A DNA stretch of 64,000 bases, taken from Rhizophagus irregularis (taxonomy: Eukaryota). Below, piece after piece: positions 1 through 64,000 of this stretch (position 1 is its first letter; the number at the start of each line of letters is the position of its first letter). Below the pieces are notes generated by a model. That model was not told where the DNA came from, made no database searches, and saw nothing but the letters and a program-made list of their open reading frames with translations. Made by a program: the position numbers and the translations under genes. The stretch is from assembly GCF_026210795.1 (NCBI RefSeq), contig NC_089431.1, positions 2,046,001 to 2,110,000 on the forward strand. Reading direction: 5' to 3'.

Positions 1-59
1 ATTATTACATATTTGAAAACAACTCTATATTACATTTCGGACGATTCTTTTTTTTTTAG

Positions 60-1282
60 TATGACGAAGTTGAAGCTGAGAGACATTATTTCGAATTTTT
101 CGAAGACGTTCATACGGAATTTCGACAATATGGGACTATTGTGCAATTCAAGGTAATGATTCGATAAGTCTCTTTCATATTGGCCGAATATTAATTTTAT
201 CATATAAAATTCAGGTTTGTAACAATTTTCAATTACATCTACGTGGAAATGTATATGTACAATATTCAAATGAAGATGAGGCAAAACGGGCGATCGAAAA
301 TATCAGAGGAAGATGGTATGCTGGAAAACAGTTATTATGTGAATATTGTCCAGTAACCAAATGGAAACCTGCGATATGCGGTAATTACATATATATTATT
401 AATCATTCTAGTTTGTAATATTTAAATTAATATGTATTTTCGTATTATATTCATCAATATTTTGGGTTTTGAATATCAGGATACTATCAAAGAAACCAAT
501 GTCCAAAAGGAATTCAATGTAATTTTTTACATGTATATAAAAATCCCGGAGGATTATATTCAGATGCAGATAGAGACTTCGAAGATAAACGTTCAGGTTC
601 TTAATTTTTGTGAATCTCAAATTATAAAATACGTTTTATATTAATTTTATGGTTTTTATTGACAGATTTTATTATGGCTATCGAGAATTCTTCTAATATT
701 ACTGTTTCTACAGCTGTAAATAAATCGTTTCCAGAGTCAACTGTTAATTCTACCGAGTCCTCAAAAAGATCTCGATCGTCCAGCTCAGATAGGAGCGATT
801 CACATCACTCTATAGTGAAACGTAATAGTAAAAATTCTCGGCGGAAAAATCGATCGAAATCACGATCGAGATCTCATTCTCGTTCTCCACCTCTGCGATC
901 CAACGACAAATATCGTTATCGTCATAATTACAAGCGTGACAATCGTTATCATAATGAACGTGATGAACACCACCACCACCATCACCACCACCATCGAAGT
1001 CGACATCATAAAAAGAGTGATCGTGATTTAGACGAATCGCGTTCTCACTGGAACCGTCATCGTGGTCATTGGGATAGAAAGCCTGATTATTATGACATGA
1101 ATGTTGATAAAAAAAACAAGAAAGACAGAAATGAAAATGATCGAAAAATACAACGGCGTGATTCAAAACGAGATAATAGAAAAAATTCTAGAACTAATAA
1201 GAATGAGAATCAATCATCTGATGACTCTATTGTCTCTTCTACTTACAATATTAGAGAAAATGGTAAGATTTCTGATGAATAA
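60..1282 (+). CDS. ZRSR2: U2AF35-related splicing factor (ZRSR2/Urp-like), 3' portion; 5' end lies upstream of the window
   Basis: Spliced exons give ...YDEVEAERHYFEFFEDVHTEFRQYGTIVQFK/VCNNFQLHLRGNVYVQY...GRWYAGKQLLCEYCPVTKWKPAICG/YYQRNQCPKGIQCNFLHVYKNPGG: a UHM/RRM plus a CCCH finger with the ZRSR2-type CNFLHVxxNP. This is followed by an RS/His-rich last exon 667-1282. GT-AG introns at ~153-214, ~381-478, 597-666. Confidence 0.85.
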
Positions 1283-1953
1283 TATATATAGTAAATACTG
1301 TCAATGTACTGTATAATATGGAATCACCGAACTTATTCGTTTTGACAATAAAATGTTAAATGTAGTTCATTAAAAATTTGTTACTTGAAAGCGAGTTTAA
1401 TTATTTTTGTATTAAAAAACAAAAGTATATATTCTTTATATTCTTAGTGTCTTTATTGATTAAATATAATATATACAGTATCTACAATATATAATTTCAA
1501 AACAACATTTAAAGAAAGCAATATGAAGAAAGCGTATGTTATTTAGCGAGCCACAATTTTTTTGAAGAAGTTGAGGTTACACAATTCAGATTTACACTTT
1601 ATAAGCCAAAGCATTATTGTCAGGACCATTTTTTTCTTGGATATAAAGAGTATTATTGTATGCATATTGTATTCATCCCACATATGAGACTACAAAAACC
1701 TGAAGAAATATCAGTATCTGATGGATGCTTGTCCAGGTGACCTTGAAAGAATCCAGATCATCCACGAATTTCGAACAGATTTATAATTATAAAGAGTTTC
1801 AGAAAACAGATGTTTGGTACATGCACATATATTATACTTGAATTTATGAGCGCCATCTTAAAATTTGAATGGAGAGATACAATGAAGAAAAAAAGAAATA
1901 TAATGTACCAATAGCTTTTATGATTTTAAAGTTATATATTATTAACCAACAAA

Positions 1954-3564
1954 TCATTCTTTTCTTTTGCCACTATGTCGAAATTTACCAAATTCTTTCA
2001 AACGTGTTTTTCCGTCATAAGAAATTTTTAAAACATTTGATTTATCGAATTTACTCATTCGTCTCAAATACGGTAGCACAAACATAGTAAGATCTTCTTT
2101 ACTATGATTTGTCATAATAAACTCTGTATTTTGTGTGCCAATTGCATCTTTCTCAAAAAGCCGTTGTTTACCGCGTTTTATTGACCAAAGTAGTTCGTTA
2201 TTTTCTCGCATGCTTTGATTAAACTTGAATGAATTGCTGCCCTTATGAATAACAAAACCTTTTTTTGGAGAGTCTTGTATTCGAGAATCTATTAAACCAT
2301 TCATCAGAATCAAACTACAGTTTCTTTTATTGTAATTTTTAGCATATAGTAAATCATAATTGCTAAATACTTCAGATGCACGTGCGAGTTCAGCATCGCT
2401 AGAATATAATTCAAGATAATTTGAAAAAGCCAGTTCACCAAACTTCTCGTAATCAATCTGCATATTGCGAATTATTCTTCTCGGCTTTGAATTTGTTTTT
2501 TTAACTTCAAAAACAAGATCCAGACATTCAAATTGGTCCACTTGATTTTCAAAATTTATATTTTCATTTATAATAGAACGCATTTCAGACATCGTTTCTT
2601 GAGGAAGCTTTACAGACGATCGAGTATTATTAAAAGGCTTTCGAGGAGCATGGAGTAACTTTCCAGCTTTGTTATATCTGTGAGGTGATACGAATGATGG
2701 TATCTTCTCTGTAACTTCCATAAGTGTATAAGCATTTTGTATAGAATTCAGTGCTTGACGAATATCATTTACACCACTTTCGATAACTTGGTCCATAATT
2801 TTCATTACACATTCTCTTTTGATAGCTTCATTTTTGGGAAACTTCAAATTCAAGAATGCTCTGATTCCCCTCTTTAAAAAAGTTGGCGCAACCGGACGAA
2901 ATCTAATATGTGTCACTTTTTTATCTTCAAGAATATCACCATGCACAGTATTGTATACTGTATCAACTAATTTACGTTCTTCATGGTTCCAATCCTCAAT
3001 ATTAATGCTTGTTTCCGTAATTGTCCAAATAATCGGCATTCTTACATCATCTCTTCTCAAATAATTTTTTATTTCTTGAACAAACTTAGATTGTTGTTCT
3101 TTAAAATTTGGAGCATTGGACGTAAATGGTAAATCCTCCAACAATAGAACTTGCGCTCTGAAATTATTTTTCAGGGCTTCTGGTGTCGCAAACCAAACAT
3201 TATCATTGATCCAGTCTTTAAATCTCGTTATTGCTGGTTCATAAAAATCGGGGTGAGAAGAACCTATAGGATATGGATCAAATCTATTTATACAAATATA
3301 AGGCAGCACATTTAATCCCCGAAGTCCATGCTGTTCAGTCTCTTGATTGATAGATTTAATAGCTAAATTAATAGTTGTTGTCTTTCCGCTACCCGGTGGT
3401 CCATTTAGGACAAGCAATTTTTTTTCTAATAAACATTTATCGTTATTTACTCTTTCGAAAATTTGTTTTACAGCGTTTTTAACTTCATAAAACTTTTGTG
3501 GATTTACAGCCAGCTCTTCAACACAATTCGGTTGAAATTCAAGGTACCAATTGCCGGAAGTCAT
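1954..3564 (-). CDS. RAD17: Rad17/Rad24-like checkpoint clamp-loader AAA+ ATPase (divergent, no intron in the coding region)
   Basis: N-terminal WYLEFQPNCVEELAV resembles the Rad17 W..KY.P...ELAV motif. Walker A GPPGSGKTT, LLLEDLP (Rad17-type Walker B region), HIRFRPVAPTFLKR, NDIRQALNSIQ. First ATG at 3564; a probable 5'-UTR intron lies at ~3635-3699. Confidence 0.75.
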   Translation of the reverse strand: MTSGNWYLEFQPNCVEELAVNPQKFYEVKNAVKQIFERVNNDKCLLEKKLLVLNGPPGSGKTTTINLAIKSINQETEQHGLRGLNVLPYICINRFDPYPIGSSHPDFYEPAITRFKDWINDNVWFATPEALKNNFRAQVLLLEDLPFTSNAPNFKEQQSKFVQEIKNYLRRDDVRMPIIWTITETSINIEDWNHEERKLVDTVYNTVHGDILEDKKVTHIRFRPVAPTFLKRGIRAFLNLKFPKNEAIKRECVMKIMDQVIESGVNDIRQALNSIQNAYTLMEVTEKIPSFVSPHRYNKAGKLLHAPRKPFNNTRSSVKLPQETMSEMRSIINENINFENQVDQFECLDLVFEVKKTNSKPRRIIRNMQIDYEKFGELAFSNYLELYSSDAELARASEVFSNYDLLYAKNYNKRNCSLILMNGLIDSRIQDSPKKGFVIHKGSNSFKFNQSMRENNELLWSIKRGKQRLFEKDAIGTQNTEFIMTNHSKEDLTMFVLPYLRRMSKFDKSNVLKISYDGKTRLKEFGKFRHSGKRKE

Positions 3565-4375
3565 TTTTACAGAGCTAAATAAAACTTTCTGTTTATAAAT
3601 AGACGTGTCAAATTCACATGACTGACGCCACACCCTGTTATGAGAATCAAAGTTTTCTAAGCACTAATTAAAATTAGTTTTAAACAAAAGAATAAATACC
3701 TATTAATTAAGAGAAATACTATTCTATTTTTATTTTAATATATGTAAGGCTTGACCTGTCCTATCTAATATTATAAGAGGCCCGATTAAAAGAGAAAATA
3801 CAAAGATAGGGAGAATACTATATATCACATTGGGGATGTGATGTACGGTATCATATAAAAATTTAATATATATTGCGGACGGATCAATTGGAATTTTTGC
3901 CGGATATTTAAAAATTGCAGAGTTTATAATAATTTTTTTTATCATGTAAAATTAATTATATTCGGATTTGAGCTATGTAACGGTTGATTCTTTCTTCTTC
4001 TCATTTAATTATCCGAAAACTTTTAAAATTAGATAATAAATAGTTATATACTTATATTAACATTTGAGCAATACAAATGATTTAAATTAATAAATTATAA
4101 CTTTTAAGAAAGAAATTTTTTTTTCCCTTGTTTAGAAGGATTAATTTATTTTTTGAAAAAAAACTATCTATTTTATGAGAGACAGATATTTAGAGTACTT
4201 TCTCGAAATTTGAAATGAAATTGTCAGAGTTAGAGCTATAAAGTTTGGTTTTTACTAGGAAACTTCTTATAAAGCGAATTTAAACTATAGTAAATTATAG
4301 TTTATTATAGAAAAAATCTCTTAATAAATGATACATAATTTAGTTGATGGAACCCAATATCACGTGATAAAAAAT

Positions 4376-7300
4376 TCATTTTTCTTTTTTAATTTCACTT
4401 AACTTACTAATTAAATTTTTAAAGATTCTTTTACCGGCTTGTAAATTTTTTAAACGTATCCTTTCATTATTTAAATGGGCTTGATCAGTAGATTGTCCCA
4501 TAGGTAAATGTATTGCTACAGCATTAAAATTTCTTTCTAATAATTTTATAGCTGGTATCGAACCGCCTTCTCTTATATACAATGGTTTAACACCCCATTC
4601 CTATTTAATAAAATTTATAATTATAAACAAAAGAGAAATAATAATTAATAATAGTAATAAAAATAAAATAATAAAGAACTTACCTGTTTAATCACTTGTT
4701 CTGCTGCTTTAAAATATTGATTTTTAGGATCTCCTAACCACCAATCTGCCTTATTATTGATTTCAATCTAAAAGATGATAATAACATTATATTGTTTGTT
4801 TAGTTCCAATATTTTTATTCTTGTTTTTTAGGTAAAATAAATAAATAAAATAATAATACTTACGCGTAAATTATTTTTAGTTCTTAATTCACTAAAGATT
4901 TCTTTAACAAATTCTTTAAAACTTTTCACAATATCATCAATATCTTGATCTGGTACAATACGCATACTAACACTAGCTTCAGCTTTACGTGGTATAATTG
5001 TAACATTTTTTGGCCCACTAACATCAATTTTATGTATAGTAAATGACGGGTATCTCCATTTTGACATTAATTTTTCTTTTGTTTCGCTTGATTTACTTGA
5101 AAAAATCAAAAAGACTTATATAAAACGAACGTACATAATAAAAATGAATTCGTTTGAATAAAATTACCTAGGATTTAATTCTAAAATACGTTCATATAAC
5201 TGTTCTTCATAAGATGTAATAGGTCTCACGTTATTATAAAATCCTAAAATTAAAATCAAATAAAATAAATATAAATACGTATGAAATAATTTATAATGAC
5301 TTCCTTTAAATTTTTTTACCTGGAATTAAAACATAATTATCTTCTGATACGAGTTTCGCAAGAACTTGAATCATATCATTTAAAGGTTGCGATACTGCTC
5401 CTCCTTGCATACCAGAATGTAAATCTGATTCTTCGCTAGAAATCTATGTGCAATATATGTAAAAGAGATGCAAAGAACTACTTTTTCGGCATATTGAATT
5501 AATTTATAAAATTTACCTCAATTGTTGCAAGAATCACACCACGGAGCCCATAAGTTAAGCATGGAGTCACATCATCTAACCAATAAGAATTACTATAATA
5601 ATGAAATAACAGAGAACTCAATCAACAATTAATTAATTAGCATACCTAAAAATTCATAATTAATTTAGAATAATTTTTACCTTAGTAAAATAACGTCTAC
5701 TTCACCAATCAAATTCTAAAACAAATACACATATTAATTTTTTGTTGCGTGAAATTTAAAAATTACTTTGTTAAATATTTTTACTTATTTGTTACCTTGA
5801 ATTTTTCCACAGTTTTATCAAATCCTATACTACCATTTTCTTCCTCCCCTTCAATCAAAAATGATACGTTGGCTTTGAGTTTCTTTTCTTGTTGTAATTC
5901 ACTAACTGCACATATAGCCGCAATCATAGGTCCTTTATTATCAGTAACGCCTAATAATAATAATGGAACAAGTAAATAATGTCAATCATTTATATTATAT
6001 AATATTTAAGTTTATAAATGAATATATATTGCCTCGGCCATATAAATATCCATCCTTTGCTATAAATAAAAATAACATTAGAATACAAATATCTTCAGAT
6101 ATTTAAAATACATTAACTATTTATTACCAGTCATTTCAAATGGATTTGTAAACCATTTTGTTTTATCAGCATCAATAACATCATAATGTCCATAAACCAA
6201 AATATTTAACTGTTTATGTTGTTGCTTAAAGTCACTAATTCCATTAAATTTACCAAAAACTAATGGATTTTGACCTGTTGCTATCGGAATCTATGAATAC
6301 AAAGTAGAGTAAAATATTTATACAAACATCTACAGATTATATAAAAAATTTTTCATTTTTTTCATTAACTTACTAATTCTGATTCAGCTCCTAATTGTAT
6401 AAATACATTCTTTAAAAATTTTGCACCTCTAAAACATTCTTCTAAATATTTTGGTTTTCCGCTAACTGTACGTAATAAAATCCACTTTTTAAGAGCATAC
6501 AACATAATATCTAAATAGTATATAACATTCACGTATAAAAATTATGATAATAAAAATTTTCCTATAATTTAGTGTTTTATATTTTACCTGAGGTTTCTGG
6601 AATTATTGCTTCTTGGCAATTATCATCTGTTAAATTTATATCCCAAAACTTCATATCAAAAAAAAAAATATATATTAACCTTTTAACTAAATAGTAGTTA
6701 GTAATCTTATTAAAAATAAATATACTTTGATTAATTGATCATTAGCACCACTAATCAACAATGATTTATTTGGTGATAAAGTTAAAGACAATATAATTCC
6801 AGTATGATCCTTATAAGTATTTAATATTTCAAATGTCTTATTCCATCTCTAAATAAATATTCAAAATATATCAATTAATTTAAAAAAATTAACTATAATA
6901 TTTTTTGAAAATATTATCTTACTTTGATAGTTCCATCAGCTGAACCAGAAAATAAACAGTTATCTCCTGCAGCTAAAGCTAACACATCATCCTAATTTGT
7001 TAAATGCGAGAATAAAAATTTTAAAAGGATCTCTTAATATAAAACAGATAAAAAAAAATCATAATGAACATACATCGTGAGCCATAAGAGATCTGATATG
7101 CTATCAAAAACAAAAATTAAGTAAAATTGACACTTGAATACAAAAAAACAACTCGGTTATATTTTTTTCAACTTACATGATAAGTTTCCAAATCATAAAT
7201 CTTTTGTAAATAATAATAAAATTTTTTTTAATCCTTAAACTTTAATTAAACCAAATTGTAGCTAATAACACAAACCTTAATATCACCACCTTGTGCGCCA

Positions 7301-8736
7301 CAAAATAATAACTCATCTTGTATAGCAAGAGTTAGGATACCAGCATCTGTTCCTTTAAGAACTTTTAAAAGCTCCATAGAATTCTTTGTGATTGACCACA
7401 CCTAGAAAAAATAATGAAGATATTCTATAATTATTTCAATGCAATTAATGCAATTTAAATTTAAAATTTTTTACCTTAACGTCACCATCCCCTGATCCTA
7501 AATTTACAGGAAAAAAATATATATATATTTTCAATAAATATGTTGATAAAAAAAATATATTAACATTATCACTTACCACTTAAAAGAATCCTTCCATCTT
7601 TATTTTCTCCCAATAATAAAGAATATACATACCCATCATGACTATTCATATAAATCATACAATCGTGAACTTCATATCTACAAACATTTTCTTGTTCTGC
7701 ACAAATTTTTGCATCAATTTCCTCTTCTTCGACCGAACTGATTATTTCACACGCATTAGTAGTTGGTGGGATATTATCAAAGAATTTAGAATAGTTGCAT
7801 GAATACGGAAAGTTATGTGTTTGATGATTTTCTTTAGTCGATAAATCGAATCGCTTGATTAAGAAAAAAAAATTTTTTTTTTTACTATAGAAAATACTTG
7901 TACGATTTATTATTTTCAATTAACTTACTAGAATACTTGTGTTCTGACAACCAATATACACTGTATCTAATTCGTCACAATAAACTACCGAAAATAAATC
8001 TCCAACATCGCACACTTGAATAACATAGAGACATTTTAATGTATCTACATCCCACACCTATAACAAAAAATATGAGATATTTAACAATGTAGATAAAAGA
8101 AATATGTAAAAAAAATTGAATTGGGATGGAATAATTACATACTCGAACAGTACAGTCGCCTTCATATAAAAATATACATATATATTCGAGAGTATTAAAA
8201 CGAATATCGATTCAAATCAACATCAATTAAATATAATACAATGTTCTTCTTACCAGATGAGCTAAATAACATTTTTTGATCATTTGAAAGAGTCAAACAT
8301 AAAACACCTCCTAAATGTCCCTTTAATACAGCTTCTTGCTGAAAAGTGATCAAATTCCATATCTAAAATATTTACAAATTTTTAATCAAATTTCTAATGA
8401 TAGTGAAATATCAAATAAATTATTCAATTAACATTTACCTGAATATGAGGACCTTGAGAACCGGTAAATATATATCTGTCAGAACAAGCTAAAGAAAGTA
8501 CGGAATTTTCTCCGTGTGTTATTGTATGACTTGGTTTATTCTCTTGTTTTTGTGGAAAGCGATTTAGGCTGACTGTAAAAGAATAAAAATATGTTAAGTG
8601 GTGAACTATAAATACAAAAAAAAAGAAAGAAAGGTATATTACGTAGTGGTGTGGGACTAGCACTTCGTTGTATTGGAAAGTATTCACTTGGAACGGCGAG
8701 ACCCTCCAGACTTTCCGGATTAGACGTCTGTGACAT
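4376..8736 (-). CDS. DUG2: WD40-repeat + M20 metallopeptidase fusion (Dug2-like di/tripeptidase), many short exons
   Basis: N-terminal WD40 exons (GHLGGVLCLTLS...LFSSSGDCTVRVWD). C-terminal M20 motifs ILVYGHYDVI, YLYGRGVTDNKG, FLIEGEEENGS, DLHSGMQGGAV, IREGGSIP...HLPMGQSTDQAHLNNER. Confidence 0.88.
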
Positions 8737-10079
8737 ATTTATAATTCAAAAAATTAAGGTTTTGTACAATTGGAAAAATTCAGAATTGGACTTCCTTTAT
8801 ATATTCAGCGCTAGCGTCGATCATTTATCAAATTTGCCTTTAAATGGAATTTAATTTTTGATACTAAGAATCGGAAATTTTCATTCAACGTATTGCACCA
8901 TTTAAAATTATTTTGCGAATATCTAAAAGAATATTAAAAATTTAATTTATTACATTCATACAAGTTAATTTTATTAAAATAAAAATTACATATTTTATTA
9001 GACTAAACGATGAAAATACAGTATAAAAGATGTATATGAATATACAAGATATTTGTCATAATATATTTGGTGAATTCTTTATTATTATTCTCATAAAATA
9101 AAGGTAGTCTTCTCGTTGAATGTATTTTTGCAGGCTTTTCAAATCGAATTTTCCAAGAAATAAATGTTGATAAAATAAATGTCAAGGTAATTAATATTAA
9201 TAATGCTATATATACGTATTACATTGCTAATAATGGAATGTGTGAATGTTGGCGCAGTTTGAGAATTCGTTTTAAAGATATCAAAAAGATTTAGTTAAAT
9301 TTTAGTATACTAAAATCGATAACCTAAAATATTATTAAACGAAAAACCTACATGCTGAGAATTATAACGCCGACAATGATCTGAAATCTTTTTTTTTTTA
9401 AAAAAAAGAGAGAGTAAGAAAATAATGAAAAAAATTTATATGGAAACCATTTCAACTAATAAGAAAGTACCATGTAGTGATTTTCAAAGATTTTCGAATT
9501 GTGCTTACTTAGAACCAAATATTATGAACAAAAATAATAATTGAATCCATTTCAGATTAACGTGTATATTTATTTGACGTCAAAAAATTTTAAAGTAAAT
9601 TCAAAATTAAATTTAAGTAAATTCATGAAAATGGTTTATACGAATATAATATAAAAAAAAAAAGAAAGGAAGATTAAAGGGTATGAAGAAGAGAACATAT
9701 ACAAGGCTACAAGCACTTATTTATATAAATTAGTCATCCTTTAAATACGATTGTTTTACAAATTTATATTTTAATTAAAATATTCTCGAATGAACTAAAT
9801 CATTAAAATTTAATCACGTGTAATCACAAGTAAGTTTCACTACTTTCTTCGGCGAGATTTTATCGGATAATTATATATATATATATATATATATATTTTA
9901 AACTAAGTTTTATATAGCGAATATTACGAAGAATTTTTGCTTAGGGACGTCCATTACGTGTTATACAGACTAATTGGCGTCTTAGATGCTTGTCAAATTA
10001 ACAACATAAAGCCACAAAAAAGTTCGTCGATCTTGAGAGGCGAAGTATTTCATAGGAATTTTTTTTTTAATTTTTATAA

Positions 10080-10340
10080 GCCACGAAAAGCATTTAGAGT
10101 AAGGCTATCTTTTTCGTGGCAATCGTGAATAAGCCAACAAAATTTAAATTTGGTAAATAAGCCGCACAAGCCTTTTATGCATAAATGGCTTAGATCGATG
10201 AACGTACGCGTTGGCTTCTCGTTTAAATGGCCACGAAAAGAACAATTTGAGCGATTCTTCGCGATATTAAGCATAGATAATCTATTCCAAGAAAAAAAAA
10301 ATGTGCTAATCTGGTATTCGTTTGAATTGACACGAAAATA
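10080..10340 (+). promoter_or_regulatory. Cluster of SCB-like (CACGAAAA x4) and MCB (ACGCGT) motifs upstream of the secreted-protein gene
   Basis: CACGAAAA at 10082, 10232, 10331; reverse copy TTTTCGTG at 10111; ACGCGT at 10206; TATA box TATATAAA near 10483. Confidence 0.5.
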
Positions 10341-10549
10341 ATATTTTTTCAAAAATGATAAATGTTGAAAATAAGGCTTTTTTTATGAAAATATGGCAAT
10401 GAAAGTTTTATTGCAACGTGTTATTAATTTTTATGGGGATTCAAATAATCTTAATTTAATAAAATTTGAGGTAAAGAGTATCTATATAAACGTGCCGTTT
10501 CTTGCCTTGATTCCTCACTTCACTTGGGGTAATTCAAAAAAAGACCAAA

Positions 10550-11041
10550 ATGAAACTCTCTAATATTCTCTTGCTTAGTGCTTTCTTTGTCGCTTTTCTC
10601 TTCTTCGATTCCGCTACTGGCAAGTTTAAGTTTTCTTGAAGTGATTATTGTCTCAACCACTATTACTAACAAGTATTATTTTTTTAGCTTGTGCTCGTAC
10701 TACCACGACAGTTACGAAAATAACCACTATTCCAACAACAATCACTAAAGCTGTAATAACTTTAATTAAACTTTATTCATTTTAAAAATTAATTTAATTA
10801 TTTTATTTCTATTTTGAAGACTTGCTTGACGATCGGTACAACTACCACTCTTAGCATTACTTCCCCAACAATCATTACCAAATGCACTCCTACACCAACA
10901 TGTACATGTAATCCGCATATTATAGGAGATTGCTGCCGACACCCCGTAACCATCAAAAGTCTTAGCCTTAGTCTTAAAACGATTAAAATTAAAACGCTTG
11001 TACCTGTAACAACGATCTGTGTAAAACCACCAATTTATTAA
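10550..11041 (+). CDS. Small secreted Cys/Thr-rich protein (118 aa, 8 Cys), 3 exons
   Basis: Exons 10550-10619, 10688-10752, 10820-11041 join in frame: MKLSNILLLSAFFVAFLFFDSATACARTTTTVTK...CTPTPTCTCNPHIIGDCCRH...TICVKPPIY. Hydrophobic signal-peptide-like N-terminus. Intron 1 is GC-AG (GCAAGT). Confidence 0.75.
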
Positions 11042-11441
11042 ATATATAATATATACCGATTTTCAAGATGTAAATAATTTCCCTTGGACCTTAAATTTTG
11101 TAAATAATATTATAATATTTGTAGTTTTATATTGTGTATATATCTTTATCCTATAAAACTTTTTTTTCCTTTTGATATATATATATATTAGATTTCTTTT
11201 ATTATTCTTTTTTTTAAATACGAATTGATTTAAAATTCAAAGATTTCAATTGTTTTTTAATAAATTTAGCATTTGATTTTTTTGTAAAATTGTAATAAAA
11301 AACAGTAATACATAATATAGAGCGGTTAAAATGCAATTATTAGCGATAAAATCGATAAAATTATACAAAAAATCATAAAAAAAAATTTTCTGCTATATAT
11401 TTAAAAAATATCCCGCATTTTCTGTATTTTCTATCCAAAAA

Positions 11442-12157
11442 TCAGAATTTACCGTTTTCTTCTTCATCCCTTTTTCTTTTCTTCTGAGCAAATATTATTT
11501 TTATATTATTTAATCCTACTTCATTTTTTTTTAAATAATTCGTAATCTCTAATTGAGTTTGTTCAAGTTCAAGCCATTTACAAATATCTAAAGTAATTTT
11601 CCAATTTTCAATATCATTTTGTTGCCAAGTTGTTGGTAAATATTTTAATAAACCGTCCATCATCTTTGTTAATCCTGTTACTTTGAATTTCTTTGCTAAA
11701 TATGCAATTGTGAATAATTGCTCATTTGTTCTTACATAAACTGGCCAACCGTAGCTATAATGAAAATTATTATTTTTTTATTTTTTATCATAATATAAAT
11801 TTTTTTTTATTTATAATATAATTATAAATTTACTTACAAGTATGATAGAAATTTACCAAATATTTCATAATCATAATAAAATTCAATTTTATCTTTTTCT
11901 TCTTTATACTCTTCTTCTTTATCAATAATATCATACCAATTTTTTATCACTATACGATTATTAATCAAGCAAGAACAATCTATGTAATAATTTCCTTTTT
12001 TCATTTTATCACTCTTATCGAAATATTCCAAAAAATATCCTGATTGATATTTTAATATAACACTGTGTGCAAAATAAATCTTTCCATCTATACGCAATAC
12101 TACATCATATGTATAATGATCATTGAAAAGCTGTTTTAAATTGGTTATTATTTCCAT
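11442..12157 (-). CDS. BTB/POZ-domain protein, 2 exons
   Basis: LKQLFNDHYTYDVVLRIDGKIYFAHSVILKYQSGYF...FGKFLSYF/YG: typical BTB N-terminal motifs. GT-AG intron at ~11755-11837. Confidence 0.75.
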
Positions 12158-12326
12158 ATTTTTTGAAAAATTCAATTGCTAAAAAAAAAAGGTTTCGTAA
12201 TACTACTTACTTTTAAATTATACATTATGCAATTACGTCATCTTAGAACCGTGGTACAAAAAAATTATCTTCATGCGCAACTTGTATAATGAATATCTCT
12301 GTCTCATTTTATGAAAACATTGAAAA

Positions 12327-13392
12327 ATGATTTCTTTCGTAATATATTCATTGTTTATATTCTTGATGTTTCTTATAACAAATACTATAATACTATATTA
12401 TATAATGATTAATAATAATGAAGTTCAATTGAATGAAAGGAAAATATTGCTAATTATATCTCATCCTGATGACGAATGTATGTTTTTTGGTCCTACTTTA
12501 CTTTTTTTACGAAATCGAAAAAATCAAGTTCATTTATTATGTTTATCGATAGGTACTTAATAAATTATTATAAATTGAAAATTATCTTTATCGATATATT
12601 TTTATTAATTATTATTTTTTTCTTTTTTTTTTTATATAGGAAATGAATCGGGGCTGGGGGAGATACGAAGGAATGAACTTGAAAGTAGTTGTATAACACT
12701 TGGAATTGATATTGAAAATATTAATATTATAGATCATCCGTAAGTTTCAAAGTTGAAACCAAAATTTATCTTTATCAATCAAATATAATTTACTTTAATT
12801 TGTTTAAGATCATTACAAGATGGTCCAAAGAATAATTGGGATCCTACTTTAATATCCAATATAATAAATGATTATGTTACAAAACATAAAATTGACATTG
12901 TAAGTATATACCATAATTACTTGTAGTAAACCATATCTTCCTAAATATCAAATTTTGAATAATTTATAGATTATAACTTTTGATGAAAAAGGAGTTTCTT
13001 CTCATCCAAATCATATAGCTGCGTTAAATGGTGCAAGGTAAATATATTATTTTAATTACGTTATCACGAGTGTATCTAATCTCCTTTTTATTTTATTTCT
13101 TAGACATTTTATTCAATCCGTTACCACTTCAAATGATATTATATTATATAAATTATTAACAGTTCCCGTATTAAGAAAATATATATCAATACTTGACCTG
13201 CCTTTAACATATCTATTTAAAAATCGAAACAATTTAAATCATTTAATTTTTATATCCTCTTTTACCAATTTTATACGAGCAAGAAAAGCTATGACATCAC
13301 ATCAATCTCAATTAGTTTGGTTTCGTCATTTATATATTTTGTTTTCCAGGTATATGATGATAAATGAATTACAATTAGTTAACATTAATTAA
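12327..13392 (+). CDS. PIGL: GlcNAc-PI de-N-acetylase (PIG-L/GPI12), 5 exons
   Basis: N-terminal TM segment, ISHPDDECMFFGPT, LQDGPKNNW, ITFDEKGVSSHPNH, AMTSHQSQLVWFRHLYILFSRYMMINEL; stop at 13390-13392. Confidence 0.92.
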
Positions 13393-14074
13393 ATTATTAA
13401 ATAAATAAATATATATGTATAACAAATACAATTTTTCTTTTTACCTCTCATCAATATAACAATGAGATTTATTCCACAAAAAACGCTTGATTTAAATACT
13501 TTTTTTATCACTATAATTGTTACATTCTGTGTTCTGACATTAATCCATGGTATAATTTTAATCATCTTTAATTTACTTAAAATGATTTTCTCTTTGGTTC
13601 ATCCATTATCAAGGTAATTCAAATTTTAAATTAGTATTACGCCATAACAAATCTAATAAAAATATTTTTATTTTAGCGAAAATAAATATAATGTTTAAAT
13701 AATTATATTATATTTATTATTTCATATTCGCTTCTTTATGGTTGACTATCTCAATGATAAAAATTGTAATATAAAATTCTTCCCTTATATGAAAAAAAGA
13801 TAAAAAGATGTTAATTATATAATTAGAATAAATTTAAATGCTAAAAACTATTTTCAAATATGATTGATTAAGTGATTATAATATTTAATATTTTACAAAA
13901 TAAAGGAAGAATCCAAAATGATTATTAAAGCGAAAAAATTAAGTTCTATATTACAAAAAAAAGAAAAAAAAAAGAATAGCAATTGATCGTAATATACATC
14001 CATATTTCCCAAATATGCTATTAAAAAAGTAACTATCGATGTAAAAATAGTTATTATTATTATTAAATTTCCAG

Positions 14075-17000
14075 TTACAATTGAAAATCACTATCCTCTT
14101 CATCAGTCACATTATCTATAATTGATTTTCGTTTCTTTTTAGATTTTTTAGATACAGTGTCATTATTAGGTGTATTTCTTTTTTTATTTCCTGATGTTCT
14201 TGGTGATGATGCGTTTTTTGATTTTGGACCTAATTTACGTACAATTCCTTTTCTTGAAGATGTACCTCCTGATGGTTTTACTGTTGTATGTGTTGTCTCA
14301 TCAAATATAGTCATAGTCGTTATATCGAGATCCATGCGATCCAAACTAGCATAACTATTTGATTGTTTGCTACTTAAATCTCCCTCCATCTCTGTATCGG
14401 CAAATTCTTCTTTCTGCGTACCATCCTCAGCGATAAGCTTTCTGAACTGAAAAGAAAACTCTTAAATTATTATCGGAAATTTTTTTTTTTTTAAAAAAAA
14501 TTCTATTTATATAAATAAGCATACCAATTCGCATTGTTGTTTTATATCATCGTCCGTTAGCAAAGGTTTATCTATAAACGAAAGACCATCCCATGTAATT
14601 ACTGGTGGAGCATTTTGATGACGTAGAGCTGGCTTATCTTTATTGGATCCACTTTGGGCTGGATTGAAGTTCTGACATTTGCTAAATAAAAAATAAAATT
14701 AGTAAAATGTTTATAATAATAAATTTCTCGAGATTTAACTTACGCTTCGCTAAGTGCATATGTCTTTTTCAGATGTTCCTTCAAGTACATAAGAATAGTC
14801 ATACAAATGGAAACCTTTGCAGCATAAGGCAATGGCAAAATAGTTTCTGCAAAAAAAAAACAAAAAAAAACATATAATGAAATATAACTGTTCGTTTAAT
14901 TGTTTTAAATAACCAGAATATACCTTTGTCTTTATTCCTCGATTCTTGTTCTTGACTATCTTCTTGTGTTTCCTTTTTCTCTATATTCTCTAAAAGTTCA
15001 GGCTTTTGAACACCTTCAATTAACATTGAATTTAATTTAATGTCATTGTCTGTAGTTTCGCTCACATTCATAAAACTTCCGTTAAGCATAGTAACGCTAG
15101 GCTGATGCGGAGAATTGTTTTCATCAAATGTTTGAATATTGACAGAGGCCTGCTCTTGTGAAGTTTTATTCTGATTAATTATATCCATGTCAATATTGAG
15201 TATTTTTGCATTATTTTGAATAGAATGCAGAGCACTTATAGCAACAACTGACAAAACACGATTGATACAATAAATAACATGAAGGACTTCTTCCAAAGAC
15301 TTATAATCAATAGTAGCTAGATTTTCCGCAACAAATTTACAAAAACCGACATCAACCTGAACGGAAAAGGATAATTAATAGAAAATATATGAATATTAAA
15401 TTAAAGCAAAAATGTTCATACCGTTGATTCATCACATCGTATTAAATCAAAATCGAATGTTCTGACAATTGATATTAAGAAATCATTACGACGTTGCCGT
15501 TTTTCTTTCAGTAATGAATACATAGGATTAAGCAAAGCTTCAGGATGTCCCTCGTCATTTCGAACAGCATACCCTAATCGTAAAAAAATGGATCAAGTTA
15601 AAAAAATCATATAACACTCAATCATCATAAATTTTAGTTATTTCCTAAATAACATACCAACAATAGGATTTTCACAAACCAATTGCTTTTGAAAAGCGTA
15701 CGCCTTTTTAACACAATCTACATTTCGAGAATGTATCAGTGAAGCATGTTTTTCATTTAAGTGTTGATGCAATTTAAATGCCTTGTCACGAACAGTCTGT
15801 TCTGGACTAGTCTCTATCGCAACAATTGTCGGGATACACTAGAAAAATAAATATAAATAAATGTTATTGAGAATGTAAAATGAACAATAATAAATACAAA
15901 CTCACATACCAATACAGGATGTGCTAAGCCCTGCTGAATAATGTTTCCTAAGACATCTAAAGCAATTATTTTCAAACTTTGTGTTGGATCAAAAGTACAT
16001 TCGAGAATCCGATCAAGATATCGTTGCATTAAAGAACTGCTTACACTATTAAATTTCAAAGAAGGAACTATTACTCCCAAACCAAATTGCTTTAAAACAA
16101 ATAAAAAAAAAATTTATTATTCTTACCCAGCCTCGGCAAACTCATCTGCATTTCCAATTAAAACCTTTAGATCGACAGGGTTATTTTTTTTTTGCTCTAT
16201 GAATAATTGATAAATATTTATTTAAAATAAGTAAATAAATTTATAAATTATAATAATAATAATACGCTTACTCTTCTCTTCTAAATCTGTATTAATTTTT
16301 TGTTGTTCTGCTACCAAGAAATCAGAAAACACCTTCATTAGCTGTATTTTCATATCCATAGCTCCAGTATTCAATATACGATCCATTAGATCCGTACTTT
16401 CCGGTCTAAGCATTATGATTGGATAGGATAAATATATGAACCCTATAGAATATAAATAAAATCAGTAAGAAGAGAAAGTAAATATACTTTAATTATTATT
16501 TACCTAAACTTTGTAATGCCATTTTCTGAACAGTTTCTGATAAGCTTTCTTTGCAAAAATATAAAACTAATTGGAAAACAATAGTTATTATAGGTCCCTA
16601 AATTTGTAATAAGCGGTATTTCAATATATATCGATAGCACAAAATTATAAAAGCGTGTTTAAATAATCTATTCGTACCTTATCAATTAGATTTAATTCTT
16701 TCATTTCATCTGATAAAAAAAACAAAGTTAATCAAATAAATATATATGTATATATATATATATTAGTGAATTTATAAAAATTTTTGTAGTGTTCTAACCT
16801 GGTTTTTCCGATCTCTTTTTGTCAAAATCGAAATTCTTACATAATAGACCGATAATTAAAAGAAGAACCATAACATTTCGCGCCGAAGATATATCTTTAC
16901 CAGCATCTAAATGTTTCTTCTCAACTTTAAGTTTTTCTTCAAGGGTACAAGGTATATAAATGGAAAATAAGAAAAACAGAATTTTTCATGCGATTACATG

Positions 17001-20000
17001 AATAAATTAATAAAATATTACCTATACAAGATCTCAACAGTTTTGTTAAACGAATATAGTTATGCGTTAATTTGTCAACAATAACACAAAGACACGGTAC
17101 AACTTCTTGAAGAATCTAAGGTAATAATACAAATGGTAATAAGATTTCAATATTTATTCTTCATATAATTCTAAACAATACCCGATATATATTAAATCAT
17201 CTTCTTATCATACCTTTTGTGGACTTTTGGTAAGTAGACCAAGAAGAGCTTGCTCTACTTCAGTTAAAAAGCTTGGATTTGGTCGTTTTAAAAGTGGAAG
17301 AACACTTTGATAGATGATCAAAACATAATATAAGATAGTTTGGTCATCGGACTATATGATCAAAAATTAAATTAAAAGAGAATTCTATTATTATATGACA
17401 TCATTATCATTACTTACCGAGCTAGCACTTTTTAAGTATGGTTGTAGAGTGACAACATGTCTTCGAACAAGTGAAGGAGAGGCATTGCTTAAGAGACATA
17501 TGGTACTTATACAACTTACGACTTCAGTCTAAAAAAAGTCCATATATATTAATAACATTTAAGTAATGATCATAGAAGGAAAAAATCATGATTTTATAAA
17601 ATACCTTTGAATTGGAGTCTTGCAATGTCAATAAATGCTCGAACAAACAATCCACCATACACTGGCATATATTTAAAACTTCCCGTTTCTGTTTTCCATC
17701 CTTTTCTAAAATCTTTTTTTTATAAAAGATATAAATAATCTCAAATAAACCCTTTTTACATGATTAAATAATTAAAAACTAACCTTTTTGAATAATCCTC
17801 CTAATACATGGCCGTTTCTTTCGCCAAGGCGTCCTGCAACTCCAACAATTAACAAGCTTCTACTTAAAACTTCTTTCTTACCAACAGAAGACATGTTGGT
17901 AAATTCACTTTGTCCATCATCGTCATCAAGATCATCCATGTCAATGCTCACAGTTCTTTGATGTTTGAATGGTACAAACCATAATTCTTGAATTGTTTTT
18001 AAAGCTAAGTCCTTTAGAATGAATTAATTAATAGTTACTAATGATATCTAATTTTCACAATTCTTAAATGATATTTACCTTAACATGATTATCGTCGTCA
18101 TTTATACGCATAAGAATTTTACAACCAATATCTATCATCATTTTCTGGTCCGCACTTTTAAGATATATGTCACGAAGTAATTTTATAACACGTTTTCGGA
18201 CATTGAGACCGGTATCCTGTACATACATGCATATAATAAACATATATTCCAAAATAAAACTTGTATGAAAATTACAAAATATTAATTTATATTTACCAAA
18301 ATTCGCTCACTGATAACTTTATAATACTGTTCAGTAATATCGGGTTTTTGTGAGAGATATCGACCAACAAGATCAATAGCTGCATCACGAACAGCCGGTG
18401 AATTATCGGAAAGTCTTTGTGCAATTGTTTGTCGAACATTAACCTTTGCATTTACATTCAATATTAATTAGAATATCGAGGTTGCCTTAATCGAAATAGG
18501 AATAGAAACTTACTTGACTCAAAATGTTCGGATCATTAATAACTACTTGGCCCAAGGCTCTCAAGGCTTTGGTTCGAAAAGCAACAACACCTGTATCAAG
18601 CGAAACCAAAATTCTCGAGAGGATAGAATCAAAATTCTGATATAGAGTTTGCCTTGTTGCAAGAAGTTCGGTAACAAGACTAATGTCAGAACGTTCTATA
18701 CCTAATGATCTATTTGGAAGTTAAAAGAAAAAAAAAATTAAGCTATTAAACCTAAGGTACTATAGAAAGTACATTGAAACTACCTTTGTTTCAAATTTTG
18801 GTCAATGTTATCTTCTAAAGACATTTGCCAATATTCGGCAATTATTTTATCTAGCAATTTTTTCATTTCGCCAATCGTGGCTTTTTCTTCCCGGTCTTCA
18901 CTCGATAAATTTTCAGAAATCGAAAGTAGCGTGTTAACAAAAGAATATCCCCACTCCGCCAAATAAAATTGCCGAGCACACTAAAGTATATCAAATATAC
19001 AATCAATAAGGTTTATTGTATAATTATAATTCTTATTATATACGTACCTGTACTCCAGGATCTTCTAATGCGCCAAATTCTAGAAATTTTAATACAACTT
19101 TTTGACATTCCCAAAGATTGTTCACTGACTGCGCATTCGTTAGACTAGTAATCTAAAATAAAATGAATCGAGCTATGTAAATGTGACCATGAAAACAAAA
19201 AAAAATTAAATCGTATTATTCGCACCTCTCCCTTTGGGACATCTTTGGCCATATCTATCCAATGGCGAACTTCTTTATTTTCCCAATTATCTTCTAATGT
19301 ACTCTCACCAGTTACTAGGACGTTATTGGCATATTTCTTTATTCGTCCAGCAATTGTACCTAAATAATCAATAGCCATGGACTTTGTGTATGTGTCTGCC
19401 TTCTTATCGTTAATATAGCCAACCTAAGTTTTAGCGAGTAAATATTATTAATTGACATAATAATGAAACAGTGATTGCTTCTATAAACATTACCATAATT
19501 TTACTGAAAATGTGAACTATCATTTCTGCGGCAGGCCATTCCGGAAAATTTAAAACTGTGATTACATCTTCCATGAAGTTATCCAGCAATACACGATATT
19601 CTGACTCGTTCGAGTTTTTAATAGACTTTGTGCATCTTAACAATTTAAGAAATTATTGGATGACGTGCGGAATTGTAAAAAAATATTAATAAAATAAAAG
19701 ATGAAAAATACCTTGCCAGCAAGAATTTAAAAACATAACCAGCATTCGCACTAGCAGCATCAATACCCGTTTTCCAAGCACTTCCACACTAATTTAATTA
19801 AATATTTATTAGTAATAAAAAAAAGGAAACAGGAAAAAAAAAACAATGTGGTTCTGGGGGATAAACCTTTTTTTAAATTATTGATATCTCCAATGATATC
19901 AATTCCAAAAATTTCATCTCTGCCTTGGCCGTCAATTTCCTTGGAGCCATATTGATTTGTACCCGCTGTACAACTTTGAATGAGTTGCAAAATAAGTGCC

Positions 20001-23000
20001 GAAACCATCTGTATTGATTTACCATCAGGTAACCTATAATTAACGATTTTATTAGCTATGGTAATCAGCATGGGGACATTTTACCCATTCGTATTAATTA
20101 CCTATATTGTCGTAAATTACGCTTTGTCGTGGGTAACTTAATTAAAGAAGTGAGAATTTCCTCTAAAATCCAAGTACGTTGTTTTTGATGATTTGTGAAA
20201 ACCTGTTACATTAATTATTAATTATCATTAAAGCTTTGCCCAATACAAAATTCATGATATTAAATAAAATCATGTCGTACCAATCGCAACAATCCAAGTG
20301 CGACCAATTTCATAGATTCAACATTATTTCCAAAAAAATTATTGCTGCCACCGCTAGCAGAATCAACAAAAAATGGTCCAATAGCAATAAAACTAACAGT
20401 TATGACAATGCTATCTGATAACTCTTCTTGTTGCATTAAGTCATACAATTTTCTCAGATAAGTAGTCATAATTGGAAGCAATCCCGATATCTTACGCTTG
20501 AGGCGCGAAGTAAGAAAAAAATTAACTGTTAAGGAATAAAAATAAACTTATAATAACTCGAATAAAAATAAATTTTATAAAGGATATTTATCAAAAATCT
20601 CGAGCAATAAGGAATCAGCTTCATCTGTCACACAATGGAAATTACAATAAATTAACTAACCATCAAAAAAATCCCATCCCAAAAAATTTTTTAAAAAAAC
20701 ATACTATTCAATTCCTCTTTAGACGTATTTAATTCCAAAAAACGGTATATAATTTCTCCAAGTTGATTTTTTACAAGATTCAAACTTGAAGTAATTAGGT
20801 CTTCAGGGTAAAGCTATAATCGATAATTGTTAATTAATTATATTATTATATTAATAGTCAACAAAATACGGCAAAATAGAAAATGTTCAATACCTGTTTA
20901 CTTAATTTACCACCCGTCATTATTGTAAATGCAGCTATTGCAGCATCAATCCCATTCATTATTTTTTCAAGCTTTTCTTCAATTTGTTCCGTCCTTGAGT
21001 CTTCATCCATTTTATAATCATCATCATAAGTATCACCTTTATCTACACTGTAATCAGAGTTTTTTTGATTTACTTTAATTCGGCTTTTAGATGTTGACTT
21101 AGGTAATACTTCAAAATTTTCGACCTCTCGCACAGAACGATCTAATATTTTCAAAAGACGTGCTAAGTCCTCTACTTCAACATCCTCCATACGTTTGTAA
21201 CGGCTCACTTTGCTAACAAGTTTTATGAGTTGTTGGATTGCATTTGTGGTAAGCAGAGGTTCGCTTGAGCCCATACTTGATGGAACAAATAATGATGTTG
21301 AATTTTGTGAATTTGCATTAGATTGATCTACGCTGGCGGAATCCTCAGCTTCAAATATCATACTCATATAATTGATTAAGTTGATCAATACACCTATAAA
21401 ATAGTCCAAGATAAATAAGATTTGCAATAAAATTGAAATTATACAAAAATAAAAATGTTAGCTTACTTTCTCCATTTCGTTCTTCATCCTTATCTTTATC
21501 CTTATGTTTTTTGTATTCTTGATTTGGTTTTTTGTGAGATTGATGCGGACTAAGACTCCAATCAAATTCTGATTTTTGGGGCGAACGATATTCTTCCAAT
21601 TTATCTCTCGGTGGAATTTCTATAACTACTTTAGGGGATGTTGCTCGAATACTTTGTCGTTTTGTAGTTAAGAGATTATCAGAATCTTCGTATTGTTCAT
21701 TATAGAAATTATTTACGGGAGATGTTTCTGGGTTAATGACGACTTGGGGAGTTAAATGTTCCATTTCTATTTCTTGTGATGAAGTAGATGACACTTTAGA
21801 ATCTTGATATTTTGACTGAATGTAAGATTTTGAAAGGGATGTACTTTCTATAACAACATGTGGAGAATTAGAACGTATATCATATGATCGTGGAATCATA
21901 TTTGCTTCTGAAAAAACGTTAAGATGATAATCTCTATTTGAATGTGCCGGAGTTTCGATGAAAACTAATGAAGATGGTGTTCGAATATCTTGATTATCTG
22001 ATGAATTATACATAGAATTTCCATAAATACTATCATTACTATACGTGTTCTGTCGCTCTCTCTGATGAACATGGTTGATATTTCGAGGAATATTCGGTGT
22101 AGGTAAAATACATTCTTCATAAACACTTTGATTATAACCAATTTGCTGAGGCACAGCACTATTCATGATAACTTCAGATTTATTAGCATTATTAGCATGA
22201 AAGCTTTGAGATGATCGAGAACCCATGCCAGATACTTGATAAATGTCGCGATTATAATCTTGGTGTTGTGAGATTATATTACTACTGGTAGTATTCTGAG
22301 GGATCATTTCCATAGCCTGCGTGAATGGACGTTTCTGTGGGATTGAAGGCTGAGGATTGATTGCATACTCGAAAGAAGGTCGTGGAAATGTTATCGATGA
22401 GCTCTTAAATCGGCTAATTCAATATAAAACCAATAAATTCATTAAATCATATTCATATTTTCGATATTTGATATTATAACTTTTTTCAAAAACTTATTTT
22501 GAGACATAAATATTAATACAATATAAATTAAGAAAACAGACTAAGACAATAGATCTATATATAATTAAATTAAACTTGTACACTAAATATTTATTATGAA
22601 ACAAGATCGAAACAATGGAATACTTACACATAGCTCACATCAACTTGATTTAGCAATCCACGAACAGCATGTAACTGTTGTTGTAGAGAGAAGTCAGAAA
22701 TCTGGGACGCTGATTGATTATCCAAAAGGTTGGCAATACGTGCATATTCTGGATCTGTCGGATTACAAGTGATATAATCTCCGAATGCAATAGATATTGG
22801 AGGTATATCGCTCATAACTTTTCGACAGGATAAAAGAATTATTAATTATAGTTTTCAAATAACCTAAACAGCCCCCAGAGTCATCGAGGTACCTTAAACT
22901 ACAAACAAATAAACTAATAAACTAAATAATAAAAAAAAAAGAACCTGCTGACGCTGGAGTAAGTGAAGCTAATGCTGAATATTGTAATGACGATCGGGCG

Positions 23001-23083
23001 TCGTCTGGAGTTGGCATATAACCTGCTCCAGCCCCTCCCTCGCCACTACGCTGTTTTCCATTTGTACTGCGAGGACCATTCAT
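14075..23083 (-). CDS. SCC2: Cohesin loader subunit Scc2/NIPBL (HEAT repeats), ~28 exons
   Basis: Motifs [112 protein letters not shown]. Start MNGPRSTNG at 23083. Confidence 0.92.
20510..20587 (-). other. U12-type (minor spliceosome) AT-AC intron in SCC2
   Basis: Minus strand reads ATATCCTTT...TTCCTTAAC...TTTTCTTAC. Removal joins [24 protein letters not shown] in frame. Confidence 0.9.
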
Positions 23084-24686
23084 TATTTTTGTTTGTGATT
23101 TACTATACAATTTTCGCGATTAATAGTTGCTAGATAGATTTCACTGTTTGCAAACGTTTCCTATTGATGGAACACTTGATTTAGAAATGAATGACATCAG
23201 AGTTGAAACACAGTTTCCTTCTCATTTATATCAAATAATGTCGGCCTTCTTTGTTTACTTTATATCATGACATTCGAAGCGAAAAAGGACTATTGACTGT
23301 GTGTTATGTCAATGTTTTTTATCATGTGATCTGATTGATTTATTATTACTATAAAAGTCATTTATTGCTTTTATAAAATAAGTATGACGTCATATTATAG
23401 TACATTAATAAGTTTTTCTCTGTTCTATTTCTTTCAGATTTTTGAATTTCCCAATAGCCAAAACTTTCATCATATCCTAACCAACTGACAATTTATAATA
23501 ATTTTACAAATTTCCATACGCTCAAAAAATTACAAACAACAATATTCTCAATGATACAATTATATTATTTCTTAAAAGGATTGTTAAAATTATAATACCA
23601 AATTTCTTCTGTAAACTAAGTAGTTACAGCACAATATAAAACTACTTAAATCTACAGGGAAATTGTTTTCATTCTCATTATTTTGAAAATTAGAAATTTC
23701 TACTGTTGATTAAGTTCAACTACAATATTCTGAGTTGTAGTTGTCAGCATTTTTAATGATGTTTTCGGTTTATCAAATCTTTTTCGAATATAAGTAAACT
23801 ATCACTACAATAGCAGTTCATATTGAAAAATAAATTCCGTTAAAAGTGTTACAACCTTGAATGCTACAAAATCAAAATATATTAAAATTATGCTTTAATT
23901 AAAAAAAAAATCAATACACTAAAAAAATTCTTTATCTGACAAAAGCTAATACCTAATGCTATTTCAGAATGCAAAAATATGAACTGGAAAAAATTCCATT
24001 TTGTTTTTTGGCGGAAGAACAATACCAACCAGTAATGGAAAAATTATTGATATAGTTATATAATATTTTTGTCGTTACCATTTACTTTTAAACTATACTT
24101 CTATGAATCTTAAAAGAAAATATTAATACCATGAAGCCTGCTGCAATCCCAGACGCATTGATTCATAATGCTTAGATCCAACAAATTGCCTGTAATGTTT
24201 GACATAAATTGGCACCATAAATCCATGCACTGAGAATATGAAGTATACAAAGAATACAAAAATAGACAAATACGTGATTATAATCGATATATAATGAAAA
24301 TAATTATCATAAGAAGAAGGAAATTGTGCTAAGTGTTGCATATGTTAAGCCACCACTAATAAGTTAAATTCGTTATCTATTGGAACGTATTATTATTAGT
24401 TGTTCTGCTTTCATTTAACTTTGTTAATACTTCAGGAAATTTAATTCAATAATATTGTTTTTTTTAAAAAAATGATGTATTTGAATTATATAGCTGCTTC
24501 AATTATTCCACATGATTTTGATAAAAGGACTAAATCAGAATTTCAAAACTAATGAAGCATCATCCTTTATAATGATATCTTTTATGTATTAATTGCAAAA
24601 ACTATTGCAAATAAAATTTTGAATAAATGAAAACTTGCTTGAAAAATTCTCTTTTTTCTTTTAAAAAAAATTACTTGACTAATTGG

Positions 24687-24834
24687 GGTCTTTGCCAATA
24701 AAGTACAAAACTCAAAAAAAAATTTTAATTTTACTTTATATGTTAATTATGTTTTTTTACTGAAATAAATGCAAATTTAATATCAATTCAATTTTTGATA
24801 TTTTTTGAGTTTTATGCCTTTCATTGCAAAAACT
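24687..24834. mobile_element. Degenerate MITE-like inverted repeat
   Basis: TCTTTGCCAATAAAGTACAAAACTCAAAAAA pairs imperfectly with TTTTTTGAGTTTTATGCCTTTCATTGCAAAAA; no clear TSD. Confidence 0.4.
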
Positions 24835-25834
24835 ATGTATCAATCAAAAAAATATATATTACGTTTTCTGATAAATATGATAAATATATAAAATAACAAC
24901 TATTAAATACATCTCATTGAAAGGATTTCTTTTGATTATTACATTATAAAATAACTACTATAATATTATTAACCAGGTTAACTTAAAACTTAAAATTTTT
25001 GGCTAATTCTTTTTCAAAGTTAAATTTCTTACTAAATATAAGTTTGGTAACTTATACTGAATTTTGATATAAGTTAAAATTAGAAAATTAATCAGTATTA
25101 CAATTTATCAAAATCTATTATATACTAATAATTTAATATATCAATATCAGTTTTTTAACTGTATATAACTTAAAATTAGTATTTTTAATAAGTTGTAAAT
25201 GATAAAAGTAAATTGCTAAAGTTCACGCAATAACTCGGTCACTATACCAGATTATGATATATTTTCAACCAGAATTAAAAATCTAATAAAATACTGGCCA
25301 GTATTATATTATAATTTTACCATCGAATATTATTACCAGCGATGCTTGTTTAGCAATACAATATATATATATATTATAAAATATAAAATTTACAAATAAA
25401 TATTTTAATAATGCCTGTTTAAATTATTTTTGCAATAACTAAATATTTTGTTAAATTTTATATTTAATTAATATTTGGCTAAATCTAAATTAATGGCTAA
25501 ATTGGAACTCAAAGAATATATAGATCCAGATCCAAAATTTTAATATAATTTTATACATCTAATTCTATTAAAAAATTTATACAAAATCATCATACAAATT
25601 CAAAATTTTATTATAAATTTTACAATTATAAATTTGAGTTTATATAAAAAAAATCTTTTTAAAGAAAAATTCCTAACAAATATTATTAAAATTTTAGATA
25701 CTTTATAAATATTGATATCCAATATATATAATATAGTAGGTCTTATACAAAAATTTGTATGTATACTATAAAATTAAAGAAAACACATTTTGCTACATAT
25801 CTTACTATACAGTGATCATAAAAAAATAAAACAC

Positions 25835-26050
25835 AGCTTATTGGATTCATTTTAATAAAATGAATCAAATGGTAATAGTTTCATATTTCTAGGTATAATA
25901 GATGTTAAATTATATCACACATTAGCACTTTGTATTTTTATTCACTATGTATTTTTATATTTATTCCATAACTTGCCATCTATCTATTATACCTAAAAAT
26001 ATAAAATTACCACCATTCAACTTGTCTTATTAAGATGAATCTATAAGCTT
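25835..26050. repeat. Foldback / long imperfect inverted repeat (~80-bp arms)
   Basis: AGCTTATTGGATTCATTTTAATAAAATGAATCAAATGGTAATAGTTTCATATTTCTAGGTATAATAG pairs with CTATTATACCTAAAAATATAAAATTACCACCATTCAACTTGTCTTATTAAGATGAATCTATAAGCT. Confidence 0.55.
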
Positions 26051-26080
26051 TGTTTCATCTCTTTATGTGAATGTCAAGAT

Positions 26081-26256
26081 TATACATGCCACCCAAATTA
26101 TTTTGGACTGCCGTAATTATAAGTAAAATCCCAAATTCAATTATGACATCCCAAATTATTTGGCACTTTACATAGTAAATTATATATAAACCGAATGAAT
26201 TATGGCATCCCAAATTATAATTATGACATCCCAAAATAATTTGGGCAGCATGTATA
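26081..26256. mobile_element. hAT-type MITE (176 bp)
   Basis: TIR TATACATGC..CCCAAATTATTTTGG; 8-bp TSD GTCAAGAT at 26073-26080 and 26257-26264. Confidence 0.8.
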
Positions 26257-26529
26257 GTCAAGATATATAATAAATTAAAAAATATTTCAAGTGTTTTTTA
26301 AAACAAATTAAGAAACTCTTTACACAGGTCGAACAGATGTCATTGTCGCAAAATTTGCCTGGAATTTTTCTGGCAAATTGAGAATTATCCCGGTAAATTG
26401 GGGTAAATTGTGTTACAATTTTGGGATAATGGAGGACTTACAATTTGGCAAATTTTGTCAAAATGGCAAAATTCCTACAAAATTCCTAATTCAAATGTTG
26501 AGAAATTTTTCAGTAAATTATCATTAAAT

Positions 26530-26970
26530 TGTGGGAAATTTTAGGCAAATTTTTAGTAATGTTATGCAAACGAAGTGTAAATTGTGGTGAATTTAGTCAA
26601 ATTTTTAGTAATGTTATGCAAACGTAATGTAAATTGTGGTGAATTTTAGGCAAATTTTTAGTAATGTTATGTAAACGAAGTGCAAATTGTGGTGAATTTA
26701 GTTAAATTTTTAGTAATGTTATGCAAACGTAATGCAAATTGTGGTAAATTATAGTGAATTTTTAGTAATTTTATGCAAACGTAATGCAAATTGTGGTGAA
26801 TTGTAGTGTATTTTTAGTAATGTTATATAAATTGTTGAAAATTTAGGTGAATTTAGTCAAATTTTTAGTAATTTTATGCAAACATAATGCAAATTGTGGT
26901 GAATTTTTAGCAATATTAGGCCAATGTTATGTAAATTGTGATGAATTTTTTGTAATGATACGTAAATTGC
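26530..26970. repeat. Left subterminal ~52-bp tandem repeat of copy 1
   Basis: Unit ~AATTTTTAGTAATGTTATGCAAACGTAATGCAAATTGTGGTGAATTTAGTCA repeated; the same unit occurs at ~33770-34290. Confidence 0.8.
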
Positions 26971-27339
26971 AAATTTGAAATAAAAACTTTCCATTGTTGC
27001 ACAATTTACCGGGAAAATTCTGGTAAATTGTGTATTTTTTTGTCAAATTTTGGAAAAATGGACCATTTTACCAAAATTTAACTTTCAAATGCTAGAAAAT
27101 TTTTAGCAATTTTAGACAATTGAGTGACAATTGTTTGACAATTTTTGGACAATTGAGTGTAAATGTAATATTTTTAAGACAATTTCTGACAATTGAGTAA
27201 TAATTAAGCAACAATTTTGTGTAATTTTATACAAATTTTATAACAATTTATTGATTCTAATTTTATTAACAATTTATCTAATTATTCAATTATAACGTGT
27301 AATTAAGTACAATAATGTTAAAAAAAACAAACATCAAAA

Positions 27340-28871
27340 AAAACAAAAAGTTTTGAAGATTAATCTTCGAAACTCACCAAGCAAGGAGCCAAAGAACTAT
27401 TATCTTGTTACAATAATCTACAAAAAAAGAAAACCATTCAGTTAGAATGTTTCTTAAAGATAAAACAGAAGTTTCGTAACGAAACGTACGAAACTTACCA
27501 TTTCAGAAGCCATATCCAATACCTGAACGTAAAGTAATGGCTTCTATTCAACAATAGTTTTACGAGATTCATGTTTCCTAAGTTAGCTTCCCAGATATCC
27601 CGAACCTACAAAAAAGAAAAGGAACGTTAGTAAACGGTTCCTAATAAAAAAAAATTTAAGTTTCATGATATTTGTCATGAAACTCACCATTTAAACTGAA
27701 GTTTCGAAGTTATACTTCGAAACCTACACGTTATCCAAACCTAAGTTCGAATCTGGAGGGAGGGACCTACAAAAGAGAATAAGAAATGTTAATAAAACAT
27801 TTCTTTAAAAAACAAACTGAAGTTTTGCAACGTTTTTTTTGTTGCGAAACTTACCAAAGCCGTCATTCCGCTCGAACCTACAAAAAAAATAGAAAAGAAA
27901 CGTTAAAAAATGTTTCTAATAATAAAAAAAAAAACACGGTAAGTTTCGTTGCAAACTTACCACATTTTCACTTTCCAATGATACCCGAATTGGAGACCTA
28001 CAAGAAATGAAAAAGTAAAAGAAACGTTAGAACGTTTCTTAATTAAAAAAAACAAAAAAGATAAGTTTCGTTGATGAAATGAAACTTACATTTTTCCGTT
28101 TCAGAATCCTGGAGCACCGGAACTTACAAAAAAAGTAGAAGAAATGTTAGAGAACGTTTCTTAATTAAAAAGAAAATAAAATATTTTAAGTTTCATTAAA
28201 ATGAAACTTACATGTTGACGTTTCGGAATCTTGGAGATACGAACCTACAAAAAAAGTAAAAGAAACGTTAGAACGTTTCTTAATTAAAAAAATATAATAT
28301 AATAAGTTTCGTTAAGTTTCGTTAAAAACGAAACTTACATTTTCCGTTTTAGGAATCCTGGAGCACCGGAACTACCGAACCTACAAAAAAAGTAAAAGAA
28401 ACGTTATAGAACGTTTCTTAATTAAAAAAAATATAATATAAGTTTCGTTAAAATGAAACTTACATTTCCGTTTTGGCCATTAATGAATATTCATGCTGAA
28501 ACTTGGCGTTCTCCTGCACTACAAAAAAGTAAAAGAAACGTTAAAACGTTTCTTAATTAAAATAAAAATATAAATATAATTAAGTTTCGTTAAACTTACA
28601 TTTCCGTTTTAGAATCGAGGAGGGCCATTAACGAATATTCATGCTGAAACTTGGCGTTCTCCTGACCTACAAAAAAAAGTAAAAGAAACGTTAGAACGTT
28701 TCTTAATTAAAAAATAAAAATATAAGAAGTTTCGCTAAACAAACTTACATTTTGCCATTTCGGAAACCTGGCACCGGAATCTACAAAAATAAAGTAAAAG
28801 AAACGTTAAAACATTTCTTAATAAAGAAAAAAATAAAAAAAAAAATAGTTTCGTAAGATAACAAACTTTAC
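27340..28871 (-). ncRNA. Putative multi-intron non-coding transcript: ~12 intron-like repeats separated by 23-107 nt micro-exons (copy 1)
   Basis: Minus-strand units GTAAGTTTC...GAAACTT...AAGAAACGTTCTAACGTTTCTTTTACTTTTTTGTAG, e.g. 28667-28748, 28381-28463, 27998-28089. Exon lengths 32, 67, 55, 42, 33, 34, 37, 23, 79, 107, 40 nt. Transcription and splicing are inferred. Confidence 0.55.
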
Positions 28872-29209
28872 CTGACTTCTCCAAATGTAACGATAATTGC
28901 TATACCAACGGGAAATGGGAAAGGTAAGGGGGAAGGACGAGAGAGAGGGAAGTGGGGAGAGAGAGGGAAGGAGAAACGAGAGGGAGGGTGACGGGAAAAT
29001 GGTGAGAAGAAGGAAAGAGCAAAATAAACTAAATTAGTTTTTTTTTAAACTCTAAAAAAAAACTGCGGCTGCGGCTGCAATAGTTTATTTTTAGTATTTT
29101 TAGGTTAGTTAAAAAAATGAACTGCGGCTGCGGCTGCAATAGTTTATTTTTAGTATTTTTAGGTTAGTTAAAAAATGAACTGCGGCTGCGGCTGCAGTTT
29201 AACCAAGTT

Positions 29210-29520
29210 CATGTCACGTACTCACGTGATACACGTGACATGTATTTTATATAAATAGGGGGCTTTTTCCCGAAACTTTTTTTTTTCTTTTTTTATAATT
29301 TTTTCAATTTAATTGATAGATGTATATATATACTTATATATATACATATATATATATCTATCTAATAAACTTTATGAAAAGCCCCTCCTCTGTAAACAGG
29401 TAGAGGCCATAAAGTACCTATGAGGGGAGAGCTATGCTGCTCCTCCGCCTGTTTATAATAATAAAAGAAAAAAATTGAGCCTTTCAGTAGTAAGGTTTAG
29501 TATTAAATTAAACAACATAT
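29210..29520. promoter_or_regulatory. Conserved core of the element: paired CACGTG boxes, bidirectional TATA, nested inverted repeats
   Basis: CACGTG at 29223 and 29232; TTTTATATAAATA at 29245-29257; GGGGCTTTT...AAAAGCCCC enclosing a GATAGA(TA)n...TCTATC palindrome. Conserved at ~37300-37590. Confidence 0.55.
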
Positions 29521-31250
29521 CACAACACATCGTGTTGTTACATTGTTAATATTAACAATGTGTTTAATGTTAAATAATGCGTTTGGAATATAAATATTAT
29601 AAATTTAATAATGTCCGTAATTTACAAATAAATAAAAATTATCATCAATTTTAATGTAATTAAGTGTAATGCTACGTTATCCAATGTAATTGTAGTATTT
29701 TTTTGTGTTCTTTAGTGCAATTCCGCGTTTTTTAGTGCAATTCCGCATTTTCTAGCATAATGTTACATTTTCCAGCATAAATAAAAATTATCCTAATAAT
29801 TTTAATGTAATTAAGTGTAATGCTACGTTATTCAGTGTAATTGTAGTATTTTTTTGTGTTTTTTAGTGCAATTCTGCATTTTTTAGTGCAATTCCACATT
29901 GTCTAGCATAATGTTACATTTTCCAGTATAACGCGAAATTTTCTAAAAAATATGATAATTGTGGTACTTTTTAGTGTAATGCTACATTGTCTAGTGTAAT
30001 TTGGTGAAATGCTACATTTTCCAGTGTAATGCTATATTATTGAGCATTTTCCAAAAAAAAATTGTAACATTTTAACATTCTGACGAAAATGAAACATTTG
30101 ACCAAAAAAACATAAAATTTGCTGAAAATATGCAACATTTGACAAAAAATATAGAATTTTCATAAAAAATGCACATTTGCTAGAAAATTGGAATATTTGA
30201 CAAAATTTGATTTTAATTGATAATTGTTACAACAATTTTATGAAATGTTGTTACAATAATATCGCATTGGAGATAAAATGTGGCATTTTCATAAAAATGC
30301 ACCATTTGCAAGAAAATTGGAACATTTGACAAAAAAAGCAAAATTTGATTTTAATGACAATGTTATAACAATGTCACGAAATGTTACGAAATGTTACATT
30401 TGAGATATAATGTAGCATTTTCCCAAAATTTCATAAAATTTGCTAAATCGGACAATGTTGTAACAATGCTATTCCAAAAAATTGCTCAGCGTAATGCAGC
30501 ATTTTCCACAATTTCCCACCATTTACCAGAAAAATGTGGAATTTGCATTTTTTGAATTTTGGACAATGGTGCCCCTTCGACCTGTGTTATTAAAAAATAT
30601 TTTAAAAATTTCTTAAACAAAAAATAAATCATTTAAATATATATATATATAAAATTCTATAATTCATTATACAAAATAAAAATTTTACCTATAGTAAAAT
30701 CATTATTGTTAATTTGTTATACAAATAAAAATCTACTTTTTGCATAACTGCTATTTGATTATACAACTCAACCATATGACTTATTAAAAAATTATATACA
30801 GTAGTAGACTTTTATCCTCAAACTTAGTTTCGGCTATTTCCACGCTCATGTTCTGATACAAATATATTTTATATAAAATAAAATTTAACAAATGATATCT
30901 AACTGGGTTATGTAATATTATTTACGTAATAAATGCCATTATTCCCTCGCCTCACAGAAGCACAAAAATCACATTTATCTTCTTCAATGAAACAAGTAAT
31001 AATTTTCATCATTTTGTTAGAGCGAAAAAATAAGGCCCAATATGGGCAAAACTTTATTAAATGCTTCGTTGATAAGTATATACATTAACGGAACGATAAC
31101 CATATGTCTAGAAAATATTAAAACGCAGAAAAATTTGGGAGCTGTGAACACAAAAAAAAATTTAAAACCTCTGAACATGAATGCCCCTTTCAACTTGAAA
31201 TCTTTATTATTCTTTATTATGTAAAATAAAAAATACATTATACCATTAAT

Positions 31251-32433
31251 TTATAGAAATTTTTTTGGGGTGAATTGCTCCTCATTTTTTAGGCGACTGC
31301 GACCCTCTTTTAGTACCTCATAGAAAACATCTGTATTCTTCCTTGTCCTTGCTTTCCACGATAAAATGACTTTTATGGCTATTATGAGTTTTGAGAAAGC
31401 TTCCACTGTCCTCGGTACCTTGATATTTTGTAAGTCCATCATTATAATTGTGTTTTTCGAAAAGATATTTTGATGCTGATATAGTAAGTTGAAATCCGTT
31501 AGATTGTAAACAATATGTTTTGATATCTATAATTCTAGCTTTTGCAGAAGAAAGAAGCGACATATACAAAGCTGTTAAAATCACTTTTGTGCAGTATTCT
31601 AGCTTTCTGAGATCACCTTTTCTCTTTCTGCGTGTATTTAGAATCCCATCTTCTTGCGCTAAGACTTCTGTACCTAATGAGCTTTTCCATCAAGCTTCGG
31701 ATCACTCTTTCCAACAATGTTTAAGATTTCTTTGAGTTTGTTATAGGATATTGATGCTAACTCTCCGTAATTAAACTTAATATCAGTTTTTTCAAGGAAG
31801 GCGTTTCTCAATAAAGGTGGACGTCTATATGATTGAATTAAATTCACGTTCAGACAAAGCTTGGAGCAAGGTGTCATTTTGTACAAGAAGTAGAAGTGTT
31901 GGAGAAGATGCTGAACATAGATCAAGTCATTTGATGCAGTAGAGTAATTGATTAAATTCTCACCCAGGCACCTGCCTAAGGGTTCCAAGTCTATTACATG
32001 TTACAATATTTTACCTTTTTACTTGACAATTCAATTCCTTCAGTCTCATTTTCTCGCTTTTGAAGAGTTTGTAGTTTAACACCTTTGATTGATACTTCCT
32101 ATGCATGTGCATATTGAGTAAGCTGTTCGCAGAAAAAAAGTGTTAGAATAGACGAATACAGTCCAGATACTTTATATACGTTCTATTCTGATATCTTACC
32201 GCTCTTCCAAATAATATGTTGAGATATCCTAGAGAGGCAGTTTGGATAGCGGTTTTTTCCTCAATTTCCTTCCAGAAGCTGCGTACAACTTTGCACATTA
32301 AGCCTTCGCTGTTCTTTTGTCTGGGAATTTTCTACAAAAGAAGCGTCATTCTTTCTTTGCAACAGGGTACTCGTGAAGAAAATTATCGCAACTTTTTCCG
32401 AGTATTTTTCAGTAATCATTTTTTGCGTCCATT
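31251..32433 (-). pseudogene. Degraded gene of a lineage-expanded family, possibly restriction-endonuclease-like fold
   Basis: Fragmented frames joined by frameshifts and stops: ...SDPKLDGKAH...EVLAQEDG...GDLRKLEYCTKVIL...TYCLQSNGFQL...KVILSWK. The KxDG...E...D..KL pattern suggests an REase fold (inference). Confidence 0.45.
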
Positions 32434-33380
32434 ATAATTTATGAGAGACAAATTATGGGTTTCACGCGTATCAGTATATCGGTATCATATAACTACCCCA
32501 AGAATACCACCAAAAATTTTTGGTAACGTGACTTGATGAGTTTTATTGGTCAGGAACATTTATCTTGTAGATTTCATAAAAAAAAAATTAAAGAAACGTT
32601 TAATTTAAACATTTCTTATCAGTTATAGTCCTTTTCACTTTATAAAATTATTGGTTTTTTTTTATTAAAATAAATGAATATAAAATTATTTATTATTTAG
32701 AAATTTAACAATAAATCTTCGTGTTATTTATATAATTTAATAATAGTAATAAAAAAATAATTTTTACTATGTATTAAATAAAAAAGTCTTATTCTTATTC
32801 AAAACTTGATAGTTTACCTTTATATGTCCAAAGTTGTAAATAAATTTTTATTTAATATAAAAAACGCGTTTTTATTTTTACAACAAAATAAAATACAATA
32901 AGATTAAAAAGTAAATTATAATAAAAAAGAATAATATATATTTTAAGGGAAAAAACACCTATTTATTTATTTATTTTATGGATAGTCAGGAGAAATACAA
33001 TTTAAAACCTATTAAAAACAAATATAAAAAAACATATCTAGAAACCTGACTGAATCAAGATAGTGAAGGTGAGAAGTAAAAACTTGATAGATATATCTAC
33101 TATTTTTAGATTAGTAATACAAAGTGTTACCAAAAATTTTTAGATGGGTTTCTTAATGTATACTGGAACATATGATATTAATGTATGGAACTGGCTGGAA
33201 TTAACGCATATGCATGTGCATAATTCCTAAACTTAGGCCACCAGATATATGTTAAGTTACCTTGGCTTCACCCCTAACATAAGATGGGGCCTTCATAGTT
33301 TATCATATTAGTAAATCACATGATTGGTAGATCTATTAATAATCTTGATAGTATAATCAGTTACTAGCTCTATTCATTTA

Positions 33381-33534
33381 TAGATCGTATCAGATTGATA
33401 CAATAGCCCTGTTCAATTCTAGATCTGACCGGATTGATCGAAAATTTACACCCTTAAATAATTGGTTGCTGATGCGGTCAGTGGTCAGTCATACCGATCT
33501 ACAAAAATTGGTGTTTTTCCCTGATTACGATCTA
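33381..33534. mobile_element. Small MITE
   Basis: TAGATCGTA-TCAG ... CTGATTACGATCTA terminal inverted repeat with TA on both flanks. Confidence 0.45.
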
Positions 33535-34710
33535 TATAATAAATGACACATCTACACAGGTCGAACAGATGTCATTGTCGCAAAATTTGCCTGGAATTTT
33601 TCTGGCAAATTGAGAATTATCCCGGTAAATTGGGGTAAATTGTGTTACAATTTTGGGATAATGGAGGTCTTACAATTTGGCAAATTTTGTCAAAATGGCG
33701 GAATTCCTACAGAATTCCTAATTCAAATGTTGAGAAATTTTTCAGTAAATTATCATTAAATTGTGGGAAATTTTAGGCAAATCTTTAGTAATGATATGCA
33801 AACGAAGTGCAAATTGTGGTGAATTTAGTTAAATTTTTAGTAATTTTATGCAAACGTAATGTAAATTAAGGTGAATTTTAGGCAAATTTTTAGTAATTTT
33901 ATGTAAACGTAATGCAAATTGTAGTAAATTTAGTCAAATTTTTAGTAATTTTATGTAAACGTAATACGAATTGTGGTAAATTTAGTCAAATTTTTAGTAA
34001 TTTTATGTAAACGTAATGCAAATTGTAGTAAATTTAGTCAAATTTTTAGTAATGTTATGCAAACATAATGCAAATTGTGGTAAATTTAGTCAAATTTTTA
34101 GTAATGTTATGTAAACGTAATGCAAATTGTGGTGAATTATAGTGAATTTTAGTAATTTTATGCAAACGTAATGCAAATGGTGGTAAATTGTAGTGTATTT
34201 TTAGTAATGTTATGTAAATTGTTGAAAATTTAGGCGAATTTTTAGCAATGTTATGCAAACGTAATGCAAATTGTGGAAAATTGTGGTGAATTTTGCATTT
34301 TTTCGGTAAATGTTAGTTAAATCTTTGAATAATTTAGTGAAATTTAGGATAATTTCGGACAATTGAGTGAAAATGTTTTACCGATTTTGGACAATTGAGT
34401 GTAAACGGTATAAAATGCAACATTTTCGAGACAATTTAGTGAAATTTTGCAATAATTTTGGACAATTGTGTGAAATTTAGTAATAATTTTAAACAATTTA
34501 GTGTAAACGCTGTGACAATTTAAAACACTGATTTAATAATTTTACATAATTTATTACAATATTATTTATTAACAAATGCACAATTATTATTTAACGATGA
34601 GAATCTATATTGATCTATATTCATCAGATATCCGATGATCTATGGATAATCCACACCTCTAATTCATTCATGTATCAAATGTCCAGTGCCGAAGTAAAAG
34701 CCGGTGAAAA

Positions 34711-36815
34711 CTTAAAAAAGAAAAAAATGAAACATTAATATACGTTTCGTTGAAAAAAATCAAAATAAAAAACATTTCGAAGTTATATACCTTTGAAATG
34801 TTAAATTCCATACAAGGATCGCCGAACCTAAAAAAAGAAAAAACGAAACGTTAATATATGTTTCGTTGAAAAAAATCAAAATAAAAGATATTTCGAAGTA
34901 TAATATACCTTCAAAATATTGAATTCCTATGTCCATGAGCCACCGAACTAAAAAAAGTTAAAACATTTCGAAGGTATAACAAACATTTCAAGTATACCTT
35001 CGAAATGTTCCCCACTCCATTTCAGTTTTCCCTTTCTCTTTCCCCTTTCGTCTTCACCTTTCCCTTTCATTTTTCCGTTCCTTTAACCTACAAAAAAAAA
35101 AAATAAACGAAACTTTAAACAATGTTTTGTTACATAACAAAAATCCAATAATTTCGAAGTTCTAATACCTTCGAAATGTTGAAACGGCATCCTGGAACCT
35201 TAAAAATGAAAACCGAAAGTTAGTAAACGTTTCATTGTAAATAAAACAAATAAACTTCGAAGGTTCTTATATTTACCTTCAAAATTCTTCCGTACAGAAG
35301 GCGACCGGAAAATAAACTACAAAAATAAAGATAAACGAAACGTTAGTAAACGTTTACTAACATTTCGTTAAACAAAAAAAAAAACAAAATTGATTCGAAG
35401 GTAAATATTTACCTTCGAAATCTCGTCCTGGAGGCGAAGCCATGGATCTATAAAAAAAAACTGAAACGTTAGTTAACGTTTCGTAGAAAAAATTATTAAC
35501 AAAAAAAACGAAAATATTACCTTTCACCCAAAAATTTCGTCCGGCGTTACTACAAAAATAAGAAAAGAAACGTTAGTTAACGTTTCTTAAAAAAATAAAT
35601 AAAAATAAAGTTTCGCAACACAATGTTAAAACTTCCGTTCGTTTCTTTTAAAAAAAATCCAAACGTCCGGAATCAAAAGGAAAAAAGAAACGTTAGTATC
35701 GTTTCAAAAAAAAATTAATAAAATAAAGTTTCGCAACACAATGTTGCGAAACTTACCGTTCAAGTTCGAAATTCATCATCCAAACGTCCGGAATCTAAAA
35801 AAAGGAAAAAAGAAACGTTAGTATCGTTTCTTTAAAAAAAAAATTAATAAAATAAAGTTTCGCAACACAATGTTGCGAAACTTACCGGTTCGTTTCGAAA
35901 TTCATCATCCAAACGTCCGAATCTAAAAAAAAGAAAAAAGAAACGTTAGTATCGTTTCTTTAAAAAAAAAATTAATAAAATAAAGTTTCGCAACACAATG
36001 TTGCGAAACTTACCGGTTCATTTCGAAATTCATCATCCAAACGTCCGGAATCTAAAAAAAGGAAAAAAAAGAAACGTTAGTATCGTTTCTTTAAAAAAAA
36101 AATTAATAAAATAAAGTTTCGCAACATAGCATGTTGTTTTAAAACTTAAACTTACGGCTCATTTCGAAATTCATTATCCAAACGTCCGGAACCTACAAAA
36201 GTAAAAGAAAGAAACGTTAGTTAATCGTTTCTTTTAATAAAAAAAAAATAATTAATTAAGTTTCGCAACGATTCTTTGCGAAACTTACCGTTCGTTTCGA
36301 AATACATTATCCAAACGTCCGGCGTTCCTACAAAAGAAAAGGAAAAGGAAACTTAGAAACGTTTCCTTACAAAAAATTAAAAAATTTTTTTTAAAAAAAG
36401 TTTCGAAGCGAAACGCTTCGAAACTTACCTTTCGGTTTCTCATTTCCCAAAGTCAAACCACCGAAAAATCTATAAAAAAAAAAGAAAGGAAACGTCAGTA
36501 TGTTTCCTAAAAAGAATTTAGAAAAAAAGTTTCGAGGCGAACACCTCGAAACTTACCATTTCGTTTTCTAAGTCGAGTACGCCAAAAAAACCTACAAAAA
36601 AAAAGAATTATTGGAAACGTTAGTAATGTTTCCTAAATTAAAAGATTTTTTTAAAAAAGTTTCAAGGCGAACGCCTCGAAACTTACCGTTTCGTTTTTCC
36701 AAGTTGAATACGGCGAAAAGACCTATAAAAAAAAGAAGATATAGGAAACGTTAGAAACGTTTCCTAAAAAATAAAAAAAATATTAAAGTTTCGAATCGAA
36801 CAATTCGAAACTTAC
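34711..36815 (-). ncRNA. Putative multi-intron non-coding transcript: ~17 intron-like repeats separated by mostly ~30-45 nt micro-exons (copy 2)
   Basis: Example unit 35923-36013, minus strand: GTAAGTTTCGCAACATTGTGTTGCGAAACTT...AAAGAAACGATACTAACGTTTCTTTTTTCTTTTTTTTAG. Central exons of 37-39 nt do not keep frame. Confidence 0.55.
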
Positions 36816-36859
36816 CCTTTTGTTTTTCTGAAAGGAAATTTCCGATATTTCTAATTTAC

Positions 36860-37200
36860 GGTAAAAGGGGAAGGGAAGGGAAGGGAAAAAGAAGAACGAA
36901 AAGGGAAAGGGGAAAACGAAAGGGAAAAGGACGAAAAGGGAGGAAGAACAAAAGGGGAAAGGGGAAAATGAAACAAAAAGGGAGGAGGGAACGAAAAGGA
37001 AAGGGGAAATGGAACGAAAAGAACGAAAGGAAAAGGGAAATGGAACGAAAAGAACGAAAGGAAAAGGGAAATGGAACGAAAAGGGAGGGGGAGAACGAAA
37101 AGGAAAGGGGAAATGGAACGAAAAGGGAGGGGGAGAACGAAAGGGAAAAGGGGAAGGGGAAGGTGAGAGAAACAGGGAAGGTGAAATGGCGAAAGAAGGG
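36860..37200. repeat. Purine-rich tandem repeat (AAGGGAAATGGAACGAAA-like); putative pyrimidine-rich first exon of the minus-strand transcript
   Basis: Visible G/A-rich repeat; a shorter purine-rich counterpart sits at ~28910-29020 in copy 1. Confidence 0.6.
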
Positions 37201-38782
37201 GTAAGTAAAAGCCTGAGAAAAAAAAATTAAGCTTTTGCTAAAAAAAGCTTAATTTTTTTTTTCATTATACCGCAGCTAAGCTGCGGTAATTATTAAGTAA
37301 TATCACGTGATGCACGTGATATAAAATTTATATAAATAGGGGCTTTTTCCCCGAAATAATTTTTTTTTTTTATTATAATTTTTTGATAGATGTATATATA
37401 TACTTATATATATACATATATATATATCTATCTAATAACTTTACGAAAAGCCCCTCCTCTGTAAACAGGTAGAGGCCATAAAGTACCTATAGGGGGAGAG
37501 CCACCTTGCTGCTCCCTCCGCCTGTTTATAGTGACAAAAAGAGGGAGTCCTTCAGTAGTAAGGTTTCGTATATATAAATTAAACAACACATCGTGTTGAT
37601 ACATTGTTAATATTAACAATGTGAATTTAATGTTAAATAATGCGTTAGAATATAAATATTATAAATTTAATAATGTCTGTAATTTTACAAATAAATAAAA
37701 AATTATCTAATGTAATTAAGTGTAATGCTACGTTATCCTGTGTAATTGTAGTATTTTTTTGTGTTTTTTAGTGCAATTCCGCGTTTTTTAGTGCAATTCC
37801 GCATTTTCTAGCATAATGTTACATTTTCCAGTATAACGCAAAATTTTCTAAAAAATATGATAATTGTGGTACTTTTTAGTGTAATGCTACATCGTCTAGT
37901 GTAATTGCGGTATTTTTTAGTGTAATGCTACATAATCTAGTATATTGCTACATTTTTTAGTGTAATGTGGAATTTTCCAAAAAATGTGATAATTGTGATG
38001 CTTTTTAGTGTAATTTGGTGAAATGCTACATTTTCCAGTGTAATGCCATATTATTGAGCATTTTCAAAAAAAAAATGTAACATTTTAACATTCTGTCGAA
38101 AATGAAACATTTGACCAAAAAAACATAAAATTTGCTGAAAATATGCAACATTTGACAAAAAATATAGAATTTTCATAAAAAAATGCACCATTTGCCAGAA
38201 AATCGGAATATTTGACAAAATTTGATTTTAATTGACAATGTTATAACAATTTTATGAAATGTTGTTACAATGATATCACATTGAAGATAAAATGTGGCAT
38301 TTTCATAAAAATGCACCATTTGCAAGAAAATTGGAACATTTGACAAAAAAAAAGCAAAATTTAATTTTAATTGACAATGTTATAACAATTTTATGAAATG
38401 TTATTACATTTGAAATAAAATGTGGAATTTTCATAAAAATGCACCATTTGCAAGAAAATTGGAACATTTGACAAAAAAAAAGCAAAATTTGATTTTAATG
38501 ACAATGTTATAACAATGTTATGAAATGTTACGAAATGTTACATTTGAGATATAATGTAGCATTTTCCCAAATTTTCATAAAATTTGCTAAATCGGACAAT
38601 GTTGTAACAATGCTATTCCAAAAAATTGCTCAGCGTAATGCAGCATTTTCCACAATTTCCCACCATTTTCCAGAAAAATGTGGAATTTGCATTTTTTGAA
38701 TTTTGGACAATGGTGCCCCTTCGACCTGTGCTAGCGTCTGCACATTTTTTGCGTTAAACTTTTTGAAGTTCTAACTTTTACC

Positions 38783-39700
38783 ATGCCTATTCCAAAATCT
38801 ACTTTTCGTCCAATTGCTCCTAAACCACAAACACCTGTACGGGACCCTTATGTTATAGCTGTATTAACATTTACTCCATCAGAAATTCAAGAAGTGACGG
38901 TACTTACTACTGATGTTTCAACACCTGTAATCACTAAAGTTTCTAAAAAGAATAATGGCCAAAAAACAGAAAGAGCAAGTTCTGTTAAAGAAGAAACTGG
39001 CTGGGATGATACAAATACCGGATTATTGATAAGTTTTCTTGAAGATAATTTTGATATTTACAAAAAAAATAAGTCCAATTTTGCCAAAACAGCTGCTACT
39101 AAGATTTTTTCAGGAAAGTCGTGAGAGCAGATTAAAAATAAAGTATCTCGTCTTGTAACTAAGTATAATAAAATTAAAGAAAAGGAGAACAAAACACGAA
39201 GAGAGACGCAAGTAAAATGAAAATGGTTTGACAGACTTGATGCTTTATTTGGAACTCGTAAAAATCACAATCCGGGATTTTTAGTAGATGGATTTTCTGA
39301 TGATGTTCAATTGTTTGACAATTTTAAAGAAAAAGAAACAGAAACTAACGAAGAAGTTTTAGCAGAAAAAAAAGATAATCAAATTACTAAAAAATAAAAA
39401 TCTCTTTCACAGGATCCATTAGCCGAAGCCATGATTTCTATGAGTAATGCAAGACAAATAATTTGGGAAAAACAACTTGCCTCTGAGAATGACCTGTTTG
39501 AAAAGAAGCAAGTAGTTTAAAAGGAAATTAGAGAAGCAGAAACAGTTTTTAAAAAAGAAGAATTAGAAGTTGAGCGAATTAAAGCTGGAACATTGCGAAA
39601 GAAAATGGAGTTTGAAATAGAGCAATCACGTATGCAATATGAGATTAGAATGAAAGAATTGGATTTAAGAATGTTGCAATATAAATTATCTTTAGAATAG
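38783..39700 (+). pseudogene. PIF/Harbinger Myb/SANT-like accessory ORF, disrupted by stops
   Basis: WDDTNTGLLISFLEDN...GKS*EQIKNKVSRLVTKYNKIK...K*KWFDRLDALFG plus a C-terminal coiled coil; convergent with a HARBI1-type nuclease. Confidence 0.7.
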
Positions 39701-40037
39701 TTGCAATTTAACGTTAATAAGTAGTAGCAATAATAACAATAGCAATAATAATAGTAATAACAATAATCATAATAATAATAATAGTAATATAATATAATAG
39801 GTAATAATATAATAATAATGGATTTAACAATAAATTTGTGAATAACAAAACATTTTGCTGCAAATTTTTTATTTAAGAATTTAACATGTATTGTATTTTT
39901 TTAAAAATTCAATAAACTTAAAATTTAAATCTTTTATTTATCATATATTTGATGAAAATATCTTTTAAAATATGCATGATATATTATTTATGAAAAATTT
40001 ATGAAAAATGTTGATGAAAGATTAAATTTCTTTTAGC

Positions 40038-41010
40038 CTACCCAGTTCTTTTTAATACCTCATCATTATTCCTTAATGTATAATTATCATTTTCGCCATT
40101 ATCATCTTCTTCTATATTATTATTGAAATCACCCTCCCAAATATCCATATTTATTTCTAAAAAGTTATGTAAAATTATTGCACAACATGTGAATAATACT
40201 CCCATCTTAACCATTTTAATATCAAGATCCTTTAACATTCTAAATCTCGCTTTTAATCTCCCGAAGGTATTTTCTATTACAACTCGATGACATGAATGGA
40301 ATTGATTAAATTTTTTGTGTTTTCGAGAAGATGGATCTTTAAAAGGTGGGATTAAGAAAGGAGAAATAGGATAAGCTGAATCACCCAAAAGATAATCATC
40401 ATCTTGAATAAGATGAGAATAATCTTTATAAAAAAAAGAAATTCTATAAACTTGGGCATCATGTACTGAGCCCGGCCAGCCAACATCAAAACTAGTAAAA
40501 ATGCCTCTATCATTTACAATACCTTGACAGTGAATAGCATAGCGTTTTTTTCTAGTAAAGTAAACCTCTGGATCTTTATTTGGAGCATTTCTCATAGGAA
40601 TATAGGTTCCATCAACTGCTCCAATTACATTTTTCAGCCCTCCTAAATTTTCAAATCCTTCATTAACTTTTTTACGCTCTTCTGAAGTAGGCCACTTAAC
40701 AAACCTCTTTTTTTTGCTAAAATTGCTTGAATAACTCGTTTAGTATAAAGAATTACCGTCCCTTCTCCTATTCCAAATCTTGAACAAACTTCAAACAAAC
40801 TTCCAGTAGATCCAAGTCGACAAAAAAATACAGCTAACTGAAATTCAACACAAGCTTGAGGTTTATTTCCTTGTGATGAAAATACATGATGGGATCGTAT
40901 AAGGTTGGCTAATTGTTGGAAGTTATGTGGATGCATTCTTAAAATTTTTTTAAATCGAGTAATATCATAAAATGGAAGAACATTTTGCCACCAATGCTTT
41001 GACTTCACTA
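40038..41010 (-). pseudogene. PIF/Harbinger DDE transposase (HARBI1-like), frameshifted
   Basis: FKKILRM, RFGIGEGTV, VIGAVDGTYIP, YFTRKKRYAIHCQGIVN, GWPGSVHD, YLLGDSAYP, RVVIENTFGRLKARFR, ILHNF. Confidence 0.85.
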
Positions 41011-41589
41011 CGTGGTATAATCTTGGTTCTAAATACCGTGTATTTATTCATTTTATTAAAACTGTTTGTAAAATGATATTATTCTCTTCATCACTTGAAT
41101 TTTTCTCTTCTTCTTCTTCATGTTCATCTCCTAAAAATATTTGTAACTATAACAACTTATAAAGTCTTTCTTTAGGATTTATATTGTAACGGTAAAAGAA
41201 AAGAAATTATTTTACAAAGTTTTTTTCTTTAGTAATAAGTGTTATAGAAAAAATTATTTTTTTAAAGTCTTGTAAAGTTTTTTTTTTTAAAGAGTATTGT
41301 AAAAAAAATCATTTAAGTATTAAATCAAGTTAAAGTTAATCAAAGTTTAAATATTAAATCAATGATGAAATTGCAGATCAAACTGATATTTTAATGAAAA
41401 AAAAGCAAAAATCTGCAAAATCACAGACTTCCGCATAAATTTCACATAAAAAAAAAGCAGAAATCTGCAAAATCGCAGACTTTCATATAAATTCATATAA
41501 AAAATGCGGAGATCTGCTAATTTTACAGATCTCCGCAGTTCTGTATCTTAAAAAATTTCCCGATGATATGATTTTGCTATTTGAGATAA

Positions 41590-41850
41590 AATTTGACTAC
41601 ACGTAACTAATAATACATATATGGAATCATTACAAGCTTTCATAAAATCATGATTATGTTTAATTCATAATTTAACAGTTGAAAATGCAGTCTCAATGGA
41701 GTTAAAATCAGGAGAATAAGGTGGAAGAAAAACAACACAACATCCTAATTCTTCCAATAAAACTATTAATTCATTATTATGATGGATTCTTGCATTGTTA
41801 ATTATTACAATAATACTATTATCTCCTGGATATGGATTTATTGTTAGCAT
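41590..41850 (-). pseudogene. Tc1/IS630-family transposase C-terminal fragment
   Basis: NPYPGDNSIIVI.NNARIHH...FLPPYSPDFNSIE (DDE_3-type motif). Confidence 0.75.
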
Positions 41851-42624
41851 CTAAATAGTAATAAAATTATTAATTACAATATAAAAAAATAAGATTATAA
41901 CTAATTTTCACCTGGGGTGATATCTCTCGGGTAATATCACCCATTGATTTTATTATAATTTAATAAGTTTAAATAGGTGATTTAACCTAGGTGATTTCGC
42001 CTATTAATTTTATTAATAAATTTTATTTCAATATAGGTGATATCACCTGAAAGTTAAACAAAATTAAATATTTCACGATGATATAATGTTTACATTAATT
42101 GTGATACTATTATTATACTGCATTGTTATTATTATTGTATTTACAGACCATTTCAAAAATTCTCACTCATTTCATTAAAAAAACTTTTATCTTGTTTCAC
42201 TTTTCTAAAGGATTAGTTTTTGAATAAAATTAATAAAATTAGTATCACTTTTGTTTCTATTTGCTAATATCACTTACATAAAACTGCAATACAGAAAATA
42301 TCATTTTAAATACAAACTTTTTTATAATAATTTGTACGATAGTTCTGACCCACTATTTAATTAACTCTTATTATGACTCTTCATATAATGATTCTAATCT
42401 TTCATCAAACTCTCGCCATAATTCTTCAGTTGATACTTTTAACCCGCTATTTAATTTCTCATATGATTTTTCTGACTTGTTTCTTGAAAATAATGAGATA
42501 GCTAATGAAATCCAAATAGGAAATGAAAGTTTAGTAGATTTTTTAAAAGATCATATGAAAGATCATCAGAAAGATAATAAATATTATGATCAATGAATCT
42601 AACCTGTTATTGAATTGTTTGATA

Positions 42625-42808
42625 CAGTCAAACCTTTATATAACAATATGTCGGGACATATATGAAATTTTTAGAAAATATCGTTATATCAAAGTTATAC
42701 CGATATTTATATGTCCTCACATATAGTGGGAAAATAAAATTTTATCGGTATAATAAGTTTTTAATAATATATCGGTATATCGAATATCGGTATATTGAGG
42801 TTAGACTG
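42625..42808. mobile_element. Tc1/pogo-type MITE
   Basis: TIR CAGTC(A/T)AACCT with TA TSD on both sides. Confidence 0.75.
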
Positions 42809-43159
42809 TACTTAATTTCTTACATGATTTTTGATTCATTTCTCAAAATCATGAACAAATAATGAAATTCAATTAGGAAATGATATGATCATCAGGAAGA
42901 AAATAGTGAGTACCACGATCAAAAATTCTAACCTGTTATTCTGTTCTTATTATTTGATTTTCCTGATCTGATACTTGATTTCTCATATGATTTTTTTAAT
43001 CTATTCCTTAAAAATTATGAACAGATAACGAAAATTAAACAGGAAATGAAAGTATAAATATCATAAGAAATCATTTGGAAAATTATCATTATGAAGAAGA
43101 ATATGACGATAGTGAATATGAGAGTGAGTATGAGAGTGAAGAAAAAAACAGATTAAAAT

Positions 43160-43885
43160 TAAATTAAGAAAAAAAATTTAGTTCATGGGAACTTGTTGAG
43201 TCATATCTTGACAAATATGCAAAATAACAAGGATTCTGCCTTTGTAAAAAAAGCGTATACCAGATCCAAATAATAATACAATTACTAGACGCAGAATGTA
43301 TGAATGCTCACATGCCTAAACACATGAAACTCAAAAAACTATCTTAATGGAAAATAGGAGGGATAGAGATTCTGAAATGATTGGATGCTCTTGGCATATT
43401 AATCTTGCATTTCCTAGATCTTCAAATGGTGTTCAGATTAATAGTATAATTAGTAAACACAATTATGATATGAACCCACTTGTAAGGTTACCTGCCTAAA
43501 CCTCTCCAAAATTTTACGATTAGTTTCTCCAAGATTTTACTATAGTTTTATTATAGTTTCGGCAAGGTTTCAGCAGTTTTAGCATTTATAATAAGTTTTG
43601 ACAGGTTTCGCTTTTCTCCAGAGTTTCGCCAACTTTTTAATAAGACTTTCATATAGTTTCAGCAAAGTTTTGCTATTTCAGCATTTCGCTAACTTGCCAA
43701 AACCCCTAGTTTCTCCAGCAACCTTACCCACTTGTTGGTGAAATAGCACCAAAATATCAAAAATTAACTGACAAAATGATTGAAAAAGTTAAATTTTGGA
43801 TGATTCAAGAGAAAATGGGCATATCAACTCAATACAATCTCCTGGTAGCCTTGTTTCCAGATAAAGTAATTAACAAAAAGGATTT
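43160..43885 (+). pseudogene. MULE/FAR1-type DNA-binding domain relic
   Basis: FSSWELVESYLDKYAK*QGFCL...RRRMYECSH...IGCSWHINL...HNYDMNP; interrupted by a hAT MITE. Confidence 0.7.
43483..43726. mobile_element. hAT-type MITE (244 bp)
   Basis: TIR TAAGGTT(A/G)C; 8-bp TSD CCCACTTG at 43475-43482 and 43727-43734. Confidence 0.8.
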
Positions 43886-44321
43886 AAGGCAAATATATCA
43901 TTTTGTATTCACAAAGTAGATTTTTTTGATTCATCAAATTGTATAACAAATTGCCGTACTTTTTTTGATTCAGAAGTTTGTAATACAGTAATCATGAGAT
44001 AGTAAATAATCTCTTTTGATTCACAAAGCAGATTTTTTTGATTCACCAAATTGTGTAACTAATCATTGTACTTTTTTTGATTCAGGAGCTATACGACAGT
44101 TATCACGAAATATTTAAGTTTTTTTTTTGAATCATGTATCAAATAAAAATTATATTCATTTGTTAATTTTCAATTTTTATTATCTAATTATACGTTAGCA
44201 AAATAATTATTTTTTTATTCATAATCACAATTATGCACATAATCACCAAAATCACTACTTGCTATCATTATATTCCGTGCAGTTTCTAAAGAACAATGTC
44301 TTCAAATATTAATCTCATTGC

Positions 44322-44453
44322 TAAAGATGTTAGCCTTAATTATTTTTTAAAAAATTTTGAATTATGGCTATAAGATTTTTATAGCCTTAATTAATTACGG
44401 CATATAAAAATTTTGTATTACGACACTTTTTTGAATTACGGCTAACATCTTTA
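44322..44453. mobile_element. hAT-type MITE (132 bp)
   Basis: TIR TAAAGATGTTAGCC(T/G)TAATT; 8-bp TSD CTCATTGC. Confidence 0.85.
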
Positions 44454-45551
44454 CTCATTGCTGTTTCAGGAACAAGGATTTCTTGAATATAATTATCAGT
44501 TTGTAATGAACAAGAATTTATGGGCGTAAGAATATTAGTTGTTATAAATAAATCAATTAGGGTATTTGCAATTAAAAGAGTGCCTTTAGTTCTATAATAT
44601 CCTGACTAATTTATAGATTTAATTAGTAAGTTATAAATTTAATTTAAAATTAATTTAATATATAAAAAAAATAAAAAATAACTTACTCTTAAACTTTGAA
44701 ATCGGTTTATTAGCATCATCGGCGCTGCAGCCTTCTTATGTCCAACTTTTTGATATACTTATTTTGTAAGACTGAGATAATAACTGTGAGTATTACCATT
44801 AATGATTTCTGTGAGATCATCTTTAAATCTATTAATATGATGGGGTAACTCATCAAAATTAATTATAGGGTATTTGTTTGCGATGCCACTTGAAATGATT
44901 GATAGTTCTGATAGTTCTGCAAAGTGAATAAAGCAAAAATTCATCCAATCTGATTCTGAACTTTTTCCTATAAAATATTTAATTAATAATTATCATTGGA
45001 TTATTAATTGTTTAATATATAATAATTCCAAATACCTTATTCTATCTAATGCTAATTTCATCTGATCAGACATCGGATCAGGTAAAATTTTATCACAAAA
45101 AGAACAAGTTTCTTTCACTATAAATTATTGAACAAATTAATGCTAAGTTTCATTTAAATTAAATATTTTTAAAATATAATGCTTACTTTGATCAATATTT
45201 AATTCATCTTCTAGTGACTCTAATTCATTAAATTCGTCAAAGTTATATTGATATTTATATATTCTCTTTATTATGAAAATTCTAATAGATAATAAAAACA
45301 ATAAATTTAAACAACAATAATCAAAATATAAATCAATTAAAATTATTAATTGTTCTCTATTTGTTACATTATTTTTTCACGAATTTTGTTTTATCCTTTT
45401 AGTTTGTCTTTTTTGCACAGAAAATGGTAGCGGATTTAATGGCAAATTAGATTGAGGGTTCTGATAATTGCACTTGTAATGGATTTCTTTTTCTTGGTTT
45501 AGCTGAAGGTTTTGATGGAACACCATAATTACTCAATGTATGAATACTTAA

Positions 45552-46113
45552 TTGCCAATCTGCCTAAAATCGGTACTGTATTACTAATAAAATTCGGGGT
45601 TAAATTTGCTGATTTTGTGCTAGAACACAAACTTCAAAAAAGGATATCTCATAGATGACATATTGACTATAAAAAAAAATCATATGATATACTGAAAAAA
45701 TACTTGAAAAAAATGAATTTGCAAAAAAAAGTTATACATTCATATGCAAAATAATGAGTTTACTATGTGTGCGTGTCAGATTTACACCTTAAAATATACA
45801 AAATTTCAATATTTCATTTACTATATTGCATTATTTACAACAAAAACCTATAATTTTTAGCTTCTAAAGTTGTTTTTAAAAGCTTTTTTGAAATATTTTT
45901 ATTATTAAAAACAAGTGAAAGTTAAAGAAAACCAGTTACAGAAATATAATTATAAATTTTTTTGGCAAATATGATTTGTCATAAAATGAAAGAAAATATT
46001 GTTTTTATGATATTTCTGTTTGTAAAATGGGTGAAACTTATTTCACGCGTGAAATGCAAAAAATGCTTTTTATTTTATTAGTAACGCTATGCCATTTTTA
46101 GGCAGATCAGCAA
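45552..46113. mobile_element. Non-autonomous element flanked by TTAA, termini TTGC
   Basis: TTAA|TTGCCAATCTGCCTAAAA ... TTTTAGGCAGATCAGCAA|TTAA; removal restores the MULE reading frame. Confidence 0.7.
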
Positions 46114-46559
46114 TTAAGCCATCTGGTCAGAAAGGATCATTTATATGGTTTAAATTTCCTAAACATATAATTATAAAAATAAGTATAAGTAATATAAATA
46201 TGCTTTGCAAGTATTTTATTATAAATCAATAAATTTTTGCTAGAATTTGGTAAAACGCATTACTTATTTTTAAAATAAGTAACTAATTTGTTTGTTATAT
46301 TTTCAATAAATTTATCATAATTTTGTGATTTTAAGTAATCATATGTTTACAAACATCACGTAAAGATCTATTCCAAATATAATCTAGACATAGAGGGCAT
46401 TCTCCTGTAACTATATTTACGATATAGTAGTTAGATCGGATTTCACTAGCTTTCTGAATTGCTTTTTCTGCCGATCTATTGACCAAAAATTTTCGGAAAG
46501 AAAATTTTATATCTTCGTACTAACAACTCTTATATTTTACCCAACTTATACCTTCTAAC

Positions 46560-48690
46560 ATGTCTAGAAACCTTGCTAGAAGAGGTGGCGGCAGCTATAA
46601 CCCTAACAGTAATAAGGCTGCTCGTCAAGAAAAGAAAAATAATAAAAAACAACTCTCCGATAACTCTGGTTCTGATAGTGATAATAATTCTCAAAAACGT
46701 TCCCGTATACTTACAAAAGACTCCATGGATGAAGACTATGAAGATTTCGTCGCCGACGCGCTGGCTGACGGTGGTTTAGTTGGTTCAACTTCGACCGCTA
46801 TTCCTCAACAAAATAATTCCCGCAGCACCGCCCAAGAAAATACTCAAGCTTCTACCCCGAATAATTCTGCTGCGCCTACTGCGCCTGGCCAAGACGCGTT
46901 TTCTGGAGCTAACGCGTCTATTCATGCACCTCGAAACAAAGAAAATAACTCATCCCCTAACGCGTCCCCTAATATGGACGAGAATGATGGTACATCGCCC
47001 GATCAGGCTGTCGATCCCTCCCCCACCATTACTATTAATCGTCAAGATTTCCTGGCTGCGGCTGCGCCCAACTCCGCTCCCCAAACTCTAGAGAAACTTA
47101 AAACTAATAAGGCAATCATTGATGCCGTTAACAATTTGTTTTTAGAAACATATGAATCATACACCGGTCGGGCTCGTATGACTGGTTCAGGGGACGCTAA
47201 ACGTCTCATCATTCACTTCCATACTGCGGAGGCTCGTGACTTGTGTATTGGTTCCACACACTCCGATTTTCCGGACCTACAATTCCACCTGTACGATCCC
47301 AAACAGCTCCGGTCCGATGAAGACCTCCGTGCAATTCAAGTCACAGATATTCCGTTTTTCATTACTAAACCCCAACTACAATCCTATTTCAAGAAATTTG
47401 GCAACCTGCTATCCCTTCATCTCTATTCAAGGAAAGGTGCCAAAATGCAACAAGCCCGCATCGTCTATGATCATGCCGATGCCATCGCCCGTTTTACCAC
47501 CCAATGGGCAGTTTATTGTTTTTCCACCTGTTTGCGCGTTACTCCCTGTCACTATTCAGTGAAACAAAAAGCTGCTCGTCGAGAATTTGTTGCTGTCCTC
47601 TCTGGACTCCCTGCTAACACTAAAGATATCCATCTCGCTCCGTTAGTTAAAGAGCATGGAGCTAAAGCTATTAACATTCCTCTTTCTCTAAACTCCTATA
47701 AACCTAAACCATGGGCTTATGTTACTTTCAATTCACAAACGACAATGGATGCCGCTATGGAACAAACAATTGGATTCCATGGTCGTACTCTTTGGTGGGG
47801 TACTTCCAATAATTCGAAAGCCCTCTGCCACAGATGTGGTAAGCTCGGTTGTGCTCCTACCTCCTGCCCGCTCAATCAACGCCGCGGACGCTCACGTACA
47901 CGTGACCCTGTTGCCGCCCTTAAAAAACGTTTCAACATTGGCCATAGACCTGCTCAACAAAGAGCTCCGCGTAATAATTCTCGGTCTCGCTCTCGCTCTA
48001 AATCCCGAGATCGTTCTGCCTCTGCTCAACGTCCGAATTCAAACCCCAACCGCTCTAATAATAATAATAATAGCTCTAACAATACTAAACCCTCCTCCTC
48101 TGGTCCAGCTCACTTCTCCTCAACTGCTCATGGACGCACGCCTTCCAATACTCGAAAAGGCAAAGATCGATCTGTTTCCTTTTCGTCCAATGGTCGTGCT
48201 CCACTCCTGGATCCGAATTCTCCTAATGCTCTTGAGGCTGCCCTTAAGATTCTTAATGTTTTAAAGAATCTTCAACAAGATGTTGCTCGTGTGGAATCCC
48301 GCATTTCAAATCTTGAACTTAACAATCAACGGCTATCTGCCATTGAAGCCCATTTAGGCATCAATCCTCCCTCCACTCCTGTTATCAATTCTGAACCTGA
48401 TCGGATGGAAGAAGACCCTCCTGAAACTACTGGTACCTTAATCCCACATCCTAATGCTCCCTTATCTTCTGGTGCAAAGAAATCCTCTTCCCCCAAATCT
48501 ACACTCAATAATGTTCCGCACTCGCCTCCACTTCCACTCCTAACCCTTCCCCGCAAGACGAATTGAACTCGGTTATTCAAGATCAAAAAGCGATTAAAGA
48601 TACCTTACAATCGCTCACTGGTTCCATCCAAGGTTTTATTGCTTCTCTTGGTGGTTCTCCCTCCGAACGAGCTTCTGCTCTTTCGCAATA
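46560..48690 (+). CDS. LINE ORF1 (RRM + zinc knuckle + coiled coil); a frameshift near 48540 probably truncates the listed ORF
   Basis: RAIQVTDIPFFITKPQLQSYFKKFG (RRM-like), WAYVTFNS, CHRCGKLGCAPTSC knuckle, RS-rich segment, coiled coil; plausible continuation to TAA at ~48690. Confidence 0.75.
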
Positions 48691-48738
48691 ACTGATTTCT
48701 CACCTCCTTTCCCCGTACTTTATTATCATTGTGTTCTA

Positions 48739-51700
48739 ATGATTGACAATTTTAATTATGATACGTTTGTTCGGAACTCACCCAACCCTGTAGATACTTA
48801 TAATTTTTCAGAACATGAATCTTTATTTACTACCTTAAATTCTTCTCCTATCCCCAATTCCTTTAATATTTCATCCTTTAATATTAATGGCCTTCGACAT
48901 AATAGTCAAGTTAAAATTGAACAAATTTTAAACTTTTTCAACCTCAAACATATTTCCTTTGGTGGTATCGTAGATACCCATTTATCCCCCAAACAAATTC
49001 ATTTTTTATCTAAACGCCTTCCTAATTATACTGTCTTTTCCTCTGACATGATAAAACTAAACAAGTCAAATCTACTGGTGGCGTTTCCCTTTTTATTGAA
49101 AAATCTCTTGCTTCTCATGTACAAGATTTTGTTTCACATTCCTCACGTATTTTATCTGTTGACCTTTATTTTAAAGGCAACATTAAATTGCGTATTTTTG
49201 TTATATATATCCCTCCTATTTCCGATTCTAAATTACGATCTGAAACCATTGATCTCCTTTTACAATTGTTAGTGCATACTAAACAACAAAATTTTTATCA
49301 CGCCATTTGTGGCGATTTTAATATGCATTTAGACATTTATTACCCTATTTATTTTAACCGCCCTTCTGTTGCTTCTCAACGGTCTTATCGTTTGTTGCAT
49401 CATCTTTTATCTCATGGTTATGAAGAAACCATTCCTGCTAATGCTTCTGATTCACTAGGCACCTTCCACCGTGATGACCAGATTACTCGCATAGACTATG
49501 TTTGGTCCTGCCCGATGCTAAAAAGCTTTGCTCTCACTTCCTACATATTCGACGCCCATGATACCTGCTCTTCTGATCACAATCCTGTCATCACGTATTT
49601 TGATGATTCACTCTTGGCTGCATCTATCAAGGTTGCTCGTGCTAAACAACTTCAACGTCGAACTCGCCGCGTTTTCAAATTTGATTCAGTCACTACTCAA
49701 CAATGGGAATCCTTTTCCACTCACACTGACTCTCTTTGCGATGTTCTTCCTTCTACTTTTTCAACATGGCACATCAATCATCAATGTGAATACTTGCATT
49801 CTCGTATCGTGAAAGCTGCTAATGCTTTTCTTCCATCTGTCATGGTCGGTAATCAACACACACCTACGGTGCCTAAAGATTTGGAAGCTTTAACTCAACA
49901 TTATCGTTTCCTCAGCCATCTTTTGCATTCGATACGCTTATTGTGCAAATATCCTTCTACATATTTTAATAGATATGAACATGTTTGGTCCATACATTTC
50001 ATTCGACTTCAAAAAATTCTTCATCTTTATAAGAAGGTTATCCCCTCTCCCCCTATTTTACCTACTTCTTTAGCCACATGTAGGCAAGACGGTTTTATTT
50101 CTTTATTAGAATCCTTAAAGATTATTTCCAGTGCCCTTTATGGCCTCCTTCTTCTCAAAGAAAAAGATTTTCAAGATTCTTCTATTCGTGCCAAAGTGGA
50201 TGATAGGGACAACAATTTTGAATCTGATATTTCCTCATTCATTAATTCAGCTCTCTCAAGGACTCGACGTCGTATCACATTATATCGAATCTTTATTGAC
50301 CACCCTACACAACCTAAACTCCTAACGAACCCGCATGATATTGATGACGCTGTTATCAACCACTTCCAGAATTCCGTACCTATTAAATCATCTCCTCCTG
50401 ATAATATTTCAGCTCTTCCTGAAAAATGGTCTTCTGCTTATCGCCCTATGGATGATGTGAATTCTTCTATTTATGATTCTTTGTTGGATCCTCCTTCTCT
50501 TGATGAATGGTTGTCTACGGTCTCTTCTATGCCTAACGACAAAGCTCCTGGTCCTTCTATGATTACTTATGAGATGCTTAAGCATCTGGGTTCCAGCGCT
50601 TCAGCTTTGGTCTTAATCCTGGTCCAGTCATGCTTCCATACTGCAGATATTCCTGATTTATGGCATCAAGCTATGGTTTTCCCTATCCCTAAACCTCACG
50701 AATGGAAATGTCAACTCAAGAATACAAGACCTATTACTTTACTTGAAGTTATTAGGAAATCTTTGGTCAAACTCTTTTATAATCGTCTCGCTTCCATTTT
50801 GGCTTCGAATGAAGTTCTCAAAGGAGGAAACTTCGCCGGTCTCCCTGGTGGTTCTTGTCGTGACCCTTTTGTCGTCCTGGAATCTATTATCCATGATGCT
50901 CATGTCAACAAATCGCCGCTTTGGATCCTTTCACAAGATATTTCAAAGGCTTTCGACTCGGTTGATCTCAAGATGTTGCGTTTTGCTTTAGAACGCATTA
51001 AACTTCCTGCTTCTGCTACCAAGTTTATTTTATCCCTTTTTATGAAACGCTCTAATCGCGTTTTTACTGCTCATGGAACTACACCTTCTTACCGCGTTCG
51101 TATTGGTATAGATCAAGGCGAAGTTATCTCTCCCTTACTCTGGGTTATATATATGATCCTTTATTCGACTGTTCTTAAGAATGAAATGATGGATCCGTAT
51201 ATACTTCATGCTCCTTCTTTATCTAATCCCTTGGCTGAGACAAATTCAGATGGATTACGCATTAACAACTTGGTCTTTATGGACGATTCCACTTTAATTT
51301 CGTCATCTAAATCTGGAATGGAATCGATGCTTTCTATTACGGAAGAATTTTATCAGATTAATAATACTTCCGCTAATCACAACAAATATGTTTTAATTAC
51401 TAATTCGTTGCCTCCCACTTCAGCTCCTTCGCCTTTTCCAGTCGTGTTTGACTTGCAATTATCTGGACTGAACAAAGTACCTTCCATTTCTATTGTGCCT
51501 ATTTCCATGCGAATAGTTCTTTCTGCTTCCCTGGGCTGTGGTTCAATGTCGCTTGATCTCGTGATTTTGTCAGAAAGCAAGTTGCTCGATGTAACTCGCG
51601 CTACCGTTCGTCCTGCCAAATTATCTGCTAAGCAAGTAGTTTATTTACACAACACTATCCTTATTCCGAAATTGGAATATCGCATGCAAGTACACACACT

Positions 51701-54347
51701 CTCGAATCTGAATGTCGTCGGCAACCAGCAGTATCCGTTCCTTGGTTAAACATAAGGCCAATTTTTCACGTGTACTCCCGATTCTATTTTGTTTTTATCT
51801 CAAGGCTTGGGATTGATTAATTTATTTTTTCATCAATCACAAACACATTTAACTAATTTGTTTTTATTAGCTAATTCTTCTTCTTTTTTTGAAAAAATTT
51901 AAAAATTTTTATTTTTATATAGATTACGCTTAATTCAATTTTCTTTTTTGATTCCCATTTCTCCATTGTTAGTTAAAGATTGGACTTTATGGTCTAAACT
52001 TTTCGCTTTTAAACAGGATTATATCGCTTGCACTATCGCCCTCCTGACCACCACTCCTTTCAAATTGTCGTGTTCACGACTTTCAACTTTGCCTGACCTT
52101 ACTATATCTGATGGTCATACGCCTTTATTTGACGTTATGACTCCAAAAATTTTTATATCTTACTTTCGACGTCTTAGAAGTTTGCAACTTTATTACCTAT
52201 CTCAATTCATCACGCCTCAAGGAACCCATATGATCACTTGGAATGTTTATTTATCCAATCTATTAAGTAGGAAAGGCCATCGAGTCCTCCCGCATAAATG
52301 GTTCAATGACATCCACCAACGCGTCACTGTTCCGAATTCCAATTCTCTGCTCTTGGATCAATTTTCTTCTGATGCTATCCCTTCGAACATTGATTTGGCT
52401 CCAGCCTTTGGTTCCTCTAGAAAATCCATGAAACGGATCGACTTTAAACGAAGATGGTTCTCCTCTTTTTGGAAAACAACTTAGCAAACAACAATATTCC
52501 TGCAAGATTGTCCATTGGACCTCTGATTGTGCGACTCGACCTAATGATGTTATCACGCTTACTCCGTCCCGGTTGTTCTAAACACGTACCGGTTACCCAT
52601 ACTAAAAACAACCCATCAGATGTTACTCCTCTATGTATCATCCCAAAACTTTCTCCTCTTAGATCTTTACTTCTCCCAACAACGCAGGAGCGTATTAGAC
52701 ATGACACCACCACTATTACTTCTCCTTATACTTGGGCGGACCTTGACGAGATTGTAAGATCCTATTATGGTCGTTTGGTCATTCTACCTAATTTTTCACA
52801 AGAAGATGTGGTTACTCTCCCTTCTCCTTCTCCTTCTCCCTCCTTGGCTTAGCGCTCTCTTGCTTTTGCTGCCTCACCGTTAGCAACTCCTCCTGATAAT
52901 CATTATTGTTTTTATACTGATGGTTCTTTAATTAACCTCGCACTCCCGATGTTTCTATGGGTTGGTCGGTACAAGTCCTGATGGCGCTGGTTTTTTCCAA
53001 TCTATCGCTGCTCACGCTCATGGAATTTTTCACAATTGGCCTTCTTCTACAAGAGCTGAAATCGCTGCTATACATGCTGCTCTTACAGTCACTCCTCCGT
53101 CTTCAACGGTCACTATTCATACTGACTCTCAATCTGCCATAGATGGTCTTCGTCTATGTGCTACCTTTTCTTATTCCAATAGTAGGCTTTATTACAAGAC
53201 CACCAATTTTGAACTTTGGGCTATTATTGAACATCTCATTTCCTCCAAATCTTTATCCGTCACGGCTGTTAAAGTGAAAGGTCACTCTGGTAATTTCTAT
53301 AATGACTACGCGACTCTCTGGCCAACTCTCGCGCATACTTCTTCTTCAGCAATTCTTCTTTCTGATCTGGATCAAGTATCTCCTCACGATTTCTTATTAA
53401 AATATGATGATATTTTATGCGAATCCAACCCACGACGCCTATTTAAGCAATATTCGCAAATGCTGTGGATGCATAGATTAACGCGTTTATCGCATTTTAA
53501 CTTTACCATTGCTTTATCCTCTATCTCAGATTTCGTGATTGATTGGGATCTTACCTGGTTCTCGCTAAATTCTGAACCTCAGCATGATGCTTCATTTACT
53601 CGCGCTCATGCTTCCCTTCATCGCACCTTCAAATTCAAACTCTTTTTGGAAGATTTGCCTACCTTGGAACATCTTAAAAGAATTCGCCCGGACTTGTATA
53701 TTGACATCTTATTGTGTCGTTCGTGCCTCGACTCCAAGGAAGATTTCATGCACTTGTTTATGTGCAAATGTAGACGAATCGCTATGGAACAGATTCTCCT
53801 CTCCTACCAACATCACTTTATCAACAAACTTCAAGAAGCTGGTGATCTCGTTAAGAAAGATCCCTCTTTAATTATTAACAAATTTAAATCTCTTCCTTGT
53901 TGGTCCTTTTCTTCTTCAAATTGGACTTCATATAGCCTTGTCCGTGGCTGCCTTCTGAAATCTTTTGTCGAATTTTTTGATGAACTTTCTATTCCACGTA
54001 ACTCTGCGATGAAGGTTATCTCTGCTATCCACAATCACTTTATCCAAAAAATCAGAAAACGAATTTGGCTTCCGCGCTCCTATGATAAATCTAAATGGGA
54101 AGACGCGATGAATATTACTCATAAACTCAAACTCTCTCGGCCTTCTAATTTGCCAAAGTCCACATACTTACCCTTCTCAACTTTACCTCCTCCGACCCTT
54201 TCCGATGCCGCACGTGACTCCGACGTTGATTATTTAAAGAACTCGATGAAATATGGTTTGCCTTGGTTTAATCACTATTCGGGTTTTATGGGTCGTCTAA
54301 CGGTGCAACTTACTAACAGCTTTAGCAGGGTGGTGTGTCGATTTTAA
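48739..54347 (+). pseudogene. LINE ORF2: APE endonuclease - reverse transcriptase - RNase H - C-terminal Cys/His motif, multiple frameshifts
   Basis: APE: SFNINGL, ICGDFN, RIDYVW, SDH. RT: KAPGPS, RPITLL, QDISKAFDSV, GIDQGEVISPLLW, FMDD. RNase H: FYTDGS, RAEIAAI, HTDSQ, KVKGHSG. C-terminal: CRSC...EDFMHLFMC. Confidence 0.88.
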
Positions 54348-55749
54348 TAATGGGCGCATTGTTCGTTGGTTTGTTTGCATAGTTGCCTCTTCTTAGGTTG
54401 AAATATATTTAGGCGGGAGATCAGGATAGTTTTAGTGTTATGCGATTTTTTCCTTTTCGAATTAATTTTATAGCTTTATTACTGTTTTGGAGACTATATA
54501 GTTTTGTTTTTAGTTAATTTTATTTTTCTTTTTTTGTACTTTGAAAATTTTATTTTATTTTTGTAAGTTCGATAAATAAATTTAATAAAGATAAAGGCTA
54601 CTATGCCATGTTTGCCTTGAATTGCTTTTTCTGCCAGTTTATTTATCATTGGAGAAAGCTTATTCATTGTTTCCTCAGTGAATTCCACTATATGATCATC
54701 ATAAGGTGAAATAAATACATCAGAATCCTTTGATTGTTTAACATAGTAATAATCATTATGGTTGGTAGATTCAACCATATTCATCAAAAAACAAAACCTT
54801 CCTTTATTTAATCTTTTTTGTTGATCAGATGTTAAAATAACTGGCAGATTTTGCTAAATTTTTTTTTAAAAAAATATTAGTAAAAATACAATTTAATAAA
54901 AAGAAGTATTTAAAATTACCTGTTTATTACTAGTCCAGTTTCAAAGTTATTTGGCCCACTATTTTCTGTCAAATTATCCCAAACTCAAAACAGTTTGTTT
55001 TCTTGAATAATTAGATTCAATTGTACAATGTATTCTTTTTGTAAAATTGTTGTCATTCATGGTACTGAATTATTTGAATAGTCGTATAAAATCCTTCCAG
55101 CATCAATAAAATTTAACCTCCACTTATCACACATCCAATTATTTTTTACACTATTAATTATTAGATCCTTTTTATTATTTTTGATAGGTAAAGTTTGTAT
55201 ATGATCACAAAAAAGCAAAAACATATCATGTGAAATATTATCTGATCAATATCGTCCAATAATTTTAAAAGCTATTGCAATAGGATATCTAATAAAACAT
55301 AAGTTTAAATTATTATTAAATTAAAAAAAATAAGAAAAATTAAATTTAAATTACCTAAATTGTTGAGGAATTTGCCATTCTCTAAGATGATTACCTAATG
55401 TTTGCATAATATGAAATCAACATAAAATAGCACCGCATGTTAAACTTTCTATTCCAAGTTTCGAAGGTCTATGCTTATCTATCATCATATATGGATTCCA
55501 TAAATTATTTTGAAACCTTTTGCATCATGTAGATCTTCATAATACGAATTTTTTTTTTTTAAAAAAAAATTTATTTGCAAGGTTCAGAGTCTTTAAGGCA
55601 AATTCGTCCAATATTCGGCACATAATCTGCAACATACAGGGAAATCAGAACTAAAAAAAGAGTCATATTTCTTTTTTTTCTTTTTTTGAAAAAAAAATTT
55701 TTTTTAATGAACGTTAGTTAACGTTCAGTTTGTAAGTCAAGAATATAAT

Positions 55750-56780
55750 AGAGCCTATTGTCAATTTTAATTTGGAGGTATATCACCTCTGAAATTTTAA
55801 TTGCCAGTCCGTCATTCAACAGTACAAAATTAATTTGTAGATCTGACGCATATTTTATATGAATTACATTAATTGGCATATTTTAATGTTGATTTTGTCC
55901 CACAAAGTCACGTTTAAATATAACAATAACTCACTAATCAATAACATTAAACATGAATAAGCCACAAAAAAAAATTTTTTTATTGTTCGATATAAAATTT
56001 AACAAGTTTACCTTGGAGGAAGTTACCATTCCACCTTATATTTTAGTTAAGGTAAGATTTTTTATATATGAATTTTGCAAATTTTTACAAGGTTTTTTTT
56101 ACATTATTGAAAAATATATATTATTTTCTTTACCAAATTAACAAAATAACAAAAAAAAAATATTTTTTTTTATTTTTCTTTTTAGTTTTTTTTTGGCACA
56201 CCATGATCTTACCAGTTTTGGAAAACACACTTAGGTAATGTAATACCTTCTTCTAGTAAATTTTTGAAGTATTTATGTTGTTGTGATGTATTTTTAAAAT
56301 AGTGCAAAAACCATTCCAGAGCAATAGTATTTAATATATAAAAATCTGTCAAAATTAATTATAGATTGCTGATCATTTTGTACTGTTGAGTGGCGGACTG
56401 GCAATTAATTATTTTTAAATAAAAAAAAATTTTTTTATATATTATAGGCTTTGGATGGAACCTATCGATGAGTTTGAAATTCAGAGGTATGCTTATCTCC
56501 GAAACTTAATTTATTTAAAAAAAAAAATAATAATTTTTTATTTATATTATATAGGTTCCGGATGGAACCTATTGATGATTTTGAAATTTAGAGGTATATT
56601 AACTTCCGAATCTTTAATTTATTTTAAAAAAAAATAATAATTTTTTATTATATTATATAGGTTCCAGATGGAATCTATTGATGATTTTGGAATTCAGAGG
56701 TATACTTACCTCTGAAATTTAATTTATTTTTTAAAAAAAAAATTATTATTTTTTATATTATATAAGTTCCAGATGGAACA
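55750..56780 (+). repeat. Third intron/micro-exon tandem array (4 units, 39-nt exons)
   Basis: TATAG|GTTCCGGATGGAACCTATTGATGATTTTGAAATT(C/T)AGAG|GTAT... repeated; the first intron contains the TTAA element. Confidence 0.6.
55801..56404. mobile_element. Non-autonomous element flanked by TTAA, termini TTGCC
   Basis: TIR TTGCCAGTCCG(T/C)CA(T/C)TCAACAGTACAAAAT with TTAA on both flanks. Confidence 0.8.
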
Positions 56781-56793
56781 CATGAGGAATATT

Positions 56794-57127
56794 CTGTATT
56801 TTTCCAATATTAAGCACCCCCCGAAATTAAGCACCCCTTTACTTTGCATGATATCAAGCATAAACTGAAAATAAGCATCTCTCCGACTACTTATTGATTT
56901 TATTATATTATCGAAAAAAACAAAAATTACAAAATTACATTATTATTGAAAAATATATTTACAAATAAAAGAATTTAACTACTGAAACTTTTTTTTTGCA
57001 AAATTTTTTTAAATTAATTTAAAGACGTTTAAAAGGCATTTTTCTAAACTGTCGAAATTAAGCACCCCCTTAAACTTTTCGCACAAAATCCCTGTAAAAA
57101 GGGGTGCTTAATATTGGATAAATATGG
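56794..57127. mobile_element. pogo/Tigger-type MITE
   Basis: TIR C(T/C)(G/A)TATTT(T/A)TCCAATATTAAGCACCCC; TA on the right flank; internal AATTAAGCACCCC repeats. Confidence 0.7.
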
Positions 57128-59026
57128 TATCTGGTAGAACTGTTACTGGTCAACCATGCTTCTGAAAGTTGTACAGACAGATAACAGATTATAAAGAAGA
57201 TTGAATAGAGAACTATATGAAGATATTAGGAGATGGCTTCTCAAACAATTTGTAACTTGTATCCATTAGATGCAACAGTGGAGAAATTACCTTATATCAG
57301 TTCCTATGTAATTCATATTCAGATAGTATTGATGAGCCCTTTACTACATTCTATGAAAATTATGAGTAATCCGATAACTAAGAACTTTGTTTCTCATGCC
57401 TTAGGAGCTATCAGGTTAAAAGCCAATATGTTAAGAATTGACTTTGAAGGTACTTGTAATGCTTAATGGTCCATATTACCTTTAGAAAAGATTTGTAGAA
57501 GGACTCCAATACCTTTTATTATTTTTTTTGTTATCCAGAAGGCAATTAGACTTCAGGGCTTCATATTAAGAGAATAATAATTTCACTGTTTCAGCTTTTA
57601 GAGTTTCTGCAATTTTACTAGTTGTATCCTATACATGATGGTGAATTAACCCATGGTAATTTGGCAATACACCATATAATGCTGAAATATATTACATCAA
57701 ACCCAATCTAAAATAGCATATGCTGAATTCCCATAATGCCGATTTGTGCTGATTTAGTGAATTAACATAATGCCGAATTACACCAATTTGGTGAATTGGC
57801 GTAATGCTGATTGGTCATAAATCATAATTGTCAAAAGTTAAATTATTTTAGTGACACAACTGATATACAACTTCCATATAAAGGTAGACAATTTTTTTTT
57901 GTAAAATTTAGGAGTCAAAGGTGTTTCTTTTTTATGAATTTTTTAAATCTGTTTGATTTTTAGCGAGATCATTGCCAATATAATCAATGTATAATTTCCA
58001 TATAAAAGTAGGTTTTGATTTTGTATAATTTAAAGGGATTTAAGGGTGTTTTTTTTCCTTCAGAAAAACTGCATGACTTTACCAAAAACTTCTTTCCTGA
58101 TAGGATTTTTAATAATTTATAGACGAAACTCTTTTTACTAGAGAACTAGTTTTGTCATTTAAATGGAACTTATTCTTCTATTTTTATGTAATTTAACCGG
58201 TAAGTATTAAATTGCTGGCATAGTGGAATATAGTGCATAATTTACTTACAGATACTGTACGTTACTTCTTTATTATGGTTATTTGAAGCTTTTTTATTAT
58301 TATTTTTATTTGGAAATATTTCTAACATTTTTTCTTTTTATTATTTTCAGATATTGCTTTCTTGGACAATAAGAATTACCATTGATGTTGAAGGAATACT
58401 TAAAAAACAAGAAAATCTTTTACTTGGTAAATAATTTTTTTTTATTTATTATATCTCCAATAAATATTAATATTATTTTTATTTCAATATTAAGTGTTGG
58501 ACAGATGGATAAGTAGCAACCATCATTTTTATTTTTCTTTAGTTGTAATTACTCTTGAATGAAAAGGTATGTAATTAAAGTTAAAGACTGTTCAAAAAAC
58601 TCTCACACTGGTCTTTTTACAGCAGAAGAAATAAAGAAAGTCCTTAAAGATATAGGCCCACAGCGTTTTTCTTCAGTAGTGTCAGATGGTGCTAGCGCTA
58701 TGCAATTAGCTAAGAGATTAATATCTGAAGAATATCCTAAAATTTTGCCAGTTCATCACATGCAATTAATTTGTACTGATATTATGAAAAAAAATCCATT
58801 TTCAAATAATATACTTATTAACTATCAGAAATTTGTTACTTATTTTGCTGAGTCACATCAATCTGAAGCTACTCTTCATGTAGAAATCAAAAAAGAGTTA
58901 ATTGTTGGAGGTGGATTAAAAAGGTCTGTTAAAACAAGATGGAGTATTGCTTGGGATTGCTGTACATCAGTATTACATTTAGAAACTATTTTCAAAAATG
59001 TAAGTGAAATTGTAGTTAATTTCTAA

Positions 59027-62000
59027 GGGCGGTGACATATATTACGTAATATCATTTTATTATAGACGCTTACCCCCCCACCCCCAGGTAAGATATCCTG
59101 ATCACGTGAATACAGATCATTTCCTTTTATAGGATTATTTATTGGTATTTCATCATAATGATCATATTTCATCAGAATTTTTTTTAAATTGATTTAATGT
59201 TCTGTTCATTTTAATGATATAAAGCATGTTAAATAAAATTATACAAACAATTTTGTTTTATAAGAAAATTTTATTGTAAAATAATCTAATTTATTTTTAC
59301 AAGTTTATTTTATATTAAAATTCTCAATCCCCCATGTTCTGAAATTCTAAAATCCCAAGTCCAAAAATCGTAAATTTTCATATAATCAAAGTATGAATTG
59401 AACACACAAATCAATAATATTTAATGATATACAGTATAGCGATTGTGATACCTATTACTGTTTATAGCTGCGGTTCGCATTTTCTCGTTACAAAAGAAGA
59501 AATGTGAATTGCCGCAGCACTTCGCACAAATGCGTTTAACTTAAATTTAAACTCTAAACTTTTTACGCGTCGATATTAAACTTTATTCACAATTTATATA
59601 TTCCTAAAGTTTTGTAAGCTGTTTTTTTATTGTTATCAAAATCCAACAAAATAGCTTAATATGAACCGTCAACCCTTTTTTCTCAGCCCCAAGTTTAATA
59701 AGAAACCAATTTATAGTTTACAAACAAATAAATATCAAGAATTTACCAATGCCTACGTATATAGTATTATGGTTAAGATGGGGAATGGTGATCCTAATCG
59801 CTCTGAACTTTGTGAATCAGCGACTAAAGAATGAAACAAAATTAAAAGAAAAGATAAACCGGAAATTGAGGATATTATTAGAGATTACCTGGCCACACCA
59901 TATAATTTATGTGATATATAAACAATGAGGTCAATACCATCCGGATCTAGAGAAGAATCTCTTCCAAATCTTCCCACGATTCGTACAATGGATCCTGTTC
60001 CAGAAATCTCTGTTAATGCATCATCTCAACAAAAGGCAGCAAACGAGATACAAATAGCTGAAAAAAAGCTTACCGAGTTTGAGCAGATCTACAACATCAC
60101 AACTGATTCTCAATTTTGGCTTGATACTTTTAAAAAAATAGGAAGCCTTCGAGATGAAATCAGATCTAATAAGGGAAAAATCATCAAATTAAAAAGAAAT
60201 GCTAATTATGCTCAAAAGTGCAGAGAAAAGAAAAGAAAAATACTCGACGAAAATCAGGAAGTAATACGATATGACAAACCTGGTTGTCCTTCACTTCTTT
60301 TTAACCATCCAAATTTATACGATCATATCCATGATTCTATCGAATTTGGGGTGGCTGACGAAAAATGACGAAAAGAGGTTATTAAGGTCCGAATCGTTAA
60401 AAACTTGCGAAAAACCCTTGAAGAAAATTATAACGTTTATATGGTGAAAACTACATTGAACAATTATTTGTTACCTCGCCAATCTAATTCTATTGCTGCA
60501 AAAGCGCATCATCATCCGGCGTGGGTCGCGGTAGCCGGAGTTTCGCGTACCAAAACACGGGATCATTCCGATGGTCATTACTGCCTTGCATCTGTCAAAA
60601 GCGCAAGACAATTTGCCACTGTCTTTGCTAATAATGCCGTTATTATTTCGCAGGATGACAAGGTGAAAATAGGTCTTGGAGTACCTGCTGTAGGTCGGAC
60701 GTTTCACACTTTGCAATCAGTTAATGAGCTTGTTAGTGTGGCCGACCATGATTTTCCCCTAGGAAATGCACAAAAATTAGTTCCATCGGTTTACCTTATG
60801 ATAAAACCAAATGAATTAAACGATGAGTTACGAACGGGACAACTTGCCATCTTTGTACGTCGTCAATGATCCCTTGGTACGTCCTCACTCTCACACATGC
60901 AAGACCTCAAAAACCTAACTCTGGATATTAAATATAACGATGTGTTGAAAACAAACGGAGAGATTAGACCTATTTGGGTGTTATTGGTAGATGGAGATCT
61001 AGACGAAAATCCAAGACATCTAAAAAATATCAAAACCTATTGACACCTTTTTCGAAAGTTCGATTTAGATTACCTGACTGTACGAACACACGCTCCAGGT
61101 CAGTCCAAGTATAATCCAGTTGAAAGAGGTATGGCAACACTGTCCAGAAAATTGGCGGGTATCATGCTACCGATCGATCACTTTGGATCACACCTAAATA
61201 CACAAGGCAAGGTAATCGTTCCAGAGTTAGCCCTTCGAAATTTTCGATATGCTGGAGAATCACTTTGCGATATTTGGCGTAAAGATTTGATTTTTGGAAA
61301 AAGTGTTGATGCACGGTATGTCGAGAAGCTTACTAACCCGTTTGAAAACATAGAGTTTGAGGGTACGGATAAAGAAAAAGCAGAAGAGCAAAAACAACAA
61401 AAAAAGAAACAAGAAAAAGAAAATGACATACCAGAATGTTTTGTGCCATGGTCATGGATCGAAAATCATTGTAATTTATGTCAGTATTCTCTTGATATTA
61501 AACGTTGTACAAATTCAAGTTGTTGTGGACCATCTCGTGCAAAAGAAGCTACGGATCTTCTTCTTTCGAATAATGGCTTTTTGCCTCCAACTACGAAAGC
61601 TAAAGACAGACATTTCGCAAATCCCATACACCTCCTTGAATATTATGATCTCTTAAAAATTCCCGGGTACGATTCACATTGCCCATCCATTGACCAAATG
61701 ACCTATTCGCGCCTTTGTCGTTCGGTGTGCAACAAATACTTTCCAACTTTTAATTATTTGACAAAGCATAAAAAAGCGATGCATCCAGTCAGCCATGGAC
61801 GACCTAAGGGAAAGTCTAAGTGTAATTCAAATTCTCTTGACGATTTCTCTCTCCCTCACCCTTTAACTATGCTGGCCTCTTTTTGATGAAAATGAATTTA
61901 AGGGAATATATATCAGATAATGAATGATTGTATATTAAACTTAATTTATATTATCCTATTATTATATGTATTGTATGCATTTGTATACATATAAAAATAA

Positions 62001-62188
62001 AATTCATTTTATTTTTTCCTAAAGTTTAACGTGGGAAACCAAAATAACACAAATGATTAATAAATTTTTAAGCCACTAAATCGGTTATATAGGTTGATTA
62101 TATCATGTGATAAATATTAATATGTATAACATAAGATTTTTCGCGACCCCCCACCCCCTAAAATATTACATAATAAATGTCATCGCCC
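59027..62188 (+). mobile_element. Zator-superfamily DNA transposon (TP36/ISAzo13-related transposase), degenerate
   Basis: 26-bp TIR GGGCG(G/A)TGACAT(A/T)TATTA(C/T)GTAATAT, 3-bp TSD TAA. Transposase pieces (~59661-61886): IISQDDKVKIGLG, DHDFP, LLVDGDLDENPRH, HAPGQSKYNPVER; C-terminal C2H2-like segment; in-frame stops. Confidence 0.8.
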
Positions 62189-62359
62189 TAAGTTAATGTC
62201 AAATTATTAAATATTTTATTATTATATTTTTAGATGTTAATTGCTGATTCTAAAGCAATGAATCAAACTTTACGAAATTTAGTAAATAATTGAAATTTTT
62301 GGTTGAATATTGAAAGTTTTACAGCTATTTTAGAACCTGAAAAAAAATGCTGTGAAGAG

Positions 62360-63650
62360 TAAAGCTCCGCACGTTGAGTTTCGAGCAGCAATCTGGCTCG
62401 GCTTGGCTTGAAAAAAAAATTCTGGCTGAGCCGGAATGAGCGAGCCATAAAAAATTTCGGCAAGCTAAAGAATGAGCTGCCAAGCCATTAAAAACCTGGC
62501 TCGAGCCGAAGTAGGCTTGAGCTTTATCTTCAGAAAAATGTTTCGCAACGTTTTTTATTAAAACATTGAAAAAAAATGTTGCGAAACGTTTTTTTTTAAA
62601 TATATTATTAAGAAAAACGTTTTCGCAACGTTTTTTAATTAAAACATTGAAAAAAAATGTTGCGAAACGTTTTTTTCTAACATAATACTTTGAAAAAAAC
62701 GTTTTCGCAACGTTTATTTATTAAAAATATCGAAAACCGTTGTGAAACATTTTTTTTAAATATAATATTTTGAAAAAACATTTTCGCAACGTTTTTTATT
62801 AAAATATTGAAAAAAATGTTGCGAAACGTTTTTTTCTTAAATATATTATTACGAAAAAACGTTTTGCGCCATTTTTTAATTAAAACATTGAAAAAAAAAC
62901 GTTGCAAACCATTTTTTTCTAACATAATACTTTGAAAAAAATGTTTTCGCAATGTTTTTATTAAAACATTGAAAAAAAATGTTGCGAAACGTTTTTTTTA
63001 AAATATATTATTAATAAAGAACATTTTCACAACGTTTTTTTATTAAAAATATCGAAAAACGTTGTCAAACGTTTTTTTTTAAATATAATATTTTGAAAAA
63101 ACATTTTCGCAACGTTTTTTATTAAAATATCGAAAAAAAATGTTGCGAAACGTTTTTTTCTTAAATATATTATTACGAAAAAATGTTTCGCGCCGTTTTT
63201 TAATTAAAATATTGAAAAAAAATGTTGCGAAACATTTTTTTTAAATATATTATTAATAAAAAACGTTTTCGCAACGTTTTTTTATTAAAAATATTGAAAA
63301 AAACGTTGTGAAACGTTTTTTTTAAATATAATATTTTGAAAAAACGTTTTTGCAACGTTTTTTATTAAAATATCGAAAAAAAACGTTGCGAAACATTTTT
63401 TCGTAATAATATATTTAAGAAAAAAATGTTTCACAACGTTTTTTTCGATATTTTACAAGCCAGCTCGAGCCTTTTGAGCTGAGCTTATTACCGGCTTGAG
63501 CTTTTTGAGCTGAGCCTATTACCACTCAGCTCGAGCTCTTTTCGAGCTGGTTACGATTTGCCACTGAGCCAATTTAATCATGGCTCAGTTCGGCTCAGCT
63601 TGAAAAGCTCGAGCCAGCTCACGAGTCGGCTCGGCTCATGCGGAGTTTTA
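62360..63650. mobile_element. Non-autonomous hAT element with internal palindromic satellite
   Basis: TIR TAAA(G/A)CTCCGCA; 8-bp TSD GTGAAGAG; GAGCC/GGCTC subterminal repeats; internal 62530-63450 alternating GTTTCGCAAC / GTTGCGAAAC units. Confidence 0.85.
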
Positions 63651-64000
63651 GTGAAGAGTATTGAAGGTAAAAATGCAACTATGGCTGATGTTTTTTTGAA
63701 TGGCTACTGCTATCAAGGCTTTACCTACTGAAAGTACTAAAGAATTAAAAGAGTTTTGGCAAAAATGCATTCAATTTTATAATAATAAATGGAAGCAGTT
63801 TGATCATGAATTATATTTACTAGCATATTTTTTGAATCCAAAATTTCGCGGAAAAGGATTTATACCTGAGACCTATCAATTAATCCAAAAGAAAGCTTTA
63901 GCCTTATGGTCAAAAATGGGCAGAAGATCAAAATTAGCATTTACACTTGCTGTTCAAATGAATAATTATGATGATTCTTATATTGACGAACTTCCAACTC

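Follow-up and report, generated by a model that had tools for sequence, protein, structure and literature searches.

The 64,000-nt stretch of Rhizophagus irregularis DNA analysed here (the window) holds two transposable elements, each carrying an array of short, hairpin-bearing introns separated by micro-exons. As judged from their sequence, these are very probably genuine spliceosomal introns that at least some copies splice out, and both the splice signals and the pairing of the hairpins are apparently, with good probability, under selection. The reading that we prefer, with a probability of roughly 0.35, is that the arrays are cargo of several DNA-transposon families in arbuscular mycorrhizal fungi and act as 'intron camouflage', which may lessen silencing or decay.

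Copies 1 and 2 (Table 1) are likely non-autonomous CACTA/CMC-like DNA transposons, with 3-bp TSDs (TTA and CTA, and an empty site that skips the element plus 3 bp) that are compatible with PIF/Harbinger or Zator too, and with a terminal motif that reads CACAG as against CACTA/CACTG, the related loci having CACAG or CACTG. They share a TIR of 11 perfect bp, CACAGGTCGAA, with an imperfect inverted match out to ~30 bp, and both bear subterminal repeats of several hundred nt, in line with the definition of CACTA/CMC elements by terminal inverted repeats and long subterminal repeats (PMC8978399). No ORF was found in either copy and no transposase was seen inside them, which bears out an earlier note on this DNA, whose two ORF-less TIR elements of 4.3 and 5.2 kb measure 4,264 and 5,176 bp. 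The two shells are 80-90% alike, and the array exons are unrelated between them. The insertion of copy 1 is polymorphic, since it is missing from another Rhizophagus irregularis sample, where the empty site (26319 joined to 30587, a skip of 4267 that equals element plus TSD) is present in a DNA contig of single-copy depth as well as in RNA reads. The termini of the shell amount to ~500 single-copy equivalents, that is, a high-copy, mobile family.

Table 1. Features of the two elements and of the third array, in positions of the window.
Feature	Position	Strand	Remark
Copy 1, TIR element	26323..30586	.	non-autonomous; 4,264 bp
Copy 1, TSD	26320-26322 and 30587-30589		TTA
Copy 1, subterminal tandem repeats	26526..26906	.	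52 bp
Copy 1, subterminal repeats	29628..30205	.	periods of 151, 30 and 39 bp
Copy 1, putative Pol II core	29223..29251	-	TATAAA, then two TCACGTG boxes; putative function
Copy 1, putative first exon	28872..29220	-	CU-rich leader
Copy 1, array	27378..28871	-	
Copy 1, introns 1-4	28871-28781, 28748-28667, 28599-28519, 28463-28381	-	
Copy 1, introns 5-8	28338-28245, 28211-28123, 28089-27998, 27960-27878	-	
Copy 1, introns 9-11	27854-27767, 27687-27606, 27498-27418	-	
Copy 1, decayed 12th donor	27377	-	without acceptor
Copy 1, exon insert	28480..28513	-	part (34 nt) of an insert of ~45 nt carried in two exons
Copy 1, large exon	27499..27605	-	107 nt
Copy 1, AATAAA signals	27247..27267	-	27267, 27252
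Copy 2, TIR element	33555..38730	.	5,176 bp; same TIR family as copy 1
Copy 2, TSD	33552-33554 and 38731-38733		CTA
Copy 2, subterminal tandem repeats	33758..34282	.	52 bp
Copy 2, putative core	37304..37332	-	TATAAA and two TCACGTG boxes
Copy 2, putative first exon	36816..37300	-	long CU-rich minisatellite
Copy 2, array	34711..36815	-	17 intron units
Copy 2, purine-rich exon	34998..35087	-	90 nt
Copy 2, AATAAA signals	34550..34570	-	34570, 34555
Third, separate exon-intron array	56405..56779	+	107-nt period, 39-nt exons

The array of copy 1 has 11 complete introns of 81-94 nt, with GT and AG in 11/11 each, and internal exons of 23-107 nt. In copy 2 the units span 50-104 nt, with GT in 16/17 and AG in 16/17 (AG is missing in unit 9, and GG replaces GT in unit 10), and internal exons of 29-90 nt; the 5' hairpin lies inside the intron in units 1-10, and in the distal units it is made by the exon end together with a GTATA donor. 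Earlier counts of ~12 and ~17 units thus stand for copy 2, while copy 1 has 11 complete units plus an orphan donor; the junctions predicted at 28666/28749 and 35922/36014 are exact in the sequence, and the TATA/CACGTG core described before was found as TATAAA/TCACGTG upstream of both arrays. The copy 2 core is common to metagenome locus L023 from the TCACGTG boxes onward, not upstream. AATAAA lies downstream of the array in both copies (Table 1), and AAUAAA is the main poly(A) signal reported in R. irregularis (PMC10234402).

The array introns show the features of U2 introns, namely a GT donor, a branch motif, a pyrimidine tract and YAG at the right spacing, with a branch-to-AG distance of 22-29 nt. 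With units anchored blind to the donor, G+1 is found in 66/67, T+2 in 63/67, positions +3 to +5 in 64-65/67 and the CpG of the adjacent stem in 53/67, and the first AG past the branch hairpin is part of a YAG in 114/136 units, as against 45 on shuffling (500 shuffles, max 61). Splice signals are stronger than those of host introns: GTRAGT donors occur in 19/28 array introns vs 2/26 of the neighbouring NIPBL gene, and folding z<-2 in 24/28 vs 0/26, the NIPBL introns having been called by a simple rule and their donors read by eye. Each array intron carries two short hairpins, with stems mostly under ~16 bp, and the inner 5' stem covaries (Watson-Crick 40/47, 34/40 and 27/34 vs 37-59% permuted, 0/2000). 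When copy 2 is compared with its homolog L023, changes fall in 8/183 of splice sites and stems vs 70/423 of exons and linkers (p=1.7e-5), that is, the splice motifs are better conserved than their surroundings, a point on which the earlier note had made its proposal depend. Set against L008, the splice sites of copy 2 have no such advantage (changes at the donor 4/27, at the branch 4/25, in exons 36/198), the units being partly out of register. A profile built solely from 68 metagenome introns gave 40 matches in the window, 40/40 of them within the two arrays, 27 on the minus strand and 13 on the plus strand, the latter because the hairpins are palindromic.

Exon comparisons show how the arrays arose. 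Adjacent exons of copy 2 are paralogs (0.71 identical vs 0.55 shuffled), and exon BLAST finds only other arrays, in the window and in metagenome loci; as far as sequence comparison goes, one exon+intron unit has been amplified by tandem duplication. The description of a conserved intron and a variable exon therefore holds, but not that of exons as unrelated spacers. Exons of copy 1 and copy 2 are at background (0.53 identical vs 0.52 shuffled) and both arrays are nearly intact, so within a shared shell the constraint has outlasted array turnover. The array intron recurs in 23 metagenome contigs, all 23 loci being arrays, many of them near-duplicates, so that these counts overstate independence. 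The 23 loci have at least four kinds of ends, including hAT-like ones, and from their sequences units have been exchanged between elements with different ends.

A protein-coding reading is ruled out. As had been noted before, exons do not keep frame (51 exons mod 3 = 15/22/14); when joined in silico their longest ATG ORFs are 37 aa (copy 1) and 63 aa (copy 2), and in public gene models one repeat unit is translated in all three frames (10/10 codons agree, against a null maximum of 3). These models join copy-1-type exons at places matching the predicted junctions. Pfam gave no match for the array proteins, Atlas nothing at 0.9 or above, and tblastn of retained-intron peptides low-complexity matches only. 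R. irregularis assemblies annotate the arrays as multi-isoform 'unnamed' proteins, hence orphan-gene counts in this species are inflated.

Transcription of the arrays is weakly indicated. Poly(A) reads contain array-like RNA, with 40-300x more reads per DNA equivalent than for the subterminal repeats; array RNA per DNA equivalent is 0.2-0.3, below the single-copy spacer average of 0.75-0.84 (driven by one bin). The libraries look unstranded, and the strand opposite the arrays is A-rich. Interpretable RNA reads retained the array introns, and among the 15 joints listed of 75 none equals a predicted intron and all are DNA-supported, with read placement spanning 26200-35530, the DNA run used lacking copy 1 and the short exons of divergent copies unplaceable.

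The camouflage reading starts from what the comparisons show: one exon+intron unit was tandemly amplified, units were swapped among elements with different ends, and donor, branch, spacing, acceptor and hairpin pairing were kept above exons and linkers. A TATA/E-box promoter would drive a Pol II RNA of ~2-2.7 kb, spliced to ~1-1.3 kb and yielding no protein, and the selected output would be dense spliceosome loading itself, with a junction per ~35-nt exon. Locus and RNA would look like an intron-rich host gene, with copies staying open and mobilisable; since the loading would act in cis, non-autonomous copies would benefit too. It is conceivable, if rather doubtful, that DNA transposons of mycorrhizal fungi have evolved, and swap across superfamilies, a dedicated non-coding 'spliceosome-loading' cassette of 10-25 optimal hairpin introns, with the act of splicing as its only product, and that this counter-defence passes the element off as a host gene, in answer to intron-based genome surveillance. 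Glomeromycota are not known to have an intron-sensing silencing pathway. Introns as a mark of self are described for HUSH (PMC8770142) and for Cryptococcus SCANR and intron-dependent expression (PMC5851062), host systems of other organisms that offer the logic whereby introns protect or expose a transposon. R. irregularis is reported to methylate TEs, expressed TEs being less methylated (PMC8647823), and 'camouflage' was previously suggested for captured fragments in CACTA elements (PMC8978399); our literature search found no report of a transposon bearing an intron array as a counter-measure. CpG o/e is 1.8-2.6 in the arrays vs 0.7-1.4 in the subterminal parts because of the motifs themselves, and mutation is no quicker at CpG than at other C/G positions (0.92x in arrays, 1.3x in shells, p=0.27), so no special protection of the arrays is shown.

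It is unlikely that the arrays belong to a transposon gene of autonomous partners, as its intron-rich untranslated leader or trailer, with selection acting in those partners and elements such as copies 1 and 2 being inert deletion derivatives. This would fit metagenome loci L003 and L020, where a same-strand array continues into the final 21 codons of a hAT dimerisation domain (positions 64-84/84 of the Pfam model, a sub-threshold match with E 0.04-0.05), array and domain end sitting inside hAT-like ends. It would also fit the third array of the window, with its GTAT donor within the hairpin and a hAT-type transposase fragment ~1.8 kb downstream, and gene models P0035 and P0085, which fuse other coding sequence to array exons. 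In L001 and L007, however, array and element gene point towards each other, one shell holds unrelated yet intact arrays in two copies, ATG is present in 32/51 exons, which is poor for a leader, and neither by eye nor by profile was an array found upstream of the window's Harbinger transposase.

Quite improbable, in our estimate, is that the hairpins hide the donor, so that stalled spliceosomes feed RNAi and the array is a self-limiting or host-exploited siRNA source against element families. Donor positions +1 to +6 are predicted to be paired more than in host introns (0.72 vs 0.61, p=0.016), which agrees with such a role, as do the poly(A) reads with retained introns, the 90-nt exon of copy 2, antisense to the leader of that copy (90% over 30 nt, at 36900-36929), the SCANR precedent (PMC5851062) and the ~20% of R. 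irregularis small-RNA loci reported in unannotated regions near TEs (PMC8647823). Yet the predicted pairing of the branch A is no higher than in host introns (0.44 vs 0.59), SCANR targets are described as poorly spliced (PMC5851062) whereas array signals are near-perfect, though with a donor partly base-paired by prediction, and a silencing trigger would be hard to maintain by selection on polymorphic selfish copies.

We also regard as distinctly unlikely a neutral minisatellite, in which a captured intron with its flanks was amplified by slippage and unequal exchange, with mutational palindromes and no present splicing function. Seven loci carry acceptor+exon arrays without donors, so repeats can amplify without being spliceable; further minisatellites lie within the same elements, copy 2 has recent near-identical duplicates with broken sites, and CACTA elements are reported to bear satellite arrays and captured fragments (PMC8978399). 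The stems show no preference for G-U over A-C (18 vs 13; 10 vs 27), so neither strand stands out as that of the RNA, and the hairpins could be DNA palindromes from template switching. Against this, G+1 and T+2, although not part of the stem, are the best-conserved positions, the distance from branch to AG is constrained, as is exon length (typically ~35 nt), and splice motifs are 80-99% conserved while exons are at background identity; signals and pairing kept while exons diverge argue for more than a neutral satellite.

That excised introns are structured RNAs, following host-gene logic, or that spliced exons are guide or decoy RNAs from acquired sequence, is very unlikely: the layout resembles C19MC-type non-coding hosts (PMC2691840), the stems covary, a different transcript matches one of the inserts and foreign-looking sequence has lengthened one exon, but Rfam gives the array introns no match near the gathering threshold (in 11 rows, at best 36 against 90 bits), the exons are paralogs, and neither the insert nor the intron pattern was found in viral or prokaryote collections. 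The earlier note had proposed structured intron RNAs or a guide or decoy RNA; neither a known class of structured RNA nor exons as acquired spacers or guides is supported. The exons are diverged tandem-duplicated paralogs, and with this the guide or CRISPR-like reading fails. Pre-miRNA or H/ACA would need longer stems than those of the array introns, and H/ACA on the opposite strand was ruled out by eye for this reason; a loose hairpin scan of the window gave noise. Repeated non-coding exons, as in snoRNA/miRNA host genes, are present, and Rfam revealed no intron-encoded snoRNA or pre-miRNA.

CRISPR-like arrays alternate a conserved repeat with variable segments from foreign DNA; here, too, a conserved repeat alternates with ~35-nt variable segments, but these are diverged duplicates, the repeats are introns and there are no associated genes. 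SNORD115/116 arrays are further non-coding Pol II hosts with repeated exons, introner-like elements of fungi are structured, as the array introns are, and Tgm-Express is said to be a CACTA-type element with captured gene fragments. C19MC-HG has tandem exon-intron cassettes, no ORF and introns better conserved than exons (PMC2691840), like our arrays; unlike these, C19MC and SNORD hosts carry miRNAs or snoRNAs in their introns at fixed host loci, whereas the array introns are 80-95 nt long, lack any known RNA and are carried by elements that are mobile and polymorphic. Fungal introner-like elements likewise provide many similar spliceosomal introns in one genome (PMC4457414), but dispersed singly in unrelated genes, whereas the arrays are tandem, with paralogous exons, in transposons; introner-type dispersal was not seen (0/40 profile matches outside the arrays in the 64-kb window, 23/23 metagenome loci arrays). 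With non-autonomous CACTA/CMC elements our copies have in common TIRs, long subterminal repeats, a 3-bp TSD, internal tandem repeats and captured pieces (PMC8978399); they differ in that the tandem unit pairs an entire, optimal spliceosomal intron with a micro-exon, has conserved splice signals and is found in hAT-like elements as well, in the CACAG ends and in that no transposase was seen. The Glomhopper paper (PMC13465315) concerns introns in recombinase genes, a different matter. As in the earlier note, which did not recognise the system, no description was found in the literature; supplementary TE libraries (PMC11952901, PMC8647823, PMC10234402), outside this search, may list an unclassified consensus.

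If spliced and selected, the arrays would be a natural experiment on intron roles without any protein, and could readily supply new introns and micro-exons. In their hundreds, the polymorphic copies, with arrays intact or broken, could serve to test introns as a 'self' mark against transposon silencing in fungi. Should the arrays turn out to do little, they still make up a share of the unclassified repeats, given as 24% of the R. irregularis genome (PMC8647823).

Only two inserts in the array exons look foreign. The ~45-nt insert of copy 1 matches a different expressed transcript (loose ends: 41-64 reads per run, one contig). The 107-nt exon of copy 1 has ~32 nt at the corresponding place in another copy, and shows a weak ankyrin-like reading that occurs in R. 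irregularis gene models too.

The minus-strand arrays of short exons and introns in the two transposon-like elements of the window (copies 1 and 2) comprise 11 complete introns plus one decayed donor in the first and 17 units, with GT in 16 and AG in 16, in the second; hence the estimate of about 17 units in the earlier note stands for copy 2, whereas its twelfth unit in copy 1 is the decayed donor only. Their consensus reads G/GTAAGTTTCG-loop-CGAAACTT (slashes mark exon borders), a U-rich linker, GAAACGTT-CTAAC-GTTTC, a U tract and TAG/GTT. In a second design, present in the distal units of copy 2 and in a third array (Table), base-pairing joins the intron to a GTAT donor together with the end of the exon. 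Compared with 26 NIPBL introns, the 28 array introns show much stronger folding (median z -3.4 vs 0.35), donors closer to consensus (GTRAGT 19/28 vs 2/26), a modest rise in donor pairing (0.72 vs 0.61) and no rise in branch-A pairing. They have no real match in Rfam, and a profile built from metagenome introns alone placed 0 of its 40 window matches outside the arrays of copies 1 and 2.

Arrays, elements and accompanying features in the window and in metagenome loci (L numbers)
Feature	Position	Strand	Description
Copy 1	26323-30586		11-bp perfect CACAGGTCGAA ends, TTA duplication, long subterminal repeats
Copy 2	33555-38730		11-bp perfect CACAGGTCGAA ends, CTA duplication, long subterminal repeats
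Third array	56405-56779	+	exon-intron tandem array, other intron type
Element breaking third array	about 56784-57130		~350 bp, inverted ends
hAT-type (DUF659) ORF	58559		with more small exons, downstream of third array
Short inverted-repeat elements	26071-26266, 25844-26041		adjoin copy 1 left end; deep coverage in DNA run
Harbinger-type element	38735-41047		frameshifted transposase, convergent with 129-aa ORF just beyond copy 2
LINE	46524-54347	+	RRM ORF1, endonuclease, reverse transcriptase, RNase H; split over several frames
Palindromic tandem repeat	62532-63444		81 bp, 11 copies
L004, L005, L010			array inside element ending CACAGGTCAA
L001, L007			array inside element ending CACTGGTCAA; gene convergent with array
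L003, L020, L022			array inside element with hAT-like ends
L017			array inside element with yet other ends
TET/JBP-family oxygenase ORF	L017 711-2189	minus	near two arrays (Pfam E 1.7e-9)
Micro-exon array	L017 ~7300-9000	opposite	non-hairpin introns, toward zinc-knuckle-like ORF

Concerning the exons, the earlier view of them as spacer-like segments does not hold, since those within one array are related to each other (identity in copy 2: mean 0.63, adjacent 0.71, shuffled 0.55; copy 1: 0.53 vs 0.48). Between the copies exons are unrelated (0.53 vs 0.52), with introns at 0.71 vs 0.60. The 51 distinct exons (median 33 nt, IQR 31-38) show no reading-frame bias. Two inserts look foreign: 34 nt in common with another expressed transcript, without a match in viral or prokaryote collections, and an exon enlarged to 107 nt with weak ankyrin likeness.

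A protein-coding reading is ruled out by the short ATG ORFs of the joined exons (at longest 37 and 63 aa) and by frame cycling in public R. irregularis gene models. Models P0083, P0084 and P0090-P0095 link copy-1-type exons in order, skipping introns; a related array family has 21 protein matches, several isoforms per contig, and 3 of these matches hold peptides that back-translate to intron motifs, in order (shuffles 0-7/1000). These models are spurious proteins: the reading frame of a given exon varies from model to model, and three peptides that recur are translations of a single DNA unit in its three frames (10/10 codons). The likely origin of these models is Augustus with RNA-seq training, a procedure described in PMC8298701; thus a gene finder accepts the introns, which is no demonstration of splicing. 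Dozens of "unnamed" R. irregularis models (P0035-P0095), often multiple isoforms per contig, translate such arrays with a frame that cycles; they are likely artefacts of annotation that enter orphan-gene counts.

A metagenome scan gave 23 loci with the intron, 23/23 being arrays, which include many near-duplicates and amount by eye to about a dozen lineages; the pattern was absent from the viral and prokaryote collections searched. The convergent gene of L001 and L007 is 61-76% like hypothetical proteins of R. irregularis, and the last exon in L003, L020 and L022 can be read as the end of Dimer_Tnp_hAT, its last 21 positions (E 0.04-0.05, short of the Pfam cut-off). Both L008 and L023 are homologous to copy 2: the former lacks, by eye, several of its near-identical middle units, which shows tandem amplification, and the latter shares promoter boxes and array, not upstream sequence. 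This sharing, the differing shells (element bodies) around the arrays and the 75-81% match of the distal units of copy 2 to L016/L017 indicate that cassettes and units move between shells. A coding-like last exon is common to arrays in different elements (L011, L012, L014), its L012 version having no Pfam match at E<=1. In L005, the first 650 bases (array strand) hold TCACGTGA between two pyrimidine-rich leaders, both pointing outward, which suggests a putative bidirectional promoter.

Copies 1 and 2 fit a non-autonomous CACTA/CMC-like element as defined in PMC8978399, the superfamily being unproven since no transposase was seen. Their shells align at 80-90% outside 27253-29222 and 34503-37303, the cargo of which is not orthologous. 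In public runs labelled with the same organism, the empty site of copy 1 (26319 joined to 30587) appears in one DNA contig at single-copy depth and in RNA reads (n=14 and 21), and element termini reach ~500 single-copy equivalents against 26-94 for arrays (values from contig depth, not to be taken as true copy numbers). Abundance and recent mobility of the family follow from this. Copy 2 may be nested inside the Harbinger-type element.

Several measures point to selection on splice signals. Donor-blind anchoring recovers G+1 in 66/67 and T+2 in 63/67 units vs 53/67 for the stem CpG, the -2/-3 bases being free; AG is retained in 81/85 units with intact donor, the first AG is YAG in 114/136 (45 by shuffle), and it lies 22-29 nt from the branch. 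Between copy 2 and L023, splice sites and stems changed at 8/183 positions vs 70/423 for exons and linkers (p=1.7e-5), an excess of conservation not seen against L008. The inner 5' stem keeps pairing across differing sequences (79-85% vs 37-59% permuted, with the best arm chosen and relatedness among units uncorrected). Two observations stand against selection. One is that G-U is no commoner than A-C in stems, which therefore give no preference to the RNA strand. The other is the presence of donor-less acceptor arrays adjoining complete units in seven loci (L004, L005, L006, L010, L011, L013, L021), long runs of a ~45-nt unit of U tract, TAG and exon, without donor or branch site.

Read mapping covered 26200-35530 with two raw poly(A) runs, one DNA assembly and one probable RNA assembly. 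Of the spliced transcript expected in the earlier note, array reads are present (depth 7-24, 83-86% of placed reads continuing into other loci), but no predicted intron is among the 15 of 75 joints listed, all 15 DNA-supported. Per DNA equivalent, array reads stand at 40-300x the subterminal level, yet under the mean of single-copy spacer; interpretable reads keep introns, and the mapping method favours such reads.

Where mobile, polymorphic elements carry non-coding cargo whose splice signals are under selection, the simplest beneficiary is the element itself. We favour, at roughly 35%, intron camouflage in cis: a cassette of promoter, CU-rich exon, 10-25 optimal introns and poly(A) signal would make the locus resemble an intron-rich host gene. 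R. irregularis TEs are methylated, expressed ones less so (PMC8647823), and introns serve as a self mark in HUSH (PMC8770142) and Cryptococcus (PMC5851062); a CpG test of arrays vs shells gave camouflage no support. Less probable is that arrays form the UTR of an autonomous partner element. An RNAi trigger, with intron-containing reads in poly(A) runs, and a neutral satellite, with donor-less arrays on one side and conserved splice signals on the other, are each somewhat more doubtful still. A source of intron or guide RNA is the least likely. Camouflage, if true, would be categorically new. The observation itself is a real, undescribed variant: the container has precedent in CACTA satellites and the architecture in C19MC (PMC2691840) and ILEs (PMC4457414), and the combination has none within the main text of the openly accessible literature searched; nor are such arrays mentioned in the available portions of papers on the genome and transposable elements of R. 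irregularis (PMC10234402, PMC11952901, PMC8647823, PMC5751038, PMC13465315).

A final point concerns the surroundings, fungal DNA of 28% GC with genes for Rad17 (99% identity with Rhizophagus irregularis), NIPBL, BTB, Harbinger-type and hAT-type transposases and a LINE. The 81-bp repeat has CGAAAC/CGCAAC-type motifs like the intron hairpin arms, but without splice sites.
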